Positions 1 through 64,000 of a stretch of 64,000 bases of DNA are shown one piece after another. The notes beneath the pieces were generated by a model that was not told the origin of the DNA, did no database searches, and worked only from the letters and a program-made list of their open reading frames with translations. Within the stretch, counting starts at the first letter, position 1, and every line of letters begins with the position of its first letter. The stretch is from the sequence record NC_041936.1; one strand, given 5' to 3'. This DNA is from Escherichia phage ECD7. The position numbers and the translations under genes were made by a program.

Positions 1-386
1 ATAACGTGATGGGTAAAGCCCGTGTTATTGAAGGGGATAAAGGCGCAGGTGATAAACTTGCTGCACTGATTCGCGCTGGCTGGATTCCTGGCGTTTCATC
101 CCGTGGATTGGGTCGTTTGAAAGACTCAGGTCGCGGATACAATATTGTACAGGAAGGTTTTGTGTTGACGGTTGGTGTTGATGTTGTATGGGGTCCGAGC
201 GCACCAGATGCGTGGGTAACTCCGGTGGTTGAGTCAACGGATAGCGATTCTAGCGCGTCAGACGCACCAGAAAGCGATAAAACCGAAAAAGTGACTAACC
301 CTACAGCCTCACAACAAAACATCGTAGAATCGAATAATAGCGCGTTTATGGCGCTCGCAGAAGCGTTATCTAAACGCTATAAATAA
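1..386 (+). CDS. 21: prohead core protease gp21, C-terminal part (5' end outside window)
   Basis: ORF runs to window edge; motifs VSSRGLG and SAPDAWV resemble T4 gp21 C-terminus; followed by 22 and 23 as in T4. Confidence 0.6.
   Translation, partial: NVMGKARVIEGDKGAGDKLAALIRAGWIPGVSSRGLGRLKDSGRGYNIVQEGFVLTVGVDVVWGPSAPDAWVTPVVESTDSDSSASDAPESDKTEKVTNPTASQQNIVESNNSAFMALAEALSKRYK
378..385 (+). promoter_or_regulatory. T4-type late promoter motif TATAAATA upstream of gene 22
   Basis: exact TATAAATA about 33 nt before the ATG at 418. Confidence 0.5.
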
Positions 387-417
387 TAACGTCGTTATCA
401 ACAAGAAGGTTATAACC

Positions 418-1212
418 ATGCTTAAAGAAATGCTGCTCGAAGAAGCAAAACAGATCACCGTAGACGTTGCTCTCGATGACCTGTTTGAATCCGTCGAACT
501 GTCGCCGGAAGTAAAAGAAAATTTTGGTACTATCTACGCTCAGGCGGTAAAAGCTAATGCTGTTGCACTGGCAGAAAGCCACATTGAAAAAATCGCCGCT
601 AAAGCCGATGAACTGGTAGAATCAAAGGTCGAAGAAGCACGCACCGAGATTGAAACCAAACTGTACGAAGATGCAGATAAATTCCTGAATCACTTAGGCG
701 CTAAATGGCTGGCGGAAAATAAAGAAGCCGTTACCCGTAATATTAAAGCGGATCTGTGCGAATCCCTGATTGGTTCTCTGAAAGATGTTTTCGTTACTCA
801 CAATGTTGTAGTACCGGAAGAATCTGTAGACGTTGTTTCTGAACTTGACGAAGCACTCAAAGAAGAAAAAGAAAAAACCTCCGAACTCTTTGATGCCAAA
901 CTGCAACTTGAAAGCGAAATTCGTGGCATGAAGCGCGAACAAGCGATCAATGAAAGCACTCGTGATCTTTCCGATACTCAGAAAGAAAAAGTAACCGCGC
1001 TGATTGAAGGTCTGGAATATAGCGAAACTTTCGATAAGAAATTAACTGCAATTGTCGAAATGGTTGCTAAGAAAGAAGACAAACCAGCGAAGATTGAAGA
1101 ATCACTAAATACTGATGCCGACAAGCTGAATGTTATTGCAGAAGCTGTCGAAGAATCAGAGAAAAAGGCAACTGTAGATTCCGGCGTATCCCGCTACCTG
1201 AATTTCATCTAA
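418..1212 (+). CDS. 22: prohead core scaffold protein gp22
   Basis: 264 aa acidic coiled-coil-like protein between gp21 and gp23; size and position match T4 gp22. Confidence 0.8.
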   Translation: MLKEMLLEEAKQITVDVALDDLFESVELSPEVKENFGTIYAQAVKANAVALAESHIEKIAAKADELVESKVEEARTEIETKLYEDADKFLNHLGAKWLAENKEAVTRNIKADLCESLIGSLKDVFVTHNVVVPEESVDVVSELDEALKEEKEKTSELFDAKLQLESEIRGMKREQAINESTRDLSDTQKEKVTALIEGLEYSETFDKKLTAIVEMVAKKEDKPAKIEESLNTDADKLNVIAEAVEESEKKATVDSGVSRYLNFI

Positions 1213-1230
1213 TGTAATTCAAATCTACTT

Positions 1231-1238
1231 TATAAATA
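1231..1238 (+). promoter_or_regulatory. T4-type late promoter TATAAATA upstream of gene 23
   Basis: exact TATAAATA 34 nt upstream of the gp23 ATG. Confidence 0.6.
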
Positions 1239-1271
1239 CTTTAGGTTAACAACAAACAAGGTTTAAAGAAC

Positions 1272-2858
1272 ATGAAAACTACCAAAGAACTGATGGAAAA
1301 ATGGTCCCCGCTGCTGGAGAACGAAAAACTGCCGGAAATCGCAACTGCGTCTAAGCAGAAACTGGTTGCTAAAATTCTGGAATCTCAGGAAGCGGATTTT
1401 GCTGTAGACCCGATCTATAAGGATGAAAAAGTTGTTGAAGCATTTGGTGGCTTTATCACCGAAGCAGAAGTTGCTGGCGACCACGGTTATGACGCATCTC
1501 AGATCGCGGCTGGTCAGACTACTGGTGCAATCACCAACGTAGGTCCGGCTGTTATCGGTATGGTTCGCCGTGCTATCCCTAACCTGATCGCATTTGATAT
1601 TTGTGGTGTTCAGCCGATGAGCACTCCGACTAGCCAGATCTTTGCAATCCGTTCTGTATACGGTCCTAACCCGCTGGCATCTCAGGCGAAAGAAGCATTC
1701 CATCCGATGTATGCGCCTGATGTGTTCCATAGCTCTCTGGCTGCTAAAGGTGCAACCACTGGTTCCCCGACTGGTACTCCGTTTGCTAAACTGGAAATCG
1801 GTACTCAGATTGCATCTGGTGATATTGTTCACCACACCTTCGCAGAAACTGGTATTGCATATCTGCAAAACGTTACCGCAGACGCAGTAACCCCTACCAA
1901 AGCAGGTCAAGAAACCGCAGACGAAACTGTTATGAAGCTGATGGAAGAAGGTAAATTGGCTGAAATCGCTTATGGTATGGCTACTTCCATTGCCGAAATT
2001 CAGGAAGGCTTTAACGGTTCCAGCAATAACCCGTGGGCTGAAATGTCAATGCGTATTGACAAACAGGTTGTTGAAGCGAAATCTCGCCAACTGAAAGCCC
2101 GTTACTCTATCGAAGTTGCGCAGGATCTGCGTGCTGTACACGGTATGGATGCTGACGCTGAACTGAATGCTATCCTGGCTAACGAAGTTCTGCTTGAAAT
2201 CAACCGTGAAATCGTTGACGTCATCAACTTTACCGCTCAGGTTGGTAAGACTGGTATGACTCAGACCGTTGGTTCTAAAGCTGGTGTATTTGACCTGCAA
2301 GACCCGATCGATACTCGCGGTGCTCGTTGGGCTGGTGAATCCTTCAAATCTCTGATCTACCAGATCGACAAAGAAGCTGCTGAAATCGCTCGTCAGACTG
2401 GTCGCGGTGCGGGTAACTTTGTTATCGCTTCCCGTAACGTTGTAAACATTCTGGCTTCTGCTGATCAGGGTATCAGTCTTGCTATGCAGGGTGCTGCAAA
2501 AGGTCTGAATACCGACACCACTAAAGCTGTTTTCGCTGGTGTTCTGGCTGGTAAGTACAAAGTGTTCATCGACCAGTATGCTCGTCAAGACTACTTCACC
2601 GTAGGTTACAAAGGCGACAACGAAATGGATGCTGGTATCTACTATGCTCCGTATGTTGCTCTGACTCCGCTGCGTGCAACTGACCCGCAGTCTTTCCACC
2701 CGGTTCTGGGCTTCAAGACTCGCTATGGCATCGGCATTAACCCGTTTGCAGACAGCAAATCCCAGGCACCGTCCGCTCGCATCACCTCCGGTATGTTGAG
2801 CAAAGACAGCGTAGGTAAAAACGCATACTTCCGTCGTGTATGGGTTAAAGGTTGCTAA
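1272..2858 (+). CDS. 23: major capsid protein gp23
   Basis: 528 aa; long colinear similarity to recalled T4 gp23 (e.g. GPAVIGMVRRAIPNLIAFDICGVQPM, DAGIYYAPYVALTPLR, KNAYFRRV). Confidence 0.95.
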   Translation: MKTTKELMEKWSPLLENEKLPEIATASKQKLVAKILESQEADFAVDPIYKDEKVVEAFGGFITEAEVAGDHGYDASQIAAGQTTGAITNVGPAVIGMVRRAIPNLIAFDICGVQPMSTPTSQIFAIRSVYGPNPLASQAKEAFHPMYAPDVFHSSLAAKGATTGSPTGTPFAKLEIGTQIASGDIVHHTFAETGIAYLQNVTADAVTPTKAGQETADETVMKLMEEGKLAEIAYGMATSIAEIQEGFNGSSNNPWAEMSMRIDKQVVEAKSRQLKARYSIEVAQDLRAVHGMDADAELNAILANEVLLEINREIVDVINFTAQVGKTGMTQTVGSKAGVFDLQDPIDTRGARWAGESFKSLIYQIDKEAAEIARQTGRGAGNFVIASRNVVNILASADQGISLAMQGAAKGLNTDTTKAVFAGVLAGKYKVFIDQYARQDYFTVGYKGDNEMDAGIYYAPYVALTPLRATDPQSFHPVLGFKTRYGIGINPFADSKSQAPSARITSGMLSKDSVGKNAYFRRVWVKGC

Positions 2859-2943
2859 TATAAGCCATTCCTGAAAAACTCCGGTCGGGTGCAATACCCG
2901 ACTTATCATAAACCTTATGACAGTGTAAAGTGTTAATTCCAAA

Positions 2944-2973
2944 GGGAAGACTCGAAAGGGTCTTCCCTTTTTG
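2944..2973 (+). terminator. rho-independent terminator after gene 23
   Basis: GGGAAGAC/GTCTTCCC stem followed by TTTTT; a second weaker hairpin lies at 2884-2903. Confidence 0.7.
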
Positions 2974-3356
2974 CGTATTATATCCCGTTATAAATAGGGT
3001 TGCAAGCTATATTCTATTGGGAGCGAAAATAGATACACACAACAAAGACAGGAAGATGCAGAACATCGGGGGTCGCGAGCCTAAATCCGGTGGCTATGAT
3101 ATGTGTAATTGCTTTTGATGCTGGATTTATTAAAACACAACAAACAATTCCACCAATTTTCGTAGTAACTGCATGGCAAAGGACCAATGAATGAAATGAG
3201 CGTTCATGTTGATATTGGGTCGGATAGATTTGGTAGATATACAGATCTGGTGTATGTCGACCTTGTTATGGCATTCCAGCGTGACGCTAGCGGTAATTTT
3301 TGGTTTTGGTACGCTGTTCCCTGAATTAACCCAAAATTCTCCATAAGGAGGAATGC

Positions 3357-3509
3357 ATGAGTAAGAAAGAAAACAGCTATGTTATGACTCGTAAGGAATA
3401 CAACGAATTGATGTTAGCATTAGCTTATGCAATTATTCGTTCTGATCATGCAATTAATCTGGTAAACAAAGTTAACCGTAGCGTTGATAATGTTTCTAGG
3501 AAGAAGTAA
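3357..3509 (+). CDS. small hypothetical protein (50 aa)
   Basis: ATG preceded by AAGGAGG RBS; below the ORF-track size cutoff; followed by a terminator. Confidence 0.35.
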   Translation: MSKKENSYVMTRKEYNELMLALAYAIIRSDHAINLVNKVNRSVDNVSRKK

Positions 3510-3518
3510 GTTTATTTT

Positions 3519-3548
3519 GGAATCCTTCGGATTCCTTTTTCTTTTTTT
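3519..3548 (+). terminator. rho-independent terminator
   Basis: GGAATCC-TTCG-GGATTCC hairpin followed by a T-run. Confidence 0.55.
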
Positions 3549-3549
3549 G

Positions 3550-3557
3550 TATAAATA
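3550..3557 (+). promoter_or_regulatory. T4-type late promoter TATAAATA upstream of gene 24
   Basis: exact TATAAATA 38 nt upstream of the ATG at 3595. Confidence 0.55.
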
Positions 3558-3594
3558 TGATATATCCATTAAGGCAAATACAGGATTCATAAAC

Positions 3595-4836
3595 ATGACT
3601 CATATTTTTACTGAACTGTTGCGGGAATCTACTTCCTCAGTAGCTAACCAGACAGCGCGACCGCAACTATTATCATTAACTCGCGCGGTAAACAACCTGA
3701 TTTTCTCTGATCTGGTAGCAATCCAGCCAACGGATCAACCAGTATCTGCATTGTACGGCCTACGTTATCTTAATCGTGATGGTCAGATGACTTTCCGAAC
3801 TGCTGCGACCTACGGTGGCGCGGCTGGTGATCGCACAGAGATTGAAGAGTTTTCAAAAGAAAAATCTTATGACGAAGGCGCACTGTTCAAATCAGGCGAT
3901 GTTGTATACGAAGTTGTGACCGCTGGTACAGTCGGTGAAGATGCCGAAACTCCAGAATCTGCAATCTTTAAAGGCGTAATGACAAACAAAATTCGTTTCT
4001 ATAGCGATTGTGCATCGGTAGAATACTTTGAAGATAAAAACACCGAAATTTCGTCTACCTCTATGCAGTTTGATAAATGGCAGGTTAATGTAGGTTCCCG
4101 TAAACTGAAAACCTCGTTCACCACTGAATTAATGCAGGATCTTGAGGCAAGCCAAATCAACTCTGAAAACTCTGTAATTGATCTTCTGGCTACTGTTGCT
4201 TCCGAAGAGATCAACAAAGATATTATTCAGAAGTTGATCACTGTATCATCTCGCTATAAAATTAAAGGGATCACCCCTGATGGCGTACTTTCTCTCGTTA
4301 GCGTTCAGGATGCACCAACACAAGCGCGTGAACTTTACCGCTATGCTTGCGAGATGAGCAATCAAATGTTGCGGACTTCCTCCTTTGCTGGTACATACGT
4401 TTTGGCGTCTTCTCGCGTGGTTGGCCTCCTGCAATCTACCGGATGGATGGAAGAAACCGACAATGCTCTAAGCGAAGGTCGTCTACGTTGCGGTCTGGAA
4501 GTGTACGCAGACACGACAACACCTTTCGATTATATGCTCGTTGGTTGTAAGCACATGATCGGTGATATGGAGAGTGTAGGTTCTTTGTTCTACTCCCCAT
4601 ATACAGAAGCCGACGGCGCTGGCGCGTATAAGAGTGTAATTGACCCTAATAGCTTCCAGCATCATGTAGCTATTATGAATCGTTATTCACTCTCTGTCAA
4701 CCCATACACATCAAAAGTTGATCAGGAAGAACACCAGGTCATCAAGGGTGACGATTGGGGTAAAATGGCTGGACGTTCAGAAATGTCCTACATTTTAGGA
4801 ATCGAACTGCCACCGCTTGAGATTGACAACGCTTAA
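3595..4836 (+). CDS. 24: capsid vertex protein gp24
   Basis: 413 aa from Met at 3595; colinear with recalled T4 gp24 (ELLRES..., GITPDG, FYSPYTE, ANPYT); the track ORF begins upstream at 3484. Confidence 0.9.
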   Translation: MTHIFTELLRESTSSVANQTARPQLLSLTRAVNNLIFSDLVAIQPTDQPVSALYGLRYLNRDGQMTFRTAATYGGAAGDRTEIEEFSKEKSYDEGALFKSGDVVYEVVTAGTVGEDAETPESAIFKGVMTNKIRFYSDCASVEYFEDKNTEISSTSMQFDKWQVNVGSRKLKTSFTTELMQDLEASQINSENSVIDLLATVASEEINKDIIQKLITVSSRYKIKGITPDGVLSLVSVQDAPTQARELYRYACEMSNQMLRTSSFAGTYVLASSRVVGLLQSTGWMEETDNALSEGRLRCGLEVYADTTTPFDYMLVGCKHMIGDMESVGSLFYSPYTEADGAGAYKSVIDPNSFQHHVAIMNRYSLSVNPYTSKVDQEEHQVIKGDDWGKMAGRSEMSYILGIELPPLEIDNA

Positions 4837-5424
4837 CTAAATATCTAACCAAGACAAGTCAGATCCGCCCAAGATTTTTTCGACGGCGGATCTATTTTCT
4901 TGATGATATAAGTTAAAACATGGTATCCCATGTCTACGGGCAACATAAACAGCAATTCGAGTTCCTCCCGAAACGATTCCATTAACTTCTTTCGCCCAAA
5001 ATATCACACAATCTACAGGGTCATCAAGTGTCTCACCTAAGACTTGAGCAACATTTCTAGAAAACAGATTTTGCATGTATAACGGTATAGAACGAGGATT
5101 ATCATAAACGTGTTCTAATTCATCCATCGCCAGATTTTTTTGTTCTAAGGTTTGCCATGCAATCACATCATGACCGTTATGCTTGTGGTCATAAAACTTC
5201 CAATTTGGAATGAAAATTTTTCTATAATCTGGATCGTAATACTTCATGAAAGCATTGTCCATACCGTAAGCCCCTCCAGAATGCGCTACAACGCGATTTT
5301 CTGACAATACCCTCCCAATGGTACTAGCCATTATCAAAATGTCGCTAGGCGCTTTTCTAGAGCCGATTAAAGCACATCTACGAAGTGGTTTTACTCCAAA
5401 TAGATCTTGTAACTGGTCAAACAT
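4837..5424 (-). CDS. DprA/Smf-like (SLOG Rossmann-fold) protein
   Basis: 195 aa; IGSRKAPS...VAHSGGAYGMDNA and later SRNVAQVLG...VSGGTRIAVYVARRHG resemble the DprA Rossmann domain; occupies the T4 rnlB slot. Confidence 0.5.
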   Translation of the reverse strand: MFDQLQDLFGVKPLRRCALIGSRKAPSDILIMASTIGRVLSENRVVAHSGGAYGMDNAFMKYYDPDYRKIFIPNWKFYDHKHNGHDVIAWQTLEQKNLAMDELEHVYDNPRSIPLYMQNLFSRNVAQVLGETLDDPVDCVIFWAKEVNGIVSGGTRIAVYVARRHGIPCFNLYHQENRSAVEKILGGSDLSWLDI

Positions 5425-5576
5425 AATATTTCCTCCATAGAAAGCAATATCATACTACAAGTTAATAACAAATACAAGTATCCGCGTAGCGGAAGCGAGC
5501 ACAGCGAGCAATAAAACACTTCCAGTAATTGATTAATAAATGTTCGAAACAAATTTTTATTATTCTATAAGATAAG

Positions 5577-5602
5577 TCTTCGTTTTGATCATAATTTAAT
5601 CA
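5577..5602. repeat. direct repeat copy 1 (TCTTCGTTTTGATCATAATTTAATCA)
   Basis: identical 26-mer recurs at 5726-5751 in a ~410 bp ORF-free AT-rich interval. Confidence 0.8.
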
Positions 5603-5725
5603 TACATGTAAAAACTACACAAAAGGATATCGCTTCGCGAACTCCTACGGAGTATAACATTTGTGTTACAATATGTAGTGATTAATAATTAACCAAAGAT
5701 ACATTTTCTATGTTCTAAAGATCTT

Positions 5726-5751
5726 TCTTCGTTTTGATCATAATTTAATCA
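5726..5751. repeat. direct repeat copy 2 (TCTTCGTTTTGATCATAATTTAATCA)
   Basis: identical to 5577-5602; flanking bases also similar. Confidence 0.8.
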
Positions 5752-5804
5752 AACAGTATTAATATTGTGCACATGTAAACTAAAATTATGTTAATAACAG
5801 ATAC

Positions 5805-5828
5805 AAAAAAGCCGCCCCAAAGGACGGC
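5805..5828 (-). terminator. rho-independent terminator (minus strand)
   Basis: GC hairpin GCCGCCCC..GGACGGC with A-run on plus (U-run on minus), just downstream of the 5838-6275 gene. Confidence 0.55.
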
Positions 5829-5837
5829 TAATGTTAA

Positions 5838-6275
5838 TTATTTGTTGATAACGATCTGATTTCGGCGAATGGTAACATTACTCTTAGAGATGATCAGATC
5901 ATCCGGCACTACGTTAGTTTTGTATGGTTGGAAGCGAACAAGCATCTGATTGCGTTTAGACCCTTCCTTAATCTTGATTTCCATCTGGATATTGTTGCCT
6001 ACGTGAGCAACCGCAATTTCACCTTTATTCTCATAGACCCACTTGCTGGTAACGTCTCCAGCAAAAGCCTTAATAACTTGCAATGCTTCGTCGTATGCGG
6101 TAGAGCTGTGAACTTTCAGAAGGCCAGCCGTAGCAAGACGTGAGCAGGTGATCGCCGGAGATTGCCAAACATCAACATTAATTTGCTCAATCAGAGTAAC
6201 ACCGCCCTGATCAACTGCTTTGAATGCTTCGAACATTGCCTTTTTCATTGCTACGTGGTTTTTACGGAATTTCAT
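5838..6275 (-). CDS. hypothetical protein (145 aa)
   Basis: ORF followed by a terminator; no recognisable motif. Confidence 0.5.
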   Translation of the reverse strand: MKFRKNHVAMKKAMFEAFKAVDQGGVTLIEQINVDVWQSPAITCSRLATAGLLKVHSSTAYDEALQVIKAFAGDVTSKWVYENKGEIAVAHVGNNIQMEIKIKEGSKRNQMLVRFQPYKTNVVPDDLIISKSNVTIRRNQIVINK

Positions 6276-6321
6276 AATTAGTCACCTCTATTGATTAGTT
6301 ATTCAGAATATTAATTACAAA

Positions 6322-6597
6322 TCAGGACATTGCCCGTTTGAATGCGTCCATTATAACAGTGTTATTTGGCATGTCAACACGTTTTTGAACTTTATTTTTA
6401 AATTTTTTGTTGATGTGGTGTTTACGATAAACAACCTTTTCACGGTTGGCGTAAGCCTCGCGTGCGTCTTTTACCATCAACCATGCCTTAGCCGCATCTT
6501 GTCCGCTGATCCCGCCAATCTTCTTAGCAATATCAACAAAATTAAGACCGTGGTCTTCGCGTAGCATGTAAACCATTAACGCTGTTTTCTTGTCCAT
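6322..6597 (-). CDS. hypothetical protein (91 aa), start chosen at internal Met
   Basis: ATG overlaps the stop of the upstream gene (TGATG coupling); the track ORF extends further 5'. Confidence 0.4.
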   Translation of the reverse strand: MDKKTALMVYMLREDHGLNFVDIAKKIGGISGQDAAKAWLMVKDAREAYANREKVVYRKHHINKKFKNKVQKRVDMPNNTVIMDAFKRAMS

Positions 6598-6794
6598 CAC
6601 TTCGCCCCATTGACGATTAACAGGATAGTGATTAGCACCGGAAACTGGATCATGATAGTGCCAATAAACCGGATAAATGCATTTTCTGACTTCCACACAT
6701 GACATGCGACTAGCTGATAGACCATTGTTGAAACCAGAACTAGGATATAAACCGAAAGCGGTGTAACTTCGATTAGTCGGGAAATCTCATTCAT
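6597..6794 (-). CDS. small hydrophobic protein (65 aa)
   Basis: hydrophobic, membrane-like sequence; GAGGTGA RBS upstream of the ATG. Confidence 0.4.
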   Translation of the reverse strand: MNEISRLIEVTPLSVYILVLVSTMVYQLVACHVWKSENAFIRFIGTIMIQFPVLITILLIVNGAK

Positions 6795-6954
6795 ACTTCA
6801 CCTCATACATTCATAAACACAACAACGAATAATACAGTAACAGTTATCAACGCCATTTTCAACCCCATATTCATAATATGTTCTTCGCCTCACTATGGAC
6901 AGTAGCATGTCGATGCGTGCCATTATAGACATCTAAATCGCTCTGTCAAGCACA

Positions 6955-6984
6955 AAAACAAAAAAGCCACCCCGAAGGATGGCT
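6955..6984 (-). terminator. rho-independent terminator downstream of hoc
   Basis: AGCCACCCC-GAAG-GATGGCT hairpin with A-run on plus. Confidence 0.6.
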
Positions 6985-6995
6985 GATAGATTTCA

Positions 6996-8210
6996 TTAAG
7001 CAGGATGCGTTTCACGAATGCGTAGAACTCGCTCTAACGTATCTCGGTCCAGTTTATGTAACTCTTTGGAATGATACATGAAACCATTGCGAGATTCCAT
7101 GCAAGTGCAATCACTATATTTTTCTTCCGCTGCCGCGATTGTCTCCAGATCTTTGGCGTACTTGCTGGTTGAATAAACTTCTCGATCACGCCACTCTAAC
7201 CCAGACTCATTGAATTTAACAATCTCGTCAAATACCCACCATCCAATGTAGATAAATGAAGTTTTGCGCCACGGGATCGGGTGTACGTAACGAAACATTT
7301 TAACAACTTCCATTGAACATTTTCGGCTTGTACTTGCTGCAACTTCTACTGTTTCATCTTCGATCTGTTGATATAGTTTAGCAACACACCAGAATTTGGC
7401 TGTGTCATCGTAAGTAGCACTCTCTTTGAACAGATGACCGTCTGGAGTGATAGAAAATCCTTCCAGTGCTTCGCCGACCTCACTACCGATCAGAGTCGGT
7501 GACATTTGCCCTTCGCGCTGCAAATACCAGTTATATTTGATCGTCAAATTAGGCATACCGCTAGAATCGCCTACAATGTCCTCTGACACAACATAATTAA
7601 GTGATATCTCATTACCTAGTGCCACGGTCTTTGATTCCACCACATCCTGATCTACGTTCATTGTTGCCAGCATTATTTTAGTCGATGCGCTAGCGGCTGA
7701 ATCTTCCGACTCGCCCCACACTTTTACAGTATACACGCCGTTTTTATCTGCTGTAAATTCTTGGATCGTAATATCCTTTTTTGTGTCTATAACGTCATCG
7801 CCCTTACTCCAACTATAATGTAGTTCATAGTTGTCTGCTGGAGTCTTCCCACCAGAAAAATTTACTGTTGCATGTAATTCTACGTCTTTTTGTGATGATA
7901 CGTAGAAATGCTGCGGTTCGGTGATATTTACGATTAATTCAGCTTCTTCCATGAGGAAAACTTCAGATTCTACTGATGTCATCGTATCGGTATCTTGTAC
8001 CGTTACTTTATAGCTACCCGCATTTTCACTTGTTGCGTCTGCTACAGTTAGCGTAGCTGTGCTATTTTCATGCGGTTGGTCGTCTTTTGTCCATGTATAT
8101 GTCAAATTGCTGGGTAATGGTTCGTCACCCGCTACAGTCGCCGTTAAGGTGAAACCATCTCCAGCAAGAAAACATCTTTTGTTAGATTGTATTGATACTG
8201 TGAAAGCCAT
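6996..8210 (-). CDS. hoc: highly immunogenic outer capsid protein Hoc
   Basis: 404 aa; Ig-like N-terminal repeats; C-terminus YVHPIPWRKTSFIYIGWWVFDEI...ESRNGFMYHSKEL matches recalled T4 Hoc capsid-binding domain. Confidence 0.85.
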   Translation of the reverse strand: MAFTVSIQSNKRCFLAGDGFTLTATVAGDEPLPSNLTYTWTKDDQPHENSTATLTVADATSENAGSYKVTVQDTDTMTSVESEVFLMEEAELIVNITEPQHFYVSSQKDVELHATVNFSGGKTPADNYELHYSWSKGDDVIDTKKDITIQEFTADKNGVYTVKVWGESEDSAASASTKIMLATMNVDQDVVESKTVALGNEISLNYVVSEDIVGDSSGMPNLTIKYNWYLQREGQMSPTLIGSEVGEALEGFSITPDGHLFKESATYDDTAKFWCVAKLYQQIEDETVEVAASTSRKCSMEVVKMFRYVHPIPWRKTSFIYIGWWVFDEIVKFNESGLEWRDREVYSTSKYAKDLETIAAAEEKYSDCTCMESRNGFMYHSKELHKLDRDTLERVLRIRETHPA

Positions 8211-8305
8211 ATAAAGCCACTCCCATCGAAAATCCGAATTTAATTAATTGAAATAGTTGATTGTCATCAACCAGATAACCATTGCGAGATTCCAATACAT
8301 GAGTA

Positions 8306-8470
8306 TTAGAATAGTGATGCAACGAGGCCGAAATAATATCGATCTCGTCTGGGTATTTGTTCTGCTATAAAGTCTGCTGTACTAACAACAATCTTTAACA
8401 GAAGTGGATGACCAACGGAGCCATAAACCGGACCTTCTGTTTGATGTAATACATTGATTTTGTTAGACAT
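8306..8470 (-). CDS. small hypothetical protein (54 aa)
   Basis: ATG preceded by GGGAGA RBS; below the ORF-track cutoff. Confidence 0.3.
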   Translation of the reverse strand: MSNKINVLHQTEGPVYGSVGHPLLLKIVVSTADFIAEQIPRRDRYYFGLVASLF

Positions 8471-8549
8471 GTAGTCTCCCTTTTTAATTGCATAACGGAA
8501 CTACAATTAAAATTATAACAAATATTTCACAACTTTTATCACCCAAAAA

Positions 8550-9275
8550 TTACTTGAGTGTGTGGAATTGGCTATGTTTAGTCTCTCGCACCTTGACAGA
8601 CCCATCGCGTTTGATATAATAGATCAGTGACTTGAGGGTGTCGTGTACATACGCGTGCGGGAAACGCTCTGGATACTTCTTCCAATCTGGAGTATTAACG
8701 ATCCAGTCGAAAATCCACCACGGGCAGGAGTAGTAACCACGACCGCCACCGATCAAGCAAATGGTCGGACGGAAGCCAGTAAGATCGCAAAATGAATCAG
8801 TGTCATTTGCTGGGGAACGATGTTCTGCTTCGTCAGAGAAAATGTTTGCTACCGGAGATTCCACTTTAACTTCCGGTGCTTCTTCAACATCTGACTTAAC
8901 TTCTTCGACCACTGGTTCAACTGCTGGAGATTCTTCTTTTGTTTCTTCAATGACGATCTCAGGTTCTTTCATTGCTTCAACCAGAGACGGGTCAACTTCG
9001 TCGAATACCACTTTATCATCTGCGGTGTCTGCTGCCAGAATAAGATCGTTAATACTGGTTCCTTCTGCCGGAGTTTCTTCTTCCATTTCGGAAGCCAGTT
9101 TAGTTAATTCGGTTTCTACGAACTCGATCATGTTCTCTAGTGATAAAGTCTTTTTGACCTTAATATCAAATTGTTTTGCGTAGTCAGCTAATTCTGTTTT
9201 AGCTGTTTTCTGTGCTTCTTTGTCGTCGGACGCCGCAATAGCGCGGAGTTCTTCGAAATATTCTTTATCAAACAT
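8550..9275 (-). CDS. inh: Inh-like protein (candidate prohead protease inhibitor)
   Basis: 241 aa between hoc and uvsW as in T4; acidic low-complexity middle and Cys/Trp-rich C-terminus; assigned by position and size only. Confidence 0.4.
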   Translation of the reverse strand: MFDKEYFEELRAIAASDDKEAQKTAKTELADYAKQFDIKVKKTLSLENMIEFVETELTKLASEMEEETPAEGTSINDLILAADTADDKVVFDEVDPSLVEAMKEPEIVIEETKEESPAVEPVVEEVKSDVEEAPEVKVESPVANIFSDEAEHRSPANDTDSFCDLTGFRPTICLIGGGRGYYSCPWWIFDWIVNTPDWKKYPERFPHAYVHDTLKSLIYYIKRDGSVKVRETKHSQFHTLK

Positions 9276-9301
9276 GTTATTCTCCTGATTGGGGGTGTTT
9301 G

Positions 9302-9309
9302 TATAAATA
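9302..9309 (+). promoter_or_regulatory. T4-type late promoter TATAAATA upstream of uvsW
   Basis: exact TATAAATA 37 nt before the uvsW ATG. Confidence 0.45.
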
Positions 9310-9345
9310 TTTGTATACTGTATTTATTGAGTGAGGCTATTCGCT

Positions 9346-10848
9346 ATGCAAGATATTAAAATTCACTTTCTGAACTATTCCCATGTTCAAATTGAATGTA
9401 GCGATTCAATTTTATTAGAAATGCGAGATTATTTTAGTTTTGAAGTCGAGGGAGCGCGGTTTCAAAAAAGATTTAAGTATGGTGGATGGGATGGGCGTAT
9501 TCGTCTTTTAGATTACAACGGAAAGCTGCCAATCGGCCTAACTAAAACCGTGGGAATCTTCGCTAAAAATATGGGCTATAGCGTATGGGTAGATCCTCGC
9601 TTATTCGAAAAAGAACAAGTTACAGAAGAAGAAATTACAAAATGGTGTAATGACTTAGAATTATATTCCGGTGCTAACAGGATCACCCCGCATTGGTATC
9701 AATCAAAGGCTGTCTTTGAAGGTATTCATCATAAACGCCGTATGTTAGTTTTGCCTACGTCCGCTGGTAAATCTGCGATTGCTTGTATGTTGTCTCGCTG
9801 GTACTTAGAGAACTACGAAGGGAAAGTGTTGATCATCGTTCCTACCACGTCGCTAGTGCTGCAAATGCGTGATGATTTTGTTGATTATCGCCAGTTTCCT
9901 TATGAAGCAATTCATACTATCATGAGCGGTACTAGTAAACACGTAGGTGATCGCCTGATCGTTGTTAGTACGTGGCAATCTGCATGTAAACAACCTCGTG
10001 AGTGGTTCCAGCAATTTGGGATGGTTATTGTTGACGAATGTCACAAAGCCACTGCTAAAAACCTGCTAAACATCGTTACTGATATGGATCATTGCCAATT
10101 TAAGATCGGCATGACTGGTTCCCCTCGTGACGGGAAAGCTAACATGATGCAGTATGTCGGGCTTTTCGGTGACATTTCCAAGATCGTGAGTATTGACCGC
10201 CTGATGGAAGAAGGCCAGGTGACAAAACTGAAAATTAACTGTCTTTTCCTTCGTTATACCGATGAGGAATGTAGCGCGGTTAAGGGTAGAGAATATGCGG
10301 AAGAGATCAAGTATATTACGTCTAACCCACGACGTAATAAGTTTGCTTGTAATTTGGCGCTAAAACTCGCTAAGAAGGGCGAAAACGTATTCCTGATGTT
10401 CCGCAATACTAAGCACGGAAAACTTATGTATGACGCGTTACAGAAGGTACACGACAAGGTTTATTATATTGACGGTGGAGTTAAGACAGAAGAACGTGAT
10501 GAATTTAAGAAATTAGCGGAAGGGGAAACCGGGATCATTTGTGTTGCGTCTTATGGTGTGTTCTCTACTGGTGTTTCAATTAAGAATTTGCACCATGTTA
10601 TTTTCGGTCATCCAGTGAAGGAATCAACTATCGTTCGTCAGAGTATCGGTCGTGCATTGCGTAAACATGGTTCGAAAGACATTGCAACGGTCTGGGATCT
10701 TATAGATCATCTGGCGGTGAAGACAAAGAGCAAGAATGCTAAGAAACAGTTTAGTCACCTTAATTATGCTCTTAAACATGCCCTTGAAAGAATAAAAATT
10801 TACAACACCGACCGATTCGAATATGTCACGAAAACCATCGAGATTTAA
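9346..10848 (+). CDS. uvsW: UvsW DNA/RNA helicase (SF2)
   Basis: 500 aa from ATG at 9346 (the track ORF starts at an upstream GTG); N-terminus DIKIHFLNYSHVQIEC...GWDGRIRLLDY and Walker A PTSAGKS match recalled T4 UvsW. Confidence 0.9.
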   Translation: MQDIKIHFLNYSHVQIECSDSILLEMRDYFSFEVEGARFQKRFKYGGWDGRIRLLDYNGKLPIGLTKTVGIFAKNMGYSVWVDPRLFEKEQVTEEEITKWCNDLELYSGANRITPHWYQSKAVFEGIHHKRRMLVLPTSAGKSAIACMLSRWYLENYEGKVLIIVPTTSLVLQMRDDFVDYRQFPYEAIHTIMSGTSKHVGDRLIVVSTWQSACKQPREWFQQFGMVIVDECHKATAKNLLNIVTDMDHCQFKIGMTGSPRDGKANMMQYVGLFGDISKIVSIDRLMEEGQVTKLKINCLFLRYTDEECSAVKGREYAEEIKYITSNPRRNKFACNLALKLAKKGENVFLMFRNTKHGKLMYDALQKVHDKVYYIDGGVKTEERDEFKKLAEGETGIICVASYGVFSTGVSIKNLHHVIFGHPVKESTIVRQSIGRALRKHGSKDIATVWDLIDHLAVKTKSKNAKKQFSHLNYALKHALERIKIYNTDRFEYVTKTIEI

Positions 10849-10853
10849 TAAAT

Positions 10854-10878
10854 AGGGGCTTTAATGCCCCTTTATTTC
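10854..10878 (+). terminator. putative terminator after uvsW
   Basis: GGGGC-TTTAAT-GCCCC hairpin followed by TTTATTT. Confidence 0.5.
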
Positions 10879-10892
10879 TACGGAGATTAAAA

Positions 10893-11129
10893 ATGATTAG
10901 CTTTAAACGTTTTTTGGTTGAGGCCGCTATTGACGGTTTCATGCGTAAGATTTATTCTTGTAATACTATCGAGGGATTAAATGAACTTGAGGAATATTAT
11001 GAGAAGCGCAAGAAAGAAACAGAATTGAAACCTGCTGATGATATTTCGATCCGTGATGCCATCGCTGGACGCCGTAAGCAATTGGAAGCGGACAACGAGC
11101 CAGAAGAGGAGCCGGAAGAGGATTTTTAA
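10893..11129 (+). CDS. uvsW.1: UvsW.1-like small acidic protein
   Basis: 78 aa ORF directly after uvsW, as in T4. Confidence 0.6.
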   Translation: MISFKRFLVEAAIDGFMRKIYSCNTIEGLNELEEYYEKRKKETELKPADDISIRDAIAGRRKQLEADNEPEEEPEEDF

Positions 11130-11134
11130 GATAT

Positions 11135-11159
11135 AAAAAAGCCCCATCAATGATGGGGC
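11135..11159 (-). terminator. rho-independent terminator (minus strand) downstream of the uvsY cluster
   Basis: GCCCCATCA/TGATGGGGC hairpin with A-run on plus. Confidence 0.55.
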
Positions 11160-11192
11160 AAAATAAACCAATTAAAATCGGTTATCAACAAA

Positions 11193-11369
11193 TTACATTA
11201 ACAGCATTGTTTGCTCTACGAGTTGTTCTTGTTCTTCGCCGTTCGCATCTTCACTAATCGAACGTTCTGTTACTAGCTGTAAGCAGTAGCCAGTGTGAAC
11301 AACGCCGTTTTCTGTCTGGACTGCTAACGCATCCTCGACAGGTTGTTTACAACAAATACAGATTTTCAT
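11193..11369 (-). CDS. small Cys-rich protein (58 aa, MKICICCKQP...)
   Basis: ORF below the track cutoff, directly downstream of uvsY; position matches the T4 uvsY.-1/-2 small genes. Confidence 0.4.
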   Translation of the reverse strand: MKICICCKQPVEDALAVQTENGVVHTGYCLQLVTERSISEDANGEEQEQLVEQTMLLM

Positions 11370-11390
11370 AAAAATTCCTCCTGCATGTAT

Positions 11391-11798
11391 TTAGCGACCA
11401 GATTCCAGCATACGCAATTCTATAGCATTCTTGATCGCAAATCCACGAGATTTAACGATATCAAGTGCGCGACCAGCAAAATCCATTACCATCTGGTAAT
11501 ATGCAATTTTCGTATCAAGCGGTAAGATCTCGTCGTCTGCTGCCATGACAACTTTCAATTCTGATTTCTCATATTCAGCACGACACCAGTCATCACTACG
11601 GTTAGTGTAAAAGTCAAGACGATTTTTCATAGCCTTTTTCTTTTTAGCCTCAAGAGCAATCGTCTCTCTTTTCGCCTCGCTGTAAATCCTTAACCACTTT
11701 GAGTATACTACCGGATTATTCAGCGCCTCCCATTGCAACTTAGTCGCATCGATCTTCATGTCAGCTTCTAATTGTTCTTTCAAATCGTTTAGGTCCAT
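11391..11798 (-). CDS. uvsY: UvsY recombination mediator
   Basis: 135 aa; KLQWEALNNPVVYSKWL...KSRGFAIKN resembles recalled T4 UvsY. Confidence 0.9.
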   Translation of the reverse strand: MDLNDLKEQLEADMKIDATKLQWEALNNPVVYSKWLRIYSEAKRETIALEAKKKKAMKNRLDFYTNRSDDWCRAEYEKSELKVVMAADDEILPLDTKIAYYQMVMDFAGRALDIVKSRGFAIKNAIELRMLESGR

Positions 11799-11845
11799 AA
11801 TATCCCCTTATTCACACTAAGACCTATATCATATCACACACAAAA

Positions 11846-12232
11846 TCACTTTGCAAGTCTTATGCGTAGTTGTTCAAGATCATCTGGGTTATCTATTACT
11901 GAAAAGTAGATTGATACTATGATTGAGTTATCGTCGTACTGCGGAGTTACTTCTACTGTCAGGTTTCGGACCCGTGGTTCATAGTTTCGGATCGCCTCAT
12001 TGATGTTTTTTGATAAGGTATCCACTGTCAGTGGGTTCATGTTCTCAAACAGTGATTTATTGAGATCGCATCCAAACAGTGGATCAAATGGACGAGATCC
12101 CTTGCGAGTAGTCACGATCAGTAGAATAGAATCCTTAACCGCTTTAATCCCTATGTTCTTTTTAACGTCGTTATTCCACGATCTGGATATATTGAGATCC
12201 AAATCAGTATACATCTGATTAATAGTTGCCAT
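11846..12232 (-). CDS. 25: baseplate wedge protein gp25
   Basis: TTRKGSRPFDPLFGCDL...RNYEPR...FSVIDNPDD matches recalled T4 gp25; start set at MATINQ. Confidence 0.9.
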   Translation of the reverse strand: MATINQMYTDLDLNISRSWNNDVKKNIGIKAVKDSILLIVTTRKGSRPFDPLFGCDLNKSLFENMNPLTVDTLSKNINEAIRNYEPRVRNLTVEVTPQYDDNSIIVSIYFSVIDNPDDLEQLRIRLAK

Positions 12233-12240
12233 GTTATACC

Positions 12241-12870
12241 TCAAAGAATTTTAAGGAAACTGGATAGACCTGATAATGAATATACACCAGATTCCCCGCA
12301 TTCGCACTTGATCGGTACTGCCAGCGTGATTTGATTTCTTGTTAGCTCGTCGATCACTTCTTCCACTTTATCCGTGGTAAGCATATCCAGCACGCGGTCA
12401 AAGTCCTGTGCGTTCAGGTCGTCTATATTGAATTGCTGATCGCCGATCACGATATATTCGATACATGCAATTACCATCTGCATAATATCAACATCTTCTG
12501 TAAACTTAGGTTGACGAAATTTTATTTTTACTTGCCCTAAGTCCAGAATATACGGTTCAACTTCTGGTATCTGTGTGCGTGAAACATCAAGAGAGTATAC
12601 TTTCTCTTTATTGCATACACCACACACCCAAGTAGCATCAATTTTCATCTTATTGAGGCTGTGACACCATAAGAGAAGAAAAATATATTCTGCTTCGCAT
12701 TTCTCTAGCTCTAATGCATTGATCCCCGTACATTCATGTATGATCTCTATAACAACCTCTGACAGCTTGCCAGTCTCTTTTGCTGCTACCAGTTTTTGAA
12801 ATTCGCCGAAGGTGAAAGCACGGGCGTGTATCAACTTTTCGCCTAATTGGATCTTGAAAAAGTATTGCAT
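12241..12870 (-). CDS. 26: baseplate hub subunit gp26
   Basis: 209 aa between gp25 and the divergent gene 51, as in T4. Confidence 0.75.
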   Translation of the reverse strand: MQYFFKIQLGEKLIHARAFTFGEFQKLVAAKETGKLSEVVIEIIHECTGINALELEKCEAEYIFLLLWCHSLNKMKIDATWVCGVCNKEKVYSLDVSRTQIPEVEPYILDLGQVKIKFRQPKFTEDVDIMQMVIACIEYIVIGDQQFNIDDLNAQDFDRVLDMLTTDKVEEVIDELTRNQITLAVPIKCECGESGVYSLSGLSSFLKIL

Positions 12871-12912
12871 AATAAAACACCCTTTATAAACACATAGAAT
12901 TATTTAGTATTT

Positions 12913-12920
12913 TATAAATA
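12913..12920 (+). promoter_or_regulatory. T4-type late promoter TATAAATA upstream of gene 51
   Basis: exact TATAAATA 21 nt upstream of the ATG. Confidence 0.5.
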
Positions 12921-12940
12921 CCCGAAAGGGGGATTATACC

Positions 12941-13711
12941 ATGAATATTATCAGAATAAAACTACCGGAAGGTGTGCAGAGATTTAAACCATTCACGGTA
13001 AAAGATTATAGAGATTTCCTTCTGGTGTCAACTGAAATTAAGATGAATCCAGAAGAAGAACAAACGATTCTTGATGAGCTATTAGAAGAAATATATCCAG
13101 AAGTAGATCCGGCATTTCGTGAATATATTTTCCTGAATGTCTTTACTAGTTCAATTGGTAAAACTAAAATACCGCTTTGTTTTACTTGCCCGACTTGCAA
13201 CAAAGAAAGAAAAATGTTGCTTAACTTACAGGTTGAAGCACTAAAACCAATCGTTCTAGAGGCCGCAGGGCTTAAAATAACTTTCCGGTATGTTAAACCA
13301 TCAACCGACTATGCAAAAACGTTTCTGGATGCGATAGAGCGTGTATCTGATGGTATTAATGATTATCTATGGACTGAATTACCGGAAGAAGTTAGAGAAC
13401 AGGTTATCGATTCAATCTCATTTGCTGAATTTGAAGAAGTTGTTAAGCAGATGCACACAATCAAGATCGAACAAAAGATATCTTGTTGTGAAAGTCATGA
13501 CCTGAAATACATAGGTCTTCTTCCATTATTCAAATTGTTGTTGAATCCAGATGAGTTATTCATCTTTTATCGAATAAACCATCTATTGGCAAAATCAAAT
13601 TATTCTATCAGTGATCTTATGGATATGTTACCGGTCGAGAGAAACATTGCACTGACACTGGTCGAGAAAGACGTAAAAGAGGCAAATAATGCAAAGAACG
13701 GGGTTTCCTAA
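12941..13711 (+). CDS. 51: baseplate hub assembly protein gp51
   Basis: 256 aa, first gene of the 51-27-28-29-48-54 array in T4 order. Confidence 0.75.
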   Translation: MNIIRIKLPEGVQRFKPFTVKDYRDFLLVSTEIKMNPEEEQTILDELLEEIYPEVDPAFREYIFLNVFTSSIGKTKIPLCFTCPTCNKERKMLLNLQVEALKPIVLEAAGLKITFRYVKPSTDYAKTFLDAIERVSDGINDYLWTELPEEVREQVIDSISFAEFEEVVKQMHTIKIEQKISCCESHDLKYIGLLPLFKLLLNPDELFIFYRINHLLAKSNYSISDLMDMLPVERNIALTLVEKDVKEANNAKNGVS

Positions 13712-14798
13712 TGTCTCAATAAAACTTTATCAGGATTATGAGGCATTTCTAAATCATCGCTTTATAGAATTGGGTGCTACCTTTGTTACAATGACTCTGC
13801 GTGATTCTATTCGTGGGGTGAACGAAGGATTGTTGCAATTCTATGATAATAAGGCGATGCATACAAAATTAAACGGGAGAGAGATCATTCAGATTTCGCT
13901 ATCAACTGCTAATACAGATGAAGTGTTTAACCGAATCTATGGGATCTCTCATAGTAATGTAACAATTGACCAAAAATCCGACAACATTTTAACATTCCAG
14001 TTAAAGAGCTATCACGAAACACTAAACCTTAAATTTTCCCGCTCATTGACAAATAACGCTGTTAATAACGTAACTAGCATGATTGATGCCATCTATAAGG
14101 AAGTTCCTTTATGGAAACCTACTATAAAGGGTGATAACGTTGTTATTCCTCGTTGTCCGTGGGTTAGTACCATAAATGACTATATGGATTTTGTGAGGGC
14201 ATACGGGCAAAGCGTAGAAACCGAGTCTTTCGTGTATTGCTGGGAAGATTTTGATGGTATAACGATCGCTGGACACGATACAATATTAAAAAATGAGCCA
14301 ATACCAGCTATAATCTGTGAGCCTAGACTCATGGGGCAATTTATTGATATGTCGCCTAATCTGATGGTTTTTAATTTCGAGTGGCAGACTAAGAGCAATG
14401 CTAAAGTTAAAAATTCATTTAGCAATGTGACATACACAACTATTGATTTTGTTACTAAGCAGTATAATAAAATTATTGTTGGTAATGGGGATAATATTGC
14501 ACACTTTGCTCATGGTGGAGCTTATGGTGATTTAACTTATAAGAATGCGTTTTTGGAAGGGTCTAAACTCGCCACAATAGAACAATATGATTCATATGCT
14601 ACCGCCGTGTGTCACGGTAATTTTTCGTTGCGCCCCGGTATGGTTATTCGATTCTTTGATGAGAAGCAACAAGCACGCAATGATTTTATTGTTGACGAAG
14701 TGGTGCATGAAATTAGCCGAGAGCAATCATTAACTCACCTGTATATGATCGGTAACAGCGAAGAATTACAGGAAGTCAAATTTGAAGGTAAGATATAA
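13689..14798 (+). CDS. 27: baseplate hub subunit gp27
   Basis: 369 aa; N-terminus resembles recalled T4 gp27 (PNVSIKLY...MTLRDS...EGLLQFYD). Confidence 0.85.
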   Translation: MQRTGFPNVSIKLYQDYEAFLNHRFIELGATFVTMTLRDSIRGVNEGLLQFYDNKAMHTKLNGREIIQISLSTANTDEVFNRIYGISHSNVTIDQKSDNILTFQLKSYHETLNLKFSRSLTNNAVNNVTSMIDAIYKEVPLWKPTIKGDNVVIPRCPWVSTINDYMDFVRAYGQSVETESFVYCWEDFDGITIAGHDTILKNEPIPAIICEPRLMGQFIDMSPNLMVFNFEWQTKSNAKVKNSFSNVTYTTIDFVTKQYNKIIVGNGDNIAHFAHGGAYGDLTYKNAFLEGSKLATIEQYDSYATAVCHGNFSLRPGMVIRFFDEKQQARNDFIVDEVVHEISREQSLTHLYMIGNSEELQEVKFEGKI

Positions 14799-15316
14799 TG
14801 ACAGAAACTAAACCTATGTTAAAATTTGTTGTTCCTGTAAAAAAATTAGAGATAAACGGGAAACATATCAAGATCCCAAAAATGGGGATTAAGCAACATC
14901 GATTATTAAAAGATGTTCGTAGCTGTGATGAAACATTAAAGATTCTTCTTGATTCAATCTGTCCTGGGTTAAACGCTGCCGAGTCTGAATTGGTTATGCT
15001 TAACCTTTGTGCGTTTAATGGTAAGTGTCTGGAAGAAAAAGACGGTCTTAAGCTGTCTGATGTGTATATTTGTACAGAGACTGAATTTACTTTAAATGGT
15101 AAAGTCTTTAAATTTAAAAATCCAATGTATACTTCTGACCCCATTATCGATGACGCTGATTTCTTGAGTCATCATTATCACGATCCTAGTGTAGACTTCC
15201 ATGATTTCCCAGCTTTTATTATGGATTGGGCTACAGGATTAAGAAAAACTATTGCACTGGATACACCGGAAGGTACTATCTATGGTGGAATTAACATATT
15301 GGATCGCCTATCATGA
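14798..15316 (+). CDS. 28: baseplate distal hub subunit gp28
   Basis: 172 aa, coupled to gp27 and gp29; size and position match T4. Confidence 0.75.
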   Translation: MTETKPMLKFVVPVKKLEINGKHIKIPKMGIKQHRLLKDVRSCDETLKILLDSICPGLNAAESELVMLNLCAFNGKCLEEKDGLKLSDVYICTETEFTLNGKVFKFKNPMYTSDPIIDDADFLSHHYHDPSVDFHDFPAFIMDWATGLRKTIALDTPEGTIYGGINILDRLS

Positions 15317-17046
15317 ATGACGCATTAACATCATTTCGCGGGATGCGCAAGGAAGCGGAAGAAAACCCGATTGATAAACTTAACAAATTAGATAAACTTG
15401 ATTCTATTGATAATTTGCAAGCCGCTACCGAATTGGTGGCGGAGACAGTAGAACAAAAATCTAATGAAGTTGTTGGTGCGGTAGAGGATAACACCGCAGC
15501 CAATGAATTGACGGCAGAAAATACACAATCTACCGCTGGCAATACCAAAAAAACTTATGAAGAATTGCAAAAACTCAATAATTTCTCTTCTCAGATGAAT
15601 GAGAAATTACGTGGTTTTGGTGTTATGATGGAACGTAGATTTGGTGTTGTCAGTAAAATGGCTAGCGGTATTGGTGCGATTGAAGAAGCACTGAAAAAAC
15701 CGGAACAACCGCAAACAATGCCATCACCTCAGCCAGTTTTGCCTACTGTACCGGAACAGCCTAATAATGACAACTATCAAGGTCTTCCAAAGAAAAAACC
15801 AGATGTTGAGGAACGGAAGAAAAAGAACGCCACAGATAAGCGTAATGCCGATTCTATGGAAAATCTTCTTAAAGTTGTTCGTGGAGGATTTAAAGAAACC
15901 ATAGGTATCTCTAATAAGGTCTTAGGGATGTTATTTAAGATCACCTTGACCGCTATGGCAGAAGCCGCAAAATGGGGTGCTATTTTGATGGGTATTGTTT
16001 TTGTCATTGATACCCTGATGGTTCATTTCAGATATTGGAGCGATTTATTCGAGACAAAATTCAGTGAATTTATGGATAAAGCCGGAGAATGGGCTGGACC
16101 AATTAGTGATATTCTAACAACTATTCGTCAAGTTCGAGATTATTGGTCTAAAGGCGAATATGGAGAGTTAATTAAATCTCTTGTTATGGGTATTGGTGAT
16201 GCATTCTATAAAACCTTTATCCAACTTGATCGAATTATCACTACTGGTATTGCTAAAATTCTTCGCATGATCCCTGGTATGGGTGATTATGCCGATAAGT
16301 TAGAATACGGTGCTTTAAAGTCTGCTGTCGCTCAAGGCTATACGCCAAATGAAAGAGAACTCGAATTAATGGATAAGGTCGAGTCTGAACATGAAGAAGA
16401 CAAATATGGAGAGCGTACTGGTTGGACCGGAAAAGCCCGTGATATTGGCGAAGCTATTGGGGATTCTATTAAGGATAAAGTTAACGAAGGTCTTGTTAGT
16501 CTGGGCTGGCGAGATCAAAAGGATGTTGACGCAGAGAAACGACAAGAAGAATTAAAACGCGGGGAATATAAGTCTGTTTCTGCTGAACAACGATCTGCTA
16601 GTCGTAAACTTAGAATTAAAAGCGAGGGCGCGATCAATAATATTAATGAAGTTATGGAGAATTTGAGCGGTGACTATGACAAAGAAAGAATGGGAGAGTT
16701 GAAAAAGGATATTGATGTTTACCGTGAGCAAGTTCAAGATCCTACATTAGTTGAAAGTGATCGTTCTCAGTTAGAGCGTCTTATTGAAAAATTTGATGAG
16801 ATGTATGCTGATAAAACTAAGGGTGCGGTTCCAGCTAATCCTGTTCCTGCAACTGAAACGGAAACAGCAAAACAAGCGGAACGTACTGAACAAATGCAGA
16901 AACAAGCTGCAATCCAGCAACAAACGACAAATCAGACCTCAAACGTAAATAATACACAAATTGTAACAAACAATAGAACTGTTAAACAGGGTGCACCAAC
17001 AACTAGAATTGATGCCCCCGGTACAATTAATATGGGGAACTTTTAA
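15313..17046 (+). CDS. 29: baseplate hub / tail length determinator gp29
   Basis: 577 aa, size and position match T4 gp29. Confidence 0.8.
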   Translation: MNDALTSFRGMRKEAEENPIDKLNKLDKLDSIDNLQAATELVAETVEQKSNEVVGAVEDNTAANELTAENTQSTAGNTKKTYEELQKLNNFSSQMNEKLRGFGVMMERRFGVVSKMASGIGAIEEALKKPEQPQTMPSPQPVLPTVPEQPNNDNYQGLPKKKPDVEERKKKNATDKRNADSMENLLKVVRGGFKETIGISNKVLGMLFKITLTAMAEAAKWGAILMGIVFVIDTLMVHFRYWSDLFETKFSEFMDKAGEWAGPISDILTTIRQVRDYWSKGEYGELIKSLVMGIGDAFYKTFIQLDRIITTGIAKILRMIPGMGDYADKLEYGALKSAVAQGYTPNERELELMDKVESEHEEDKYGERTGWTGKARDIGEAIGDSIKDKVNEGLVSLGWRDQKDVDAEKRQEELKRGEYKSVSAEQRSASRKLRIKSEGAINNINEVMENLSGDYDKERMGELKKDIDVYREQVQDPTLVESDRSQLERLIEKFDEMYADKTKGAVPANPVPATETETAKQAERTEQMQKQAAIQQQTTNQTSNVNNTQIVTNNRTVKQGAPTTRIDAPGTINMGNF

Positions 17047-18104
17047 TGAAAATTAGTGTTATCAATGATGCCGTTGATAGCTTTAAAGCGGGGGTTAAAA
17101 CCTCCGCTGGTTTTACCTCAAAAAATAAAGGGAAAACATTAACCGCTCAATTCCCCGCTGAACGTGCTAGCGGTAATGATGCTAGCGGTTATTATATCAA
17201 CGACTTATATAATAATGGTCTGTTATTCACTGCATACGATTATACATCTCGTACTACTGGATCGTTGCGTGATTTCAGGAAAAAGAAAAATGTTGCTAGC
17301 GGTTTTGGCGGTAGCGTTAATATCGCTGGTTTTGATTTAAATTTGGGAGGGAGAAATGCTGCATTTGACCGCGAGGCAATTGCTAATATTCTTCTTCCTC
17401 GTAGTCAATCTGACGTTGACGCTGCTAGCCATAAGTTTAATGATGTTGGTGAATCTGTCATTTCTCGCGGCGGTGGTACTTTAGGCGGTGCTCTTTCTAA
17501 TATGGCATCTACTGCCGTTTTTGGTGGTATCGAAAGTATTACTGGTGGATACCTTGCCGATCACGGTGAACAGATTTATAATACTGCGCGAAGCATGTAT
17601 GCTGGTGCTGACGCACGAACTAAAAACTACGTATGGCATTTAACCCCACGTAGTATTGAAGACCTTCGCAATATTCTGATCATATACGAAACGTTTTTAG
17701 AATTGTCTTATGGATCTAGTGGTATTTCCAGCACCGCAAAAGAATTAAAAGCGGAAGTTGATGCGTGGTATAAAAATACACTATTGAGAAAATCCACCCC
17801 AGAGGAAGCGAAGAGAAATGATACTCTGTTTGAAGGGATCACCGATTTTCTATCAAACGCAATTACTGTATCTAACCCGACAATATGGATGATCTCTAAC
17901 TTCGGTAAGCGTACATCGTTTGAAGGGCGTAGCGATGCATTTGGTCCCGCTCAGATCTCAAGTGTACGTCTGGACAAGTCGCCGGATGGTAAGTTTAATG
18001 GCCTTGCTATTTCTCCTAACTTGCCGAGTACCTTTGTTCTGGAAGTATCATTTAGAGAGATCTTGACACTTTCCCGTGGTACTATATTTGGGAGTGCGGT
18101 ATAA
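17046..18104 (+). CDS. 48: baseplate tail tube cap gp48
   Basis: 352 aa, position and size as T4 gp48. Confidence 0.8.
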   Translation: MKISVINDAVDSFKAGVKTSAGFTSKNKGKTLTAQFPAERASGNDASGYYINDLYNNGLLFTAYDYTSRTTGSLRDFRKKKNVASGFGGSVNIAGFDLNLGGRNAAFDREAIANILLPRSQSDVDAASHKFNDVGESVISRGGGTLGGALSNMASTAVFGGIESITGGYLADHGEQIYNTARSMYAGADARTKNYVWHLTPRSIEDLRNILIIYETFLELSYGSSGISSTAKELKAEVDAWYKNTLLRKSTPEEAKRNDTLFEGITDFLSNAITVSNPTIWMISNFGKRTSFEGRSDAFGPAQISSVRLDKSPDGKFNGLAISPNLPSTFVLEVSFREILTLSRGTIFGSAV

Positions 18105-19036
18105 TGTTTGATTTAAATGATTTTAACGAACAAGCCGCTAACCTTGACTTTCAGCGATCCAACTTATTCAGCGTGGCATTTGCCACCACTCCAAGTAATA
18201 AGACACAAGCGATCCTAGAAAGTATGGGCGGTGCGGTATATGATATTATACCAAATGCATTAAATGACTATTTCGGGATTACTCGTGGTGATTATACTGA
18301 CGCATTAACAAATCTTGCTGTACAGGGTGTTAGGCGTGCTGTTGATTCATCCGGTGTCAAAAAGTATCTTTTAGGTGCAATGTCATCCCGCGTAGTTCAA
18401 TCTCTTCTGGGGCAATTTGATGTTGGTACATATGCGCTTGACTGGTTCAATATGGCATATAAGACAAGCGGTCTTCTGGTGTATGCTGTTAAGGTTCCAG
18501 AAAACAGATTGAATTATGAAATGGACCGTAACCACAATGCACCAAACATTCGAATTACCGGACGTGATTTTGATCCGCTTGTGTTGAGCTTTAGAATGGA
18601 CTCTAGCGCATCAAACTATAGAGCAATGCAAGATTGGGTTAACTCAGTAGAAGACCCCGTCACAGGGCTTCGTGCGCTTCCTGTTGACGTTGAAGCGGAT
18701 ATTCAGGTCAACTTACATAACCGAATGGGAGTCCCTCACACGATCATGATGTTTAATGGTTGTGTTCCTGTTGGTGTGAGTGCACCGGAATTAACCTATG
18801 AAAACAACAACGAAATTACAACATTCGATGTTACTTTTGCGTATAGGACTATGCAAACTGGTGCTGTAGGAGAGCAAGCCGCGCGAGAATGGATTGAGGA
18901 TAAGGCAATAAACGCAATAACAAACACTTTCGGCAATAATTTACTTGATAGTGGGTTATCTGCTGCTGGTAATGCTTTATCGCGTCTAAATGGCGTTGGT
19001 GGGCGTGTGGTGAATACTGTCACCAACTGGTTCTAA
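18104..19036 (+). CDS. 54: baseplate tail tube initiator gp54
   Basis: 310 aa, position and size as T4 gp54. Confidence 0.8.
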   Translation: MFDLNDFNEQAANLDFQRSNLFSVAFATTPSNKTQAILESMGGAVYDIIPNALNDYFGITRGDYTDALTNLAVQGVRRAVDSSGVKKYLLGAMSSRVVQSLLGQFDVGTYALDWFNMAYKTSGLLVYAVKVPENRLNYEMDRNHNAPNIRITGRDFDPLVLSFRMDSSASNYRAMQDWVNSVEDPVTGLRALPVDVEADIQVNLHNRMGVPHTIMMFNGCVPVGVSAPELTYENNNEITTFDVTFAYRTMQTGAVGEQAAREWIEDKAINAITNTFGNNLLDSGLSAAGNALSRLNGVGGRVVNTVTNWF

Positions 19037-19043
19037 TAAGCGA

Positions 19044-19076
19044 AAGGCGGGGATAATCCCCGCCTTTTTATTTTGC
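19044..19076 (+). terminator. rho-independent terminator after gene 54
   Basis: AAAGGCGGGGA/TCCCCGCCTTT hairpin followed by a T-run. Confidence 0.65.
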
Positions 19077-19553
19077 TAAATCATTGCAATATTTTAGTGC
19101 CTTAGTTTGAAATTCTGCGCTGTTAAGTTCTTCATAACGGTCATAATCACCGTTTAATGCTGCCTTTCTTGCTTCTTGCTCTATCTGCATGTCAGACATG
19201 ATAATACAGCGATCCCGCGCTTTCATCTTCTCAAGTTGTATAGACTCTTCTTTCTGCTTGCGCAATTCTTCTTGACGCTTCTTTTCTTCTTGTGCTTTCT
19301 CTTCCCGCGCTTCTTTGATTGCATCCTTGAACATCTGCGTTTGTGGTGCTAAACCAACTTTAACGCGATCCACGTCTCGACGTTCCATTTTAGAAATAAA
19401 GCATGATTCGATCTGATCATCACTTGCATATGCTGCTTTACATTCACGAAGCAAGAAAACCGGATCTGATTTAGCATTCATCATAGCTTCCATGTTGGCA
19501 CAACCAGTAAGCATGAATGCAGCCGCAAGACCAATCAGTTTAATCATTTTCAT
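19068..19553 (-). CDS. putative lipoprotein (161 aa)
   Basis: signal peptide with lipobox LTGC; charged coiled-coil middle; translationally coupled to the upstream ADP-ribosyltransferase. Confidence 0.6.
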   Translation of the reverse strand: MKMIKLIGLAAAFMLTGCANMEAMMNAKSDPVFLLRECKAAYASDDQIESCFISKMERRDVDRVKVGLAPQTQMFKDAIKEAREEKAQEEKKRQEELRKQKEESIQLEKMKARDRCIIMSDMQIEQEARKAALNGDYDRYEELNSAEFQTKALKYCNDLAK

Positions 19554-20374
19554 TTAGTCACCTCACCGAAAATTGTAAATTGTCTACGATTCTCATCGCC
19601 GAAAGATTCTACTACGTCGTTTACCTTGACGCAAGTCCCGCGCGGTAAAATTACTTCACATTCGCAAGGGTTCCATGCAATTGACCCAACAACAAAACCT
19701 TTATGATCTTTTACGTCAATTACCCATGATACATTACAAGAATGTTGCATCTTTCCGGTCATTGATTCATATCGATTCTCGCAATAAAGGCTAGTGCTGT
19801 TTGATAGCCATCCTCCAAAGATGATTGGTGTCATGCTGGTTGACACAAAGTTTTTAAAGGTAAATTCCTTATCTTCAATAATACGCTCTATTGTCTGAAT
19901 GTCAAGATGTTGACCGCGATAAAGAGTACCGTTTAACTTTTCGGTTTTATCCATGACACAATCCATCAAATCAACAATCTCTGATATCTCATCGGTCATG
20001 TCTTCTTCCCCTAAGAGAGCACCATTTACCCATTCGTATTGTTCGGACACATAATCACAGATTGCATTATATTCTGCTGGGGTTATGTTGTTATGTTTGT
20101 AATGTTTGAATACATTATCTCCAAAGTCTTCGGAGTGTACTTCATACATCACATTAATGATTTTCTTGACAAATCCATAATCTTGTGTCTCACGCTCAAG
20201 GAAGCGGATAACCTTCACATAATCATCAAAGTTAATCTGATCGCTGATCATCTCAGTGATCATGTAACCATTAATCCCCTCAATGTCATATGTTTCGATG
20301 TAATTATCCATACGTTCCATCATTGATTCGCGTGATTCTTCTGAAAGACGAAAATCCTGTAATTTCTTGAACAT
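19550..20374 (-). CDS. ADP-ribosyltransferase (Alt/Mod-like, 274 aa)
   Basis: R-S-E triad: LYRG, FVSTS, CECE; same motifs as the Alt C-terminus (ILYRG, YVSTS, KECE). Confidence 0.7.
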   Translation of the reverse strand: MFKKLQDFRLSEESRESMMERMDNYIETYDIEGINGYMITEMISDQINFDDYVKVIRFLERETQDYGFVKKIINVMYEVHSEDFGDNVFKHYKHNNITPAEYNAICDYVSEQYEWVNGALLGEEDMTDEISEIVDLMDCVMDKTEKLNGTLYRGQHLDIQTIERIIEDKEFTFKNFVSTSMTPIIFGGWLSNSTSLYCENRYESMTGKMQHSCNVSWVIDVKDHKGFVVGSIAWNPCECEVILPRGTCVKVNDVVESFGDENRRQFTIFGEVTK

Positions 20375-20390
20375 TTTAAACCTCCCATAT

Positions 20391-20428
20391 AACAGAAAAC
20401 GGGGCTAGTATAAAACTAGTCCCCGTTT
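20391..20428 (-). terminator. stem-loop, putative terminator downstream of alt
   Basis: AACGGGGCTAGT/ACTAGTCCCCGTT hairpin with a U-rich tail on minus. Confidence 0.45.
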
Positions 20429-20452
20429 GAGTCAACCATTATTTCTTAAAAA

Positions 20453-22504
20453 TTACATTTTAAATTTATCTGGCATTGCGTCTACAGATACCAGATCAGC
20501 GATAAGCTGACGTAGAGTTGCCTTATCTGCTTTCTTACGTTCGGTTTTAGCTTCGCTAATGAAGCTGGAGAAAGACAGGTCAGAAGCAGGTTTAACAACA
20601 CCCTCACGGATGAATGCATCACCGTCCGCGATCATCTCACCAGATTCTTGTAATGCTGCCAGTTCACTTTTGTTCATAATATGTGCCTCAATGTAATAAG
20701 TTTCTTGTGAATCCGTCGATGCCGTAGCACGAGTTACCGTATCAAAGGATAACACAACACCGCGAGGAAGTAAAATCTCGCATTCTTTGTAAGCAAATGC
20801 TTTGTTACCTACTGGCAATACAGGGATGTTTTCCGCGCCAGCGATAGAGAAAGCAACATTAGCGCCACCTTCACCGCGAGAGCCAGCCATAGAATCAACA
20901 CCAGCAACGGCACTAGCCACGTTTGCATTCCAGCCACCAAAAATATTAGGCGCAAGGGAAGTGCTCACATAGTTTTTAAAGTAAAACGCTTTTTGCTTAC
21001 GTGCAGTTTCCCACATTTGCGACCGGAAGTCCATACCACGATACAGAATAGTACCCGGATCAAGTTTAACACCATAGTTAGAGAAGGCATTATCCAGTGC
21101 ATCGCACATCTTGACCAATTCTTCTGGATCTGCGATTCCCTCAAACTCTTCCAGCTTGCGATCAGTTAGGAAGTTGTTCATATTGATGTATGCTGCATCG
21201 GCATATTCGCTCAACACAAAACCTTCCGCGCCCGGCAGATCAAGATCAATATCTGCCATCATTTCACCCATGTTGCTAGCAATTGCTTCAAACATACCGG
21301 ACGCAACATTACGAAGGGCATCGGTTTTAATCTGGGTGATATGACTACGCAGCATTTCAGCTTTTACATCTGCTGGCATAGACTGGTCTACTCGATCCAT
21401 TGCCAGGGCGGTGATCTTGTTTTCGAATACTTCCTCGCTCATGATTTCTTTTAAGCGTTTGATTGAGGCTGCGATAACTTCCGCAGACAACGGATCATAT
21501 TGATCCTGAACTTTTACCAGTTCGCTTACTGCGTATTTTGCATCGGCTTCGCTTTCAAAAATAGTACGCATGAAACCATAGCGAGTGATAATATCACTTG
21601 TCCAGTCATTCAGAGAACGGGCGGTTGAACGTTCTAAGGCTTGACGGTCAATCAGAGTATTAAACTGTTTCTTAGGTTCGGCTTCGGTGATATCTTCTTC
21701 CGGTTTAAGATTAATTTTTTCTGGATGATTCACGTAGTCGCTGTTATAGGTCGCTTGAGTTTTCAGCATTTCTTCTTTAGTCAAACGAGATTTAGCCGCT
21801 ACGCGTTGTTCTGCTTCCGCGTTTCGTTCTTCTTCTGACACAAGACTAGCCGCATACGCCTCATCTTTAGTCAGAGATTCACCAGTAGCCTTAGATACCC
21901 AGCGATCACCTAAATCACTTTCTACTTTAGTGAACAAGGATTCATCAAGTTTAATCCCTTTAATCTTATCAATCGCCATCCCGCGACGTTTGACAACAAC
22001 TAAAGCGATCTTTTTGCTGGTCATTACTTCCTGCTGGAATACTTCAAACTTCGGTGTACGACGCACCAAACGCTCTATAACGCGCTTAACCAGTTCGGTC
22101 TTACCTTTCATGCGGGATACGTTAAAACGGAACATAACAGCGTCTAATTGCGCTTTACGGGCTGTTTCCATAACCACATCAAAAGCACTTGCCATAACTG
22201 CAATCGGGTTATCACCTAGACCATTTTTAAGCTGTACAATACGACCGCTTTTGTTCATTTCACACAGTACAACGTGTGCGGTCTTGTCACCCATACGAAT
22301 AATTTTAGGTGTTTTGTTGGTGAAGTTGCAAAGACGGACAATCACATCTTTATCGCGTGTCTGTACTGCAAAAAGCTGTTTAGGATTCTGCTTAGGCTTT
22401 AAGCATTGTACCGGAGCAATACTGCCAAAGTTTTCTTCCTCTTCCGTCAACAGCCATTTCTCGAAAGATTCAATCATTAGATCGTCGATTTCTAAGTTAA
22501 ACAT
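20453..22504 (-). CDS. alt: Alt ADP-ribosyltransferase (packaged internal head protein)
   Basis: 683 aa (T4 Alt is 682); C-terminal ART motifs; position after gene 54 as in T4. Confidence 0.85.
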   Translation of the reverse strand: MFNLEIDDLMIESFEKWLLTEEEENFGSIAPVQCLKPKQNPKQLFAVQTRDKDVIVRLCNFTNKTPKIIRMGDKTAHVVLCEMNKSGRIVQLKNGLGDNPIAVMASAFDVVMETARKAQLDAVMFRFNVSRMKGKTELVKRVIERLVRRTPKFEVFQQEVMTSKKIALVVVKRRGMAIDKIKGIKLDESLFTKVESDLGDRWVSKATGESLTKDEAYAASLVSEEERNAEAEQRVAAKSRLTKEEMLKTQATYNSDYVNHPEKINLKPEEDITEAEPKKQFNTLIDRQALERSTARSLNDWTSDIITRYGFMRTIFESEADAKYAVSELVKVQDQYDPLSAEVIAASIKRLKEIMSEEVFENKITALAMDRVDQSMPADVKAEMLRSHITQIKTDALRNVASGMFEAIASNMGEMMADIDLDLPGAEGFVLSEYADAAYINMNNFLTDRKLEEFEGIADPEELVKMCDALDNAFSNYGVKLDPGTILYRGMDFRSQMWETARKQKAFYFKNYVSTSLAPNIFGGWNANVASAVAGVDSMAGSRGEGGANVAFSIAGAENIPVLPVGNKAFAYKECEILLPRGVVLSFDTVTRATASTDSQETYYIEAHIMNKSELAALQESGEMIADGDAFIREGVVKPASDLSFSSFISEAKTERKKADKATLRQLIADLVSVDAMPDKFKM

Positions 22505-22545
22505 TTTATATCCTCTAGTTGATAACCTATAAACCTATATTTATG

Positions 22546-22570
22546 AAAAAGGGGCTTAACGCCCCCTTTT
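22546..22570 (-). terminator. symmetric GC hairpin terminator
   Basis: AAAAGGGGC-TTAA-CGCCCCCTTTT. Confidence 0.55.
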
Positions 22571-22571
22571 A

Positions 22572-22784
22572 TTATAATGCACCATCAAGCAATTGCTCTA
22601 AGGTGTATCCTGAATAGTCTTTTTCAATCAGGATATATTTTCCTACTCGTTTAATCCAACCGCGCATTTCAACGTATTCTGCGTAGTTGATGGTGCGAGT
22701 TGTTCCATCTTCCAGTAATGCAGTACCGATTTCGTTGATGCGGTCATAAGTTACGTCGGTAATGATGATTTCGATGTTAGCCAT
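22572..22784 (-). CDS. small hypothetical protein (70 aa, MANIEIII...)
   Basis: start set at the internal Met downstream of its own promoter; the track ORF runs into the promoter. Confidence 0.4.
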   Translation of the reverse strand: MANIEIIITDVTYDRINEIGTALLEDGTTRTINYAEYVEMRGWIKRVGKYILIEKDYSGYTLEQLLDGAL

Positions 22785-22820
22785 TTGATACTCATTAGTA
22801 GTTCGTTTCGGTATGTGTGC

Positions 22821-22849
22821 ATTATAGGGGATCACCGATCCCTTGTCAA
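22821..22849 (-). promoter_or_regulatory. sigma70-like early promoter with palindromic spacer (PeSL-type)
   Basis: minus strand TTGACA - 17 nt GGGGATC..GATCCCC spacer - TATAAT. Confidence 0.6.
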
Positions 22850-22857
22850 CAACTTTT

Positions 22858-23376
22858 TTAGTTATTTTTTAATTGCTCATCTTGCAATAGGGCAATCACA
22901 TGCTGGCGATGTTCTTCCGATTGAGGCACACCGAAAAAGTTTGTTTTGTAGAAATACTCTAATCGGTCTTCTCGTGTGCTCTCTTCCATCATGATCGCGG
23001 GTAGTCCGAGATTTCGGAAACGTCGCTTTTCTGCTGGCGTAAAATCACTGTAATACAGCATATAATCATCATTACCAGCAATGCTAAACTCATCCTTCAT
23101 GAAAGAGAATATTGCGTTTAAACGCTGTTTACCGTCCACGATTTCGATTTCATAGCGAGAGCCATCATCAATCTTAGCCATTGCGATAGCACCAACCGGA
23201 AAATCATTAATCAGGTTTTCGATAAACATACGTTTGTTTTCTGTGTCCCATACCAAAGGACGCTGATAATCTGGGTTCATGTTGATATAGCCATCTTCTA
23301 ACCATGCTTCGTAAACAGAGATGACAAAGTTTTTAGTATTGGTATAGTAACGGCGTTTAGGCGTTAAACGGTTCAT
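22858..23376 (-). CDS. DUF262 (ParB-like / GmrSD N-terminal domain) protein
   Basis: DYQRPLVW and IVDGKQRL motifs typical of DUF262; start at internal Met with AGGAG RBS. Confidence 0.55.
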   Translation of the reverse strand: MNRLTPKRRYYTNTKNFVISVYEAWLEDGYINMNPDYQRPLVWDTENKRMFIENLINDFPVGAIAMAKIDDGSRYEIEIVDGKQRLNAIFSFMKDEFSIAGNDDYMLYYSDFTPAEKRRFRNLGLPAIMMEESTREDRLEYFYKTNFFGVPQSEEHRQHVIALLQDEQLKNN

Positions 23377-23377
23377 A

Positions 23378-23707
23378 TTATAGTCTCCTGAATGGATCAT
23401 CACGTAAATCAATATCTTTTAAGAACTCATCCCATGAATGGCGGATATTGTTCTTAATTCTCCAGATAAGCGCAGGGATTGAACGCTCTCCCATCTGGAA
23501 GTAAGGATCATATGATCCGTATGCCCAATATGCTACTACAATTCCACAATCAGCGCAATAGTATTCTATTTCACTTGCTGGCGACCAAAGTCCATCAATA
23601 TGATCAGTGATCTTGCTTTCGATGTTATGGCTATGACAATCAGGGCAACGGATGCAATGACCTTGTTTATCGTAATTTGACGTTAGAGAATACTTAAACA
23701 ATCTCAT
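23378..23707 (-). CDS. zinc-ribbon protein (109 aa)
   Basis: CxxC...CxxC (CIRCPDC ... CADCG); TAATG coupling to the methyltransferase-like gene. Confidence 0.5.
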   Translation of the reverse strand: MRLFKYSLTSNYDKQGHCIRCPDCHSHNIESKITDHIDGLWSPASEIEYYCADCGIVVAYWAYGSYDPYFQMGERSIPALIWRIKNNIRHSWDEFLKDIDLRDDPFRRL

Positions 23708-24423
23708 TATAGATCCTTATTGGCTTCAAATACTGCCTTTGCGAATCCTCGCGGCGTAAGTGACCTGATAGTCTTTGTTCTGGTTCCTTTCCCGCCTAGC
23801 TTAGAATGCTGTTTGCTGTACCCTTTATTAATCTGCAACGGTTTCTTTTCTGGCATTATAAAGCCTTGTCCGGTCCATAAGCAAGTCTTTTTCGGGTACA
23901 TATCACGGGCGGCAATATACTCAGGAAACGTAGGATGCTTATCATCTTCCGGCAAATAACCGCCATATTCCCACGGATGGAACATGTAATCAGGCTTACG
24001 CCACATACTAGAGATAACGCTTACAGGATTCTCTATCATATAGGGAACTCCTAGCCATTCACCCAAATAAGCGGTTATTTTAGCTGCCCGTACATCATGA
24101 ACTTGAATCAATGGTCCTTGTTCTCGTTTCTTTCGTTCAAAGTGTGCAGCGCCACTAACAGCTAAATTGGTGCACGGTGGGAATGCAAATATAATATCCG
24201 GTTTCCCCCATTCAAGGTCCATTGCTCTTTCCAGCCAGTTCAAATCAATCCAGGTGTTTACATAGGTAATGTTTGGATGTTCAAATCTGGTATTATACTT
24301 TTTGTATGTACCGTGGTCGGCGTCATCCGCATTAAAGCAGACTACCTTATGACCTGCTTTAGCCCATTCTAGCCCCATTATCCCCGATCCGTCAAAGTTG
24401 CAGAATATTAATTTTTGTTTCAT
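23707..24423 (-). CDS. cytosine-5 methyltransferase-like protein (238 aa)
   Basis: N-terminal FxGxG (FCNFDGSGIMG), catalytic-type FPPC, and ENP motif in the order of C5-MTase motifs I, IV, VI; short for a DNA MTase. Confidence 0.45.
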   Translation of the reverse strand: MKQKLIFCNFDGSGIMGLEWAKAGHKVVCFNADDADHGTYKKYNTRFEHPNITYVNTWIDLNWLERAMDLEWGKPDIIFAFPPCTNLAVSGAAHFERKKREQGPLIQVHDVRAAKITAYLGEWLGVPYMIENPVSVISSMWRKPDYMFHPWEYGGYLPEDDKHPTFPEYIAARDMYPKKTCLWTGQGFIMPEKKPLQINKGYSKQHSKLGGKGTRTKTIRSLTPRGFAKAVFEANKDL

Positions 24424-24665
24424 ATACGACCCTTTAACCCAGCACAGATTTTAGTCGGTTCTTTACCGTGCCACATTAAGTAAAGTCCGTTAGTGCGGCC
24501 TTGTTTTGTATATGATTCTTTTCTGATCTTCTTATAGTATCGTGCTTCCTCAGCCGATTGTTTAGAATGCCGATCATAAAGGAAGAGGAACAAAGGCCAA
24601 CCATTAGCGGCCTTAATGCAGTTATTAAGAAATTCCTTATTGCGTTTAATTAATTTTCTTTTCAC
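24420..24665 (-). CDS. small basic hypothetical protein (81 aa)
   Basis: ATGA-coupled within the operon. Confidence 0.45.
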   Translation of the reverse strand: MKRKLIKRNKEFLNNCIKAANGWPLFLFLYDRHSKQSAEEARYYKKIRKESYTKQGRTNGLYLMWHGKEPTKICAGLKGRI

Positions 24666-24913
24666 GCTGCCCCCATTGGTTTGATAGTAACAGAATCTAA
24701 AAGACCTTTGTTAGCCAGTTCGCGGCAAGTTTTCAGATCCGTAACTTCCCAGCCAGCCGCAATCAGGTTATCAATGAGGCTGTTAGCAACTTCCTCGCTC
24801 ATGAAAGAGCACTGTTTGCCGATGGTGTAGCGCACACGCTGTAATTTCAGTTTACGGAAGCCTTTAACGTTCAGGTCTTTAGCGATTTTCTTTGCGGTTT
24901 CGATGTTAGCCAT
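24662..24913 (-). CDS. small hypothetical protein (83 aa)
   Basis: first ORF behind the promoter at 24954-24982. Confidence 0.5.
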   Translation of the reverse strand: MANIETAKKIAKDLNVKGFRKLKLQRVRYTIGKQCSFMSEEVANSLIDNLIAAGWEVTDLKTCRELANKGLLDSVTIKPMGAA

Positions 24914-24953
24914 TGTTTGATTCTCCTAAGTGGTATCTCGTCTTGATGGTTGT

Positions 24954-24982
24954 ATTGTAGGGGAGTTATCCTCCCCTGTCAA
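24954..24982 (-). promoter_or_regulatory. sigma70-like early promoter with palindromic spacer
   Basis: minus TTGACA - 17 nt (GGGGAGGATAACTCCCC) - TACAAT. Confidence 0.55.
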
Positions 24983-24996
24983 CACTTTTTATAAAA

Positions 24997-25164
24997 TTAT
25001 TTGTTAATTTCTGGTGCGTTGCTCGGATAGTAACCTTCTTTAACGCCCAGGTATTTCGCAACCATCCCTACAATCTTCTGTGCTACTACAATGTCAAATT
25101 TCAGATAATCTTCGCCGTGGGTTTCAATGATATATGCTTCACATGCTGCTTTAGTCTCGAACAT
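24997..25164 (-). CDS. small protein (55 aa), paralog of 28255-28422
   Basis: MFETKAACEAYIIETHGEDYLKFDIVVAQKI...; 50/55 residues identical to the second copy. Confidence 0.5.
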   Translation of the reverse strand: MFETKAACEAYIIETHGEDYLKFDIVVAQKIVGMVAKYLGVKEGYYPSNAPEINK

Positions 25165-25197
25165 TTTGATTCTCCTATTTCGTTTCGGTATGGGTGT

Positions 25198-25227
25198 ATT
25201 ATAGGGGATCTCCCGATCCCCGTCAAC
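25198..25227 (-). promoter_or_regulatory. sigma70-like early promoter with palindromic spacer
   Basis: minus TTGACG - GGGATCGGGAGATCCCC - TATAAT. Confidence 0.6.
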
Positions 25228-25240
25228 AACTTTTTTAAAA

Positions 25241-25522
25241 TTATTCGTGATTAGTTTCGATGTTGTGCATTTTGCACCAGTTCAGCCAATCGCCCAGATC
25301 TTGATAGTTGATGCTTTTATCTGCTGCCATCGTTTTTGTCTTGATACCCATATGTGCGTTATGAGTAAGCATTTTTACAGTGAACTCAATTTTATCGCCT
25401 TTAGCTTTAACATCAACCAGTTTGGTCCACTGGCTACCAGCGCCGCGAATGTTCATGCCAACGATGTTTCCGATGTATGCTTCTTTGTTTTTCAGGATTT
25501 CGGTTGCTTTGATGAATTTCAT
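25241..25522 (-). CDS. small hypothetical protein (93 aa)
   Basis: ORF with its own promoter. Confidence 0.5.
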   Translation of the reverse strand: MKFIKATEILKNKEAYIGNIVGMNIRGAGSQWTKLVDVKAKGDKIEFTVKMLTHNAHMGIKTKTMAADKSINYQDLGDWLNWCKMHNIETNHE

Positions 25523-25555
25523 TTTTGATTCTCCAGTTCGTTTCGGTATGGGTGT

Positions 25556-25584
25556 ATTATGCTATGTTCTTACTTTGGTGTCAA
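25556..25584 (-). promoter_or_regulatory. sigma70-like early promoter (no palindrome)
   Basis: minus TTGACA - 17 nt - CATAAT. Confidence 0.5.
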
Positions 25585-25591
25585 CAACTTT

Positions 25592-25861
25592 TTAGATATT
25601 TTCAGAAATAAATTTTAAAACTTGACGTAAATGTTTCTCATCTTTGATAGTCGCCGGAAGTTCTTCTTTTACTTCCTGTGCAAGATAGATATTTCCGTTC
25701 CAAGTGAAAGATCCGTCTTCGTTTACGCGATAGCTGAACATCCACTCGCAATCATTTTCGATTTCATATACACACAGAAGGGTGTAATCGTTAAAGCTAT
25801 TGATTTCAAGGTCGAAGCCGTGACGTTTTGCAAAGTTGGTAGTGGTTTTAGTCAGTGCCAT
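25592..25861 (-). CDS. small hypothetical protein (89 aa)
   Basis: ORF with its own promoter. Confidence 0.5.
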   Translation of the reverse strand: MALTKTTTNFAKRHGFDLEINSFNDYTLLCVYEIENDCEWMFSYRVNEDGSFTWNGNIYLAQEVKEELPATIKDEKHLRQVLKFISENI

Positions 25862-25901
25862 TGTTTGATTCTCCTAAGTGGTATCTAGTTTCGATGGGTG
25901 T

Positions 25902-25930
25902 ATTATGCTATACACAGGATCTGGTGTCAA
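25902..25930 (-). promoter_or_regulatory. sigma70-like early promoter
   Basis: minus TTGACA - 17 nt - CATAAT. Confidence 0.5.
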
Positions 25931-25954
25931 TGCCTTTTTTAAAATTTTATGCAA

Positions 25955-25980
25955 TAAAAAAGCCGACGCTATGGTCGGCT
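25955..25980 (-). terminator. rho-independent terminator
   Basis: AGCCGAC/GTCGGCT hairpin with A-run on plus. Confidence 0.55.
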
Positions 25981-25987
25981 AATAAAA

Positions 25988-26296
25988 TCATTTAGACAAA
26001 TAATCATTCTGTGCAATCCGGTCGGCGTATGCTGGTGTTATGTCAATCGCCAGCACTTTAACGCGTGCTTTCTTGCGACCTGGGTTTTCTCGTAACCAGT
26101 GCTCATGACCGTGAATATTTTTATACTGCGATGCTTCTTCGAAGGTACGGATCGGACCTGGGTAATCAGCGTAAAGGATCTCTAGATCTTCGGTGATGTA
26201 AAAATATACATCGTAATTGCTGTTCTCTAGCTTAAGCAGAGACTTTCGGAACATTGGGAGATTTTCGCGGGTAAATTCAAAGATATTATCTTTCAT
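25988..26296 (-). CDS. HxHW-family small protein, member 1 (102 aa)
   Basis: YDVYFYITEDLEI...HGHEHWL...KVLAIDI; shares the family motif with five paralogs. Confidence 0.55.
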   Translation of the reverse strand: MKDNIFEFTRENLPMFRKSLLKLENSNYDVYFYITEDLEILYADYPGPIRTFEEASQYKNIHGHEHWLRENPGRKKARVKVLAIDITPAYADRIAQNDYLSK

Positions 26297-26319
26297 AGTA
26301 TTATCCTCAATAGTTGGAT

Positions 26320-26340
26320 GAAAAGGGGCGTTAACGCCCC
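26320..26340 (-). terminator. GC hairpin (terminator or attenuator)
   Basis: GGGGCG-TTAA-CGCCCC between two same-strand genes. Confidence 0.4.
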
Positions 26341-26346
26341 CATATA

Positions 26347-26634
26347 TTAAAACAGTCCTTCCTGTACACCGTAGTAGAGTTCGTCGCTGATAATTTCATT
26401 AATGCGACGGTGTGCATATTCCTGATTTGCGAAGTTGTCAGCAAGTTCTACTTTAGTTTCGCCGTCATGAGTCCATTTAGTGATAACTTTACCATCTGCA
26501 AATTTGAAGTTGAACTCTTTAGCTACTGCATCGCGTACCAGACGTGCAAACTTATTGTTGCGGATTGCATTGTCGGTTTCGTGTGCAGCGTGAGCAAATT
26601 TGTTAACTTTCAGAGTGATAGTGATGTATGCCAT
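26347..26634 (-). CDS. small hypothetical protein (95 aa), paralog of 29640-29951
   Basis: shared segment AKEFNxK. Confidence 0.5.
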   Translation of the reverse strand: MAYITITLKVNKFAHAAHETDNAIRNNKFARLVRDAVAKEFNFKFADGKVITKWTHDGETKVELADNFANQEYAHRRINEIISDELYYGVQEGLF

Positions 26635-26680
26635 AATTTGATTCTCCTAGTTAGAAAGTGTATCTCGTTTCGATGGGGAT

Positions 26681-26709
26681 ATTATGCTATACCCCCGATC
26701 TGGTGTCAA
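26681..26709 (-). promoter_or_regulatory. sigma70-like early promoter
   Basis: minus TTGACA - 17 nt - CATAAT. Confidence 0.5.
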
Positions 26710-26715
26710 CACTTT

Positions 26716-26994
26716 TTATAAAATAATTTTTTGATATTTTTCTATGATGTTCGTGTAAGTCACATCAACCGCTAGCACCGTTGCTTCGAATCCACCGTTT
26801 AGCCAATGGCTATGATCATGGTCGTGAAAGAAACCTAGTCCAGTACGAAGACCTTCTTTATATTCTGCGCGTACATTCAGTTTGTCGTCGATAAACAGAT
26901 AAAACCATGAATTTTTACTAGGATTGATGATACAACCTTTCAGATTAGGGAGAATATCACGACTAAGAATAAATTTATCACCTACTTTGAACAT
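26716..26994 (-). CDS. HxHW-family small protein, member 2
   Basis: WFYLFIDDKLNV...HDHDHSHWL...VLAVDV; start set at ATG with RBS (the track start is GTG). Confidence 0.55.
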   Translation of the reverse strand: MFKVGDKFILSRDILPNLKGCIINPSKNSWFYLFIDDKLNVRAEYKEGLRTGLGFFHDHDHSHWLNGGFEATVLAVDVTYTNIIEKYQKIIL

Positions 26995-26998
26995 AATA

Positions 26999-27319
26999 TT
27001 AGTCCTCACTTATAAGGTCAAACCAATTGTTTTTCGCATAATGCTTAATGCGTGCTTGATCTGCTTCCGCTGGTGATAGATTCCATGCAACCACTACAAC
27101 TTCTGACGCATCGTCATCAGTTTCTGATACCCAATGATTGTGATTCATACAGTTATTTGCTATCGAGTGAGCAAATGATTTCATCACTGGAGACGTATAA
27201 TCATAGTAACGGATTTTCAGATTTTCATCAACATACAAATAGATCGTATAAGGTTTATATTCAGTAACCAGTAACAGACAGTTACGCAATTCTGGGAAAA
27301 TCTTTTTAGTTAATTTCAT
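26999..27319 (-). CDS. HxHW-family small protein, member 3 (106 aa)
   Basis: YTIYLYVDENLKI...NHNHWV...VVVAWNL. Confidence 0.5.
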   Translation of the reverse strand: MKLTKKIFPELRNCLLLVTEYKPYTIYLYVDENLKIRYYDYTSPVMKSFAHSIANNCMNHNHWVSETDDDASEVVVVAWNLSPAEADQARIKHYAKNNWFDLISED

Positions 27320-27521
27320 ATTCTAGTTCTCCGTAATACACAGTAATCCATTTTTCTTCATACTTTGTATCTTTCCAGCACACAACCCCGTTTACTGTGC
27401 AATCTTTGGAATTGACGAATGATTCATATTGTTCTGCATCTTCCATCATTTCATGAGCGGTCTTTTCATCGAATATATCGCAGATCGCTTTATATGCTCG
27501 ATAATCTTTAAATTTGCTCAT
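27306..27521 (-). CDS. small protein MSKFKDY..., tandem paralog a
   Basis: N-terminus MSKFKDYRAY shared with the adjacent gene. Confidence 0.45.
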   Translation of the reverse strand: MSKFKDYRAYKAICDIFDEKTAHEMMEDAEQYESFVNSKDCTVNGVVCWKDTKYEEKWITVYYGELEYEIN

Positions 27522-27523
27522 AA

Positions 27524-27733
27524 TTAACACCACTCAAGAGTTTTTGAAAACACATCTATCCATTGTTGAGTATATGCGGTTTCTTTCCATGATACAATAC
27601 CAGTCGAATAATGGTTTTTGTTTCCAGAAAAGGACGGGCATTTTGATGCATCTTCCATCATCTTTTCGGCGAACTCTGGTGCGTATACTCGCAAGATCTG
27701 TTGATATGCTTTGTAGTCTTTAAATTTGCTCAT
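27524..27733 (-). CDS. small protein MSKFKDY..., tandem paralog b (69 aa)
   Basis: N-terminus MSKFKDYKAY; W...W.....W pattern shared. Confidence 0.45.
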   Translation of the reverse strand: MSKFKDYKAYQQILRVYAPEFAEKMMEDASKCPSFSGNKNHYSTGIVSWKETAYTQQWIDVFSKTLEWC

Positions 27734-27998
27734 AATCGTTAACTACCTTATCAGCTTCTTTTATTGTTTTTACATCAACTGCGATAATACGTAAAGGTTC
27801 GTCGAAGGTCCACCAATGATCGTGAATATCAGCTTGTGATTTATCACCAAAGGAATCACGAATATCATTTTTACATTTATAGCTAATGTGACCGTTATAG
27901 TCAACATAAAGGTAATTATCGAAAATCGGCGTTTTTAAGATCATACCGAAAAATCTTTCTTTGTGTGTCTTATCCAGCGTTGCAGTAATTCGCATCAT
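27720..27998 (-). CDS. HxHW-family small protein, member 4 (92 aa)
   Basis: NYLYVDYNGHI...HDHWW...IIAVDV. Confidence 0.55.
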   Translation of the reverse strand: MMRITATLDKTHKERFFGMILKTPIFDNYLYVDYNGHISYKCKNDIRDSFGDKSQADIHDHWWTFDEPLRIIAVDVKTIKEADKVVNDYEQI

Positions 27999-28010
27999 AA
28001 TATATTCCTC

Positions 28011-28190
28011 TTAGAAAGGGATGGTCATTTCTTGAGCTTGTACATTCTCGTTAGGATTAAACTTCATCCAACCGATATTGTCTACCAGCATATACACATT
28101 TTTATCATATCCTACGTGAGTAGTCAACACTAAATGTGCTTTACCTTCAACGATGATTTCCATGTACTTCTGAACTTCGATAGCTTTCAT
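28011..28190 (-). CDS. small hypothetical protein (59 aa)
   Basis: ATG with GGAGA RBS; below the track cutoff. Confidence 0.35.
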   Translation of the reverse strand: MKAIEVQKYMEIIVEGKAHLVLTTHVGYDKNVYMLVDNIGWMKFNPNENVQAQEMTIPF

Positions 28191-28222
28191 TTTGATTCTC
28201 CGTTTGTTGTCTTGATGGGAGT

Positions 28223-28251
28223 ATCTTACTACTCCCTTTAATCATTGTCAA
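28223..28251 (-). promoter_or_regulatory. promoter-like element with conserved stem-loop (weak -10 TAAGAT)
   Basis: minus TTGACA - 17 nt - TAAGAT overlapping the GGGAGTAGTAAGATACTCCC palindrome; 30 bp identical to 63911-63940. Confidence 0.4.
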
Positions 28252-28254
28252 CGA

Positions 28255-28422
28255 TTATTTGTTAATTTCCGGTGCGTTGCTTGGATAGTAACCTTCTTTA
28301 ACACCCAGATATTTTGCAACCATTCCGGTGATCTTCTGTGCCACTACGATATCGAATTTCAGGTAGTCTTCACCGTGGGTTGCTACAATGTATGCTTCGC
28401 ATTCTGCTTTAGTCTGGAACAT
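28255..28422 (-). CDS. small protein (55 aa), paralog of 24997-25164
   Basis: MFQTKAECEAYIVATHGEDYLKFDIVVAQKI... Confidence 0.5.
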   Translation of the reverse strand: MFQTKAECEAYIVATHGEDYLKFDIVVAQKITGMVAKYLGVKEGYYPSNAPEINK

Positions 28423-28455
28423 TTTGATTCTCCTTTATCTCGTTGGTATGTGTGC

Positions 28456-28484
28456 ATTATAGGGGATCACCGATCCCCTGTCAA
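28456..28484 (-). promoter_or_regulatory. sigma70-like early promoter with palindromic spacer
   Basis: minus TTGACA - GGGGATCGGTGATCCCC - TATAAT. Confidence 0.6.
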
Positions 28485-28489
28485 CAACT

Positions 28490-28783
28490 TTATAATGCTT
28501 TATATGCGTATTTCATAAATTTGTCTGCCACTTCATTGGCATGTTCAGATTCTACGCCTGATTCGAGAACAATAGCTAGGTCGGTTTCGTCATTCCCGCC
28601 GTACCAATGATTTGATGTTCGATTTTTTTCAATTGGAAATTGGTCACTTTTATCTGTGCGACAAAATACATCTAAATGCTCGTCGATGTAAAAGATCCAA
28701 TCTTCATAAAGAATAACGGTATTAGCCAGATTTTTATTGCCTTCAACGAAAGGTTCGGCTACAAACAAATTAGTATGTTCCAT
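28490..28783 (-). CDS. HxHW-family small protein, member 5
   Basis: WIFYIDEHLDV...SNHWY...LAIVLE; start at internal Met with GAGGA RBS. Confidence 0.45.
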   Translation of the reverse strand: MEHTNLFVAEPFVEGNKNLANTVILYEDWIFYIDEHLDVFCRTDKSDQFPIEKNRTSNHWYGGNDETDLAIVLESGVESEHANEVADKFMKYAYKAL

Positions 28784-28799
28784 AGTAATTTCCTCAAAA

Positions 28800-28991
28800 T
28801 TATACAGCTTCGTAAACTTCCCAATGTCCAACACCAGCACGCTTAACGAAAAGGTTTTCTTTGATGTTATTCATAAACGTCTGGATGGATTTAATGCGGT
28901 TTGAAGGTTTCCATTCTTCGTTGGCATTGCGTCGATACATCATAACATTACCAGTTCGCTTATATTCAGCAACCATTTTAAGACCACACAT
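28800..28991 (-). CDS. small hypothetical protein (63 aa)
   Basis: ORF in the early cluster. Confidence 0.4.
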   Translation of the reverse strand: MCGLKMVAEYKRTGNVMMYRRNANEEWKPSNRIKSIQTFMNNIKENLFVKRAGVGHWEVYEAV

Positions 28992-29048
28992 AATATTATC
29001 CTCAATTTGCGGGAGAGTATTACCCCTCCCAATGATTGTTATGTTATA

Positions 29049-29369
29049 TCACACAAAATGGCGTGTCAATGCTTCTTTTGCGGTTCCGCTAAGACTTTCG
29101 ATCTCGCCTGGCATAACATCAACCGCCAGAACTTCTACAACATCCTCGGACCCTAACCAGTGAGTATGGCCTTTGTAGAACTTGATAACCAGACTACCTT
29201 CCTCGTCCCATTTAACGCTATCGCTAGCCCACCACACATCACCGTCGATAAAGTTGATGTAAAGCACACTACGCAACATTGAATTAATTACTTTCAATAC
29301 TGCGCCTTTCATCTCTTCCACGGTATGGTCTTCCATTTTGAAGACCATACCTACCTGAACTTTTGCCAT
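29049..29369 (-). CDS. HxHW-family small protein, member 6 (106 aa)
   Basis: VLYINFIDGDV...GHTHWL...VLAVDV. Confidence 0.55.
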   Translation of the reverse strand: MAKVQVGMVFKMEDHTVEEMKGAVLKVINSMLRSVLYINFIDGDVWWASDSVKWDEEGSLVIKFYKGHTHWLGSEDVVEVLAVDVMPGEIESLSGTAKEALTRHFV

Positions 29370-29386
29370 TTAGTCACCTCTCTTTA

Positions 29387-29566
29387 TTACATAACAATCA
29401 CGCCAGCCGTTGAAAGTTGATGTTTCAACTGAGCATTTTCTGCTACCGTCAAATCAATGATTTCTTGTGACGCTGCAATCATATATCCATTGGTGATATT
29501 GTTTTGCATCAGTTCAATGGTTTCTTCGTTGTAGCGGATTTTAGCGATGATTTCGTTGAAGTTCAT
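29387..29566 (-). CDS. small hypothetical protein (59 aa)
   Basis: ATG with GGAGAATC RBS-like context; below the track cutoff. Confidence 0.35.
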   Translation of the reverse strand: MNFNEIIAKIRYNEETIELMQNNITNGYMIAASQEIIDLTVAENAQLKHQLSTAGVIVM

Positions 29567-29600
29567 GATTGATTCTCCTAGTTCGTTTCGGTATGTGTGT

Positions 29601-29630
29601 AGTATAGGGGATCTCCCGATCCCCTGTCAA
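29601..29630 (-). promoter_or_regulatory. sigma70-like early promoter with palindromic spacer
   Basis: minus TTGACA - GGGGATCGGGAGATCCCC - TATACT. Confidence 0.55.
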
Positions 29631-29639
29631 CAACTTTTT

Positions 29640-29951
29640 TTAAAGTTTTTCCATGATAACGGTCATAATTACATCTTCTGCGCGAGCGGTCAGATTATCA
29701 GCGTCAGCATGTGGGCGGTTGGTTGTTACAGAGATAACACCGTTGCGCACTGGTTTGATATTGATATCAAGATGATCCGCGAAACGTTCGCCAGTTACAG
29801 AATGAATTTTGGTGTTAAATTCTTTTGCCAGTGCCTTGCGAACTTCACGAATCAGGGTAGCGTTTTTCAGTTGGTTCTCCGCGCTCATGGTCTTCTGGGT
29901 GTTCATGGTTCCGTCGAAGTCAATCATTGGCAGCGTTACGATGTATTTCAT
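29640..29951 (-). CDS. small hypothetical protein (103 aa), paralog of 26347-26634
   Basis: shared AKEFNTK segment. Confidence 0.5.
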   Translation of the reverse strand: MKYIVTLPMIDFDGTMNTQKTMSAENQLKNATLIREVRKALAKEFNTKIHSVTGERFADHLDINIKPVRNGVISVTTNRPHADADNLTARAEDVIMTVIMEKL

Positions 29952-29996
29952 TTTTGATTCTCCGTTTAAGAAAGTGTGTTTCGTTTTGATGTGTGT

Positions 29997-30025
29997 AGTA
30001 TAGGGGATACGTGATCCCCTGTCAA
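29997..30025 (-). promoter_or_regulatory. sigma70-like early promoter with palindromic spacer
   Basis: minus TTGACA - GGGGATCACGTATCCCC - TATACT. Confidence 0.55.
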
Positions 30026-30038
30026 CAACTTTTTTGAA

Positions 30039-30515
30039 TTATTTTTCTTGATGCTCGCGCTCGTACTTTTCGAAATAAAATTCTACTGGCTGGTCATGAA
30101 TTGACAGCAAGCCAAAGCGTTTAGCCGCTCGCAATCCCATATTGCGCTGAATGTACTTCTGGAAGTTCTCGCGTATACACTTACGCCAGTATTCTAAGCC
30201 CATACAGCTTTTATAAAGATTGCATTGTACACACGCCGGATTCATGTTATCAAGTATATCATGTTCCGGTTTATGCATTCCTACAACCTTATACTTCCAC
30301 GACCCATCATCATTACGGGCAATTCGTCCATTTTCATCATAGACTACCTTTGAGCGTCGCAATACTGGTTTGATATGGTCTGCGTGCCAGCGATCCCCTA
30401 GTTCCTCGCCACAATAGGCACAACGCCCACCGTATTTCATTTTCAGGATCTGGCGTTGCTCTTTCTTTGACAATTTTTTAGGTTTAGGGGCTTTCGCCCC
30501 TTCATTATCACACAT
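30039..30515 (-). CDS. HNH endonuclease (158 aa)
   Basis: CAYCGEELGDRWHADHIKP ... CVQCNLYK HNH zinc-finger nuclease motif; overlaps the 3' end of ligase by 8 nt. Confidence 0.65.
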   Translation of the reverse strand: MCDNEGAKAPKPKKLSKKEQRQILKMKYGGRCAYCGEELGDRWHADHIKPVLRRSKVVYDENGRIARNDDGSWKYKVVGMHKPEHDILDNMNPACVQCNLYKSCMGLEYWRKCIRENFQKYIQRNMGLRAAKRFGLLSIHDQPVEFYFEKYEREHQEK

Positions 30516-32010
30516 CGAATACCTCTTTTACTGTATTTGCAGTGGTCTTGTCGTAGCGAATACGTTTGATGATTGGGAGAAATAAAGAGAACTCCGGTTC
30601 ATCTTCTTTACGTGATTTGCTGCGGATATACCCGTTGCATGTCATCTCAATGACTTTTCCAATCAGGTTATGACGGTCAGTCCATAACATTTCTCGGTCG
30701 AGTTCATTTCGACGATCGAACGGAATTACACGTTCAGTACCATCATCACCTTTTTCGGTTGTAGTGTCGGTTAATCCCGATCCGGTGTTAGTCATCATTC
30801 GTCCGCACGCACTACGGACAGTAAAACCGCCTACCTTATTGGGGTCTTTACTATGCGGATATACATCAACAATTTCCGCGTCGAAGTCAATCACTTCTTT
30901 AAATTTAACCTGATCTTTACTACGGCGATCTTCAAATACACCATGTAAATTTTTAAGGATAATACCTTCTAAGCCCATGTTTACATAGCGATGATATACT
31001 TCGCGAGCTTCATCGATATTGTTAACTACAGTGTTTTCGATTATCTGAACACGAGGATCGTTAAGTTCTTCAACAATCTGTTTTAGCTCTTCGAATCGAT
31101 CTTTATATTGCTTCGTTGCTTTCTCGTTTCCGTAATACACATCACGGTCGATAACATCCCAGACAGTGTAAACAATACATTGGGCTTCTTCTTTTGGAAT
31201 AGTTCCTTTCAGTGATTTGTTGAGGATACCATTTCCGGTCTGACGATCTGCAACAACGGATTCTTTCACCGCTTCCGCTACTGGCGTTAATGGCATTTCC
31301 TCTTCTTCAAATATCCATGACAGAGTACCATCATAAACGCTCTCAACGAAGTTCTGCGCTGGTGTTTGCGAAAGGGTAGGCATATATACCAATTCGCCAT
31401 CTAGAACAATTCCACGGCCTCGTAGACTCTCTAAAACCGCAAACAAATCATCAAGCCCTTGATAGGTATTACCTGAACGGGTATAGATTGCTAATGTTTC
31501 CCCGTCAATATCAGCCATACCACGAGCGCCATCGCTTTTAAGTTGTGCATACGCCGGATATTTGATATTGGCAATGGTCTTATCAGAACATGACGATGCA
31601 AGGTGGCACGGCTGCTGGGGGATCAGTTTCTTCCATACCTTGTTTGCAGTGGTAGCGGAACAACCGCATTCCAGGTCACGATTCAGGACCATCATTGCAA
31701 CTTTAGCATCATCTTCTGACAAGCAAGTCAGAGTATCGGTAACTAGCTGTAATGCTGCATTACCAGTTACTTGACGTGTGGCAAGTTTATTTTTAAAGAC
31801 TTGTAATGCACCGGATAAAGACAATACAGACGAATAGCGCGATGGTTTATCGTATTTCTTTACGCCAAACGTAACCTGTTTGCAATATGCCAGATAAAAG
31901 CATTCTTTCAGTGTTTCATTGCTTGCAGATTCTTTCAGGATCTTTTCTTTCAGCGATGTTTTGTCTGTTGCTGCAAGCTGATTAATGATATTAAGAATTG
32001 ACATTTTCAC
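30508..32010 (-). CDS. 30: ATP-dependent DNA ligase gp30
   Basis: 500 aa; GLEGIILKN, KGTIPKEEAQC, FKEVIDFDAEIVDVYPH colinear with recalled T4 DNA ligase. Confidence 0.9.
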   Translation of the reverse strand: MKMSILNIINQLAATDKTSLKEKILKESASNETLKECFYLAYCKQVTFGVKKYDKPSRYSSVLSLSGALQVFKNKLATRQVTGNAALQLVTDTLTCLSEDDAKVAMMVLNRDLECGCSATTANKVWKKLIPQQPCHLASSCSDKTIANIKYPAYAQLKSDGARGMADIDGETLAIYTRSGNTYQGLDDLFAVLESLRGRGIVLDGELVYMPTLSQTPAQNFVESVYDGTLSWIFEEEEMPLTPVAEAVKESVVADRQTGNGILNKSLKGTIPKEEAQCIVYTVWDVIDRDVYYGNEKATKQYKDRFEELKQIVEELNDPRVQIIENTVVNNIDEAREVYHRYVNMGLEGIILKNLHGVFEDRRSKDQVKFKEVIDFDAEIVDVYPHSKDPNKVGGFTVRSACGRMMTNTGSGLTDTTTEKGDDGTERVIPFDRRNELDREMLWTDRHNLIGKVIEMTCNGYIRSKSRKEDEPEFSLFLPIIKRIRYDKTTANTVKEVFDV

Positions 32011-32470
32011 CTCGTTTTGTTAAACGTTCACGAATATCATTGAGGATACTACAAAATTCTGATTCGGTCAATATGGTCTTTAACGGATCAGTTCCACCTA
32101 TACTATGACGTAATTTCTTATTTCCGGTAGCGAGTAATGCTTTACAAAATTCTGGGTTATTCCGTGCCATCGTAACAAATGCCAGGTGCACCAGTCTGTA
32201 ATAATGCTCACTCATTCGATGAATCGGGCGACCCTGAAAATATAGCATGTGATTCTCAATCTTTTCAGTCCTTCCGGTTCTTTTTGCCTTGCCACCGTGC
32301 ATCAAAAAGATTTCTCTTTGCTTTTCTGGATTCTTGAATCTTAATCCCTGTAAAAATCCTTCTGTGCTGTTAATATCGCAACCAAATAGACGGAATGGTC
32401 TTTTATTGAAGTTGCTCAATTCACCCGATGGATAAGGTCCACCCGCATAGATATCAATTTCAGAAGTCAT
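31991..32470 (-). CDS. NADAR (YbiA/DUF1768)-like protein
   Basis: ELSNFNKRPFRLFGCDINSTEGFLQGLRF and ALLATGNKKL resemble NADAR-family signatures. Confidence 0.5.
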   Translation of the reverse strand: MTSEIDIYAGGPYPSGELSNFNKRPFRLFGCDINSTEGFLQGLRFKNPEKQREIFLMHGGKAKRTGRTEKIENHMLYFQGRPIHRMSEHYYRLVHLAFVTMARNNPEFCKALLATGNKKLRHSIGGTDPLKTILTESEFCSILNDIRERLTKRGENVNS

Positions 32471-32624
32471 TGAAACTAATCTCGCTAATCATAGAGAACG
32501 GATCATAATCGTCATGAGGAATATCGATAGTAATCGAATGAGGATTTACCCATACACCAAACTGGTCTTCTTCGGTGAATACTTCGGTATGGATTTCTTG
32601 GATGTTTACATTCATAGTTTTCAT
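32460..32624 (-). CDS. small hypothetical protein (54 aa)
   Basis: ORF below the track cutoff, overlapping the NADAR gene start. Confidence 0.3.
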   Translation of the reverse strand: MKTMNVNIQEIHTEVFTEEDQFGVWVNPHSITIDIPHDDYDPFSMISEISFNDF

Positions 32625-32706
32625 AATAAAAATTCCTTAATAATCAATAACTTACAAAATCATATAGCCAAAATATAGCGGGATTATTACCCGCCGTTTA
32701 AAATCA

Positions 32707-33030
32707 TTAACCGTAAACTACCACAATATTCTGTTTGTGCGTTACAGTCCATTTCAGGTCGATCTCTTCTTCCTTCTTAACGCCGTTAATAACGTCTGGA
32801 TGAGGAACTTTATTAAGTTTCCCATGAGGAAGCAATACAGTCTTGCCCAGCAATTCTTTATCAACGTTATCACCGATATCAATAATCTTACCGACTAAAG
32901 GAATCTCTCCCATAGTTCGTTTTTGCTCGATGATAATACCAAAATCGCTCTTTACTTCGGTCCCTGCGCTTTCCGCTTTAGCTTCAATGATCACATAGTC
33001 ACCAAGTGCTTTAGGAGTTTTAACGGTCAT
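32707..33030 (-). CDS. 31: co-chaperonin GroES analogue gp31
   Basis: 107 aa; GDYVIIEA...IIIEQKRTMGEIP...KVPHPDV pattern parallels recalled T4 gp31. Confidence 0.75.
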   Translation of the reverse strand: MTVKTPKALGDYVIIEAKAESAGTEVKSDFGIIIEQKRTMGEIPLVGKIIDIGDNVDKELLGKTVLLPHGKLNKVPHPDVINGVKKEEEIDLKWTVTHKQNIVVVYG

Positions 33031-33066
33031 AATTTTCTTACCTCTTCAATTCATCTCAATAGTAAA

Positions 33067-33684
33067 TTATTTATATTTCGCGACCTTTGGATTTCGCCGC
33101 AGACCGGAATGTATTTGCGCTATACAACAATAAGAAACATTAAACATATCAGCTATAATTTGCTTCTTAACTTTTCCTTTAAGCCGCATTATTTCTTCGA
33201 CTTGCGCATTTGTCAGTTTTGCCCGTGAGTGGTTTTCACCGACATTGTTATTGAGTCCAGTTCTAAATGAATGTCTCATATTTTCTAGTAAGGTTACTAT
33301 TTCTAGATTCCACACATAATTGCAGGTTTTTACACCATTGATGTGATTAACCTCAAGTCCGGTAACGTCTCCTAGAAATGCATTTGCTACAAGTCGATGT
33401 ATCTTTTCGGCTTTAACTGAGATTTTACCATTGTCTTTTTGTTTTGACAATGTTGAATAATAATATCCATATCGGTCTAAAATTGGTTTTATTATTTTAC
33501 CAGCCCGTTTTTGTTTTACGAGCTTAATATTACCGGGAGAAACTTCTCTATAAAATTCGATACTTCGGTCAATAGATCTCAATCTACCATAATTAGAGAT
33601 TTCATACCACGGATAACCTACAGCTTGTCTCCATTCTTCCGGCGCTGGTAATACGATATTATCATCTTTTGTTTCCATTGTCAA
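33067..33684 (-). CDS. HNH homing endonuclease (NUMOD4 + HNH_3 type)
   Basis: WYEISNYGRLRS and EVNHINGVK...NLE motifs; freestanding between 31 and cd. Confidence 0.65.
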   Translation of the reverse strand: MTMETKDDNIVLPAPEEWRQAVGYPWYEISNYGRLRSIDRSIEFYREVSPGNIKLVKQKRAGKIIKPILDRYGYYYSTLSKQKDNGKISVKAEKIHRLVANAFLGDVTGLEVNHINGVKTCNYVWNLEIVTLLENMRHSFRTGLNNNVGENHSRAKLTNAQVEEIMRLKGKVKKQIIADMFNVSYCCIAQIHSGLRRNPKVAKYK

Positions 33685-34007
33685 CTGCCACCGTAAATTT
33701 CAACGATCTGCGCTGGAGTCAGCCCGTCTACATTAATCAGACTATCAAGCCCAATACTACGGAAACCTTCAACTGCAATTTCATATACTGGCAAAGATGT
33801 TTCTGATTCTTTACGCGGTTTTTCAACATTAGGAACTAACCACTTTTCGTATGTTTCGAAAGGCATCAGTGCCGGATCTCGCGTAGCGATCATATCTCGG
33901 ACAGTACCATCTTTCTTAGTAAACTGCAAAGAGTGAGTACCGACAGAAAACATTTTCTTTAGTGCTTCACGAAGTGCGATATTATCAATTTGTTCAGTCA
34001 TTATCAA
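33681..34007 (-). CDS. hypothetical protein (108 aa)
   Basis: ORF coupled to the cd operon. Confidence 0.45.
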   Translation of the reverse strand: MIMTEQIDNIALREALKKMFSVGTHSLQFTKKDGTVRDMIATRDPALMPFETYEKWLVPNVEKPRKESETSLPVYEIAVEGFRSIGLDSLINVDGLTPAQIVEIYGGS

Positions 34008-34500
34008 TACCCTTCAAATCAGTCAATAATGCTTTTGGAATACGCGTAACCGTAATGTCGGCTTTATCCAAAATATCAGCCCAATCACACCCACCATTTC
34101 GATCATATGTGTCGCAATAGTATAGATGTTTAATTCCACTGTTTGCAATTGCTTTAGCGCAATCTGGACACGGTGAAGCAGTACACCACATACTAGCGCC
34201 TTCAATCGATACACCGCTACGGGCAGCAAACAAAATAGCATTTAATTCAGCATGGATCTCGTTTTTCTGTGACCATGCACTATGTTCTGGTCGTTTTTCT
34301 GGGATCATTTTGCCGTCATCATCCAGCCAACCGCTTTTATGTGCATGACAGCTACAATTTACTTGCCCTGCTGGAGTGCCGTTAAATCCAGTAGAAATGA
34401 TTCGCCCGTCTTTTTCGATCAGTGCGCCTACCTTCCACGAAACGCATTTAGAGTTCTTTGCGATTAGATAGGCGATCTGCATGTAAGTTTGTGACAACAT
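33994..34500 (-). CDS. cd: dCMP deaminase
   Basis: HAELNAI ... PCPDC zinc-binding deaminase motifs; 168 aa. Confidence 0.85.
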   Translation of the reverse strand: MLSQTYMQIAYLIAKNSKCVSWKVGALIEKDGRIISTGFNGTPAGQVNCSCHAHKSGWLDDDGKMIPEKRPEHSAWSQKNEIHAELNAILFAARSGVSIEGASMWCTASPCPDCAKAIANSGIKHLYYCDTYDRNGGCDWADILDKADITVTRIPKALLTDLKGIDND

Positions 34501-34521
34501 AATATAATCCTCACATATTAA

Positions 34522-34725
34522 TTAACCGTATACGCGAAAGTATTCTACCGATCCGTCACTATACTGTTTTACATTGAATGTATTCACACCATGATCATTG
34601 CTCATAATGACATATACACTGCGACGCTCATCACCAAACGGGTTAACTGGTGCGGGTTCAATTTCAACATTAAAACCACGTTTAGCAAGTGCTTCGCCTA
34701 ATTGCTTGAGTTTATCGGTAAACAT
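34522..34725 (-). CDS. small hypothetical protein (67 aa)
   Basis: ORF between pseT and cd. Confidence 0.4.
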   Translation of the reverse strand: MFTDKLKQLGEALAKRGFNVEIEPAPVNPFGDERRSVYVIMSNDHGVNTFNVKQYSDGSVEYFRVYG

Positions 34726-35624
34726 TAAAAGTCTCCGTAGTTAACCTGAAAACATTCTACACCAATTGAGCGGTACATGTCAACCACTTGATCACGGTCA
34801 TCTACTGCCAAAACAACATGATAACGCGGTGCAATTTCAGAGAAGAAAATCTCTTTCTTTACTTCATGATCAGGACGACGATCATTAGTTTCACGTTGAA
34901 AGTGATCACTAGGTTCGATACCTTGTTCACGCAACCATTGCAGAGTATCTTCTTCGCAAACATCCTCACGTCCTGAGCATGTAATGATACGATAACCATT
35001 ATCACGATACAGTTTAAGCATTTCGATCACTTGCGGACGCGGTTTATCTTCTTTGACCTTTGTCCAGTCAAACGGATGACGACCGCCCTTATCCGCTAAT
35101 GTCCCATCAATATCAAAGATCACTGCCTTTGGCAGCATGGTATTCGGTTTGTATACTTCTTGACCCATATATTCCTGCATCAGATAAAATTGGTTACGCA
35201 AATGAGATAGCGGAATTGCTTTCTCTCCGCGATAGAAATTACGTTTCTTTAGTGTCTCAAATGATTCATTGAACACTTGCTCAGTATACACCGCGTTAAA
35301 TTCTTTTGCAAGTTCTTTATAGAATACACGATGTTTTTCTTTCAGGTTAGTATCAGAGATAATGATACTTAATCCGCGTGATAGAGTCTCGCGAGCAATC
35401 ATTCTCTGAATAGACTCTACCAGCTTTTCTTTTTCCTTAGTATACTTGTATTTCAAAAGTGAGTCAACACCAAACAACATAAGACGAAGATCATCACGAT
35501 TCACATTACGATAATTACTAAACCGTTTACATGTTTCCATAGCCCATGTAGTTTTACCGGACCCAGAACAACCAACGGTTAAAATCACTTCACATTTCGG
35601 CATTATTTCTCCTTCGGTTTGCAC
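34725..35624 (-). CDS. pseT: polynucleotide 5'-kinase / 3'-phosphatase
   Basis: Walker A GCSGSGKTT; HAD-type DIDGTL; C-terminus VECFQV..GDF colinear with recalled T4 Pnk. Confidence 0.9.
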   Translation of the reverse strand: MQTEGEIMPKCEVILTVGCSGSGKTTWAMETCKRFSNYRNVNRDDLRLMLFGVDSLLKYKYTKEKEKLVESIQRMIARETLSRGLSIIISDTNLKEKHRVFYKELAKEFNAVYTEQVFNESFETLKKRNFYRGEKAIPLSHLRNQFYLMQEYMGQEVYKPNTMLPKAVIFDIDGTLADKGGRHPFDWTKVKEDKPRPQVIEMLKLYRDNGYRIITCSGREDVCEEDTLQWLREQGIEPSDHFQRETNDRRPDHEVKKEIFFSEIAPRYHVVLAVDDRDQVVDMYRSIGVECFQVNYGDF

Positions 35625-36055
35625 CGTTCCTCATTAAGTTCTTTGCGATAATAACACATGATCAACTTACTTTCAAGTGTATATCTCTTAATATCCGCAA
35701 GCCAGACTCTGAATTTTTGGGAGTCCTCCCACGACATAGAAACTCTAGGTTTACCGTCTATTGTATCCACTTTCAGGTCAATGTCAACTTTTTCTATTGG
35801 TGCTGGTAGTGGAGGATGTAATTTCGGTTCCTGTGAATAATGGTCCATTGTACACGAAGAAAGAGCAAATACAATAGGTACAGCGAAGACATGGATTATG
35901 GCGGTCTGAAAATTCTTATGTGCTTTCTTAAACATCCAGTGTATCACGAAAATTGAAAACACCATCAGGATAATAATGCTTGCACCTATCCCCAGATAAT
36001 CAACCAGATTAAAATTGCTTATCTGCTCTTGCGTAGGCAATATTTCTATGCTCAT
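35603..36055 (-). CDS. membrane protein (150 aa)
   Basis: N-terminal transmembrane helix. Confidence 0.45.
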   Translation of the reverse strand: MSIEILPTQEQISNFNLVDYLGIGASIIILMVFSIFVIHWMFKKAHKNFQTAIIHVFAVPIVFALSSCTMDHYSQEPKLHPPLPAPIEKVDIDLKVDTIDGKPRVSMSWEDSQKFRVWLADIKRYTLESKLIMCYYRKELNEERCKPKEK

Positions 36056-36375
36056 TTAGTAGCCTCCTTTAATTCTTCGGTAAACTCCTTAAATGAATCA
36101 TTAAGCTGTTTCTCTACCAACTTGGGTTTTTGTGCTACTACATAGCCTCGTGTAGCGTCTTTCATTGCTTTGTTTTGTTCTTCTGCAAACTTAGTTCTTA
36201 TTCCGTACATCTCCTTTTGTAGTGAGTCTACAACCTTCATCTTTTCATCTGTCTTTTTCTTATACTCTGTAAATTCCTGATTCAGTCGATCTACCTCCTT
36301 TTTATTTTCCCACCACATATTGCCACCTACCCCCAGCAACACAGATATGATAACAATGTATATCAGCTTTGACAT
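36052..36375 (-). CDS. membrane-anchored coiled-coil protein
   Basis: start set at MSKLIYIV; the track ORF N-terminus overlaps the terminator. Confidence 0.4.
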   Translation of the reverse strand: MSKLIYIVIISVLLGVGGNMWWENKKEVDRLNQEFTEYKKKTDEKMKVVDSLQKEMYGIRTKFAEEQNKAMKDATRGYVVAQKPKLVEKQLNDSFKEFTEELKEATK

Positions 36376-36389
36376 ATTACCCCCAACGA

Positions 36390-36413
36390 CAAAAGGCGGG
36401 GAACTAGCCCCGC
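36390..36413 (-). terminator. rho-independent terminator downstream of rnlA
   Basis: GCGGGG/CCCCGC hairpin with A-run on plus. Confidence 0.55.
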
Positions 36414-36419
36414 TTATTA

Positions 36420-37589
36420 TTACCAATCAATCTTATCAGCCGGAATCAGTTTCTTATAATTCCGTAGATAGTAAGTTTTCATTGAAGCCAGAATACGGTC
36501 ATAATCAAGACCATCAAATGCAATCATCAGACACATGAAAATATATGATTGTGCATCACCATGTTTACGTGATTCGATAGTCGCATTGGATGCATATGTC
36601 TTTCTGTCTTCTCCCGCGTGTGCGTTATAAAATTCTGTTGCTGTCGTAAAGGCATTGCGAAGAATGGACCTGAATGCTTCCTCGAATAGCTCGATTCGTT
36701 CCAGTGCTTCCGGTTCGCCTTCATATGCAGCACGCAAATCATCGGTTTCGCTTTCTACGACATAGTAGATCAGGTTATTAGGAAACATCGATGTGTTTTT
36801 AATGTTATGCACACCAATATACCATTCACTCTTCACCTTGAACATTTGACCGTCTTTAGTGCGTGCAACAATTCCTTCGATACCTTCTGCGGTCCGAACT
36901 TCATCAAGAATATTGCTAAAACGCGCTGAATCAACCTGTAACGCATTTACCAGATGAGGACGTAGGATTGCGTCAGAAAATAGCATTTGATGCGGTACGT
37001 ACTCTCCTGTGACGTTATGGCGTACATTCAGAAGTGTTAGCGACGGTTCAGAATATTCTACAACAATTCGGTTGCTGGGTGCTGTATATTCAAAGTTGAA
37101 AGTATAATCAGATCCAATATCGGCGATCTTAGCGCGTAGATCCGCATACTTCTCTGAATACAGAAGACCGTTTGCTCTCTCTGCCTGGCTTGAGTACAAG
37201 GCCGCTTTAGACTTCAACTGAACATAGCCGTTATCAATGTATGTGCTTACTAGACTACCGTCCATTTTGTCCATGACCATTTCCACATCTTCCGGCTTAA
37301 AGCGAGCGCGATCATTCTCACCTAAATTAAAAAACTTCTCCATAGGACGAGATGCAATGCGGACAGGTCGGTCTTTATCATCGATTTCAAACATGATCCC
37401 GCGACACTCTAACGCATCTGGTTTATTCCACATTTCCGGTTTGCTCAAGTACAGATAACTAAAAATGCGCATACGGGTTTGCATCGCCGTAATTTCATCT
37501 TTGTAATAGAACGTATCAGATCCGTCACATAGTGTCATCAGATTTTTGAACAATGCTAAAACTTTTTTGTTGTTTTCTTTTGTTGACAT
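36420..37589 (-). CDS. rnlA: RNA ligase 1
   Basis: adenylylation motif KMDGSLVS; LECRGIMFE...PVRIASRPMEKFFNL colinear with recalled T4 RnlA. Confidence 0.9.
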   Translation of the reverse strand: MSTKENNKKVLALFKNLMTLCDGSDTFYYKDEITAMQTRMRIFSYLYLSKPEMWNKPDALECRGIMFEIDDKDRPVRIASRPMEKFFNLGENDRARFKPEDVEMVMDKMDGSLVSTYIDNGYVQLKSKAALYSSQAERANGLLYSEKYADLRAKIADIGSDYTFNFEYTAPSNRIVVEYSEPSLTLLNVRHNVTGEYVPHQMLFSDAILRPHLVNALQVDSARFSNILDEVRTAEGIEGIVARTKDGQMFKVKSEWYIGVHNIKNTSMFPNNLIYYVVESETDDLRAAYEGEPEALERIELFEEAFRSILRNAFTTATEFYNAHAGEDRKTYASNATIESRKHGDAQSYIFMCLMIAFDGLDYDRILASMKTYYLRNYKKLIPADKIDW

Positions 37590-37986
37590 AATTTGTGTTC
37601 CACTCTGGTTTAAATTTGGTGATCAAAACAGGTTCTTCGATATCGGCAGTGCTTATAATATCCTTACCTGTTGGATTTTCTATGTACAACTCAAAGCACT
37701 GGCGGTAATAGAATGTTACTGTCTTCCCTTCCTCTAGCGCCTTATGAATATTCTTACTCTTGCGAGTATCCGCCGTTGGTGTCTGTCTGTTAATGCTAGT
37801 CCGGTAATAATTGATCCGCTTTCTGAGATTAACAGTCTGACCAATGTATACCAGTTCATCATCAACCGCAATAGCGTAAAGAACATTTAAACGGTTCTTC
37901 TGAGGCGGTAGAATCACATCACCATCTTTACACTCTAAACATGAATATTTAACGAATCCATAGTTTTCTATTAGCTCATTAATCAT
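37525..37986 (-). CDS. denA: endonuclease II (GIY-YIG)
   Basis: VLYAIAVDDELVYIGQTVNLRKRINYYRT nearly identical to recalled T4 DenA; C-terminal extension overlaps the rnlA start. Confidence 0.85.
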   Translation of the reverse strand: MINELIENYGFVKYSCLECKDGDVILPPQKNRLNVLYAIAVDDELVYIGQTVNLRKRINYYRTSINRQTPTADTRKSKNIHKALEEGKTVTFYYRQCFELYIENPTGKDIISTADIEEPVLITKFKPEWNTNYVNKRKQQKSFSIVQKSDDTM

Positions 37987-38003
37987 TATCCTTTCCTCAC
38001 GTC

Positions 38004-38030
38004 ACAACAAAGGCGGGATTTCTCCCGCCC
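38004..38030 (-). terminator. rho-independent terminator
   Basis: GGCGGGA/TCCCGCC hairpin with A-rich run on plus. Confidence 0.5.
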
Positions 38031-38036
38031 ACCTTA

Positions 38037-38435
38037 TTAACTTTCCAGAATATCGCGAGCTTCGTTACGCTCCTTGATGATTTTCAGGACAAATTCCAGT
38101 TTTTCTTTGTTCAGTGTTCCGTTTTCCATTGCTTCTTTGACGGTAAACACTCCGCCACCTTGCCCGTATACAGTGACAGTGATTTCACCTAACATCGTGG
38201 TATGAAAACCGCCAATTTTCGGTGATTCGAACGAAACAATCACCTCGCGGACAGTATTACCGTCGTTGATTTCTGAGAGGGTAATGTCGTTTTTGTAGGC
38301 GGTTGCCTTAACCATACGGATCAGCATAGTCTGATCTGGGGAGATGGTCATTTTGTCCATTGCATGTTGCAATGCAGCGTAACCGAAAACTTTAACGAAG
38401 TCCAGAACGTCTTTGCGAGTTTGAAATTTAATCAT
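38037..38435 (-). CDS. hypothetical protein (132 aa)
   Basis: ORF behind a palindromic promoter-like element. Confidence 0.5.
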   Translation of the reverse strand: MIKFQTRKDVLDFVKVFGYAALQHAMDKMTISPDQTMLIRMVKATAYKNDITLSEINDGNTVREVIVSFESPKIGGFHTTMLGEITVTVYGQGGGVFTVKEAMENGTLNKEKLEFVLKIIKERNEARDILES

Positions 38436-38476
38436 CTTGATACTCCTTAGTAAGTTAGTTTCGTTTCGATGGGGGT

Positions 38477-38505
38477 ATATTACTACCCCCGTTCCATGCT
38501 GTCAA
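38477..38505 (-). promoter_or_regulatory. promoter-like element with stem-loop
   Basis: minus TTGACA then GGGGGTAGTAATATACCCCC palindrome; -10 approximate. Confidence 0.4.
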
Positions 38506-38724
38506 CTACTTTTTAATGACAAGTTCGAATTTTGCTACCTTGCGTCCTCGTTTATTGAAAGCAACCCACGGACGGGTTTCAATGTAGAACAATTCTTCAC
38601 CAATAATGAATACTGGCTGATTGTAAAGGCGACCCATCAGGTCACGCTGGCGAATGGTAGTAGATTCGTATACTTCGCCTACTACAAAGTGTTTGCTGAT
38701 AGAGTCGGTGCAGATAAATTTCAT
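38506..38724 (-). CDS. small hypothetical protein (72 aa)
   Basis: ORF behind the promoter at 38758-38786. Confidence 0.45.
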   Translation of the reverse strand: MKFICTDSISKHFVVGEVYESTTIRQRDLMGRLYNQPVFIIGEELFYIETRPWVAFNKRGRKVAKFELVIKK

Positions 38725-38757
38725 TTTGATTCTCCTTTGTTTCGTTTCGATGGGAGT

Positions 38758-38786
38758 ATCTTACTACCCCCGTTATTCAGTGTCAA
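38758..38786 (-). promoter_or_regulatory. promoter-like element with conserved stem-loop
   Basis: minus TTGACA - 17 nt - TAAGAT within a GGGGGTAGTAAGATACTCCC-type palindrome. Confidence 0.4.
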
Positions 38787-38794
38787 CTACTTTT

Positions 38795-39013
38795 TTACTT
38801 GTTGTATTCATTCCACCATTGGGTGAGCTTATCAATTATTTTTGTGTTTCTATCCAACTTATCCCACCGTTTTCGAGGGTTTATCAACCGGAATAGGTAA
38901 GGTGTACTTGTTAAGTGGACTCGGTCAATATAGTGATTGATGTACTGTTTTTCGATTCTAAGTTTCATCTTTTTACGATGAAAATATGCAATAACTTGTT
39001 CTTCTGTTTCCAT
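38795..39013 (-). CDS. small hypothetical protein (72 aa)
   Basis: ORF behind the promoter at 39038-39066. Confidence 0.45.
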   Translation of the reverse strand: METEEQVIAYFHRKKMKLRIEKQYINHYIDRVHLTSTPYLFRLINPRKRWDKLDRNTKIIDKLTQWWNEYNK

Positions 39014-39037
39014 ATGTTCCTCCGTTTCGATGTGCGT

Positions 39038-39066
39038 ATTATGCTATGGCAAGATCCGATTGTCAA
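39038..39066 (-). promoter_or_regulatory. sigma70-like early promoter
   Basis: minus TTGACA - 17 nt - CATAAT. Confidence 0.5.
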
Positions 39067-39075
39067 CGCCCAATA

Positions 39076-39102
39076 ACAAAAAAGTCGCCACTATGGGCGA
39101 CT
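39076..39102 (-). terminator. rho-independent terminator
   Basis: AGTCGCC/GGCGACT hairpin with A-run on plus. Confidence 0.55.
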
Positions 39103-39113
39103 TTGAACAAACA

Positions 39114-39590
39114 TTAATCATGACCGTGATTGGCAATGTCCGCGCGTGTCTTATCTTTGTGATTTCCTACGTCAAAGACACGATAGCCGTTTTCTCTAAG
39201 AACTTTAATCACTTCTGGGTTATCCTCAAAGACTCCGACAACTTCATCTTTATCAAAGGATTTAATTACCTCTAATTTGATGTGATAGTCTTTACGGGAA
39301 TCATTGCGACCTCTCATAAAGATTTTATCGAAACACACATCATTAGCGATCAGCCATTCCACCGTTTCTATGTAAGCATGTGAACTTCGTCCGGTGAGGA
39401 TGTAAATCAAATGCCCGTTGTCGGAAAGAGCATTAATAACACGGATTACATCGTAAATGGGGGAATCTCCCCCACATGCCTTGTTATATTCGATCCATGA
39501 CTCGACTTTATCAAGATTTTCGGTTGGCATCTTTGCTAGTCGATGTGTTGGATCTGTGATCGTAAAATCTAAATCGACAAAATATATCAT
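39114..39590 (-). CDS. HAD-superfamily phosphatase-like protein
   Basis: N-terminal DLDFTIT (DxDxT) HAD motif; coupled downstream of nrdB. Confidence 0.45.
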   Translation of the reverse strand: MIYFVDLDFTITDPTHRLAKMPTENLDKVESWIEYNKACGGDSPIYDVIRVINALSDNGHLIYILTGRSSHAYIETVEWLIANDVCFDKIFMRGRNDSRKDYHIKLEVIKSFDKDEVVGVFEDNPEVIKVLRENGYRVFDVGNHKDKTRADIANHGHD

Positions 39591-40747
39591 AGATATTTCC
39601 CGAATCGGTTGTAGTCATCGTCTGTTAAATCGGTATTAACCTGAGATACCAGATACATAATCTCTACTTCTTGCGCCGCGTTTTGAACTTCGTCAGAGTT
39701 TAACCACTTACGCATCCACGGTAAAGGATGACGACGAACACTAAACGGGCTTTTCAGTCCGGCAGCACGCATACGGGAATCTGCCAGGTATTCTACATAG
39801 GTTTTCAGAATTTCCGGTGACAGGTTAGGAATTGCCCCCATTGCGAATAAGTGGTCTACCCATTCTTTTTCTTGCTCGACAACATCCAGAAAGATTTTCG
39901 TTGCTTCGTCTTCAAGTTCTTCCGCAATCTGTTTCCACTCATCACCGTCAGCCCCCGTTTGCCATTGACGAATAATGTATTGTGTGCCTTTTAAGTGAAG
40001 TTGTTCATCACGCGCAATAAATTTCATGATCTTCGCGTTACCTTCAAGTAAACCACGTTCGGCAAAGCTGAAAGTACATGCAAAGGAAACATAGAAACGG
40101 ATTGCTTCCAGTGCATTAACGCAGTGTGCACACAGATAAATCGAAGCCATCAGATCTCGTTTTGTATCTTCAAAAAATCTTCTTGCATCATCTAATGCTG
40201 TCTGGTCGTCTCGTTCTTCCCAATAGCGGAGATCTTCTTTTGCATTCTCATACTTACGAATCCAATAAAGAACATCGTCATAGTATTGCCCGATAGATTC
40301 CGCTCGCTTCATGATAGCAGGGTTATCGATGATCTGGTCAAACTCACTAGCCGGATCAATAAAACAGTTACGCATAATGTGAGTATAACTGCGGCTATGA
40401 ATTGTCTCGCTGAATGTCCATGTTTGCAACCATGTATCGAGAGTCGGATCAGATACAATTGGACCAAATGCTGCGGACGGTGCGCGACCTTGAATAGAAT
40501 CAAGCAATGTCTGATACTTCAAGTTTTCTGTAAAGAAACGTTTTTCAACATCGCCCATATTCAGATATTGAATGCGGTCGGTTGCAAGTGAAATCTCTTC
40601 TGGACGCCAGAAAAATGACAATTGCTTTTCGATCAGTTCTTCAAATACTTGATGACGCTGAATATCATAGCGAGCGATACCCAACCCACTACCCAGAAAC
40701 ATCGGTTCGTTCATAATATCAACATGTTCGCGGTTAAATACGCTCAT
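39587..40747 (-). CDS. nrdB: ribonucleotide reductase small subunit
   Basis: 386 aa (T4 NrdB about 388); diiron-ligand style E..H pattern; position after nrdA; no intron-sized interruption. Confidence 0.85.
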   Translation of the reverse strand: MSVFNREHVDIMNEPMFLGSGLGIARYDIQRHQVFEELIEKQLSFFWRPEEISLATDRIQYLNMGDVEKRFFTENLKYQTLLDSIQGRAPSAAFGPIVSDPTLDTWLQTWTFSETIHSRSYTHIMRNCFIDPASEFDQIIDNPAIMKRAESIGQYYDDVLYWIRKYENAKEDLRYWEERDDQTALDDARRFFEDTKRDLMASIYLCAHCVNALEAIRFYVSFACTFSFAERGLLEGNAKIMKFIARDEQLHLKGTQYIIRQWQTGADGDEWKQIAEELEDEATKIFLDVVEQEKEWVDHLFAMGAIPNLSPEILKTYVEYLADSRMRAAGLKSPFSVRRHPLPWMRKWLNSDEVQNAAQEVEIMYLVSQVNTDLTDDDYNRFGKYL

Positions 40748-40762
40748 TAATTCACCTCACTA

Positions 40763-40930
40763 TCACTTTTTAACACAAAAGAACTTAGTATTTCTGTTTA
40801 TTTCGATATCCTGTTGCAACTCCTGCACGGCTTCAAAACAACTTTGATGTGATGAAAACTCTACGCTGGTAACAGTTCCTTTATTATATGACCCGACACT
40901 AACGGAAAGCAATAACCATAATGTAGCCAT
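40763..40930 (-). CDS. small protein MATLWLL... (55 aa), tandem paralog
   Basis: shares MAT(L/V)WLL...SS(V/I)EF...Q.C...F.C with the adjacent ORF; TAATG coupling. Confidence 0.4.
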   Translation of the reverse strand: MATLWLLLSVSVGSYNKGTVTSVEFSSHQSCFEAVQELQQDIEINRNTKFFCVKK

Positions 40931-41103
40931 TAGTTCACCTTCTGCTTTTCAATGCAATACAGATTCATAAAGCGTTTATTGTCTTCGCGTATAATCTCGC
41001 GAGCTTTAACGCAATCCTGCTTTGTTGCAAATTCAATGCTTGACATATTTCCGTAATTATACATTGAATTGCTTATTGCAATCAATAACCATACAGTAGC
41101 CAT
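40930..41103 (-). CDS. small protein MATVWLL... (57 aa), tandem paralog
   Basis: see paralog; hydrophobic N-terminus. Confidence 0.4.
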   Translation of the reverse strand: MATVWLLIAISNSMYNYGNMSSIEFATKQDCVKAREIIREDNKRFMNLYCIEKQKVN

Positions 41104-41270
41104 TATCCGACAACCTCAAAACATTTATCATCAGGAAGAATAGCCCATTCTACGCCGTATTCATCCTTAACGTAGTAGCAAGTCCCATCATGTCGAGCAT
41201 CATATTCATCACCGACAACAAAGCTATCAGCTAGTTCAAAATCTACAGCAACACATTTTAATTTGGTCAT
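41103..41270 (-). CDS. small hypothetical protein (55 aa)
   Basis: start at internal Met downstream of the promoter at 41303-41330. Confidence 0.4.
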   Translation of the reverse strand: MTKLKCVAVDFELADSFVVGDEYDARHDGTCYYVKDEYGVEWAILPDDKCFEVVG

Positions 41271-41302
41271 AATAAAATCCTCACTTGTTTTTGATGGTTG
41301 TA

Positions 41303-41330
41303 TTATAGCGGGGATTTCTCCCCGCGTCAA
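41303..41330 (-). promoter_or_regulatory. sigma70-like promoter with palindromic spacer
   Basis: minus TTGACG - GCGGGGAGAAATCCCCGC - TATAAT. Confidence 0.55.
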
Positions 41331-41338
41331 CACTTATT

Positions 41339-43582
41339 TTACAGCTTGCAAGATGAGCACTCGCTAGCGTCTTCCGTACCATCAGCACCATCACGCACGT
41401 TAGCGTAATACAGTGTCTTGAGGCCGTAATATTGAGCAAACAACATATCATCTAATACATCAGCAATATCGACTTTACCAGTCTTATAAGTGCTTGGATC
41501 GTAGGATGTGTTGGAACTAATCGCCTGATCTACAAACTTCTGCATGATCGCTGCCAGTGTCAGATAAGGCTTGTTACCTTTCTTGATCAGTGTCCAAAGC
41601 AGGTCAATAACATCAGCATTATTCTCTACGTTCGGAATAACCTGATTAAATTGCCCTTCTTTCGATCCTTTAACCGATACAATCCCGCGAGGCGGTTCAA
41701 TACCGTTTGTGCTGTTAGACACCTGAGAGGACGACTCACAAGGCATCAGCGCCGAAAGCGTACTGTTACGAATGCCATATTTTTTCAGGTCTTCGCGAAG
41801 TTCTTCCCAATCCATCTCATACACAGGATCAACCAGTTCATCTACTGTCTTTTTGTACCAGTCGATAGGCAGTTCACCGCGACCATAACGTGTTTCGTGC
41901 ATCAGTTCGCAAGCACCCTTCTCTTTAGCCAGTTGTACACTAGCCTTAATCAGAGCATATTGCAAGCGTTCAAACGTTTTATGCGTAAACTCGTTAGCGT
42001 CTTCATATGTGAAGAAATTATCCGCCAGATATGATGCAAAGTTAGTCACACCAACACCCAGAGAGCGACGTTTTTTGGCTGTCAGAGCTTGTTCTACAGG
42101 ATAATCCTGGTAATCTAACAGGTTGTCAAGTGCACGCACCATAACCATAGCAATGCGTTCTACTTCTTCCATATTTTCGATATCAAAGTTTCCTAAAACA
42201 TATGCTGCCAAAGTACATAGGCTGATCTCTGAATCATCACGACCCATCGGTTTTGTTGGCAGAGCAATTTCACAACACAGGTTAGATTGTTTAATCGGTG
42301 CTACATTACGAATAAACGCCCCGTGATTGTTCATGTTGTCTGTGAACGCTGGATAGATTCGACCAGTGTTAAAACGTTCAATTGCCACCGCTAAAAACAG
42401 GTCTTCGGCTTTAACACGAGTTTTACGAACACTCGGATCTTTTTCCAGTTTTTCGTAAAGCTGGCGGAAACCTTCCTCATCTCGGAAGTACAGATCCCAC
42501 AACAAGCCACCTGCAACATCTGGACTAAACAGAGTAATGTAATCCCGTTTGAGGAATCGCTCTACCATCAGGTTATTAATCTGTACGCCGTAATCAAGAT
42601 GACGAATGCGGTTATCTTCTACCCCTTTGTTGTTCTTCAACACAATCAGACTTTCAAACTCTAAATGCCACATTGGGTAATAGAGAGTCGCCGCCCCGCC
42701 ACGAATACCGCCTTGTGAACATGACTTAACGGCAGTCTGAAAATGTTTCCAGAATGGGATAACGCCAGTATGACGAACTTCACCATGCCCGATCTTAGAT
42801 CCTTCCGCACGAATCATGCCAGCGTTGATACCGATGCCAGCACGCTTGCTAATATACTTGATGATTGCATTTGCGGTTTCATTAATACCCTGCAATGAAT
42901 CATCAGATTCGATCACCACACACGAACTAAATTGGCGTGTTGGGGTACGCACACCAGCCATAATCGGAGTAGGCAGAGAAATTTGCTTATTAGCAACAGC
43001 ATTATAAAAATCAATCACATGTTCAAGTCGATTTTCTGTCTCTTCTTGATGTAAGCACATACCGATCAGCATATACGCAAATTGCGGTGTTTCAATGATT
43101 TTCTTAGTGCTGCGATCCTGAACAAGATATTTCTCTTTTAACTGCATCGCACCAGCATAGGTCATTTTAAAATCAAGTTTATGGTCGATGAATTTCTCCA
43201 GATATTCCACTTCTTCACGGGAATACTTTTGCAGAATTTCGCGATCATATTTTCCGGTTGCAATATTACGCTCAATATGGCTATAAAAATCAATAGGTTG
43301 GAATTGACCGTATACTGATTTACGAAGCGCGAACATTGCAAGGTTACTTGCTACATATTGATAATCAGGTGTTTCTACAGTAATGTTATCTGCGGCGACC
43401 TTAATCAATACTTTCTGGATATCATTGGTAGACATACCTTCTGTCAGAAGTGGTTCAACCATATCAAATAATTCATATGGGTCAACGTTATGACCTTCGG
43501 CTGCCGCTTCCAGAATTTTCATTACTTTTTCTTTTTCAAACGGAACAGTCAGACCGGAAGACTTAACAACATTTTTAATCAT
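41339..43582 (-). CDS. nrdA: ribonucleotide reductase large subunit
   Basis: 747 aa; ATP-cone N-terminus; catalytic region NLCCEIALP; C-terminal CSSCKL-type redox tail. Confidence 0.9.
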   Translation of the reverse strand: MIKNVVKSSGLTVPFEKEKVMKILEAAAEGHNVDPYELFDMVEPLLTEGMSTNDIQKVLIKVAADNITVETPDYQYVASNLAMFALRKSVYGQFQPIDFYSHIERNIATGKYDREILQKYSREEVEYLEKFIDHKLDFKMTYAGAMQLKEKYLVQDRSTKKIIETPQFAYMLIGMCLHQEETENRLEHVIDFYNAVANKQISLPTPIMAGVRTPTRQFSSCVVIESDDSLQGINETANAIIKYISKRAGIGINAGMIRAEGSKIGHGEVRHTGVIPFWKHFQTAVKSCSQGGIRGGAATLYYPMWHLEFESLIVLKNNKGVEDNRIRHLDYGVQINNLMVERFLKRDYITLFSPDVAGGLLWDLYFRDEEGFRQLYEKLEKDPSVRKTRVKAEDLFLAVAIERFNTGRIYPAFTDNMNNHGAFIRNVAPIKQSNLCCEIALPTKPMGRDDSEISLCTLAAYVLGNFDIENMEEVERIAMVMVRALDNLLDYQDYPVEQALTAKKRRSLGVGVTNFASYLADNFFTYEDANEFTHKTFERLQYALIKASVQLAKEKGACELMHETRYGRGELPIDWYKKTVDELVDPVYEMDWEELREDLKKYGIRNSTLSALMPCESSSQVSNSTNGIEPPRGIVSVKGSKEGQFNQVIPNVENNADVIDLLWTLIKKGNKPYLTLAAIMQKFVDQAISSNTSYDPSTYKTGKVDIADVLDDMLFAQYYGLKTLYYANVRDGADGTEDASECSSCKL

Positions 43583-43649
43583 ATTACCTCACTTCATATT
43601 TTAGCAGGAACAAGTTTATCCTCCATAACGGGGCTTTCGCCCCCTTTGT

Positions 43650-44882
43650 TTATACTGCCATTTGAGCGGTGATCGCTGGATGGCTTTGATAGTTGTGAAT
43701 TTTAAAGTCTTTCGGAGTCTTTGTCAATACCTCATCTAAAGATTTAAATTCCGGCAACTCAATTGTTGGTTTATCAAACGGAACACGGTTTAACTGTTCC
43801 ATAACTTGATCAAAATGGTTTTTGTAAATGTGAGTATCTCCGCCGGAGAAAATCAGTTCACCAACTTCAAGGTCGCACATTTTCGCTATGATGTGAGTTA
43901 ACAGCGCATAGCTGGCGACGTTAAAGGGCAAGCCCAAAAAGCTGTCTACGCTTCTCTGAAACCACATGCAAGATAGTTTACCTTCATTGACGTAGAATTG
44001 CACGAAAGGATGACATACACCTAATACAGCATTATGTGTTCCTTGTACGTTCCATGAGTCAATAATGATCCGGCGATCCGTTGGATTGTTTTTAATTTGT
44101 TCAATCACGTTTTGTAACTGGTCTTCCCAAATCTTCGGGCGATAGACATATTCTTCATCGTCTTTAGTGCTCGATGTGTCTACGTCCATACTAGCAAAGA
44201 TCGTGGTATCTGGTGCTAAAATATCCCCACCCAGATAATCACTATCAAGCAGATAACCGAAATAACCATCATCTACCCATTCCTGGAATCCCCACAAGCA
44301 ATATGCATCATTAACAAAATTAGATTGAGTCTTCCAGTGGTCTGCTACTAAGAATAGATTATATTCAGAATCAAACTCTTCATAACGCATACCACGCCAG
44401 ATAGCACATAAACGGTCTTCTGTTTCATTGGTTGGCGTAAAGTCTTCTACCCACGGGTGCTTAAATGTATGTGTATATTTGCTCTTAACGCGCTTAATTT
44501 TGACTTCCCCGTGTGGATGAATCGGTTTGCGTCGCCACGCCATACCATACATATTGCCAACATTATAGCCGTTGAATCGTAGCGGATTCTTTTCTTTCAT
44601 ATCAAGACAGTTGCCGCGCCAAATGTCGAAGGCTTCTTCGTCAAACCGACCGCGTGTAATTTCCTGTAAGCGACGGCGGTCAAGTGATCCCTCCATAAAC
44701 CATAGCAACTCGCCAATTACAGAGGCTGTAGCCATCTTTTTAGTGGTCAGTAATGGGAAACCCTTGCTTAAATCAATTCGCATCTCTGCGCCGAATTTAG
44801 AGAGCGTACCTACCCCCGTGCGGTCTTCACGAGGCCAGCCATTATCAAGAACATCACGCAACAGTTTCAAATATTCTTTCAT
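43650..44882 (-). CDS. td: thymidylate synthase with large internal insertion
   Basis: DRTGVGT, LLWF, RRIIIDSWN, VCHPF, QRSVDSFLGLPFNVASYALLTH and C-terminus PKDF..NY.SHP....MAV match TS/T4 Td; about 120 extra residues between MAWRRK and DQLQN. Confidence 0.85.
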   Translation of the reverse strand: MKEYLKLLRDVLDNGWPREDRTGVGTLSKFGAEMRIDLSKGFPLLTTKKMATASVIGELLWFMEGSLDRRRLQEITRGRFDEEAFDIWRGNCLDMKEKNPLRFNGYNVGNMYGMAWRRKPIHPHGEVKIKRVKSKYTHTFKHPWVEDFTPTNETEDRLCAIWRGMRYEEFDSEYNLFLVADHWKTQSNFVNDAYCLWGFQEWVDDGYFGYLLDSDYLGGDILAPDTTIFASMDVDTSSTKDDEEYVYRPKIWEDQLQNVIEQIKNNPTDRRIIIDSWNVQGTHNAVLGVCHPFVQFYVNEGKLSCMWFQRSVDSFLGLPFNVASYALLTHIIAKMCDLEVGELIFSGGDTHIYKNHFDQVMEQLNRVPFDKPTIELPEFKSLDEVLTKTPKDFKIHNYQSHPAITAQMAV

Positions 44883-45123
44883 CCCACATCACCTTTTTCT
44901 TGTTGATTGCTTTCTTACGCAGTTTTGCTACTGTCTCGTCAATATTGATAAAGACAACGCCCGGATCGAATACAGTAACAGGTCTTGAAATATCGCTATT
45001 TTCCTGTACTGGAAGCCATGATGCTTTAGCTTCATCATAGAGATATTGTAAACCGTAATAATCTACGGCTACTGCGTAGTTTTCACTGGTAGCCGTCCAT
45101 AATTGAATAATACCGACTTTCAT
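44854..45123 (-). CDS. hypothetical protein (89 aa)
   Basis: ORF between frd and td; start at internal Met. Confidence 0.4.
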   Translation of the reverse strand: MKVGIIQLWTATSENYAVAVDYYGLQYLYDEAKASWLPVQENSDISRPVTVFDPGVVFINIDETVAKLRKKAINKKKVMWDERIFETVA

Positions 45124-45216
45124 TATTGTTCCCGTCCGCAATGTAAACACCGACTACCAGCAAACATCAAAGATTCACCACAATGTTTGCACTCATAATC
45201 TGTCAGAATTTTCATG

Positions 45217-45798
45217 TTACGCCTTCTTACGTTCTAAAATTTGTTCGCTGATCAGGTAATTATCAAGGAAGTAATTATGTTCTTCTTTTGTTGCAAAGTC
45301 AAAATATAATTCCTGAATCATTTCCTTAGAGATACCAACATCATATTCAAATGGATCGTTGACCCCTGAACGTTGAACATACGTTAACACAATACGGTCC
45401 GCAAAGTCAACTGCTTTTTCAATCAGGGAAGGTCCACCGATAACACTTACCAAACCTTGCGTTTTCTCCAGGACTTTTAACAGATCCTTTAATTCGTCAT
45501 CATTAGTAATTGCGGTATACACATCTGGTTGGTCGCCGTTTTTTGTTTTCGGTTCTGGCTTGCTGGTATCGGTGCTAACAACCACATTCAAACGTCCCCA
45601 AAGTGCTTTAGGCAGACTTTCAAAGGTGTTACGTCCCATTACTACCGCAGCAAAATCAACATCGCCAATAGTGCGGATTTTAAAGTTTTCCATATCCTTT
45701 TTGATTGGACGATCCCACGGTAAACCGCCTTTAAAACCAAACGCCCAATTTTCATCTGACATTTTAGTGTTGCCAATCGCAAATACACATTGAATCAT
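45217..45798 (-). CDS. frd: dihydrofolate reductase
   Basis: FGFKGGLPW...MGRNTFESLP DHFR-like N-terminal motifs; position upstream of td as in T4. Confidence 0.8.
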   Translation of the reverse strand: MIQCVFAIGNTKMSDENWAFGFKGGLPWDRPIKKDMENFKIRTIGDVDFAAVVMGRNTFESLPKALWGRLNVVVSTDTSKPEPKTKNGDQPDVYTAITNDDELKDLLKVLEKTQGLVSVIGGPSLIEKAVDFADRIVLTYVQRSGVNDPFEYDVGISKEMIQELYFDFATKEEHNYFLDNYLISEQILERKKA

Positions 45799-45812
45799 AA
45801 TATAATCTCCTA

Positions 45813-46142
45813 TCAAATCAGTTTGAAATAGTTGTCTTGCACGTTTTCTTCTGTGATTGCCGTTTTAAATTCTTGACCGTTATCCGGTGTTATGACATAG
45901 CGGTCTGAATAATCACGCCATCTTTTCAGCATACTGACGCCAACATTAACACCATTTTCCCAGAAACGGAAGGTAATCATTTTTGTTTCATATCGGTAAT
46001 CACTTTGAATCAAGCTACCATCACCGCGACGTGATTCATAAACCGTAATACATTCACGGTTAGCGGCTTTAAGGCATTCTTCAATAGTGCCACACGAGAC
46101 AATTTCTGTTGAGTCATCTACGATTTGTTCTACAGTCCACAT
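45813..46142 (-). CDS. hypothetical protein (109 aa)
   Basis: ORF behind the promoter at 46174-46201. Confidence 0.45.
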   Translation of the reverse strand: MWTVEQIVDDSTEIVSCGTIEECLKAANRECITVYESRRGDGSLIQSDYRYETKMITFRFWENGVNVGVSMLKRWRDYSDRYVITPDNGQEFKTAITEENVQDNYFKLI

Positions 46143-46173
46143 AATATAATTCTCTCTTCGTTTCGATGTTTGT

Positions 46174-46201
46174 ATTATACATCATCTGTATTCGGTGTCA
46201 A
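46174..46201 (-). promoter_or_regulatory. sigma70-like promoter
   Basis: minus TTGACA - 16 nt - TATAAT. Confidence 0.5.
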
Positions 46202-46527
46202 CCTTTTTGTTCCATGAAAAGCGGTGCTGTTTCTTCTTTCAGTTTAATAACTAGCGCGGAAACTTCATCAAGAAAATCTTTTTCCATATGAGCAAGCATT
46301 GATTTAGAATCTTTGATGACTTTCAAAGAATATTCACTTAGATTTCCTTTTCCTAACAATAATGCAGGATACACACTATGTGGGATCTCGATTTCATGAT
46401 ATTCGCTCATAGTATAATATTTGTGAATTTTTAAATCTATATTTCTTCGTTGTACGTCTACATCAGCAATGACATACAGAAGTTCAATTTTATCACTTTT
46501 CTGGGAAAGGGTAGCATTCAAAAACAT
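46198..46527 (-). CDS. hypothetical protein (109 aa)
   Basis: ORF behind the promoter at 46557-46584. Confidence 0.45.
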   Translation of the reverse strand: MFLNATLSQKSDKIELLYVIADVDVQRRNIDLKIHKYYTMSEYHEIEIPHSVYPALLLGKGNLSEYSLKVIKDSKSMLAHMEKDFLDEVSALVIKLKEETAPLFMEQKG

Positions 46528-46556
46528 TGTTAATCCTCCGTTGTTTCGATGCTTGT

Positions 46557-46584
46557 ATTATACAACCTCATCTCAGCATGTCAA
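46557..46584 (-). promoter_or_regulatory. sigma70-like promoter
   Basis: minus TTGACA - 16 nt - TATAAT. Confidence 0.5.
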
Positions 46585-46610
46585 CACCTTTTTCATAAAA
46601 TTTTAGGCAA

Positions 46611-46636
46611 TAAAAAAGCCTCCCCGAAGGGAGGCT
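46611..46636 (-). terminator. rho-independent terminator downstream of gene 32
   Basis: AGCCTCCC-TTCG-GGGAGGCT hairpin followed by a U-run on minus. Confidence 0.7.
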
Positions 46637-46646
46637 GTAAAATTCA

Positions 46647-47593
46647 TTACATCGCTAACAGAGAGTCCAGGTCATCCAGATCAGAAGCGGAGGAAGTACC
46701 GCCACCCAGGTCCAGAGATGCCATCAGATCATCAGCGGAAGAATCTGACGCTGTGCTAGTTGCGGTAGTACCAGCGTCGAATGCATTCATCTGTGCATCG
46801 AAATCATCAAGCTGGCTGTTAATCGCTGCCGCAGCACCAGAAGCCGCAGTACCAGCTACCAGCTTACGCCTTTAACTTTCTTAAATTTAGCATCCAGTTC
46901 CTCGAAAGATTTAAACTGGTCTTTTGCTACGATAACATCAATATCTACCATGTTTTCGAACAGATATTTCTGGAATGCTTCATCTTCGATGTTCGGAATC
47001 GCTGATTGCTGCATGAAACGTGAATCATCGTAGTTCAGGAATTTATCTACTTTCTTAGCTTTCAGAAGGAAGTTAGCGCCTTCGAACGGACATACGATGT
47101 TTACAGGTTTTTCGCCCAATTCCGTGTTTACGTTGCTCATTGCCAGAATCTTGTCATAAATTTTCTTACCGAAGCGGAATTTAAATACTTTACCTTCGTT
47201 TTCCGGCGCTTTCGGATCTTTCATGACCAGAATGTTTGCGAAGTAAGAAGATTTACGCTTAACATCTTGATATTCTTTATTGTTGGTGTTGTACAGGTCA
47301 TTTTCGCTAATGTATTTGCACACAGGGCAAGAATCAAAATCACCGTGGGTGCTAGGGCAGTTTTCCCAATAATACTTACCATTTACTTTGAAAGAATGGT
47401 TTACAAGGTTGATGATCGGTAAACCGTCTTCGGTGCGTGCCGGAAGAAAACGAATCACCGCTTCACCGTTACCCGCCGCGTCAGTTTTAATCTTCCACTC
47501 TTTCGGATCTTCTTTGGAGAAGCCGTTGCTACCTTTCAGTGCTGCCAGTTGAGCTTGCAGTTTGGAAGAATCTTGACGACGAAAAATGTTCAT
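46647..47593 (-). CDS. 32: ssDNA-binding protein gp32; reading frame interrupted near 46856-46871 (apparent frameshift)
   Basis: N-terminal/core part (47593-46856) matches recalled T4 gp32 ([53 protein letters not shown]); the acidic C-terminal tail is encoded in the -1 frame down to 46647; start placed at the second Met with AAAGAGG RBS. Confidence 0.8.
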
Positions 47594-47635
47594 AATTATA
47601 CCTCTTTTATACATTAACTATTAATTTGCTAGATT

Positions 47636-47663
47636 ATTATACAGATTTAAATTTACTTGTCAA
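47636..47663 (-). promoter_or_regulatory. sigma70-like promoter upstream of gene 32
   Basis: minus TTGACA - 16 nt - TATAAT, overlapping the 3' end of gene 59. Confidence 0.5.
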
Positions 47664-48340
47664 CTATTTGTTTCGGCTTTTAATTGAGATATTTCTTTAC
47701 ACTCTTTAACTACTTTAACAAATAATGCTCTTGCTTTTGCGGCGTCAATAACAAGTAGTTTCTTGTACGCCTTCATTTTAACACTATAAGTTTGCCAAAT
47801 CAAGTCTTTGGCTACCTTGTCGTGTTCGTCGATTATATTTAGAAAGCTATCTAACAACATAAACGACTCAAACGATATAATCCGATTTTGCAGTAGTTTA
47901 AAAATACCGCTTGTTTCGGTTGCGGGATTATATGTAATTAGCTCTTTAAGAGTAACCCCGCGTTTCTCTGAGAAGTATACCAGACTTTTAATGTCATCGT
48001 CAAATCGTGTTGCAGCATCAGTGATCTTACCGATATACTCCATGTAAAATCCGTATGCGTCAACATCAGTGATTTCACCTACCCATGCATCGGTATTAGC
48101 TACCAGATTGCTTAGGAATAGGAAGTATAATTCTCTTAGATTGTACTTTTCCGCTAATTTTGCGAAATAATACTTATCTCTGCGTTTATTGAATGCGGCA
48201 TCAGACAACCGCATCCTCCAATTGTATTTTACGCAATCATAACGCCCGTTCATGTGAGCTTTCATCATGCAATATAACATATACACAGATTTAGCATTAA
48301 TTCGCATATCTGGATCTGGAGGAAGACGGTTTCTGATCAT
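47660..48340 (-). CDS. 59: helicase loader gp59
   Basis: 226 aa; KSVYMLYCMMKAHMNGRYDCVKYNWRMRLSDAAFNKRRDKYYF colinear with recalled T4 gp59. Confidence 0.85.
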   Translation of the reverse strand: MIRNRLPPDPDMRINAKSVYMLYCMMKAHMNGRYDCVKYNWRMRLSDAAFNKRRDKYYFAKLAEKYNLRELYFLFLSNLVANTDAWVGEITDVDAYGFYMEYIGKITDAATRFDDDIKSLVYFSEKRGVTLKELITYNPATETSGIFKLLQNRIISFESFMLLDSFLNIIDEHDKVAKDLIWQTYSVKMKAYKKLLVIDAAKARALFVKVVKECKEISQLKAETNS

Positions 48341-48349
48341 ACATACCCC

Positions 48350-48619
48350 TTAAATATCGAGAGTGTTGGTCGGTTCGTCGATCACTCCCTTCCTGAGCGT
48401 TCTATTTACTATACATTCTTGTGTGATCTTGTCAATAATGGACACAGGAATATACTTCTGATAGTGACCATATTCGATAGAGTTTTCCTCTACAAACTGC
48501 GTTGTCGCTTCAAGATAAGTCAATCCCTCTTCAACAACCAGTTTTTCGATTGCAAGACCGTTTGCTGTTTTGTTCGCGGCTTTTACCGCATGTTCATTAA
48601 GCATTGAACACCCGATCAT
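48350..48619 (-). CDS. 33: late transcription accessory protein gp33
   Basis: LTYLEATTQFVEENSI resembles recalled T4 gp33; position between 59 and dsbA. Confidence 0.7.
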   Translation of the reverse strand: MIGCSMLNEHAVKAANKTANGLAIEKLVVEEGLTYLEATTQFVEENSIEYGHYQKYIPVSIIDKITQECIVNRTLRKGVIDEPTNTLDI

Positions 48620-48872
48620 AGAGTTCTACCGCTTCGTCGCGTTCTGCTTCGAAGGTTTCGCGCTGTTGCTGGTGATACAGTTTAAACAGAATGCCCCACA
48701 TTTTACCATCTACGCCTAATTCTTCTTTAGCACGCTGCTTGATCTCTTTGATCTTATCGCCATATGCTTCTTGAATGGTTTTCTGATCGCTGGCTTCTTT
48801 AATCAGTTGTGCCAGGGTATTTCCGTGCACTGCTTCGTCGAATACTACTTTTTCTTTTTTCTGTTCAGTCAT
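48597..48872 (-). CDS. dsbA: dsDNA-binding protein DsbA
   Basis: VFDEAVHG..LAQLIKEASD ... ELGVDGKM ... ETFEAE..E.VELYD parallels recalled T4 DsbA. Confidence 0.75.
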   Translation of the reverse strand: MTEQKKEKVVFDEAVHGNTLAQLIKEASDQKTIQEAYGDKIKEIKQRAKEELGVDGKMWGILFKLYHQQQRETFEAERDEAVELYDRVFNA

Positions 48873-48876
48873 AATA

Positions 48877-49482
48877 TTAACCCTCTTTCGTCATTAATTG
48901 AAAACCACGTTCAGCTTTTGAGATTTCGCTAGGACGTAAATCGTCACCCACATATTCTAGCATCATTTCTCGGATAATGTCAAGTGCTTTTTCATCACCT
49001 GATTTTAACTCGAACTCAAGTTCATAATGAGCAGTGTCGCCCATTCCTTCGCCTACTTTGCCATAATAGAAAGTGTCTTTGCACATTTCCACTATACCGC
49101 AACCCAGATCTAGAGTCAATGACTTGCGATATGTCATTACTTGCATTATTGTAGTGATATAGTCTGAGTTTACCCCTAGACTATCAATAAAATGGACGAA
49201 CTCATCCCAATTTGAAAATGTCATTTCCTCGCGGTTGAATAGTCCAGATTCATTATCACCCATTTTGACCATGATCTCTGATTTTCTACAGTCAAGTCGT
49301 GCATAAATTCCTTTTTGACGTAGCGCATGGTCTTCGGTATCATAATAAAATTCGTGTTTTAATATGTTATCTCGGTCTACGATATTATAACCGTCATACA
49401 TTGCTACCCACAAATCACAGATGGTTTCGACGCCAATTTGTGAGTGTGCATAGTATTTTAATTCAAGTTCTTTCATAGTCAA
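48877..49482 (-). CDS. CYTH-like (triphosphate tunnel metalloenzyme / class IV adenylate cyclase-like) protein
   Basis: N-terminal ExExK (KELELKY) and C-terminal acidic strand YELEFELK typical of the CYTH fold; 201 aa; no gene recalled at this position in T4. Confidence 0.45.
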   Translation of the reverse strand: MTMKELELKYYAHSQIGVETICDLWVAMYDGYNIVDRDNILKHEFYYDTEDHALRQKGIYARLDCRKSEIMVKMGDNESGLFNREEMTFSNWDEFVHFIDSLGVNSDYITTIMQVMTYRKSLTLDLGCGIVEMCKDTFYYGKVGEGMGDTAHYELEFELKSGDEKALDIIREMMLEYVGDDLRPSEISKAERGFQLMTKEG

Positions 49483-49485
49483 CCC

Positions 49486-50433
49486 TTAGAACTCACCAAT
49501 TTTCTGCAACATTTTAACTAACGCATTTGTTACAAAATAATTATAAATTTTACCGCGTGGTGCTGGTTTAGATTTCTCCCATGCCAACAAAATTTCATAT
49601 TCGATGTTATCAGGAATAAATTCAAAATCAATAAGTTCGCGGTTTTCGTCAAAGCGTCGTGCTTCTTCCTCTGTCATCAAAGACTTTGGATCTTCGGCAT
49701 CGAAAATTTGCTCTAACCATTTGGTTGCAATTGGTTTAGCTCGTTCCCCTTCCAGTCGTGAGATAATGAAATCACTACGGCACTTGATAGAAGCTACACC
49801 GTCTTTTGCGTCACCCTTAACACATTTTACCATAAGGTCTTTGTAAGGGCTACCATATTTGCATTTCTTCCATGCTTTCTGTACTGGCGCCCACTGTTTC
49901 ACATTTTTGTATTTGTGCAACTGTGTGTAGTCACCATCGCCGGAGTTGATTAGCACCTGGCGACCTTCTACAGAAAACTTTTTAGTTAACACAGCTATTA
50001 TATCATCCGCTTCAACTTTGTCAACCTTAATAACGTGATAAGGCATATTCTCTTTAAACTCTTCGGTGATCTTATTGATCGCAGCAAAGATCATCTCCCA
50101 ATCACGCGGATCTGCGTCTCGTTTTTCCTTACGGTTGCGTTTATAGTAAGGGGCGATATCACGTCGCCAGTAACCTTTGCTTGAATCAAAAGCAAGTACC
50201 GTAATAGGGTATTGCTCTTTGAATTTTGTCATATTATAACGCATGGTGTCAAGAATAAGATGACGGATCATGCCTTCATTAATAGGATCTTCCGGTTTAA
50301 AGGTATGCGAGATAGTAGCAATCATAAGCTGCGACATATCAATCAAATGCACACCCTCCGGCAGTTTATCTTCTGGATCATCGAAGAAATCATTAAGTGT
50401 AGCGGTAGTTTTTGTAAACGGGTTATACGTCAT
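49486..50433 (-). CDS. rnh: RNase H / FEN-type 5'-3' exonuclease
   Basis: GYWRRD, YYKRNR, EADDIIAVL, GDGDYTQLHKYKNVKQW colinear with recalled T4 RNase H. Confidence 0.9.
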   Translation of the reverse strand: MTYNPFTKTTATLNDFFDDPEDKLPEGVHLIDMSQLMIATISHTFKPEDPINEGMIRHLILDTMRYNMTKFKEQYPITVLAFDSSKGYWRRDIAPYYKRNRKEKRDADPRDWEMIFAAINKITEEFKENMPYHVIKVDKVEADDIIAVLTKKFSVEGRQVLINSGDGDYTQLHKYKNVKQWAPVQKAWKKCKYGSPYKDLMVKCVKGDAKDGVASIKCRSDFIISRLEGERAKPIATKWLEQIFDAEDPKSLMTEEEARRFDENRELIDFEFIPDNIEYEILLAWEKSKPAPRGKIYNYFVTNALVKMLQKIGEF

Positions 50434-50435
50434 AA

Positions 50436-50621
50436 TTAAGTTCTCTCCACTCTCACAACAACATATTCGCCAAACGAGTTAGATACTTCACGATCATACC
50501 CATATTTCTCCATAACTCGCAGAATTGCATTGTTTAATTCGGCGCGGAAATAATTGTAATCCTTATCAGGGATTCTGTCAACTACCCATTTTGCACCTTC
50601 TGACAAATCAACTTTAACCAT
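50436..50621 (-). CDS. small hypothetical protein (61 aa)
   Basis: ORF immediately upstream of rnh. Confidence 0.4.
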   Translation of the reverse strand: MVKVDLSEGAKWVVDRIPDKDYNYFRAELNNAILRVMEKYGYDREVSNSFGEYVVVRVERT

Positions 50622-50659
50622 AATATATCATCCTCTTTTGTTTCTATCAAGCCTCATTT

Positions 50660-50667
50660 TATAAATA
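50660..50667 (+). promoter_or_regulatory. T4-type late promoter TATAAATA upstream of gene 34
   Basis: exact TATAAATA 29 nt upstream of the ATG. Confidence 0.55.
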
Positions 50668-50695
50668 TGAACATACTATAAAAGGAGACCCAATA

Positions 50696-53600
50696 ATGGC
50701 AGATTTTTCTCAACATTTCAAGGCCACATTTGGCTTTGACGCTGGTAATGAAAAGGTCGTCAATGTAGCATTGGCTGATAAGAATGTCAACACCGATGCG
50801 GTCAACGTTGAATTTTTCAATTACCATAATGGTATTACTCAGTATGACACAACTCGCGGTTATGATCAATACGGAACTACAATCTATCAAAACCGTCCGT
50901 ATTATGCAAAAGAAGATATCACAAAGCCAGCAGGTGATTTTGACCCGACTAAATGGCAAGCACTGCGCACGGACCCACGTTGGGATTATATTGCAGCAAC
51001 TTCCGGTGATACTCCTTTACAGTCTGGTGATTATATCGCAGCAGATGGTCAATTTGCAAACTTGACTTTCTCTATGCCAACTAAACCAGCAGAGGGAGAC
51101 ACTATAACAGTAAAAGATATCGGTGGCAAGTGTGGTGTTAACGAATTATCGTTCTTGAGTTCAGGACATGAGTTTTACCATAACGGTAATGTGTATAACC
51201 GAAAATGGTATTGCACTACCCCGTATGCAATGAACTATTTCATCTTTGTTCGTAATCGTTGGCATGTTTATCAGACAGGAACAGAGCCACGCGGGGTGTA
51301 CGCACAGCCAGCGATTGATGCTATTCAAATGCAGAATGGTGATCAGGTCTTTCGTCGTAGTTCGTTGGGTAATATTACCTTAGTGCTTCCTAAGTTTGCC
51401 AACAATGGCGACATGATCCAGACTACAGACCTTGACGGATTAACCGCAACCAACCACGTTACGGTTAAAGTTCATGAGCACGCAGAAGAACAATCAATTG
51501 GCACGTCCGGTCTAAAAGAGATTATCGGTAAGCGTAGCGGTCATGGTGTATTCATCTTTGACAAGACGGAAAACTTATGGCGTTTGTGGGATGGTGATCA
51601 GTCTGTTCGTCTTAAACCGATCATCGATGACACTCGCTTGCAACCTAATAGCTATGTTGCCGTATTTGGTGATCGTGATGTTACTCTGACGCTGCCGACC
51701 AATGTCGAGCCGGGTGATCGTATTCAAGTTTCTATGCAGTATATGCACGGAAACCAGACTTGCCGAATCATTACCTCAGAAGAGGATACAAAAATCCTTA
51801 TGCAGAAAAACATGGTTCAGTTTCCTAAGCGTAGCGAGTACCCATTCAATGGGACCGATACATGGACGGGAGTTTCTGAATTGTCTTTCAACGCTGCAAA
51901 TGATTATGTACCTTATCTGGAGTTCTCTTATTCAGAAGGTGATGATGGTAAGAAATACTGGTTGGTGGCACATGCTCACCCGATTGTAGAACGAGTAGAT
52001 CCGACTCGTAAAGACCGTGTTGGTGTAATTGCACTGGCTACCCAGACTGAAACGAATAAAAACCATGAAGAGAATCCTAGCGACGAAGTTGCAGTAACAC
52101 CAAAAATGCTGGCTAATAAAACCGCCAACGAAACTCGACGCGGTATTGCTCGAATTGCAACTCAAGCGGAAACGCATCAAGATACTGGTTCCAACTTCCT
52201 GGATGATGTTATCGTTACGCCTAAAAAGTTAAATGACTGTGTTGCTACCGAAGCCCGTCGTGGTGTGATGGAAATTGCAACCCAGCACGAAACCAATGAA
52301 GGTTTAGACGATACCCGCGCTATTACTCCTAAGAAATTAGAAGAACGTCGCGCTTCCGAAGATCTCGCTGGTATTGCTGAAATTGTTCAGGTTGGCGGTA
52401 GTGCTGCCGCTCGACGTGGCGAAGCTGGTACAGGGATCTATAACATCAACGACCATGCTAAAATTGTTACGCCAAAAAACATCAACGAGGTCAAGGCGAC
52501 CGAAACTTCCCGTGGTGTTGGCTATCTGGCAACTGACGCGGAAGTGCAAGGGGCTACAGAATCAACCCCGCAAGATGCTTTACTAATCACGACTCGCACG
52601 CTAACGAAACGTACTGCTACCGAATCGCGCACTGGTATCGCTGAAATTGCAACACAGGAAGAAACAAACTTAGGTCAAAGTGATAACCATATCATCACGC
52701 CTAAAAAGCTGCATACTCGCCGCGCAACGGAAACTTTACACGGTTTAGCAGAAATTGCAACTCAGCCGGAATTTGACGCAGGTCTTGACGATGCTCGCAT
52801 TTCTACCCCATTGAAGATTAAAACCTTCTTTGAGAATGCACAGCGTTTGAAAGTAGATCCGACTCAGGGGCTTAACCTTACTGGTGATTTGTGGCAAGGT
52901 ATCATGATCCGCGGTCTGGACGCAACCGAAGACACAAAAGGTGTCGCTAAAGTTGCTACTACTCAGCTTACGGATGCTGGTCAAGATGATACTACAATCA
53001 TCACGCCTAAAAAGCTGCAAGGCAAAAAGGCCACAGAAGGTAAAGAAGGTATTATCCGAGTTGGTACTCAAGCCGAAACCGTGGCTGGTACACTGGCTAA
53101 TGTAGCAATTTCTCCGAAGAACTTCAAATATGTTGTTCAGACAGAGGATACATGGAAAGCAACCGAAGCGCGTCGTGGTTTCTTGAAAGTTGCCACTCAG
53201 GAAAACTGTTTTGTTGGTGATAATCTGCAAGGTTCTACTCAAGAACTAGGAAACTACCAGCATGACGGAATTGCTGTTACCCCGAAAGGATTAAACTACG
53301 CACTTGCTAATTTCTTACCTAAGATGGCAACCGCTCAGAATAGTTTGAAATTAGGTAACGTAGAGGCCGCTAAATGGGCGCGTAGAGACATTGACCAGAC
53401 CATAGAGAGCAATTACACGTTTAATAAAAACGTTAACGTGAAGGGCGATTTAGAGTGCTTAAAATCAGGTTCCTTTGAAACTCTGTATGTGACTAAGAAC
53501 TCTACTGATGATCCGAGTAATGGTCATCTGGTGTTGGGTGAGCGTGGAGTTGACGGTCACACCGGAATTACTCTGCATGGCACAACCGCATCGGAAGGCA

Positions 53601-54436
53601 TGAAAAACTCCTGGTCTATTATCGTTGGTGGTACTGGAACGGCGCAAGCAGTTAATAGTGGCGCTATCGCTTTCGGTCAAATCAATGATGGTGGAGTCGT
53701 CGAGCATTACGCCTTTGCTATGGAACACACTGGCGACGCGACAGCATATAGAAACTTAATGGCAGGTCGTAACCTGTATGCAAAACAAGGCGGTTTATAC
53801 ATTGTTGACCTGTCTAATCCGGCAATGACTCGTTCCTCAGATGGTATGCTGAATATCGGTCACGGTGGAAGTGTTAACATCAAGGCAGGTCATCAAACGT
53901 TAACTACAGAGATCGCCGGACAGAAATATCAGATCGTACACGCAGGAAACGCCGACGAAGTTCTTAACCGTCGGTTTGTTAAGAATGCTGGCGATACAAT
54001 GGTCGGTAAGCTGACTATGGATAATGCGCCTATTGTTTCTGTTAAGCATGAAGCTAGCGCGGCAACCGCTCCGGCAATCGGTAACATCGGTTTCTGGAAT
54101 ATGCGAGTTACTACCCAGAACATCAAAGAAACTTATCCAGAGAAGAAAAACGGTACTCTGATGCAATGGGGTACTGACGCGGACGGGCTTACCCAGCTTT
54201 GGTCCCCTGATGGTACTCATAAACATTATATCCGTTCCGGTACTGGTGGTCAATGGACCGCATGGGGTGAAATTTACACCAAACAGAATAAGCCTACCGC
54301 TCAGGAAATCGGGGCAGTTGTTGCAGAAGGTGGTTTAATGAACTCTATGACGGTTCGTGATTGGATCAAAGTTGGTAATGTTAAAATCATCGCCAATAAT
54401 CTGACTCGTACCGTAGACTTTATCTGGGAAGACTAA
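50696..54436 (+). CDS. 34: long tail fibre proximal subunit gp34
   Basis: 1246 aa; GDTITVKDIGGKCGVNEL, FPKRSEYP, RRGIARIATQAET, ISTPLKIKT and C-terminus NVKIIANNLTRTVDFIWED colinear with recalled T4 gp34. Confidence 0.9.
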   Translation: MADFSQHFKATFGFDAGNEKVVNVALADKNVNTDAVNVEFFNYHNGITQYDTTRGYDQYGTTIYQNRPYYAKEDITKPAGDFDPTKWQALRTDPRWDYIAATSGDTPLQSGDYIAADGQFANLTFSMPTKPAEGDTITVKDIGGKCGVNELSFLSSGHEFYHNGNVYNRKWYCTTPYAMNYFIFVRNRWHVYQTGTEPRGVYAQPAIDAIQMQNGDQVFRRSSLGNITLVLPKFANNGDMIQTTDLDGLTATNHVTVKVHEHAEEQSIGTSGLKEIIGKRSGHGVFIFDKTENLWRLWDGDQSVRLKPIIDDTRLQPNSYVAVFGDRDVTLTLPTNVEPGDRIQVSMQYMHGNQTCRIITSEEDTKILMQKNMVQFPKRSEYPFNGTDTWTGVSELSFNAANDYVPYLEFSYSEGDDGKKYWLVAHAHPIVERVDPTRKDRVGVIALATQTETNKNHEENPSDEVAVTPKMLANKTANETRRGIARIATQAETHQDTGSNFLDDVIVTPKKLNDCVATEARRGVMEIATQHETNEGLDDTRAITPKKLEERRASEDLAGIAEIVQVGGSAAARRGEAGTGIYNINDHAKIVTPKNINEVKATETSRGVGYLATDAEVQGATESTPQDALLITTRTLTKRTATESRTGIAEIATQEETNLGQSDNHIITPKKLHTRRATETLHGLAEIATQPEFDAGLDDARISTPLKIKTFFENAQRLKVDPTQGLNLTGDLWQGIMIRGLDATEDTKGVAKVATTQLTDAGQDDTTIITPKKLQGKKATEGKEGIIRVGTQAETVAGTLANVAISPKNFKYVVQTEDTWKATEARRGFLKVATQENCFVGDNLQGSTQELGNYQHDGIAVTPKGLNYALANFLPKMATAQNSLKLGNVEAAKWARRDIDQTIESNYTFNKNVNVKGDLECLKSGSFETLYVTKNSTDDPSNGHLVLGERGVDGHTGITLHGTTASEGMKNSWSIIVGGTGTAQAVNSGAIAFGQINDGGVVEHYAFAMEHTGDATAYRNLMAGRNLYAKQGGLYIVDLSNPAMTRSSDGMLNIGHGGSVNIKAGHQTLTTEIAGQKYQIVHAGNADEVLNRRFVKNAGDTMVGKLTMDNAPIVSVKHEASAATAPAIGNIGFWNMRVTTQNIKETYPEKKNGTLMQWGTDADGLTQLWSPDGTHKHYIRSGTGGQWTAWGEIYTKQNKPTAQEIGAVVAEGGLMNSMTVRDWIKVGNVKIIANNLTRTVDFIWED

Positions 54437-54468
54437 TTAAAGGGGGCGAAAGCCCCTATGGGGTTATT

Positions 54469-55608
54469 ATGACACAAGATATAGAATTACGCAATACTGG
54501 AATTAGGTTTGCGCATTTCGACGAAGACTCTGCGACATTTACCAGCATTTCAGAAAATAACTCTGTGATGTATAAGCTGGAAGTGCGCGGATCTAATGCG
54601 GATTCTACCAAACCAGCAAGGATTAGATTTAATGGAGTGGAGATCGTTGGCACTGGCTATGAAAATGGCCTAAATTTTAAAGTTCTTACTCCAACTGGAC
54701 AACTACACGAAGAAAAGGTATTCTATGGTCGCGGTGCTGTTTTGGCAATGCGTGATTATCTTTCTTTGCTGAAAGGTGACTATATCATTGCGATGGCAAC
54801 GCATGGAGAATTGTTTGCAGATCCGATAAGTGATGATGTATTTTCTAAGCTGGGATCTGTATCATTCCCGAATCACATTTTGTTACAGCAAATGCCTCGT
54901 GTATCATATGCAGCAATTTATTCTACTAAAATGGGTAAAATTGTGTGCGAAGGTATGCAAGCGACCCACGGGGAAGGACAAGATTCATCTATACAAATTG
55001 AGAAAGTCTATGATACTATAGATGATCTTGCTATAACAGGAACACCACAACGATTTTTAGATTATCCGGTTGAGTATGTTAGCGAAGATGCCGAACATTT
55101 CGAGCTAATACAATGGCCTCACGATGAGATCAGCGCCCCACTTGAGGATTTTAACATAAAGGCAGGTGACAAACTATCAATATCCTTTGAATTGTTCCGT
55201 GATAGTGCCGCAGCCGCAGCCAACGTAACAGCGCGTTTCTATCACAACTACTTCACCGATGGACAATATCAAACTGGTGTTCGATACAATGCCAGCAAAA
55301 AAGACCAATGGGAAAAGTTTGAAGCCGTCTATACCGTACCGGAAGGAGTTGATAGTGTAGTAACTGGTTGTATCAGATATCCAACCAACTCAAGTGAAGG
55401 TATTGTTAAAATTAGAAACATACTAATAACGCCGATCAGTGGAGTCGTCAAAACTACTGGTCCTACTTCATTTGGTGTTAATGGTGTTAGAACAACTCAT
55501 ATTCAGGATAACGGTGATTTTACTAACCCTGTAATGAGTCTTCTTAAACTGCCTAGAGATAATAAACACATCACATCCAACAACTTTAAAGAGTTCGATG
55601 TTGATTAA
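54469..55608 (+). CDS. 35: long tail fibre hinge connector gp35
   Basis: 379 aa directly after gp34 (T4 gp35 is 372 aa). Confidence 0.7.
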   Translation: MTQDIELRNTGIRFAHFDEDSATFTSISENNSVMYKLEVRGSNADSTKPARIRFNGVEIVGTGYENGLNFKVLTPTGQLHEEKVFYGRGAVLAMRDYLSLLKGDYIIAMATHGELFADPISDDVFSKLGSVSFPNHILLQQMPRVSYAAIYSTKMGKIVCEGMQATHGEGQDSSIQIEKVYDTIDDLAITGTPQRFLDYPVEYVSEDAEHFELIQWPHDEISAPLEDFNIKAGDKLSISFELFRDSAAAAANVTARFYHNYFTDGQYQTGVRYNASKKDQWEKFEAVYTVPEGVDSVVTGCIRYPTNSSEGIVKIRNILITPISGVVKTTGPTSFGVNGVRTTHIQDNGDFTNPVMSLLKLPRDNKHITSNNFKEFDVD

Positions 55609-55619
55609 CATTTTTAACA

Positions 55620-55650
55620 AGCCGATCCTCGTGGTCGGCTTTATTTTTAT
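55620..55650 (+). terminator. rho-independent terminator after gene 35
   Basis: GCCGATC..GGTCGGC hairpin followed by a T-run. Confidence 0.6.
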
Positions 55651-55769
55651 ACAGTTGGTTAAATTATAACCAAAACGAAGAAAGATCTTTAGAATATAGA
55701 AAAGTTTGTTTCGGTTAAAAATTAGTCAGTGCCTACGGCACGTCGCGAAGCGATATTTTGTTAACATTC

Positions 55770-55777
55770 TATAAATA
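55770..55777 (+). promoter_or_regulatory. T4-type late promoter TATAAATA upstream of gene 36
   Basis: exact TATAAATA 34 nt upstream of the ATG. Confidence 0.55.
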
Positions 55778-55810
55778 CTCGGAACTATAACTAATTTTTG
55801 AGGTTACTTT

Positions 55811-57301
55811 ATGGCAGATTTGAAATATGGATCTACTGTAGGTGGATCTCCCATTTGGACGCAAGGAAACTTGACGATCCAGCCAGCGGGGGATCAGCTT
55901 TTCTACAAAGGTCATAAAATCTATACCGCTTTTGATAGACCTTCGGCTACCGATTTTGATGCTGTTAGTGCATCCGAAGGTGGAACATTTCAAAAGCAAG
56001 TTCATTTCGAGGAAGGTTTAAGCGTAGGTAGCGCATCGGCTGGAGAAACCAAAAAGAATGGTATCTTTAAAGGTCAGAGTGACGCTGCTAATTTTGACGG
56101 CGTAAGCTGGGGTTTGCATTCATGGAAGTCAATCGGCTTTGTTAATGCCCGTGATGGCGTTATTATGGCGTATATTGACACCACAACGGGCGAATTTAAG
56201 TCTAAAGGGACTATCGAAGGGACAACCATTAAAGACACAGGTCAACGCGTCTATAGCCCTGTTAATAAACCAACGAATAATGATTTAGATTTGGTGTCTC
56301 GTCGCGGTGATACTCTCACAGGAACATATAATTTAAACACTGTCACTGTTAAACTATCGGTTGATTCGAAATTAATTGCAAGGGAACGTGATTTAATTAA
56401 TTTTGATGCGACTAAGATCTATTATGGTAACGTTCTTGATACGTTGGTCTTCCGAAGTAAAGATGAGCCTACCATTTTTGTTAATGGCAAAGAAGGTCGT
56501 TTTTATCACACCAACAATAAACCAACTAAAGCCGATGTTGGACTAGGAAATGTCACCAATGATGCACAGGTTAAACGTGCTGGTGATATTATGGAAGGTA
56601 ACTTGCAAGCGCCTAGAATGTTGGCGACAAACGATCCTGCTGGTCCTAATGAATTGGTTCGTTTGAGCTACTTTGAGAGAAAATCAATGGTAGCAAATCC
56701 AACCATCATAGGAAACGTTGATTGGAACACTCTTATTAATCGCGGTATCTATCGTGTGGAAAATGCTGGGTCGGGTACTAATAAACCGTCTGATAGCTAT
56801 TATAACGGCGTTTTGATGGTATATCGCCCAGAAGATGCGGTCGGCACTCGTCGAATTGTTCAGGTGTATTATCCTGAATCTATTGACCATCCGATGTGCT
56901 GGCGTTCTTGTTCTAATGAATCATGGACTGCATGGAACTATGTAGATCACCGTAAATTAGCCGATATTCGCTATGTTAACGTAACTGGCGATACCATGAC
57001 AGGACCGTTAACTGTTCCGGCTGCAAACGGTGTTAGAACGGCTAAAACTAACTATAACGGGGATAACTGTTATGCGGCGTTAAGCGGTGCTGATGGTACT
57101 GCTATGATTCACCGCATTAGTGATATTAAAGGGACCGAAAAGCTGGGGATCACCCACGACTCAAAGGTCGTGTTTTTCCGTTCTAGAAACAATACTCAAA
57201 CCGTGGACCGCTATCAGCTTTATCATGAAGGCAATAAGCCTACTCCGGCTGATGTTGGAGCGGTTCCACTTAATGCGGTGATTGATTTTGGTACTTTCTA
57301 A
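55811..57301 (+). CDS. 36: long tail fibre distal-half subunit gp36 (enlarged)
   Basis: 496 aa; repeated NKPT..D(V/L)G fibre motifs; position between 35 and 37. Confidence 0.65.
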   Translation: MADLKYGSTVGGSPIWTQGNLTIQPAGDQLFYKGHKIYTAFDRPSATDFDAVSASEGGTFQKQVHFEEGLSVGSASAGETKKNGIFKGQSDAANFDGVSWGLHSWKSIGFVNARDGVIMAYIDTTTGEFKSKGTIEGTTIKDTGQRVYSPVNKPTNNDLDLVSRRGDTLTGTYNLNTVTVKLSVDSKLIARERDLINFDATKIYYGNVLDTLVFRSKDEPTIFVNGKEGRFYHTNNKPTKADVGLGNVTNDAQVKRAGDIMEGNLQAPRMLATNDPAGPNELVRLSYFERKSMVANPTIIGNVDWNTLINRGIYRVENAGSGTNKPSDSYYNGVLMVYRPEDAVGTRRIVQVYYPESIDHPMCWRSCSNESWTAWNYVDHRKLADIRYVNVTGDTMTGPLTVPAANGVRTAKTNYNGDNCYAALSGADGTAMIHRISDIKGTEKLGITHDSKVVFFRSRNNTQTVDRYQLYHEGNKPTPADVGAVPLNAVIDFGTF

Positions 57302-57305
57302 TTTT

Positions 57306-57330
57306 AGCGGGGATTATCTCCCCGCTTTTC
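57306..57330 (+). terminator. rho-independent terminator after gene 36
   Basis: AGCGGGGA/TCCCCGCT hairpin followed by TTTT. Confidence 0.6.
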
Positions 57331-57371
57331 TAAATAATATTATTCTAATAACCGTTTAAGGATTTTATAAA

Positions 57372-60314
57372 ATGGCAGATTTAAGCAGAATCCAATTTAA
57401 ACGCACTAGCACTAAAGGTCGTAAACCTGATGCTAGTACGATGAATCCGGGGGAATTGGCAATCAACCTTGCGGATCAATATCTTCTTACTAAAAATGAT
57501 TCCGGTGCTATTATCAATTTAAGTTGTCCTCCGGTGTATGACCGCGATGTTACAATGGCGGGTAAGGTTAAAGGTAATAATTATATCTTAAGTAAAACCG
57601 CCAACTATTTGGAAGACCAGACAGCGAGAGATCTTAACTACTTTGGCGCTTTCTGTACCAATGGTCTTGATGGTCTTCTCGAACTCACGCTAAACGTTCC
57701 TCACTCTTCCGGTGTCCAACATGGTCGAGGATTTACTTTCCAGTATGGGCACACTGGATCGCGCGTAGAAACTTATGGATATAATGCACAAGGACAAAAA
57801 GCATTTAGCTATAAAATGTATCACGAAGGTGATAAACCAACTCCAGGAGAATTGAACGTTTATAGCAAACAAGAAGTTGACCGTATGTTTGTTAAAACCG
57901 TTAAACTTGCTACAGTTCCTGTTGATATAGTTGACGGTTATTTTAAATTAGCGACTGCGATGATTCCGCAAAACGGTCGTAGCGTATTTTTCCGTATTCA
58001 TGGTGGTAACGGATATAACGTTACTGCATACGATCAAGTTGATATTGTAGAAATTGTTATTCGCAGTGGAAATAATCGTCCTAAAGGTGTTAACGTTATT
58101 GCATACCGCCGAAATACAAACAAAGCATTTGATGTTTTGGCTGTTAATACTTCTGGTGATAACTATGATATCTACGTGAAATATCAGCGTTACACTGATA
58201 ACGTTATTGTTGAATTTGGTAAAAGTGTTGATGTTGATCTGGTAGTCCATGACGTTCCAGATTTTGTTGTTGATCGTCCTGTTGGCGATAATGTTATTGG
58301 CGGTCGCGCGGTAACTCTTTTCAACACCGAAAACAAACGAGGTGTGTTGAGTTTTGACGACAACACACAAAATAGTTATGATATTGTTCACTTGAGTAAT
58401 GATAGGGGTACTGGACGGAAATATATTCGTAAATTCCGTAGCAACTATAACGAAATGATCTGGCATGAGACGGTTCAAGGTTCTACTTATCGACTCGCCA
58501 CGGGTAGTACAGATGCCCAGGAGATTCTATCCGTTGAATCTAGTAGCTCTATTGCTGGGACTCATAAAGGTAATATTCTTTCTGGTCGAATGATGTTGGG
58601 TGGCGGTAGTAATGTTATTACCTTGCGGCGTCCTGCTGGTCAATCCAACCATATTACGTTTCAAGATAATCGGACTGGATCTATTACCCGTCAAGGGTGG
58701 ATCGGTTATGGTAATGCTGATACTAACGTTTTTGAATGGTATAGTGATGTAGGTGGTACTTCTATTCGTCACCACATCGACGGACAGATCGAACTTGCAA
58801 CCGGTAACACAAAACGAGTTTATACTAACGCTCAATTCATCTCAATGAATAGCAACGCCTACCGTATGCTATACGGTAATTATGGTGCATTCTGGCGTAA
58901 TGACGGCGTTAAAGTTTATCTTCTTTCTACTGCCGAAAATGATAAATTGGGTGGATGGAATAGCTATCGTCCATTCATTTATGATTTAACTTCCGGTAAC
59001 GTTCAATTAGGCGGTGATGGTAACGAAGATGCATTAACGTTAGAACTTGCTTCTCGTGCCGCTCGCTTTAGTAATGACGTTTACATTAAGAAAGGGCATT
59101 TGACTTTCGACGCTGGGCGCTCTGGATCTCGCGATTACTTCCGGTTTAACCATTGGGGTGATAGCAATAATGCCCGTGATAACATTCTATATCTAGAAGA
59201 CAGTAAAGGTCGACATTTTAGCACCGAGCGTAATATGGCAACGGGTGCATTAAAAGCCGACTTCTTAGGCGATCTTGAAGTTGGTGGTAAGTTGACATGG
59301 GGTAAAAATACAGCTACATCTAGCTTTAATATTCGTGCATGGGGTAGTGATTCTCGTAAGCAAGTATTAGAATGCGCGGATGAAAGTGGTTGGCATTGGT
59401 ATACCCAACGTGCTGGCGGTCCAGGTACTGAATTAATCGATTTTGCCATTAATGGTACTGTTAAGCCTAAAGCAATTCACACTGGCGGTAATATTACCCT
59501 GAACGGTCCTGATATTGAGTTTAAACGCGCTGGCAATAAGCACATCTGGTTTAGAGATCCAGACGGTTTAGAGTTAGGCTTGATGTACTGCGATGATGCT
59601 GGTGCTATTCGATTCCGTGGTCAGAAACAAGCCCAAGCGTGGAAATTTGCAGATAAAATGATCCAGTTGGAATCTGGTACTGTAACCGGTGGCGGTAATG
59701 GCCTGATTCGTGGTGAAGTTGCTGGCGGTAGTTGGGCTAGCTGGCGTGACCGTGCTGCTGGCCTTATGGTTGGGTGTCCTCAATCCACCAACTCGGCACA
59801 TAACGTATGGAAAGCGACGCATTGGGGTAAATATCACATTGCAGCAATGGCTGTACATGTTCCTGATGGTACTATTACCAATGCTTTAGCTCGCCTAAAC
59901 GTTCATGACGCCAACTTTGACTTTAGCGCATCCGGTGACTTGTCGGCAGGTCGTAACGGTTCGTTTAACGATGTGTATATTCGTTCTGATGCTCGCCTTA
60001 AAATCAATAAGGAAGAGTATAAGGAGAATGCCACCGATAAAGTTAATCGCTTGACGGTATACACCTATGACAAGGTTAAATCTTTAACCGACCGTACTGT
60101 CATTGCTCATGAAGTTGGTATTATTGCTCAGGATCTTGAAAAAGAATTGCCGGAAGCCGTAACAACTTCTAAGATCGGCGACCCAGATAATCCAGAAGAG
60201 ATCTTAACAATTTCTAACTCTGCTGTCAACGCTCTTTTAATTAAGGCGTTTCAGGAAATGAGCAAAGAATTGAAAGCCGTTAAAGCTGAACTAGCAGAAC
60301 TTAAAAAGAATTAA
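57372..60314 (+). CDS. 37: long tail fibre distal subunit gp37 with C-terminal intramolecular chaperone domain
   Basis: 980 aa; N-terminal MADL and fibre repeat motifs; C-terminal domain begins at SDARLK. Confidence 0.75.
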   Translation: MADLSRIQFKRTSTKGRKPDASTMNPGELAINLADQYLLTKNDSGAIINLSCPPVYDRDVTMAGKVKGNNYILSKTANYLEDQTARDLNYFGAFCTNGLDGLLELTLNVPHSSGVQHGRGFTFQYGHTGSRVETYGYNAQGQKAFSYKMYHEGDKPTPGELNVYSKQEVDRMFVKTVKLATVPVDIVDGYFKLATAMIPQNGRSVFFRIHGGNGYNVTAYDQVDIVEIVIRSGNNRPKGVNVIAYRRNTNKAFDVLAVNTSGDNYDIYVKYQRYTDNVIVEFGKSVDVDLVVHDVPDFVVDRPVGDNVIGGRAVTLFNTENKRGVLSFDDNTQNSYDIVHLSNDRGTGRKYIRKFRSNYNEMIWHETVQGSTYRLATGSTDAQEILSVESSSSIAGTHKGNILSGRMMLGGGSNVITLRRPAGQSNHITFQDNRTGSITRQGWIGYGNADTNVFEWYSDVGGTSIRHHIDGQIELATGNTKRVYTNAQFISMNSNAYRMLYGNYGAFWRNDGVKVYLLSTAENDKLGGWNSYRPFIYDLTSGNVQLGGDGNEDALTLELASRAARFSNDVYIKKGHLTFDAGRSGSRDYFRFNHWGDSNNARDNILYLEDSKGRHFSTERNMATGALKADFLGDLEVGGKLTWGKNTATSSFNIRAWGSDSRKQVLECADESGWHWYTQRAGGPGTELIDFAINGTVKPKAIHTGGNITLNGPDIEFKRAGNKHIWFRDPDGLELGLMYCDDAGAIRFRGQKQAQAWKFADKMIQLESGTVTGGGNGLIRGEVAGGSWASWRDRAAGLMVGCPQSTNSAHNVWKATHWGKYHIAAMAVHVPDGTITNALARLNVHDANFDFSASGDLSAGRNGSFNDVYIRSDARLKINKEEYKENATDKVNRLTVYTYDKVKSLTDRTVIAHEVGIIAQDLEKELPEAVTTSKIGDPDNPEEILTISNSAVNALLIKAFQEMSKELKAVKAELAELKKN
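59985..60311 (+). other. intramolecular chaperone (peptidase S74-like) autoproteolytic domain at the gp37 C-terminus
   Basis: SDARLKINKE ... VGIIAQDLEKELPEAV ... LLIKAFQEM ... coiled-coil tail; pattern recalled from endosialidase/T5 fibre chaperone domains. Confidence 0.6.
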
Positions 60315-60356
60315 GGAAAATTCCCAGGGAAGGGAAACTACTAAGGAGAAACGGCT

Positions 60357-60596
60357 GTGGTCTATAATATCATCATTGGTGCTTTGTCTAATTTCGGAAT
60401 GAAATTATTGTCAAAGTTAATTAGTGAAAAGATGCTCACTAAAATTTTCTTCTACTGCGCTCGTCGTCTTGCGGCTTATACCAATACGCCAATTGATGAT
60501 CGTTTTGTGGAAGAACTTTATAAGGAGTTTAATAAAGATCAGTCAGAAGATAGTAACGAGCAAGATAAACCTAGTGATAGTCAAGTACCTAAATAA
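60357..60596 (+). CDS. small hypothetical protein (79 aa, GTG start) in the gp38 slot
   Basis: AAGGAG RBS upstream of GTG; hydrophobic N-terminus, acidic C-terminus; not gp38-like. Confidence 0.4.
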   Translation: MVYNIIIGALSNFGMKLLSKLISEKMLTKIFFYCARRLAAYTNTPIDDRFVEELYKEFNKDQSEDSNEQDKPSDSQVPK

Positions 60597-60629
60597 GAGT
60601 ACACTGTCATAGTTATCTTAGGGCATTAT

Positions 60630-61286
60630 ATGCAAGTTTCTGAAAAAGAGAAAGACTTTGCTATCTCAAATGTCCTGCGCGCTATTTTCACAACTAAAAG
60701 CACGGAGTTGCTCGTACTTCGTGTTTTTGCTGCCGTCGTGTTGTCCATATTGGCATTTGTCGTTTATAGTAAAAACGAGTTATTTGCGCTTTATAAAGAG
60801 ACTCGTTATGAGACTTATGCTCACATTCTCCAGGTAGAGAAAGACCGCAATTTTGATAATGCAGCACAGGAGCAGTTACAGATAGTTCATGTGTCGGCTG
60901 ATGCCGATTTTTCTGCTGTTTTTAGTTTTCGTCCGAAAAACCTAAACTATTTTGTTGATTTGGTGGCATATGAAGGAAAGCTACCGCACACAATCGATGA
61001 AAAAAATTTAGGCGGATTCCCTATCAATAAAACGAGTGAAGAATATCGTAGGCATCTTTTAGGTAAATCATATTTTACCGATAAAGATTTCCAGTATATT
61101 CCATCAAGAGAAAAGAAATTAGAGAATATCGATATAGGTTTCATGTATTCTTGTCCTATATTCAATCTCGATAATGTCTATTCTGGTAGTATCGCCATTT
61201 CATGGAAGAATAAACCGGATATTGACATTGAGAATTTAGATACTCTTTGCAATCAATCTGCCAGAATCCTCGGAAGGATTAGATAA
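60630..61286 (+). CDS. t: holin T
   Basis: 218 aa; YETY, LQIVHVSADADFSAVFSFRPKNLNYFVDLVAYEGKLP, YSCPIFNLDNVYSG, ARILGR colinear with recalled T4 holin. Confidence 0.9.
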   Translation: MQVSEKEKDFAISNVLRAIFTTKSTELLVLRVFAAVVLSILAFVVYSKNELFALYKETRYETYAHILQVEKDRNFDNAAQEQLQIVHVSADADFSAVFSFRPKNLNYFVDLVAYEGKLPHTIDEKNLGGFPINKTSEEYRRHLLGKSYFTDKDFQYIPSREKKLENIDIGFMYSCPIFNLDNVYSGSIAISWKNKPDIDIENLDTLCNQSARILGRIR

Positions 61287-61292
61287 CTTAAA

Positions 61293-61323
61293 GGGGAAGC
61301 CTTTCGGCCTCCCCTTCTTTTTA
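61293..61323 (+). terminator. rho-independent terminator after t
   Basis: GGGGAAGCC-TTTC-GGCCTCCCC hairpin followed by a T-run. Confidence 0.6.
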
Positions 61324-61569
61324 TTGGCGCATAGAAGCCCCTGAATCACATTTTGACGCTGTATGATGAAAACAGGTAGCGTACCAGTCATCGGCTTGTT
61401 TGTCTTCGTCAGAAAACGCGTAATTGCGTTGTATGCCGTTTTCTACTTTGACCAGTGCAATAGCTGTTTCTGGAAGATCAATCAATCGGACAAAATCGCC
61501 ATCTTCCCATTCTACACGAGCAATATCATAACCCATCTCAAAGTATACAATCGCTTGTTCTAATTTCAT
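61321..61569 (-). CDS. hypothetical protein (82 aa)
   Basis: ORF in the coupled minus-strand array. Confidence 0.4.
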   Translation of the reverse strand: MKLEQAIVYFEMGYDIARVEWEDGDFVRLIDLPETAIALVKVENGIQRNYAFSDEDKQADDWYATCFHHTASKCDSGASMRQ

Positions 61570-61898
61570 TCTGGAAACTTCCCGTAAATGTTCTCTGCCA
61601 ACATACGCGCATCGCTAATGATATCTTTCATGCTATGACCGTAGTGTTCAGCCATTGAGTTGACACAATCAACAAAGAAATTATAACGGCGACGGTTTAA
61701 GATTTCTTCTCTGCTATAGTTTTCATATTTGACGGTCGAGTGTGCTTTCTCGATTGCCTTGATTGCTATATTGACTTCATTGATAATGGTTTTAGCATTG
61801 TATGCGCCACGACGGATCAGGATATTTGTCAATTCTCTTGCAATATCTTGCAATTCTTCATATTCATGTTCAAACATAATCAACCTCTCAAAATACAA
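61566..61898 (-). CDS. hypothetical protein (110 aa)
   Basis: ORF in the coupled minus-strand array. Confidence 0.45.
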   Translation of the reverse strand: MYFERLIMFEHEYEELQDIARELTNILIRRGAYNAKTIINEVNIAIKAIEKAHSTVKYENYSREEILNRRRYNFFVDCVNSMAEHYGHSMKDIISDARMLAENIYGKFPE

Positions 61899-61901
61899 TC
61901 C

Positions 61902-62246
61902 TTACAGATGAAAACCTGTTACGATCACCGCATCGATCTTACCGCTAGGAATAAACGGTTCGCCCTCTTTTATTTCAACTTTGAATTGATGCCATTTCGC
62001 TAATACTTCTTCCGGTACACCCAGCGATTCGGCGTCTGCTTTAGTTTCATCCATAATCCAACTAGGCTGCATGAGAGCATAGTTTACATAGTCCATTTCT
62101 GGGGTCATGTCATCAATGTTAATATATTTGCAGTTGACGCGTTTCAGAATTTCAAATTCTTTATTGTCAACCTGTACCATGTATAATTCAGTAGTTTCTG
62201 GAATCAGTTCCCACACAATCAGTACATTTTTCATAGTTCGCCTCAC
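61902..62246 (-). CDS. hypothetical protein (114 aa)
   Basis: ORF in the coupled minus-strand array. Confidence 0.45.
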   Translation of the reverse strand: MRRTMKNVLIVWELIPETTELYMVQVDNKEFEILKRVNCKYINIDDMTPEMDYVNYALMQPSWIMDETKADAESLGVPEEVLAKWHQFKVEIKEGEPFIPSGKIDAVIVTGFHL

Positions 62247-62611
62247 TTAACAAACATTTTCTTTAATGCTTTCAGGATCGTTGCTTCCGGCGCTTCTTCC
62301 GGTGGAGGAAGCAATTCTACCACTTCCTCTTCCAACTCGATATAGTCTACCAGATATTCTACATAGAATGCAAGTGCTTCCATGAAATTAAATGCTACAT
62401 CCGATTCACCACAAGCGCCTACATGCATTGTATAAACATCACTGCGATCAAGTTTGTGGATGCTTCCCAGATAGTTTCGGTTATACCAGACTTCCCACAC
62501 TTTCAGCTTTCCGGTTTTGGTTGCTGTTTTATAATCGGTTTCGTAATGATGCAATTGACGTTGCAAATCATTGATAATAACACATTTTTCGTAATTGTTT
62601 TGAATTTCCAT
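62243..62611 (-). CDS. hypothetical protein (122 aa)
   Basis: ORF in the coupled minus-strand array. Confidence 0.45.
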   Translation of the reverse strand: MEIQNNYEKCVIINDLQRQLHHYETDYKTATKTGKLKVWEVWYNRNYLGSIHKLDRSDVYTMHVGACGESDVAFNFMEALAFYVEYLVDYIELEEEVVELLPPPEEAPEATILKALKKMFVK

Positions 62612-62621
62612 GATGTAATCC

Positions 62622-62813
62622 TCACTTATCGTTAAGAAGTTCTAAAACTTTCTGTCGTACTTTGTCAATATTAGTTGATTCAAAAACTGTACGGTATCCC
62701 CAGCTTTGACCGTATGAGCGGTTGCAATCTCCATATCCCCATTGTTCAACCTGGTAGTATTCAAGGAATGGATGCTGCCGAACTATGATACCATCGCGAT
62801 TAAAAATTACCAT
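62622..62813 (-). CDS. small hypothetical protein (63 aa)
   Basis: ORF in the minus-strand array. Confidence 0.4.
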   Translation of the reverse strand: MVIFNRDGIIVRQHPFLEYYQVEQWGYGDCNRSYGQSWGYRTVFESTNIDKVRQKVLELLNDK

Positions 62814-62836
62814 AATATAATCCTCACGTCAACAAC

Positions 62837-63124
62837 TTATTTTCGGTTGTGGTCACGATATGTTTTAAAATATCCCTCGTACCACGGTAAAATATCTGGA
62901 TTTTTACCACTATACAGACTTTTAACCATCATGTCAATAAGGCCATCTGGTGTTTGATAGTTTCCAGCTTTTATAAGCTCTCTGATTAAAATCTCTCTGT
63001 ATATGTCTTTCGGATCTTCGTAATCAACTTGTATTGTGGTTGTGGTCTCATTCAATTTTGTTTCTGGAGTATCTCGCATTGCATCCCACCAATCTTTTGT
63101 GACCTTAATGTTATTGAATTGCAT
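62837..63124 (-). CDS. hypothetical protein (95 aa)
   Basis: ORF in the minus-strand array. Confidence 0.45.
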   Translation of the reverse strand: MQFNNIKVTKDWWDAMRDTPETKLNETTTTIQVDYEDPKDIYREILIRELIKAGNYQTPDGLIDMMVKSLYSGKNPDILPWYEGYFKTYRDHNRK

Positions 63125-63135
63125 AATTTAACCTC

Positions 63136-63894
63136 TTACTTGCAAACGTATTGATCTACATCAATTGCGCCACCGAATGTGGGATGACGTTTTTCAAATC
63201 GAATAGTTCCGTCGTTTGGTTCGAAAACGGAGTATTCATATAGATCTTTCTTGCCAACATTCTTATAAAACCCACCTTTAGTCATAACGGTTTCTTGTAC
63301 GTTTGCTTTGTGTACGTTGTATTCGTCAATGTATACAAAATCAACCATCTTCCCATTTTTAATGGTTACTTTAAGATCTCCTGGCTGGTTTCCATATTTT
63401 GCATACAGTGGAGCCTCTTTAATTTTTGTGGAAATTCCATCTTTCATACTCCACTCATAACGAACGGTGCATTGATAGGTAAAAGTTTCGACCTTCGGTT
63501 CTTCTACCACTTTTGCTTCCTGTTTCGGTTGTTCTTCTTCAACCTTCGCAGAAGTCTCTGAATCTCTCTCTGACTCGGTTTCTTCTTTAGGTAATACATT
63601 CATCAAGTTTTGGATTTGAGCGTTATATACAACCTCCAGTGGCTGAATCTGCCCGATATTGATCATTGTATCACGAACAGTTTTATTCCAGTTGCGTTGC
63701 TCTTGTTTAAGAGACGGATCAATCTTAACAGCCTTAACATATACCTCATGAAGTTTCGAATCCAGTGCGGAGATTGACTCATTAGCACAAATAAACTTCT
63801 CTGATTTGGTAGTGGCTTTAGCGCAATCAAAGGACGCAGCATTAGCACCGAAAGCAGTAGCGGAAAGAACGATAGCAGCGATAATGTTTTTCAT
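63136..63894 (-). CDS. secreted DUF1311 (LprI-like) domain protein
   Basis: signal peptide MKNIIAAIVLSATAFGANA; FDCAKATTKSEKFIC...LDSKLHEVY resembles the DUF1311 N-terminal signature. Confidence 0.5.
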   Translation of the reverse strand: MKNIIAAIVLSATAFGANAASFDCAKATTKSEKFICANESISALDSKLHEVYVKAVKIDPSLKQEQRNWNKTVRDTMINIGQIQPLEVVYNAQIQNLMNVLPKEETESERDSETSAKVEEEQPKQEAKVVEEPKVETFTYQCTVRYEWSMKDGISTKIKEAPLYAKYGNQPGDLKVTIKNGKMVDFVYIDEYNVHKANVQETVMTKGGFYKNVGKKDLYEYSVFEPNDGTIRFEKRHPTFGGAIDVDQYVCK

Positions 63895-63928
63895 AATATA
63901 TTCCTCAATGTTTTGTCTTGATGGGAGT

Positions 63929-63957
63929 ATCTTACTACTCCCTTAATCCGGTGTCAA
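63929..63957 (-). promoter_or_regulatory. promoter-like element with conserved stem-loop (TTGACA / TAAGAT)
   Basis: 30 bp identical to the element at 28206-28236. Confidence 0.4.
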
Positions 63958-64000
63958 CTACTTTTTAAATTTCTTCTACAGTAAAGTCTTCAATGTTGTT

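Follow-up and report, generated by a model that had tools for sequence, protein, structure and literature searches.

The two overlapping small genes that lie between nrdA and nrdB in Escherichia phage ECD7 are members of the protein family phrog_5579. We consider it somewhat probable (about 0.55) that they are translationally coupled genes encoding soluble, cysteine-dependent accessory proteins that bind or modulate other proteins, and that they are not parts of ribonucleotide reductase (RNR). Both genes are coding and evolve under purifying selection, their products carry the invariant residues of the family and have a confidently predicted fold, and the family as a whole is not linked to RNR. 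The window analysed here, 64,000 nucleotides of sequence record NC_041936.1, belongs to an RB49-like T4-type phage of the genus Krischvirus; its region 39500..43700 aligned over the full length, at 97-98% identity, with Brandy, JK32, RB49, Phi1 and about 50 other phages.

The small-gene block and its family

All genes of the locus are read from the minus strand, in the order td, nrdA (41339..43582), a 68-nt spacer, a 55-aa ORF (41103..41270), ORF-B (40930..41103), ORF-A (40763..40930), a 15-nt gap, nrdB (39587..40747) and a gene for a HAD_PNKP-type phosphatase (39114..39590). ORF-A encodes 55 residues (MATLWLLLSVSVGSYNKGTVTSVEFSSHQSCFEAVQELQQDIEINRNTKFFCVKK) and ORF-B 57 (MATVWLLIAISNSMYNYGNMSSIEFATKQDCVKAREIIREDNKRFMNLYCIEKQKVN). 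A preliminary description of this locus had reported two coupled micro-ORFs of these lengths, joined by TAATG overlaps and located between nrdA and nrdB, and our analysis bears out each of these points. The three small ORFs are in fact chained to each other by TAATG stop/start overlaps, GGATAATGGCT between the upstream ORF and ORF-B, and GAACTAATGGCT between ORF-B and ORF-A. A Shine-Dalgarno-like AAGGTGA (40935..40941, minus strand) is located 4 nt before the ORF-A start, within the 3' end of ORF-B; a similar GAGG is found 10 nt ahead of ORF-B, and GAGGTGA precedes nrdB. The upstream ORF likewise starts behind a Shine-Dalgarno-like sequence. In the Ec_Makalu_003 record, ribosome-binding sites are annotated at the equivalent positions of the small-ORF starts.

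The upstream ORF, absent from the preliminary description, is a third member of the same block. Its 55-aa product (MTKLKCVAV...FEVVG) corresponds to RB49ORF233c, is assigned to phrog_16302 and is unrelated in sequence to ORF-A and ORF-B.

It had also been suggested that genes of this size would be missed by default annotation. This is not the case for krischviruses, as the GenBank and RefSeq records of RB49 call all three small ORFs (RB49ORF231c, RB49ORF232c and RB49ORF233c, or RB49p231-233), and the orthologs of ORF-A (RB49ORF231c, RB49p231; NP_891802.1) and ORF-B (RB49ORF232c, RB49p232; NP_891803.1) were deposited in 2003. A tblastn search found ORF-A and ORF-B in more than 50 GenBank krischviruses, and an annotated CDS lay under the matches in nearly all of about 55 relatives. 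The orthologs share position, strand, TAATG coupling and flanking genes with the ECD7 copies, at 87-98% identity for ORF-A and 96-100% for ORF-B; there is no difference of substance from the RB49 genes, and the ECD7 stretch represents another allele. ORF-A and ORF-B are thus already known genes, annotated for more than 20 years and already included in a PHROG, so that as a discovery they are of little importance.

Both products matched phrog_5579 over the full length of the profile, ORF-A with E=8.3e-24 (residues 2-55 aligned to positions 1-52 of the 52-position profile) and ORF-B with E=2e-23, and the same profile was matched by 34 of 37 diverse homologs. An exhaustive search of 1.84 billion cluster representatives with a profile of both paralogs and their orthologs (E<=1e-3) retrieved 54 matches; two of these were repetitive artefacts and the others measured 42-113 aa, most of them 50-70 aa. 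Two long translations were considered as domain arrays, P0021 (775 aa, eight stretches) and P0033 (351 aa, five stretches), and were discarded because they are low-complexity repetitive sequences lacking the family signature. A second, word-indexed profile search yielded further family members. A search for related loci with the alignment of close homologs gave a single IMG/VR locus. Among GenBank phages, tblastn located members in Enterobacter phage SDFMU_EhYP (Autographiviridae), in the Erwinia jumbo phage Hallingskeid, in Vibrio PS15B phages, and in Escherichia phage Henu7 and Pseudomonas phage Motto (Drexlerviridae).

Searches in other directions returned nothing related. Neither the window proteins nor any of the 37 members had a Pfam match at E<=0.1, DUF1482 included; the window proteins had no match in NCBIfam; and the best hit of the family profile among PDB sequences, domain 1 of CCS, was not significant (E=0.36). 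A degenerate DNA pattern for TVWLLIAV hit 120 loci in bacterial genomes, none of which encoded a family member according to the family HMM. We found no paper on phrog_5579 or DUF1482, nor a described function for any member. From these searches phrog_5579 appears as a phage-only family of unknown function, widespread across phages but rare, with about 50 clusters at 50% identity among the 1.84 billion representatives.

From the collected sequences we derived a family signature, which consists of a length of 50-70 aa, an N-terminal xWLLxxxS strand, a YNxG turn, an E-F pair, one cysteine about six residues after E-F and a second cysteine near the C-terminus followed by V or I. ORF-A and ORF-B both show all of these features. 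Alignments A2 and A4 have a mean column identity of only 27-35%, yet every sequence in them keeps C31 and C52, and at least 90% keep W5 and L7; F25 does not vary in A2, which comprises 37 sequences, but does in A4. The two conserved cysteines noticed in the initial comparison of the paralogs therefore hold across the whole family, and 60 of 61 members contain exactly two cysteines.

Predicted fold, N-terminus and cysteines

AlphaFold2 predicted the same topology for the two paralogs. For ORF-A, modelled from a shallow alignment with a pLDDT of 82, the elements are beta(5-11)-beta(19-25)-alpha(28-39, 42-47)-beta(48-54); for ORF-B, modelled from a 35-sequence alignment with a pLDDT of 89 and all five models at 82.5 or above, they are beta(5-11)-beta(20-25)-alpha(28-41)-beta(46-52). 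In both models the YNxG turn falls in the beta1-beta2 loop and beta3 ends two to three residues past the second cysteine. ORF-A and ORF-B are thus probably soluble beta-beta-alpha-beta mini-domains. In the predicted topology beta1 is probably the central strand of the sheet, since it is uniformly hydrophobic and flanked by beta2 and beta3. Because the single helix covers only one face of the sheet, the face devoid of it, with W5 and L7 pointing to one side of the strand and L6 and I8 to the other, probably serves as an interface for oligomerization or for a partner.

This model bears directly on the N-terminus, which to the preliminary description looked like a signal peptide or a membrane anchor. 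The strictly hydrophobic run comprises only five residues in ORF-A and seven in ORF-B, and 5-9 in the family (median 7, 61 members), as compared with a core of about 10-15 residues for a signal peptide and at least about 18 for a transmembrane helix. In the most hydrophobic 19-residue stretch the Kyte-Doolittle mean reaches 0.81 in ORF-A and 0.61 in ORF-B; across the family its median is 0.92 and its highest value 1.63, the usual transmembrane threshold being about 1.6. Of the 58 members with the conserved tryptophan, only seven have a lysine or arginine before it, and five have an acidic residue (D or E) there; ORF-A and ORF-B both begin with MAT and have no basic residue before the tryptophan. 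The segment is, moreover, the best-conserved part of the protein, as reflected by W5 and L7, whereas signal peptides drift freely, and AlphaFold2 confidently assigns residues 5-11 of either paralog (block pLDDT of 82-90) to strand beta1 of the domain. These sequence and model features argue strongly, although not to the point of formal exclusion, against the N-terminus of ORF-A and ORF-B being a signal peptide or a membrane anchor.

Export would nonetheless account for one feature of the family, namely a buried cysteine pair, which is unusual in the reducing cytoplasm. According to this alternative the two products would be exported or membrane-anchored micro-proteins, whose N-terminus would act as a Sec signal peptide cleaved after the conserved S-x-G, or as a signal anchor; the other roughly 40 residues would adopt their structure in the periplasm, where DsbA would form a C31-C52 disulfide, and there the protein would, for example, target an envelope sensor or contribute to superinfection exclusion. 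The predicted fold resembles the periplasmic domain of MzrA (PDB 4pwu), a modulator of EnvZ/OmpR. This match, however, has 12-13% identity with no relation at the sequence level, and its score is barely above those of dozens of unrelated alpha/beta sandwiches, among them ferredoxin-like, ClpS, PII and ACT domains. MzrA possesses a genuine transmembrane anchor; by contrast, phrog_5579 proteins have only their short hydrophobic run, and ORF-A and ORF-B show neither the sequence homology nor the N-terminal transmembrane anchor that define an MzrA-like protein. Given the brevity, composition and conservation of the segment, we regard export as unlikely. In practice, annotation based on composition could mislabel these proteins as secreted or membrane-bound, since their conserved, hydrophobic beta1 looks like a signal peptide.

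Foldseek searches of BFVD recovered the same predicted fold, over the full length and with TM-scores of 0.7-0.85, in phage proteins of 50-65 aa. The top matches were family members; those below them showed 9-28% identity with E-values of 0.03-0.3, and the matches, for example from BcepIL02, PaMx41, YuA and ISF001, and a 'DUF1482 family protein', are similar in size, phage-borne and uncharacterised, and so say nothing about function. Membership in the HMA/copper-chaperone group, which carries an MxCxxC metal site in the beta1-alpha1 loop, is not indicated, as ORF-A and ORF-B have no CxxC and the CCS domain 1 hit was not significant.

With respect to the cysteines, C31 is the fourth residue past a conserved S/T helix cap, near the N-terminus of the helix, on a buried helical stripe formed by C31, A34 and L38. 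Positions 34 and 38 are conserved as small or hydrophobic residues, and since C31 shares their stripe it would point toward the sheet. C52 lies in beta3 and is followed by the conserved V/I. Since beta2 and beta3 are connected by a beta-alpha-beta crossover, the helix starts at the end of the domain where beta3 finishes, and in the model the two thiols could therefore be close together. An invariant pair with no third cysteine tolerated points to chemistry and not to mere packing: the thiols could form a disulfide, act as a redox couple or ligate a metal, possibly across subunits.

Copy number, genomic context and selection

A full-length BLASTP alignment of ORF-A with ORF-B contains 20 identities in 55 positions (36%) and 69% positives (E=5e-15), well beyond chance. 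The paralogy proposed at the outset is thus confirmed, in agreement with their common match to phrog_5579. Their 5' ends are near-identical, with 23 of the first 30 nt in common. Each protein is, however, closer to other family members (48% for ORF-A and 51% for ORF-B) than the two are to each other (36-38%), and for this reason a recent tandem duplication in situ was set aside. The same comparison suggests, for what are very short sequences, that either the duplication is old or the copies were acquired separately.

Natural variants of the locus carry one copy. Phages G37-3 and FL20 precisely lack ORF-B while the frame of ORF-A is intact, so ORF-B is dispensable. The junction, ATGGCTACTG joined to TATGGTTATTGCTTTCC, places the first four codons of ORF-B in frame with the body of ORF-A; exactly one 174-nt period has been deleted and the remaining copy is chimeric. 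As read from the junction sequence, this 174-nt loss is the footprint of recombination between the near-identical 5' ends of the paralogs. The upstream small ORF carries independent lesions in G37-3 and FL20, which suggested a functional dependence between it and ORF-B. This possibility was rejected after tblastn, since the upstream ORF is frameshifted or truncated in FL37, AV108, FL04, FL38 and kaaroe, all of which keep ORF-B.

The tandem arrangement invites the alternative that ORF-A and ORF-B form an obligate heterodimer, in which two cysteines from each chain would build one four-cysteine site and the tandem would be the functional unit. The two genes are translationally coupled and are retained together in about 50 genomes, their divergence to 36% identity is as often found in heterodimer partners, and two plus two cysteines make a classical tetrahedral site. 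Yet at all the loci checked outside Krischvirus the homolog is present as one copy, the G37-3 and FL20 genomes carry the single chimeric copy with its frame intact, each paralog is nearer to other members than to its neighbour, and the two evolve at rates that differ about threefold. This makes an obligate pairing quite improbable, and the single-copy loci, together with the G37-3 and FL20 genomes, suggest instead that each copy is autonomous.

The position between nrdA and nrdB likewise has to be weighed. A survey of the context of about 15 loci placed the non-Krischvirus homologs examined always in early, replication or nin-type regions, with no constant neighbour. They were found between a DnaB-like helicase and DNA polymerase A in an Autographiviridae context (L003 and L021), overlapping the end of a HAD_PNKP phosphatase gene (Henu7 and Motto), directly after or before NinG and near NinB/SSB (L019 and L024-L026), near a Dam methylase (L149), and in arrays of small ORFs (L005, L020 and L027), jumbo-phage arrays being among these contexts. 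An association with the HAD phosphatase was considered, as this gene is adjacent to the homolog in Henu7 and Motto and only one gene off, beyond nrdB, in the window; in locus L018 a HAD protein of a different family is encoded five genes from the homolog. Being absent from the other contexts, the association is weak and probably a regional coincidence.

When the window NrdA and NrdB proteins were used as tblastn queries, neither had a match in the complete genome of Henu7 or at 15 further loci that carry a homolog. Linkage of the family to nrd genes was observed only in Krischvirus and in a Krischvirus-like metagenomic contig, L148. Because homologs occur without RNR, it is the Krischvirus genome, and not the family, that accounts for the location between nrdA and nrdB.

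The same intergenic position is used by other genes. In T-even phages, the free-standing homing endonuclease gene mobE occupies the nrdA/nrdB intergenic region, and in T4 nrdA and mobE are coupled by the stop/start overlap UAAUGA (PMC2988022). An HNH endonuclease gene is inserted between ORF-A and nrdB in the krischviruses G5211, G37-3 and phiS. The micro-ORFs share this genomic niche, and the overlap-style coupling seen for nrdA/mobE, but they are only about 55 aa long, contain neither HNH nor GIY-YIG motifs and are located upstream of the point at which the krischvirus homing endonucleases insert. In L148 the NrdB protein is 92% identical to that of the window, as compared with 47% for the protein in the ORF-A slot. 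Judged from these identities and gene contents, the nrdA-nrdB slot changes at a much higher rate than the neighbouring enzyme genes.

These observations weigh against the notion that ORF-A and ORF-B are RNR-specific accessory factors, that is, thiol or metal proteins serving the phage class Ia reductase as a reductant of the NrdH/glutaredoxin kind, as a YfaE analogue for the upkeep of the NrdB cofactor, or as an assembly factor. In favour of this notion, nrdA and nrdB flank the two genes, translational coupling ties them into a block that ends in nrdB, the slot is conserved in more than 50 krischviruses and in the diverged L148, and the cysteine pair is invariant. NrdH, the NrdI flavodoxin, YfaE and T4 NrdC are likewise small cysteine-containing proteins encoded beside nrdA/nrdB. 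The resemblance does not extend further: unlike NrdH, glutaredoxin and NrdC, ORF-A and ORF-B contain neither CXXC nor CXXS, their cysteines being 19-21 residues apart, and their topology is beta-beta-alpha-beta and not a thioredoxin fold; they do not have the flavodoxin fold of NrdI; and in contrast to YfaE-type 2Fe-2S ferredoxins they have two cysteines per chain instead of four, with no match to a ferredoxin or any other Pfam family, although a cluster shared between two chains is conceivable. Added to this, the family is present, with varying neighbours, in phages where NrdA and NrdB were not found, ORF-B is dispensable in G37-3 and FL20, the divergence of the L148 slot protein is unlike that of a co-evolving enzyme partner, and the same slot also hosts homing endonucleases. 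A dedicated role in the reductase is consequently very unlikely.

Selection on the small genes was estimated by the Nei-Gojobori method, with counts of variable sites by codon position, in 8-12 distinct Krischvirus sequences. ORF-B had a dN/dS of 0.065, with 4, 0 and 10 variable sites at the first, second and third codon positions (10 genomes), and ORF-A one of 0.19, with 10, 5 and 21 (12 genomes). The upstream small ORF also gave 0.19 (4, 3 and 11), and the last 300 codons of nrdA gave 0.017 (6, 3 and 87). ORF-A is therefore the faster-evolving copy; its amino-acid variation affects 14 of 55 codons, most of which map to the exposed face of the predicted helix or to the loop after it, whereas in ORF-B it affects 4 of 57. 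The preliminary description had made its case depend on conservation of the frames in related phages and had proposed dN/dS as a check. Variation is biased to the third position, and neither a stop nor a frameshift was found in ORF-A or ORF-B in any of the 10-12 genomes examined; both are real coding genes under purifying selection. That they might be chance or decaying frames without a protein product, as could be supposed from their very short length, the lack of a known function and of expression data, and the visible decay of the adjoining ORF 41103..41270, which is disrupted in several relatives, is scarcely credible in view of the low dN/dS, the intact frames, the Shine-Dalgarno sequences and coupling, and the homologs that share the invariant residues in four or more other phage lineages.

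Expression, proposed role and significance

The spacer between nrdA and the small ORFs contains a candidate sigma-70-type promoter, TTGACG-17 nt-TATAAT (41302..41330, minus strand), which matches the consensus at 11 of 12 positions, lies 32 nt before the first small ORF and is invariant in four aligned krischviruses; promoter-like sites in the region are as numerous as expected from shuffled sequence. By its consensus match, early transcription of the block formed by the small ORFs and nrdB from this site is plausible, though unproven. A perfect hairpin, GCGGGGA-GAAA-TCCCCGC (41308..41325, minus strand), is found just after nrdA, inside the promoter spacer. The site is annotated as a terminator in Ec_Makalu_003, and a consensus terminator scan did not call it; the hairpin may be a terminator or an RNA-processing element.

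Taken with the predicted fold and the distribution of the family, these signals lead us to propose that ORF-A and ORF-B, together with the third small ORF and nrdB, would be transcribed early from the sigma-70-type promoter downstream of nrdA. The two genes would be accessory cargo in a plastic nrdA-nrdB intergenic slot, and not reductase parts, because the family occurs as a single copy in unrelated phages that lack RNR. Their products would be small cytoplasmic proteins that bind or modulate host or phage proteins, and we infer that they probably assemble as homo-oligomers through the exposed face of the sheet. Their activity would depend on the cysteine pair, either as ligands of a metal or cluster shared between subunits or as a redox-active dithiol/disulfide. 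Each paralog would work alone, possibly on a different target.

For annotators, this work adds that the family has nothing specifically to do with RNR, and that homologs have been overlooked in the records of Henu7 and SDFMU_EhYP, where they carry no annotation. The krischvirus nrdA-nrdB spacer can be viewed as a cargo slot, which takes up homing endonucleases and loses or replaces small genes.

A more far-reaching possibility, which we advance only tentatively and consider improbable though worth bearing in mind, is that phrog_5579 represents an undescribed class of two-cysteine mini-proteins, with an inter-subunit metal or Fe-S site or a redox disulfide, acting as early effectors of host takeover or counter-defence. 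If so, krischviruses would keep two diverged copies for different targets, and an arms race would explain why the ORF-A slot changes so fast beside a well-conserved NrdB. Should the cysteine chemistry prove functional, the family would offer a compact model that is easy to handle in experiments, with 55 residues, two point mutants, and with phages that naturally carry one copy and phages that carry two.

Turnover of the ORF-A and ORF-B slots

In the krischviruses G37-3 and FL20 a clean deletion of 174 nt removed ORF-B (1500 region of the G37-3 locus L014; 2500 region of the FL20 locus L008), leaving a single chimeric copy made up of the first four codons of ORF-B and the body of ORF-A. ORF-B was lost in these phages when the 5' ends of ORF-A and ORF-B recombined with each other.

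A Krischvirus-like metagenomic contig (L148; ENA contig k141_40510) carries an ORF-A-slot protein gene (37..204) followed by the 5' part of nrdB (217..717). Whereas the N-terminus of NrdB was 92% identical to that of the window, the protein in the ORF-A slot shared only 47% identity; this disparity indicates that the position either evolves very fast or has undergone allele replacement. The upstream ORF of this contig, ending in ...IFFHDEVEEVK, was also coupled through TAATG and is cut by the contig end.

Some krischviruses harbor an HNH homing endonuclease gene (L013 1679..2218, L014 1679..2218 and L015 1738..2385) inserted at the exact boundary of ORF-A and nrdB; in T-even phages this intergenic niche is home to mobE. 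No such gene is present in the window, where the equivalent position is the gap at 40748..40762. ORF-A, adjacent to the insertion point, showed a raised synonymous diversity (pS of 0.22 vs 0.15 in nrdA).

Family members and nrd annotations in relatives

Our analysis led us to identify two ORFs absent from the GenBank annotations, one of 51 aa in Henu7 (L004 3001..3156; MN019128 20357..20512) and one of 56 aa in SDFMU_EhYP (L003 2644..2814; OQ884031). Both encode phrog_5579-family proteins with the two cysteines, and clearly belong to the ORF-A/ORF-B family.

In the window, nrdB is followed by a minus-strand gene (39114..39590) whose 158-aa product consists of a free-standing HAD_PNKP phosphatase domain (PF25109), devoid of a kinase domain. 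Homologous phosphatase genes are located immediately upstream of the micro-ORF homologue in Henu7 (L004 2471..3004), where the start of the latter overlaps the phosphatase stop codon, and in Motto (L006 1971..2501), so that the neighbourhood recurs, albeit weakly.

Of the nrd genes themselves, tblastn searches with NrdA and NrdB gave no match anywhere in the Henu7 genome. The label "putative ribonucleoside-triphosphate reductase" given to the 123-aa Henu7 gp53 (L152 34427..34798), a head-tail module ORF, is almost certainly a misannotation. In phage Cognac, the annotation splits nrdB (L017 1684..2843) into two CDS that overlap (1684..1911 and 1872..2843), its 5' part being out of frame relative to nrdB of the window; the cause is a frameshift or else an error in the sequencing of that record.

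The region between nrdA and ORF-B

Directly after the nrdA stop codon, the minus strand contains a near-consensus sigma-70 promoter-like site (TTGACG-17-TATAAT, 41302..41330) whose spacer is a perfect hairpin with a 7-bp stem (GCGGGGA-GAAA-TCCCCGC, 41308..41325). A terminator is annotated at the equivalent place in one relative. This site could combine a terminator or processing site with a promoter, separating the expression of nrdA from that of nrdB.

A third coupled small ORF of 55 aa (RB49ORF233c, phrog_16302; 41103..41270, minus strand) had matches in Krischvirus alone. Although most genomes keep it under purifying selection (dN/dS of 0.19), it is broken in several krischviruses: its counterpart contains a stop in G37-3 and a 2-nt deletion in FL20, while in FL37 and AV108 it was matched in two pieces, indicating a frameshift. 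In FL04, FL38 and kaaroe the matches span residues 11-55 only. This ORF gives the impression of a gene that is on its way out.

What the first reader, a model, noticed from the sequence alone, without database searches (positions are those of the whole stretch)
43611..43649. GC stem-loop between td and nrdA without a U-tract on the coding strand
The GGGGC-TTTC-GCCCC hairpin lies in the 67 nt gap between td and nrdA. On the minus (coding) strand it is not followed by a U-run, so it is unlikely to terminate transcription. It could be an RNA processing or stability element regulating the td/nrdA expression ratio.
Basis: seen in the sequence. Interest (0 to 1): 0.2.

Follow-up and report, generated by a model that had tools for sequence, protein, structure and literature searches.

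The report
Recurrent GNRA hairpin after td gene
The GC stem-loop between the thymidylate synthase and ribonucleotide reductase genes of this RB49-like phage is real, but it is an ordinary copy of a hairpin the phage places after several genes, most likely a leaky terminator or mRNA-end protector.

Summary
The hairpin is real. On the mRNA (minus) strand it reads GGGGC-GAAA-GCCCC at 43630-43643, 6 nt after the td stop, in the 67-nt td-nrdA gap, and no U-run follows it.

It is not specific to td/nrdA. The window comes from a Krischvirus (RB49-like). The identical 14-mer occurs three times in the window, always on the sense strand, 6-7 nt after a stop codon and without a sense-strand U-tract.

Relatives keep a hairpin at this locus but change its sequence:
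- stems of 5-8 bp;
- E26 versus Makalu_001 differ by a G-C to U-A compensatory pair;
- the loop is GAAA or GGAA, always GNRA on the sense strand.

In Pseudotevenvirus the same hairpin carries a UUUCUU tail, making it a canonical terminator. In phage 011D4 a methylase cassette is inserted between two copies of the hairpin. It resembles the GC stem-loop component of the PeSL cassettes described for RB49/phi1.

Five nt downstream lies GGAGGAUAAAC, a 10/11 match to the RegB/S1 cleavage consensus.

Best reading: a sense-strand RNA hairpin that terminates poorly and protects td-proximal 3' ends, possibly after RegB cleavage, and that also marks a cassette recombination junction. Function is inferred, not shown. 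Interest is low.

The parts
43630..43643 (-). Core stem-loop. On the mRNA it is GGGGC-GAAA-GCCCC: 5 G-C pairs closing a C(GAAA)G GNRA tetraloop. It begins 6 nt after the td stop codon.
   Evidence: Sequence. Present in MFE and centroid folds. Exact-motif count.
43624..43648 (-). Extended helix predicted in this window's variant: CAAA.GGGGC...GCCCC.UU.UG, with flanking A-U pairs and a G.G mismatch. Most relatives instead have a clean 6-7 bp GGGGGC/GCCCCC stem.
   Evidence: Fold of the 33-nt segment, -13.1 kcal/mol. Variants.
43614..43624 (-). GGAGGAUAAAC, 5 nt 3' of the stem. It looks like an orphan Shine-Dalgarno motif and matches 10 of 11 positions of the RegB/S1 target consensus GGAGRAYARAA. 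No ATG follows at start-codon distance; a TTG lies 6 nt downstream.
   Evidence: Consensus scan: 14 sites with at most 1 mismatch against 3.8 expected. This is the only one of the 11 minus-strand sites not followed by an ATG at start-codon distance. Consensus from PMC1702504. Present in all 10 sampled Krischvirus sequences that lack nrdA.1, the window included.
43650..43652 (-). td stop codon TAA. The linker ACAAAG (43644-43649) separates it from the stem. Read on the + strand, the linker and stop codon are the U-rich tail CTTTGTTTA.
43580..43590 (-). nrdA translation start: SD GAGG at 43587-43590 and ATG at 43580-43582.
   Evidence: Identical in all relatives.
43699..43727 (-). Sigma-70-type promoter match TTGACA-17-TAAAAT (11/12) inside the 3' end of td, pointing at nrdA. 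If active, the hairpin lies about 50 nt into the leader of an nrdA-specific transcript.
   Evidence: There are 28 sites at 11/12 or better in the window against 2.4 expected, 27 of them on the minus strand. Activity was not tested.
30487..30500 (-). Second exact copy of GGGGCGAAAGCCCC on the sense strand. It lies 7 nt after the DNA ligase stop codon and inside codons 5-9 of the overlapping HNH endonuclease ORF. No U-tract follows.
   Evidence: Gene names from the RB49 annotation.
54443..54456 (+). Third exact copy on the sense strand. It lies 6 nt after the gp34 stop and 12 nt before the ATG of the next tail-fibre gene. No U-tract follows.
41302..41330 (-). Canonical PeSL immediately after the nrdA stop: TTGACG, then the stem-loop GCGGGGA-GAAA-UCCCCGC, then TATAAT. 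Its stem-loop is the type that replaces the td-nrdA hairpin in E26/Makalu-type relatives.
   Evidence: PeSL definition from PMC2839356.

Best explanation
The element is one copy of a recurrent RNA hairpin that this RB49-like phage places just downstream of stop codons. It has a GC stem and a GNRA tetraloop and acts on the sense strand. It resembles the stem-loop (SLS) component of the promoter/stem-loop cassettes (PeSLs) described for RB49 and phi1. It is the same hairpin that serves as a canonical A-tract/hairpin/U-tract terminator after td in Pseudotevenvirus.

In Krischvirus the U-tract is missing, so E. coli RNA polymerase should mostly read through into nrdA. The hairpin then works post-transcriptionally. 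It forms on td-containing transcripts and blocks 3'-to-5' exonucleases once the RNA is cut downstream. The most likely cut site is the RegB-type GGAGGAUAAAC 5 nt away. This would uncouple the decay of td mRNA from that of nrdA mRNA. Some weak pausing or termination is also possible.

At the DNA level the same 20-nt sequence acts as a homology patch where gene cassettes (nrdA.1, a methylase) are gained and lost.

Shown here: the structure, its recurrence, its orientation, its variation among relatives, and the cassette junctions. Inferred: read-through, RegB cleavage and exonuclease protection.
For: 1. Recurrence. There are three exact copies in the window, all on the sense strand, 6-7 nt after a stop codon, with no sense-strand U-tract.

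2. Sense-strand RNA selection. All six GAAA or UUCG tetraloop GC-hairpins in the window read as stable tetraloops on the local mRNA strand. The sense fold is -13.1 kcal/mol and the antisense fold -10.2.

3. Structure kept while sequence changes.
- RB49: GGGGGC-GAAA-GCCCCC.
- KFS-EC: 7 bp.
- E26: GGCGGGGA-GAAA-UCCCCGCC.
- Makalu_001: UGCGGGGA-GGAA-UCCCCGCA. The outer pair changes G-C to U-A and the loop is still GNRA.

4. No sampled Krischvirus variant has a proper sense-strand U-tract; the nearest is 011D4's td-side copy (AUUUAUGAGG). Four Pseudotevenvirus genomes have AAAGGGGC-GAAA-GCCCCUUUCUU.

5. The same 18-mer is found in at least 120 IMG/VR contigs. About 52% are followed by at least 5 T in 8 nt, so it is a generic terminator hairpin.

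6. GGAGGAUAAAC matches 10/11 of GGAGRAYARAA (consensus in PMC1702504). RB49 encodes an active RegB (PMC3014915).

7. Cassette junctions. 011D4 carries an N6_N4 methylase cassette bounded by two copies of the hairpin. E26 and Makalu carry an nrdA.1/DUF4326 gene directly after a different GNRA hairpin.

8. The PeSL papers describe GC (polyG/polyC) stem-loops as attenuators and recombination points in RB49/phi1.
Against: - There is no transcript 3'-end, RegB-cleavage or half-life data for any Krischvirus, so function is inferred.
- The Krischvirus genomes are 93-99% identical here. Conservation of the orphan GGAG motif is therefore weak evidence.
- The GGAG is predicted to pair weakly with a downstream UCCUGC, and RegB is inhibited by secondary structure (PMC1702504).
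- The other two copies of the hairpin have no GGAG after them, and one sits in a late operon where RegB is not expected to act. RegB therefore cannot be the general partner of this hairpin.
- Tevenvirinae (T4, RB69, Karamvirus and a Klebsiella phage) have no hairpin directly after td, so it is dispensable for td/nrdA expression in general.
- The hairpin could be a neutral relic of a terminator whose U-tract was lost during cassette turnover.
Confidence: 0.5

Rival explanations
1. It is a leaky intrinsic terminator or pause site on the coding strand. It attenuates read-through from the frd-td unit, and nrdA is then fed mainly by the sigma-70-type promoter inside the td 3' end.
For: - ARNOLD-based annotation in phage G37-3 calls it a minus-strand terminator at -13.6 kcal/mol.
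- The identical hairpin in Pseudotevenvirus has a UUUCUU tail and is annotated as a terminator.
- Most IMG/VR instances of the 18-mer are followed by T-runs.
- The stem-loop of one RB49/phi1 PeSL (PeSL211/210) cut reporter expression about as strongly as the rrnB T1 terminator (PMC2839356).
- T4 mobE has a weak terminator (30-50%) with a short U-tract (PMC2790892).
- There is an 11/12 promoter match at 43727-43699 just upstream.
Against: - The tail is GUUAUGG in the window and AAUAUGG in RB49. That is 3 U in 7 in the window and 2 in 7 in RB49, and none directly follows the stem.
- The consensus scan does not call it a terminator on the minus strand.
- A proper U-tract is absent from every Krischvirus variant, including the replaced E26-type hairpins; the nearest is AUUUAUGAGG in 011D4's td-side copy.
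- E. coli RNAP needs a U-tract for efficient intrinsic termination (established knowledge).
Confidence: 0.2
2. It is mainly a DNA-level homology patch, or a neutral relic. Under this view it is a generic terminator hairpin that lost its U-tract when cassettes were inserted or deleted beside it. It persists because it is short and recombinogenic, and it has no RNA function at this locus.
For: - Indels among relatives lie exactly at the 3' edge of the hairpin. The 011D4 methylase cassette is flanked by two copies, and nrdA.1 is present in E26/Makalu and absent in RB49-type genomes.
- PeSL mini-circle crossovers were mapped within stem-loops (PMC2839356).
- G and C run lengths vary freely between genomes: G5-G7 and C4-C6, plus an ELT4 insertion.
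Against: - The loop stays GNRA on the sense strand through a sequence replacement (GAAA, GGAA).
- The stem is maintained by a compensatory G-C to U-A change between E26 and Makalu_001.
- Tetraloop orientation is 6/6 on the sense strand in the window. A purely DNA-level element would not care about strand.
Confidence: 0.15
3. It is a terminator for + strand (antisense) transcription. Read on the + strand it is GGGGC-UUUC-GCCCC followed by CUUUGUUUAU, and it would end an RNA antisense to the nrdA 5' region.
For: - The scan calls it terminator-like only on the + strand.
- The Makalu_001 record annotates its version on the + strand.
- The A-rich linker (A)CAAAG is kept in Krischvirus, Pseudotevenvirus and the 011D4 second copy.
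- A weak + strand promoter match (9/12) lies at 43336-43365.
Against: - All annotated genes from RB49p193 to p247 are on the minus strand.
- No TATAAATA late promoter occurs on either strand between 38 and 48 kb.
- The 9/12 promoter match is at chance level: 20 found against 16.6 expected.
- The UUUC loop is not a stabilising tetraloop, and the antisense fold is 3 kcal/mol weaker.
- Part of the + strand tail is simply the td stop and last codons.
Confidence: 0.07

Closest known systems
Stem-loop (SLS) component of PeSL cassettes of RB49/phi1 (Arbiol, Comeau et al. 2010, PMC2839356; Comeau et al. 2014, PMC4122927)
   Same: - Same phage group.
- GC-rich polyG/polyC stem-loop in an intergenic spacer that ends with an SD and an ATG.
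- Proposed attenuator role.
- Sits at insertion/deletion junctions between relatives.
- A canonical PeSL with a GAAA-loop stem lies 2.3 kb away, just after nrdA (41302-41330).
   Different: - No sigma-70 promoter or AT-rich UP region inside the spacer. The nearest strong promoter match is 55 nt upstream, inside td.
- It lies between conserved nucleotide-metabolism genes, not in a hyperplastic ORFan region.
- The paper does not mention td or nrdA.
Canonical intrinsic terminator after td in Pseudotevenvirus (RB16, RB43, Margaery, GuL6, EC-W2)
   Same: Identical 32-35 nt from the last td codons through the hairpin in Margaery/RB16 (RB43, GuL6 and EC-W2 differ slightly in the A-rich linker) (ATGGCAGTATAAACAAAGGGGGCGAAAGCCCC). 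Same position between td and nrdA.
   Different: Pseudotevenvirus continues with UUUCUUAAC, and the flanking AAA/UUU extends the stem to 8 bp. The window continues with GUUAUGGAGG.
Weak internal terminator of T4 mobE in the nrdA-nrdB region (Wilson and Edgell 2009, PMC2790892)
   Same: A hairpin in the nrd gene neighbourhood of a T4-type phage that lets most transcription through and tunes downstream expression. The ligase/HNH copy of the present hairpin likewise sits in the 5' end of an HNH endonuclease ORF.
   Different: The mobE terminator has a short poly(U) tract and mapped 3' ends, with 30-50% termination. Nothing has been mapped here and there is no U-tract.
Stable tetraloop hairpins in T4 intercistronic regions, and intercistronic 3'-protective stem-loops of bacterial operons such as REP in malE-malF (cited from memory, not checked here)
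   Same: An extra-stable tetraloop hairpin between cistrons of a polycistronic mRNA. The expected effect is a barrier to 3' exonucleases and differential stability of upstream and downstream segments.
   Different: No decay data exist for this element. Its sequence is unrelated to REP.
RegB/S1 cleavage sites of T4-type early mRNAs (Durand et al. 2006, PMC1702504)
   Same: Intergenic GGAG followed by an A-rich tract, with a 10/11 match to GGAGRAYARAA. G at positions 4 and 5 favours cleavage. RB49 has a regB gene.
   Different: It is not the SD of an annotated gene. It is predicted to be weakly paired. Cleavage has not been tested. RB49 RegB is divergent from the T4 enzyme.

Membership tests
Intrinsic (Rho-independent) terminator, coding strand | GC-rich stem-loop just downstream of a gene | tested here: met
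   5 G-C pairs with a GAAA loop, 6 nt after the td stop. Fold energy -13.1 kcal/mol.
Intrinsic (Rho-independent) terminator, coding strand | U-rich tract immediately 3' of the stem | tested here: not met
   The tail is GUUAUGGAGG. The scan lists the site on the + strand only. No sampled Krischvirus variant has a proper U-tract; the nearest is 011D4's td-side copy, AUUUAUGAGG.
Intrinsic (Rho-independent) terminator, coding strand | Transcript 3' ends map to the tail | not testable with these tools
   No transcript-end data are available for RB49-type phages.
PeSL (promoter-early stem-loop) cassette of RB49/phi1 | GC-rich (polyG/polyC) stem-loop in an intergenic spacer ending in SD + ATG | tested here: met
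   Definition in PMC2839356.
PeSL (promoter-early stem-loop) cassette of RB49/phi1 | Consensus sigma-70 promoter with an AT-rich upstream region in the same intergenic cassette, with the stem-loop within or next to the -35/-10 boxes | tested here: not met
   No promoter match lies in 43583-43649. The 11/12 match at 43727-43699 is inside td, its -10 is 55 nt from the stem, and it lacks the aaaaagttg UP-like flank seen at true PeSLs in the window.
PeSL (promoter-early stem-loop) cassette of RB49/phi1 | Marks insertion/deletion/replacement junctions between close relatives | tested here: met
   In 011D4 a methylase cassette sits between two hairpin copies. nrdA.1 is present or absent right after the hairpin in different relatives.
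GNRA-tetraloop RNA hairpin | 4-nt loop G-N-R-A on the transcribed strand, closed by a Watson-Crick pair | tested here: met
   C(GAAA)G on the minus strand. Makalu_001 has A(GGAA)U.
RegB/S1 endoribonuclease target site | [quoted passage not shown] | tested here: met
   GGAGGAUAAAC at 43614-43624 matches 10/11; only position 11 differs (consensus).
RegB/S1 endoribonuclease target site | Target is single-stranded | tested here: inconclusive
   The MFE fold pairs GGAGGA weakly with UCCUGC, about 5 pairs with a 9-nt loop. It is unpaired in the short-segment folds.
RegB/S1 endoribonuclease target site | The phage encodes RegB and the site is cut in vivo on early transcripts | not tested
   regB is reported for RB49 (PMC3014915). 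I did not locate regB in this window or genome. Cleavage cannot be tested here.
Any curated Rfam RNA family | Covariance-model match | tested here: not met
   Across 43300-44000 on both strands at E up to 10, only three chance-level hits appeared, none over the hairpin.

The most novel reading that the evidence does not exclude
The hairpin and the orphan GGAGGAUAAAC motif together form a dedicated processing module. RegB, with ribosomal protein S1, cuts 7 nt 3' of the stem. This leaves td mRNA capped by a GNRA hairpin and releases nrdA mRNA with a new 5' end. One polycistronic early transcript would then yield two mRNAs with different lifetimes. The same hairpin would be a portable '3' cap' that travels with gene cassettes such as the 011D4 methylase.
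Probability: 0.2. Interest if true: 0.4.

Novelty: new member of a known kind. Interest (0 to 1): 0.2.

Why it matters
The practical consequence is for annotation. Terminator predictors disagree about this site. ARNOLD calls it a minus-strand terminator in G37-3, another pipeline calls it a plus-strand terminator in Makalu_001, and a consensus scan calls it plus-strand only. The comparative picture shows it is a sense-strand hairpin that has lost its U-tract.

If the hairpin-plus-RegB-site reading were confirmed, it would give a simple, testable example of how T4-type phages set different lifetimes for neighbouring cistrons of the nucleotide-synthesis operon. It would also show how a 20-nt hairpin doubles as a recombination patch outside the hyperplastic regions. 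None of this would overturn current understanding.

Tried and rejected
- Rfam scan of 43300-44000 at a permissive threshold: nothing over the hairpin.
- Promoter inside the spacer: no acceptable -35/-10 pair was found by scan or by eye.
- Late promoter. TATAAACA overlaps the td stop and is a 7/8 match to TATAAATA. It would start transcription inside the 5' arm of the stem, and it is absent from E26 (GTCTAACA). No exact TATAAATA lies within 38-48 kb. Rejected. Some marine IMG/VR contigs do place this same hairpin just after a TATAAATA.
- Stop-codon read-through or recoding stimulated by a hairpin 6 nt after UAA. The td frame stays open for 21 codons up to the TAA beside the nrdA ATG. In RB49-type sequences a 1-nt indel changes the frame and the extension, so it is not conserved. 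Rejected.
- Conserved small peptide. The ATG mini-ORF (MEDKLVPAKI) changes frame and length in G37-3, PHB13 and pEJ01. Rejected. The TTG mini-ORF that ends 1 nt before the nrdA ATG cannot be judged at this divergence.
- Collecting more relatives from IMG/VR with the NrdA N-terminus or with the nrdA start sequence returned a single contig.
- Formal covariation counting. MAFFT put the E26-type loops one column out of register. I described the compensatory changes directly instead of running count of structure pairs.
- The PeSL paper's supplementary list of PeSL positions is not held. I could not check whether the authors counted this site.
- A search for the source of the 011D4 methylase cassette found only distant methylase homologues in most records, with 3 records covering at least 80% of the query at 80-90% identity. 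This was not followed further.

Full report
**Observation**

Genes in this part of the window run on the minus strand. The td ORF ends with TAA at 43650-43652 and nrdA starts at ATG 43582-43580. The spacer between them is 67 nt.

On the mRNA strand the spacer reads UAA-ACAAAG-GGGGC-GAAA-GCCCC-GUUAU-GGAGGAUAAAC-UUGUUCCUGCUAAAAUAUGAAGU-GAGG-UAAU-AUG. The stem-loop occupies 43630-43643. It appears in the MFE and centroid folds of the 141-nt context.

Folded alone, the hairpin gives -13.1 kcal/mol on the sense strand and -10.2 kcal/mol on the antisense strand. No U-run follows it on the coding strand. The consensus scan calls it terminator-like only on the + strand, where the tail is CTTTGTTTAT.

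**More than chance, but not unique**

The window has 18 hits, at 13 loci, for hairpins with five G/C-only pairs. Shuffles give 2.1.

The exact 14-mer GGGGCGAAAGCCCC occurs three times, against 0.15 expected even when two mismatches are allowed. The copies are:
- 43630-43643 (-), between td and nrdA;
- 30487-30500 (-), 7 nt after the DNA ligase stop and inside the first codons of an HNH endonuclease ORF;
- 54443-54456 (+), 6 nt after the gp34 stop and 12 nt before the next tail-fibre gene.

All three lie on the local sense strand, just after a stop codon, with an A-rich 5' flank and no sense-strand U-tract. Three more GC hairpins in minus-strand gene regions have GAAA or UUCG loops when read on the sense strand: 38012-38029, 41308-41325 and 46617-46636. 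That makes six of six oriented to give a stabilising tetraloop on the mRNA.

**Identity of the genome**

The region is 96-99% identical to Krischvirus phages: Brandy 98.7%, RB49 96.7%. The RB49 annotation gives the local gene order as frd, two small ORFs, td, nrdA, three small ORFs, nrdB, all on one strand.

**Relatives at the same locus**

I read the junction in 12 other Krischvirus sequences.

| Sequence(s) | Hairpin and what follows |
|---|---|
| RB49, G37-3, JSE, one IMG/VR contig | GGGGGC-GAAA-GCCCCC, then AAUAUGGAGGAUAAA(A)C |
| Cognac | Same stem, with the window's GUUAUGG tail |
| PHB13, pEJ01, KFS-EC, ELT4 | G and C runs of varying length (5-7 bp; ELT4 has an extra insert) |
| E26 | GGCGGGGA-GAAA-UCCCCGCC, then the AGGAG Shine-Dalgarno of an inserted 100-aa gene |
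| Makalu_001 | UGCGGGGA-GGAA-UCCCCGCA, then the same inserted gene |

The inserted gene in E26 and Makalu_001 is a DUF4326 protein, 63% identical to T4 nrdA.1. Between these two, the outer stem pair changes G-C to U-A and the loop changes GAAA to GGAA. Both loops are GNRA.

Phage 011D4 has an N6_N4 DNA-methylase cassette, split into two ORFs, between td and nrdA. A copy of the hairpin lies on each side of it. The insert starts exactly at the 3' edge of the first copy and ends with the second.

No sampled Krischvirus variant has a proper U-tract on the coding strand; the nearest is AUUUAUGAGG after 011D4's td-side copy.

**Other genera**

Pseudotevenvirus (Margaery, RB16, RB43, GuL6, EC-W2 and about 50 others by BLAST) carries the same hairpin after td. 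The preceding 18 nt are identical or nearly identical in the genomes read. There it continues UUUCUUAAC, and the flanking AAA/UUU extends the stem to 8 bp. That is a textbook terminator, and it is annotated as one.

Tevenvirinae have no hairpin right after td, because small ORFs abut or overlap it. This holds for T4, RB69, a Karamvirus and a Klebsiella phage. RB69 has a hairpin plus UUGGAG plus a 6-codon mini-ORF just before nrdA. A Morganella phage has a terminator hairpin between frd and nrdA. A structured element in front of nrdA therefore recurs, but it is not homologous across the family.

**The hairpin sequence is generic**

The 18-mer AAAGGGGGCGAAAGCCCC is found in at least 120 unrelated IMG/VR contigs. 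In 66 of the 127 rows, at least 5 of the next 8 bases are T. In 35 rows at most 2 are T. It is a common phage terminator hairpin that also occurs without a tail.

The identity between Krischvirus and Pseudotevenvirus is therefore less remarkable than it first looks. The shared td-end codons and linker still argue for common descent or exchange.

**Known class**

Arbiol et al. (PMC2839356) described PeSLs in RB49 and phi1. These are sigma-70 consensus promoters combined with stable stem-loops, 'frequently polyG followed by polyC', in intergenic spacers that end in an SD and an ATG. One of the stem-loops reduced reporter expression as strongly as rrnB T1. Recombination between PeSLs creates indels and mini-circles, with crossovers mapped in the loop.

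The window is full of these elements. There are 28 promoter matches at 11/12 or better, against 2.4 expected. [quoted passage not shown] A canonical one sits directly after the nrdA stop: TTGACG-GCGGGGAGAAAUCCCCGC-TATAAT at 41330-41302.

The td-nrdA element shares the stem-loop, the SD/ATG end and the indel-junction behaviour. It lacks a promoter inside the spacer. The nearest strong match, TTGACA-17-TAAAAT at 43727-43699, lies inside td with its -10 box 55 nt upstream of the stem. I therefore do not file it as a PeSL. I file it as the stem-loop type found in PeSLs, used without a promoter. The paper does not mention td or nrdA.

**The downstream motif**

Five nt after the stem lies GGAGGAUAAAC. 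Durand et al. (PMC1702504) defined the RegB/S1 target as 11 nt of single-stranded RNA with consensus GGAGRAYARAA. It is cut between the second G and the A, in intergenic regions of early mRNAs, and G at positions 4-5 enhances cleavage. The motif here matches 10 of 11 positions.

The window has 14 sites with at most one mismatch, against 3.8 expected. Of the 11 on the minus strand, ten are the SD regions of small early ORFs, nine reading GGAGAAUCAAA and one GGAGAAUAACA, each followed within 0-3 nt by AUG. The td-nrdA site is the only one of the 11 not followed by an ATG at start-codon distance. It looks like the orphaned translation-initiation region of a lost cassette. In E26-type phages the corresponding AGGAG is the nrdA.1 SD.

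RB49 encodes a divergent but active RegB (PMC3014915). Two caveats apply. The motif is predicted to pair weakly with UCCUGC downstream, and RegB dislikes structure. The other two copies of the hairpin have no GGAG after them.

**Mechanism**

My best-supported reading is as follows. The element is a sense-strand RNA hairpin descended from, or exchanged with, an intrinsic terminator. In Krischvirus the U-tract is gone, so E. coli RNAP should mostly read through. That fits the need to express nrdA from upstream promoters, as in T4, where transcripts starting upstream of td include nrdA (PMC2790892).

The hairpin would then act after transcription as a barrier to 3' exonucleases for td-containing RNA once the transcript is cut downstream. 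The RegB-type site is the obvious candidate for that cut. Some residual pausing or termination is possible.

At the DNA level the roughly 20-nt conserved sequence is a homology patch at which cassettes are gained and lost.

Shown here: the structure, recurrence, orientation bias, compensatory variation, absence of a U-tract, the cassette junctions and the consensus match. Inferred: read-through, cleavage and protection.

Rivals, with my confidence in each:
- plain leaky terminator, 0.2;
- neutral relic or recombination patch only, 0.15;
- + strand (antisense) terminator, 0.07.

The antisense reading is weakened by four points. The region has no + strand genes. There are no late promoters nearby. 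The only + strand promoter match is at chance level. The antisense fold is weaker and has a non-special loop.

**Verdict**

The finding is real and correctly described. The element is an ordinary member of a known kind, and versions of it are already annotated as putative terminators in relatives' GenBank records. Interest is low. The only mildly new points are the hairpin's pairing with an orphan RegB-type site and the methylase cassette bracketed by two hairpin copies.

Noticed in passing
window 43650-44882 (-): The td (thymidylate synthase) ORF is 410 aa, against about 286 aa in T4 and RB69. Pfam matches it in two stretches, and residues 254-410 align to profile positions 110-266. This implies an in-frame insertion of roughly 140 aa in the middle of the enzyme. 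The same length is annotated in RB49 and other Krischvirus genomes.
   Followed up: partly
window 30487-30515 (-): A copy of the same GNRA hairpin lies 12 nt after the ATG of an HNH endonuclease ORF that overlaps the ligase stop. There it could hinder ribosome loading, which recalls the hairpins that down-regulate T4 mobE and other homing endonuclease genes.
   Followed up: no
window 54434-54471 (+): The same hairpin sits between gp34 and the next tail-fibre gene in a late operon. It is followed by UAUGGGG, whose GGGG (the likely SD) could alternatively pair with the CCCC of the 3' arm.
   Followed up: no
window 41302-41330 (-): A canonical PeSL lies right after the nrdA stop: TTGACG, the stem-loop GCGGGGA-GAAA-UCCCCGC, then TATAAT. 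nrdA is thus flanked by a promoter-less hairpin upstream and a full promoter/stem-loop cassette downstream.
   Followed up: partly
window 22849-30025 and elsewhere (-): There are 27 near-consensus sigma-70 promoters on the minus strand (28 in total against 2.4 expected). About eight carry a GGGGAUC...GAUCCCC-type stem between -35 and -10, and about ten are followed by a near-invariant leader and the SD GGAGAAUCAAA. This SD matches the RegB consensus, so many of this phage's small early genes look like RegB targets.
   Followed up: partly
L130 (phage 011D4) 1544-2411: An N6_N4 DNA methylase cassette is inserted between td and nrdA, bounded by two copies of the hairpin. The methylase is annotated as two overlapping ORFs, suggesting a frameshift. 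BLAST found mostly distant homologues; 3 records cover at least 80% of the cassette at 80-90% identity.
   Followed up: partly
L140 (RB69) 1408-1494: The RB69 nrdA leader contains a TATAAT-like box, the hairpin ACGGGAUA-AAUAC-UAUCCCGU, then UUGGAG and a 6-codon mini-ORF whose stop overlaps the nrdA SD. This layout is analogous to the window's but not homologous to it.
   Followed up: no
window 43583-43652 (-): The td reading frame stays open past its UAA for 21 codons and ends at the TAA 1 nt before the nrdA ATG. A TTG-initiated 9-codon mini-ORF lies in the same frame, 6 nt after GGAGG. A 1-nt indel in RB49-type genomes changes the td-frame extension.
   Followed up: partly
L009, L041, L062, L096, L100, L103, L118 (IMG/VR contigs): In a group of metagenomic viral contigs the same AAAGGGGGCGAAAGCCCC hairpin lies about 10 nt downstream of a T4-type late promoter TATAAATA and directly before an SD and ATG. 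It would therefore sit at the 5' end of a transcript rather than at a 3' end.
   Followed up: no

What the first reader, a model, noticed from the sequence alone, without database searches (positions are those of the whole stretch)
43650..44882. Thymidylate synthase carrying a ~120 aa insertion
The td product is 410 aa, against 264 aa for E. coli ThyA and 286 aa for T4 Td. All catalytic motifs and the T4-like C-terminus are present. About 120 extra residues (roughly KPIHPHGEVKIK...EEYVYRPKIW) sit between the MAWRRK and DQLQN segments, in the variable small-domain loop. The insert has no intein boundary residues and no stop codons, so it is an in-frame insertion domain of unknown function rather than an intron or intein.
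Basis: partly seen in the sequence, partly recalled or inferred. Interest (0 to 1): 0.45.

Follow-up and report, generated by a model that had tools for sequence, protein, structure and literature searches.

The report
Homing-endonuclease relic embedded in thymidylate synthase
The extra 135 residues in this phage's thymidylate synthase are a decayed copy of a homing-endonuclease-type module that invades the td gene in frame at one fixed surface loop, with no intron or intein, and that is still moving between other phages.

Summary
A 135-aa insert (aa 118-252) sits between the YG..WR and DQ motifs, where the nearest insert-less relatives have 5 residues.

The window is a Krischvirus (RB49-like), and all ~57 relatives share the insert. 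It is neither an intein nor an intron. It folds alone (pLDDT 84).

It is homologous to larger inserts (up to ~260 aa) at the same site in TS of unrelated phages. Those match PHROG "HNH endonuclease" families (E 1e-33 to 1e-39). Members of these families are also free-standing genes beside td or RNR, and ORFs inside published group I introns.

In jumbo phages, filled and empty td alleles coexist within a genus. The insert travels with about 30 upstream and 93 downstream td codons, which is a co-conversion signature of homing.

The window's copy is the shortest form. It has lost the N-terminal domain, the NUMOD-like helix-turn-helix tail and nearly all family-invariant polar residues. It is still under purifying selection (omega 0.15-0.35, against 0.01-0.08 in the core).

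Verdict: a fixed, probably inactive relic of a splicing-free, in-frame homing element. Nuclease chemistry is unproven.

The parts
43650..44882 (-). td gene: ThyA-type thymidylate synthase, 410 aa, carrying the insert
   Evidence: ORF. PF00303 E 1e-84 in two blocks. PDB ThyA hits E 1e-68. Catalytic residues mapped.
44532..44882 (-). TS N-terminal core, aa 1-117, ending ...GNMYGMAWR
   Evidence: Aligns to E. coli ThyA 1-99. omega 0.00-0.07 among Krischvirus.
44127..44531 (-). In-frame insert, aa 118-252 (RKPIHPHGEV...YVYRPKIW): a degenerate homing-endonuclease-type module
   Evidence: Absent from insert-less TS. tblastn and phmmer hit only other TS inserts at the same site, with weaker hits to free-standing 'HNH endonuclease' genes. 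AF2 pLDDT 84.3 when folded alone. omega 0.15-0.35.
44493..44507 (-). N-terminal connecting beta-strand EVKIK (aa 126-130)
   Evidence: Predicted strand E9-13 in model m7d1100333a80.
44190..44426 (-). Core of the module (aa 153-231): helix with the W..M motif, V..W..F.NF, then two strands LLDSD / APDTTIFAS
   Evidence: pLDDT 90-98. Aligns to the family core W..M..RCY...V..W..F.NF...LDKD...YSP.TC.F.
44358..44369 (-). SEYN: a 4-codon in-frame indel, polymorphic among Krischvirus; it lies where the family has the RCY...Y.nYG loop
   Evidence: Present in the window, RB49, SSG23 and 011D4. Absent in JSE, JK32, Phi1 and G2248.
44271..44309 (-). DAYCLWGFQEWVD (aa 192-204): the most conserved segment of the short-insert clade
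   Evidence: Nearly invariant across six TS proteins whose inserts are otherwise 38-53% identical. Shared in looser form (L.GFQE.VD) with long inserts of Gram-negative phages but not with free-standing members.
44190..44252 (-). Degenerate beta-beta(-alpha) segment LLDSDYLGGDILAPDTTIFAS (aa 211-231), corresponding to the family's LDKD...YSP.TC.F...N
   Evidence: Family near-invariant D96-K97-D98, Y105-S106 and T109(-C). The window has D-S-D, L-A and T-T, and no helix follows.
44136..44150 (-). C-terminal connecting beta-strand YVYRP (aa 245-249); the junction motif Y.YRPKI(W/Y) is shared by TS inserts
   Evidence: Strand E128-132. Conserved in phiKp21, D69 and P0004-P0012. Resembles the C-terminus of free-standing P0031...YAYRYKLLED.
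43650..44126 (-). TS C-terminal core, aa 253-410 plus the stop codon, starting EDQLQNVIEQIKNNP
   Evidence: Aligns to E. coli ThyA 110-264. In JSE and 011D4, recombinant tracts begin in the first window after the insert's 3' junction.

Best explanation
The insert is a fixed, degenerate relic of a homing-endonuclease-type mobile module that entered td in frame. It sits at the tip of the surface loop between the YG.QWR helix and the DQ helix of thymidylate synthase. The module is compact and self-folding, and strands at its two ends leave and re-enter the loop. The host enzyme therefore tolerates it as a domain insertion, and no RNA or protein splicing is needed. In other phages (Alcyoneusvirus, Asteriusvirus, Vibrio, Bacillus and Tenacibaculum phages) the same element is 170-260 aa. 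There it keeps an N-terminal beta-rich segment, all family-invariant residues and an I-HmuI-type NUMOD-like helix-turn-helix tail, and it still spreads between td alleles by gene conversion that drags flanking td codons with it. In the Krischvirus lineage the element is present in every sequenced member. It has been trimmed to 127-135 aa and has lost the DNA-binding tail and the invariant polar residues, so it most likely no longer cuts DNA. What remains is kept under moderate purifying selection, most simply because a misfolding insert would damage TS. The enzyme itself retains every catalytic residue and presumably still makes dTMP. SHOWN: the homology chain, autonomous folding, the fixed site, the absence of intron and intein signatures, filled/empty polymorphism with co-converted flanks in other phages, the loss of hallmark residues, and the omega values. 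INFERRED: that the module is the nuclease, that homing is self-driven, that the window's copy is inactive, and that TS is active.
Confidence: 0.7

Rival explanations
1. Exapted domain: the origin is the same, but in Krischvirus the trimmed module has acquired a host-beneficial role. Examples would be tethering Td to DNA, to gp32, or to the dNTP-synthetase/replication complex, or regulating TS. It would be maintained for that role rather than merely tolerated.
For: omega is 0.15-0.35, well below 1. The insert is retained in all 57 or more Krischvirus records and in deeper relatives at 62-67% core identity. DAYCLWGFQEWVD and APDT.IF are as conserved as the enzyme core, and this motif is specific to TS-embedded copies.
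Against: Constraint is 5-10 times weaker than in the core. All family-invariant polar residues and both flanking DNA-binding parts are lost. In-frame indels are tolerated. Conservation of hydrophobic scaffold residues is what simple folding constraint predicts. There is no direct evidence of any partner.
Confidence: 0.2
2. Still-active element: the Krischvirus insert remains a working site-specific endonuclease or nickase acting on related td alleles.
For: Two recombinant tracts of different length (011D4 to about aa 300, JSE to about aa 360) both begin in the first 15-codon window after the insert's 3' junction. Synonymous divergence in the insert is often lower than in the flanking core; for window vs RB49, dS is 0.039 against 0.20. 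This is compatible with repeated gene conversion.
Against: The window has K97->S, Y105/S106->L/A, C110->T and R51->E, has no helix after the second strand, and lacks both the NUMOD tail and the N-terminal domain. No empty Krischvirus allele is known. The tracts could instead reflect crossovers favoured by the conserved insert sequence, or cleavage by another nuclease.
Confidence: 0.06
3. Lineage-specific elaboration of the TS small domain, with no mobile-element origin.
For: TS tolerates length variation in this peripheral region. The 'empty' RaK2 and JNE01 alleles carry their own unrelated ~38-aa loop at the same site. From my own knowledge, eukaryotic TS has a short insert between WR and DQ.
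Against: There is significant homology to free-standing and intron-encoded endonuclease-family proteins. Filled/empty polymorphism with cassette-like flanks is seen. The module occurs at the same site in TS cores that are highly divergent from one another.
Confidence: 0.02
4. An intein (possibly a mini-intein) or a translated group I intron that is removed from the mature product.
For: It is an in-frame, stop-free insertion in a conserved motif of a nucleotide-metabolism gene, which is typical intein or intron territory. T4 td has an intron, and ThyX genes of actinophages have inteins.
Against: There are no Hint, intein or LAGLIDADG Pfam hits in any version. Junction residues are R/K/Y/Q/M...W/Y-E/I-D, with no conserved C/S/T and no HN. 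There are no Rfam intron matches. Codon-level purifying selection and in-frame indels are observed.
Confidence: 0.02

Closest known systems
ShiLan domain and related 'hidden HNH' insertion elements in phage DNA methylases (Arsenault, Gosselin & Gogarten 2025, PMC11855218)
   Same: Both are stop-free, in-frame insertions in a phage enzyme. Neither is an intron or an intein. Both have a homing-like distribution and are predicted to loop out without destroying the host enzyme.
   Different: In ShiLan the HNH endonuclease is encoded in an alternative reading frame inside the insertion. Here the endonuclease-family module is read in the host frame and becomes an internal domain of TS, and no alternative-frame ORF exists. 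The host gene, the site and the endonuclease family all differ.
phrog_2081 / phrog_953 / phrog_374 'HNH endonuclease' proteins: intron-encoded ORFs in Bastillevirinae DNA polymerase introns (PMC11878797) and free-standing phage genes such as Escherichia phage alia gp039
   Same: They share the core module (W..M..RCY...V..W..F.NF...LDKD...YSP.TC.F...N). In the long TS inserts they also share the N-terminal GVGY segment and the I-HmuI NUMOD-like tail.
   Different: Those are separate polypeptides, either inside introns or in intergenic slots. In td the module is fused on both sides to the host enzyme. The window's copy lacks the hallmark residues and the accessory domains.
Free-standing homing endonucleases of T4-type phages (Seg, Mob; mobE/I-TevIII next to nrdB; Edgell et al. 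2010, PMC2988022; PMC2790892)
   Same: Both target conserved nucleotide-metabolism genes, both spread by double-strand-break repair with co-conversion of flanking markers, and both degenerate after fixation. Free-standing P0031 sits next to td in just this manner.
   Different: Seg and Mob genes lie between genes or split them. They are GIY-YIG or canonical HNH enzymes. They are not translated as part of the target protein.
Inteins with nested homing endonucleases
   Same: Both are in-frame selfish insertions at conserved sites of conserved proteins. In both the endonuclease is translated within the host polypeptide, and both follow a cycle of invasion, fixation, decay and loss.
   Different: There is no Hint splicing domain and there are no splice-junction residues, so the insert stays in the mature protein.
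PacI restriction endonuclease (PDB 3m7k), His-Me finger group 20
   Different: The match is weak and there is no sequence similarity. The module lacks the Zn-binding Cys clusters of PacI. Equivalence of the Tyr is an inference that was not tested.

Membership tests
ThyA-type thymidylate synthase (PF00303 / TIGR03284) | Profile match above the curated cut-off | tested here: met
   PF00303 scores 284 bits (cut-off 24.3), in two blocks. TIGR03284 scores 283 bits (cut-off 108).
ThyA-type thymidylate synthase (PF00303 / TIGR03284) | Catalytic Cys nucleophile and the dUMP/folate-binding residues (Ec R21, E58, Y94, R126, R127, C146, H147, R166, S167, D169, N177, H207, Y209) | tested here: met
   All are conserved in the alignment.
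ThyA-type thymidylate synthase (PF00303 / TIGR03284) | Enzymatic activity with the insert in place | not testable with these tools
   Inferred from residue conservation and strong purifying selection on the core (omega 0.01-0.08).
Intein | Hint splicing domain (blocks A, B, F, G) | tested here: not met
   No Hint, Intein_splicing or LAGLIDADG Pfam hit in the window Td, in the isolated insert or in four larger inserts.
Intein | C/S/T as the first intein residue, and a terminal HN followed by C/S/T | tested here: not met
   The junctions read WR|R/K/Y/Q/M... and ...RPKI(W/Y)(E/I)|DQ across 14 TS inserts.
Group I / II intron | Match to the intron covariance models | tested here: not met
   No intron family matches at E <= 1 in window 43400-45200 or in six loci with long inserts.
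Homing-endonuclease-associated module family (phrog_2081/953/374; no Pfam or NCBIfam model) | Significant sequence similarity to family members | tested here: met
   Window insert vs phiKp_21 insert is E 1e-11 and vs D69 is 3e-6. Other TS inserts score 3e-10 to 4e-4 in 1.84e9 proteins. Those inserts hit phrog_2081 at 1e-33 to 1e-39. The window insert directly vs phrog_2081 gives only E 0.46.
Homing-endonuclease-associated module family (phrog_2081/953/374; no Pfam or NCBIfam model) | Family near-invariant residues R51, D96-K97-D98, Y105-S106, T109-C110 and the downstream Asn | tested here: not met
   The window has E51, D-S-D, L-A, T-T and no Asn-bearing helix. It is therefore a degenerate member by descent, not an intact one.
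Homing-endonuclease-associated module family (phrog_2081/953/374; no Pfam or NCBIfam model) | Accessory DNA-binding domain (NUMOD-like HTH, AP2 or Zn-ribbon repeats) | tested here: not met
   Absent from the window's insert. Present in long TS inserts (PF22083 in P0032 and P0028) and in free-standing members.
HNH / His-Me finger nuclease superfamily | beta-beta-alpha-metal fold | tested here: inconclusive
HNH / His-Me finger nuclease superfamily | Catalytic His at the end of the first strand (or a documented substitute) | tested here: not met
   The family has Lys and the window has Ser. A PacI-like Tyr substitute is conceivable for the family but is untested.
HNH / His-Me finger nuclease superfamily | Match to an HNH sequence model | tested here: not met
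   There is no HNH Pfam or NCBIfam hit and no PDB sequence hit with the family profile.
Mobile homing element (behavioural definition) | Filled and empty alleles among close relatives, at one precise site | tested here: met
   Met for the element family: phiKp_21, KP13-7 and UE-S1 are filled, while RaK2, K64-1, Muenster and JNE01 are empty. Not met within Krischvirus, where all are filled.
Mobile homing element (behavioural definition) | Co-conversion of flanking host sequence | tested here: met
   TS segments flanking the insert are 93-96% identical between filled alleles of different genera, but 32-55% identical between filled and empty alleles of the same genus.
Mobile homing element (behavioural definition) | Element-encoded site-specific cleavage of the empty allele | not testable with these tools
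   This needs biochemistry or phage crosses.
ShiLan-type insertion element | Endonuclease encoded in an alternative frame within the in-frame insertion | tested here: not met
   No alternative-frame ORF exceeds 41 aa in the window insert, or 78 aa (antisense) in the phiKp_21 and Kioshi inserts.

The most novel reading that the evidence does not exclude
The td inserts define a class of splicing-free homing elements in which the endonuclease is expressed as an internal domain of the very enzyme whose gene it invades. The intact versions (phiKp_21, UE-S1, D69, Kioshi and others) would be bifunctional TS-endonuclease chimeras that cut empty td alleles and copy themselves in, with no intron or intein. 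Their nuclease would be an uncharacterised His-less, PacI-like variant of the His-Me finger. The Krischvirus copy would be the end stage of that life cycle, possibly exapted.
Probability: 0.45. Interest if true: 0.8.

Novelty: new variant of a known kind. Interest (0 to 1): 0.6.

Why it matters
Homing endonuclease genes are thought to persist inside essential genes only by hiding in self-splicing introns or inteins, or by sitting between genes. A family that inserts in frame into a surface loop of thymidylate synthase and simply stays in the protein would be a third way. It would bear on how inteins and intron-HEG partnerships arose, and on how much insertion a textbook enzyme can absorb. It also gives a natural, pre-validated permissive site in ThyA for domain-insertion engineering. 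It points to a large phage protein family labelled 'HNH endonuclease' whose catalytic domain no curated library recognises. For annotation it explains why insert-bearing td genes are variously called 'hypothetical protein' (phiKp_21, ph0011) or 'HNH endonuclease' (Vibrio D69, Tenacibaculum PTm1). For this window specifically, the result is more modest: an old, fixed relic in a well-known phage group (RB49, sequenced about 2003) that nobody appears to have commented on.

Tried and rejected
- Single-sequence AF2 of the whole Td gave a useless model (pLDDT 36), so no full-length geometry was obtained.
- The word-index homology search with the insert alone found nothing. The exhaustive search and tblastn were needed instead.
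- Pfam, NCBIfam and PDB sequence searches of the insert and of the family profile were all negative.
- The afdb50 fold library was unavailable.
- F-CphI was considered as a characterised relative because of a cyanophage fold hit. It was rejected because it is an Endo VII-type enzyme with DHDH and CxxC motifs.
- I tested whether alia gp039 splits a DNA polymerase gene. Pfam of the neighbouring genes did not support this.
- The intein reading was rejected.
- The intron reading was rejected.
- A hidden out-of-frame nuclease ORF, as in ShiLan, was rejected.
- Hits P0002 and P0003 in the exhaustive search are low-complexity repeat artefacts.
- Literature searches for RB49 td, for TS with HNH/NUMOD, and for jumbo phages found no description of this insert. 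The library is incomplete, so absence there is not proof of novelty.

Full report
THE OBSERVATION. The ORF at 43650-44882 on the minus strand encodes 410 aa. It lies between a DHFR gene (frd, 45217-45816) and the class I RNR large-subunit gene (nrdA, 41339-43582), which is the T4-type order. Pfam PF00303 and solved ThyA sequences match it in two blocks, aa 1-~117 and aa 254-410. Every catalytic and substrate-binding residue of E. coli ThyA is conserved. The window is a Krischvirus. The gene is 99% identical to that of phage Brandy and 97% to RB49, and 57 phage records carry the full-length gene. The extra segment is aa 118-252 (window 44127-44531), so it is 135 residues rather than about 120. 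In T4 Td the residue aligned with window D254 is D120. The closest insert-less TS in the large protein collection (276 aa, 53-56% identical) reads WR-DWRGV-DQ and is colinear with 100% of an insert-deleted query.

WHAT IT IS NOT. It is not an intein. No Hint, intein or LAGLIDADG model matches the window protein, the isolated insert or the larger versions described below. Across 14 examples the junction residues include no conserved Cys/Ser/Thr and no His-Asn. It is not an intron. No Rfam intron model matches the window's td or six related loci. The segment also evolves under codon-level purifying selection, with an in-frame 4-codon indel. Unlike the ShiLan element of phage methylases (PMC11855218), it hides no alternative-frame ORF.

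WHAT IT IS RELATED TO. Curated libraries do not recognise the insert. A tblastn search with the insert alone found all Krischvirus td genes. It also found a 517-aa 'hypothetical protein' of Klebsiella phage phiKp_21 (E 1e-11), a 477-aa 'HNH endonuclease' of Vibrio phage D69 (E 3e-6), and, weakly, a 548-aa 'thymidylate synthase' of Bacillus phage Kioshi. All three are thymidylate synthases interrupted at the same profile position by larger inserts. An exhaustive phmmer search of 1.84 billion representatives returned only further TS proteins of 406-525 aa with inserts at this site; two other hits were repeat artefacts. The larger inserts match PHROG families annotated 'HNH endonuclease': phrog_2081 at E 1e-33 to 1e-39, and also phrog_953, phrog_374 and phrog_3377. 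A profile built from the inserts retrieved 217 proteins. Most are free-standing phage proteins of 190-390 aa. They combine the shared core module with I-HmuI-type NUMOD-like helix-turn-helix domains, AP2 domains or Zn-ribbon repeats (DUF723, DUF4379, HNH_repeat), and contain no recognisable nuclease domain. A published survey lists phrog_2081 ORFs inside nine group I introns of Bastillevirinae DNA polymerase genes, again with only DNA-binding domains detected (PMC11878797).

THE FREE-STANDING COPIES BEHAVE LIKE HOMING ENDONUCLEASE GENES. P0031 (202 aa) lies about 240 bp upstream of an uninterrupted 307-aa td on at least four independent contigs. It is 40-45% identical to the in-frame inserts of three TS proteins and matches the window's Td directly (26% identity, E 6e-6 in a pairwise search). 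Other free-standing members sit beside RNR, DNA polymerase A/ThyX and helicase/ligase/RNR genes.

THE ELEMENT IS MOBILE ELSEWHERE. Among jumbo phages, phiKp_21, KP13-7 (Alcyoneusvirus) and UE-S1 (Asteriusvirus) have a 1554-nt td. RaK2, K64-1, Muenster (Alcyoneusvirus), JNE01 and many others (Asteriusvirus) match both ends of it, but the match spans only 930 nt. Aligning the alleles shows a cassette:
- Filled and empty alleles of one genus are 93-94% identical over the first 87 residues. They are only 32% identical in the 30 TS residues just before the insert and 51-55% in the 93 residues just after it.
- The two filled alleles from different genera are 93% and 96% identical in exactly those segments, and 83% in the insert. 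That is higher than their backbone identity of 84-87%.
- The cassette's TS flanks resemble the window's Td (63-73%) much more than they resemble the empty alleles (36%).
- A second Asteriusvirus, ph0011, carries a different version of the insert (31% identical), which implies separate acquisitions.

Insert-plus-flank transfer at one precise site across genera is the co-conversion signature of homing. No other endonuclease gene lies next to these td genes, so the insert itself is the obvious candidate for the nuclease. That step is inference.

THE WINDOW'S COPY IS A RELIC. Aligning all versions to the family profile gives a graded series. Free-standing genes and long TS inserts keep the GVGY segment, RCY, LDKD, YS..TC, the downstream Asn and the NUMOD-like tail. 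Intermediate inserts (P0006-P0009, P0144) have lost some of these. The window's clade, six clusters of 401-414 aa that are its nearest TS relatives, has lost almost all of them. In the window R51 is E, D-K-D is D-S-D, Y-S is L-A, T-C is T-T, and no helix follows the second strand. The hydrophobic scaffold and the segments DAYCLWGFQEWVD and APDT.IF persist. Among eight Krischvirus genes the insert has omega 0.15-0.35 against 0.01-0.08 for the TS core. In the deeper clade it is 38-53% identical against 62-67% for the core. The insert is thus constrained, but five to ten times less than the enzyme. That fits a domain which must still fold so as not to harm TS. It also leaves room for an acquired function.

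A POSSIBLE TRACE OF PAST ACTIVITY IN KRISCHVIRUS. Relative to RB49, the JSE and 011D4 td genes show 0-3 nucleotide differences per 45 nt through the N-terminal core and most of the insert (one insert window, around the SEYN indel, has 7 in JSE). The count then jumps to 14-16 in the first window after the insert's 3' junction. The divergent tract ends near aa 300 in 011D4 and near aa 360 in JSE. Synonymous divergence is also often lower in the insert than in the core. Both features would fit gene-conversion events anchored at the junction. They could equally reflect crossovers within the conserved insert. I did not resolve this.

COMPARISON WITH WHAT IS KNOWN, AND NOVELTY. The closest conceptual precedent is the ShiLan-type 'hidden HNH' insertion, but there the endonuclease is out of frame. 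The closest relatives by descent are the intron-encoded and free-standing phrog_2081/953 proteins. The closest relatives by life cycle are inteins and the T4 Seg/Mob genes. I found no paper describing an endonuclease-family module embedded in ThyA/Td, and no comment on the RB49 td length; the searchable library is incomplete. I therefore rate this a new variant of a known kind: a homing element that persists as an unspliced, in-frame domain insertion.

VERDICT. For this window the feature is real and explained in origin, and it is probably functionally inert apart from having to fold. The broader family it points to is the more interesting result.

Noticed in passing
window 46209-46529 (ORF 46198..46527, minus strand) compared with RB49 locus L001:1245-2684: RB49 carries a 485-aa 'endonuclease' between gene 32 and frd, with CapR/DUF723/DUF4379 Zn-ribbon repeats and a C-terminal GIY-YIG-like tail by eye. 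The window lacks it and has about 320 nt with an unrelated 109-aa ORF that matches no family. Identity to RB49 drops from 95% on the td side of this point to 82% across gene 32, so a mosaic boundary coincides with a homing-endonuclease-gene presence/absence site about 1.3 kb from td.
   Followed up: partly
window ~46530-46870 (minus strand), 3' end of gene 32 (ORF 46856..47614): The gp32 ORF stops at ...KKVKGVSW* after 252 aa, whereas RB49 gp32 is 322 aa. The acidic C-terminal domain (...[13 protein letters not shown]...[11 protein letters not shown]) continues in another frame. This is an apparent frameshift, either real or a sequencing error.
   Followed up: partly
window 43650-44126 (td, downstream of the insert); loci L006 (JSE) and L011 (011D4): Two Krischvirus td genes carry divergent recombinant tracts of different length, to about aa 300 and about aa 360. 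Both start in the first 15 codons after the insert's 3' junction, a polarity reminiscent of co-conversion tracts.
   Followed up: partly
window 44127-44531 versus the rest of td: Synonymous divergence among Krischvirus is often lower in the insert than in the flanking TS core. For window vs RB49, dS is 0.039 against 0.20 (Sd 3 against 30.5). This is unexpected for the less constrained part of the gene.
   Followed up: no
L017 (RaK2 td) and L020 (JNE01 td): The 'empty' jumbo-phage td alleles are 309 aa and carry their own unrelated loop of about 38 aa (DWVDYKFSSDPNEIQLLKSKGYKVLDYTGSHGVVMHRST) at the same WR/DQ site. The site therefore accepts insertions repeatedly.
   Followed up: no
L016:4001-4780 (P0014) and L016:5169-6863: A 259-aa ORF consists of an insert-like module followed by a TS-helix-like tail (...YRYELSRNQVVELLNNIKK). 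It lies about 400 bp upstream of a 564-aa insert-bearing td and is only 39% identical to that gene's own insert. It looks like a partial second copy of a filled td. The same contig has a subtilase gene with a canonical LAGLIDADG intein.
   Followed up: partly
window 44854-45150 (minus strand): A 98-aa ORF (phrog_16012, unknown function; RB49p236 homologue) overlaps the first 29 nt of td.
   Followed up: no
phage records OZ195729 (Vibrio D69), LC768484 (phiKp_21), OP557969 (ph0011), NC_049340 (Tenacibaculum PTm1): Insert-bearing td genes are inconsistently annotated as 'HNH endonuclease' or 'hypothetical protein' rather than thymidylate synthase, presumably because the insert dominates similarity-based naming.
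   Followed up: partly
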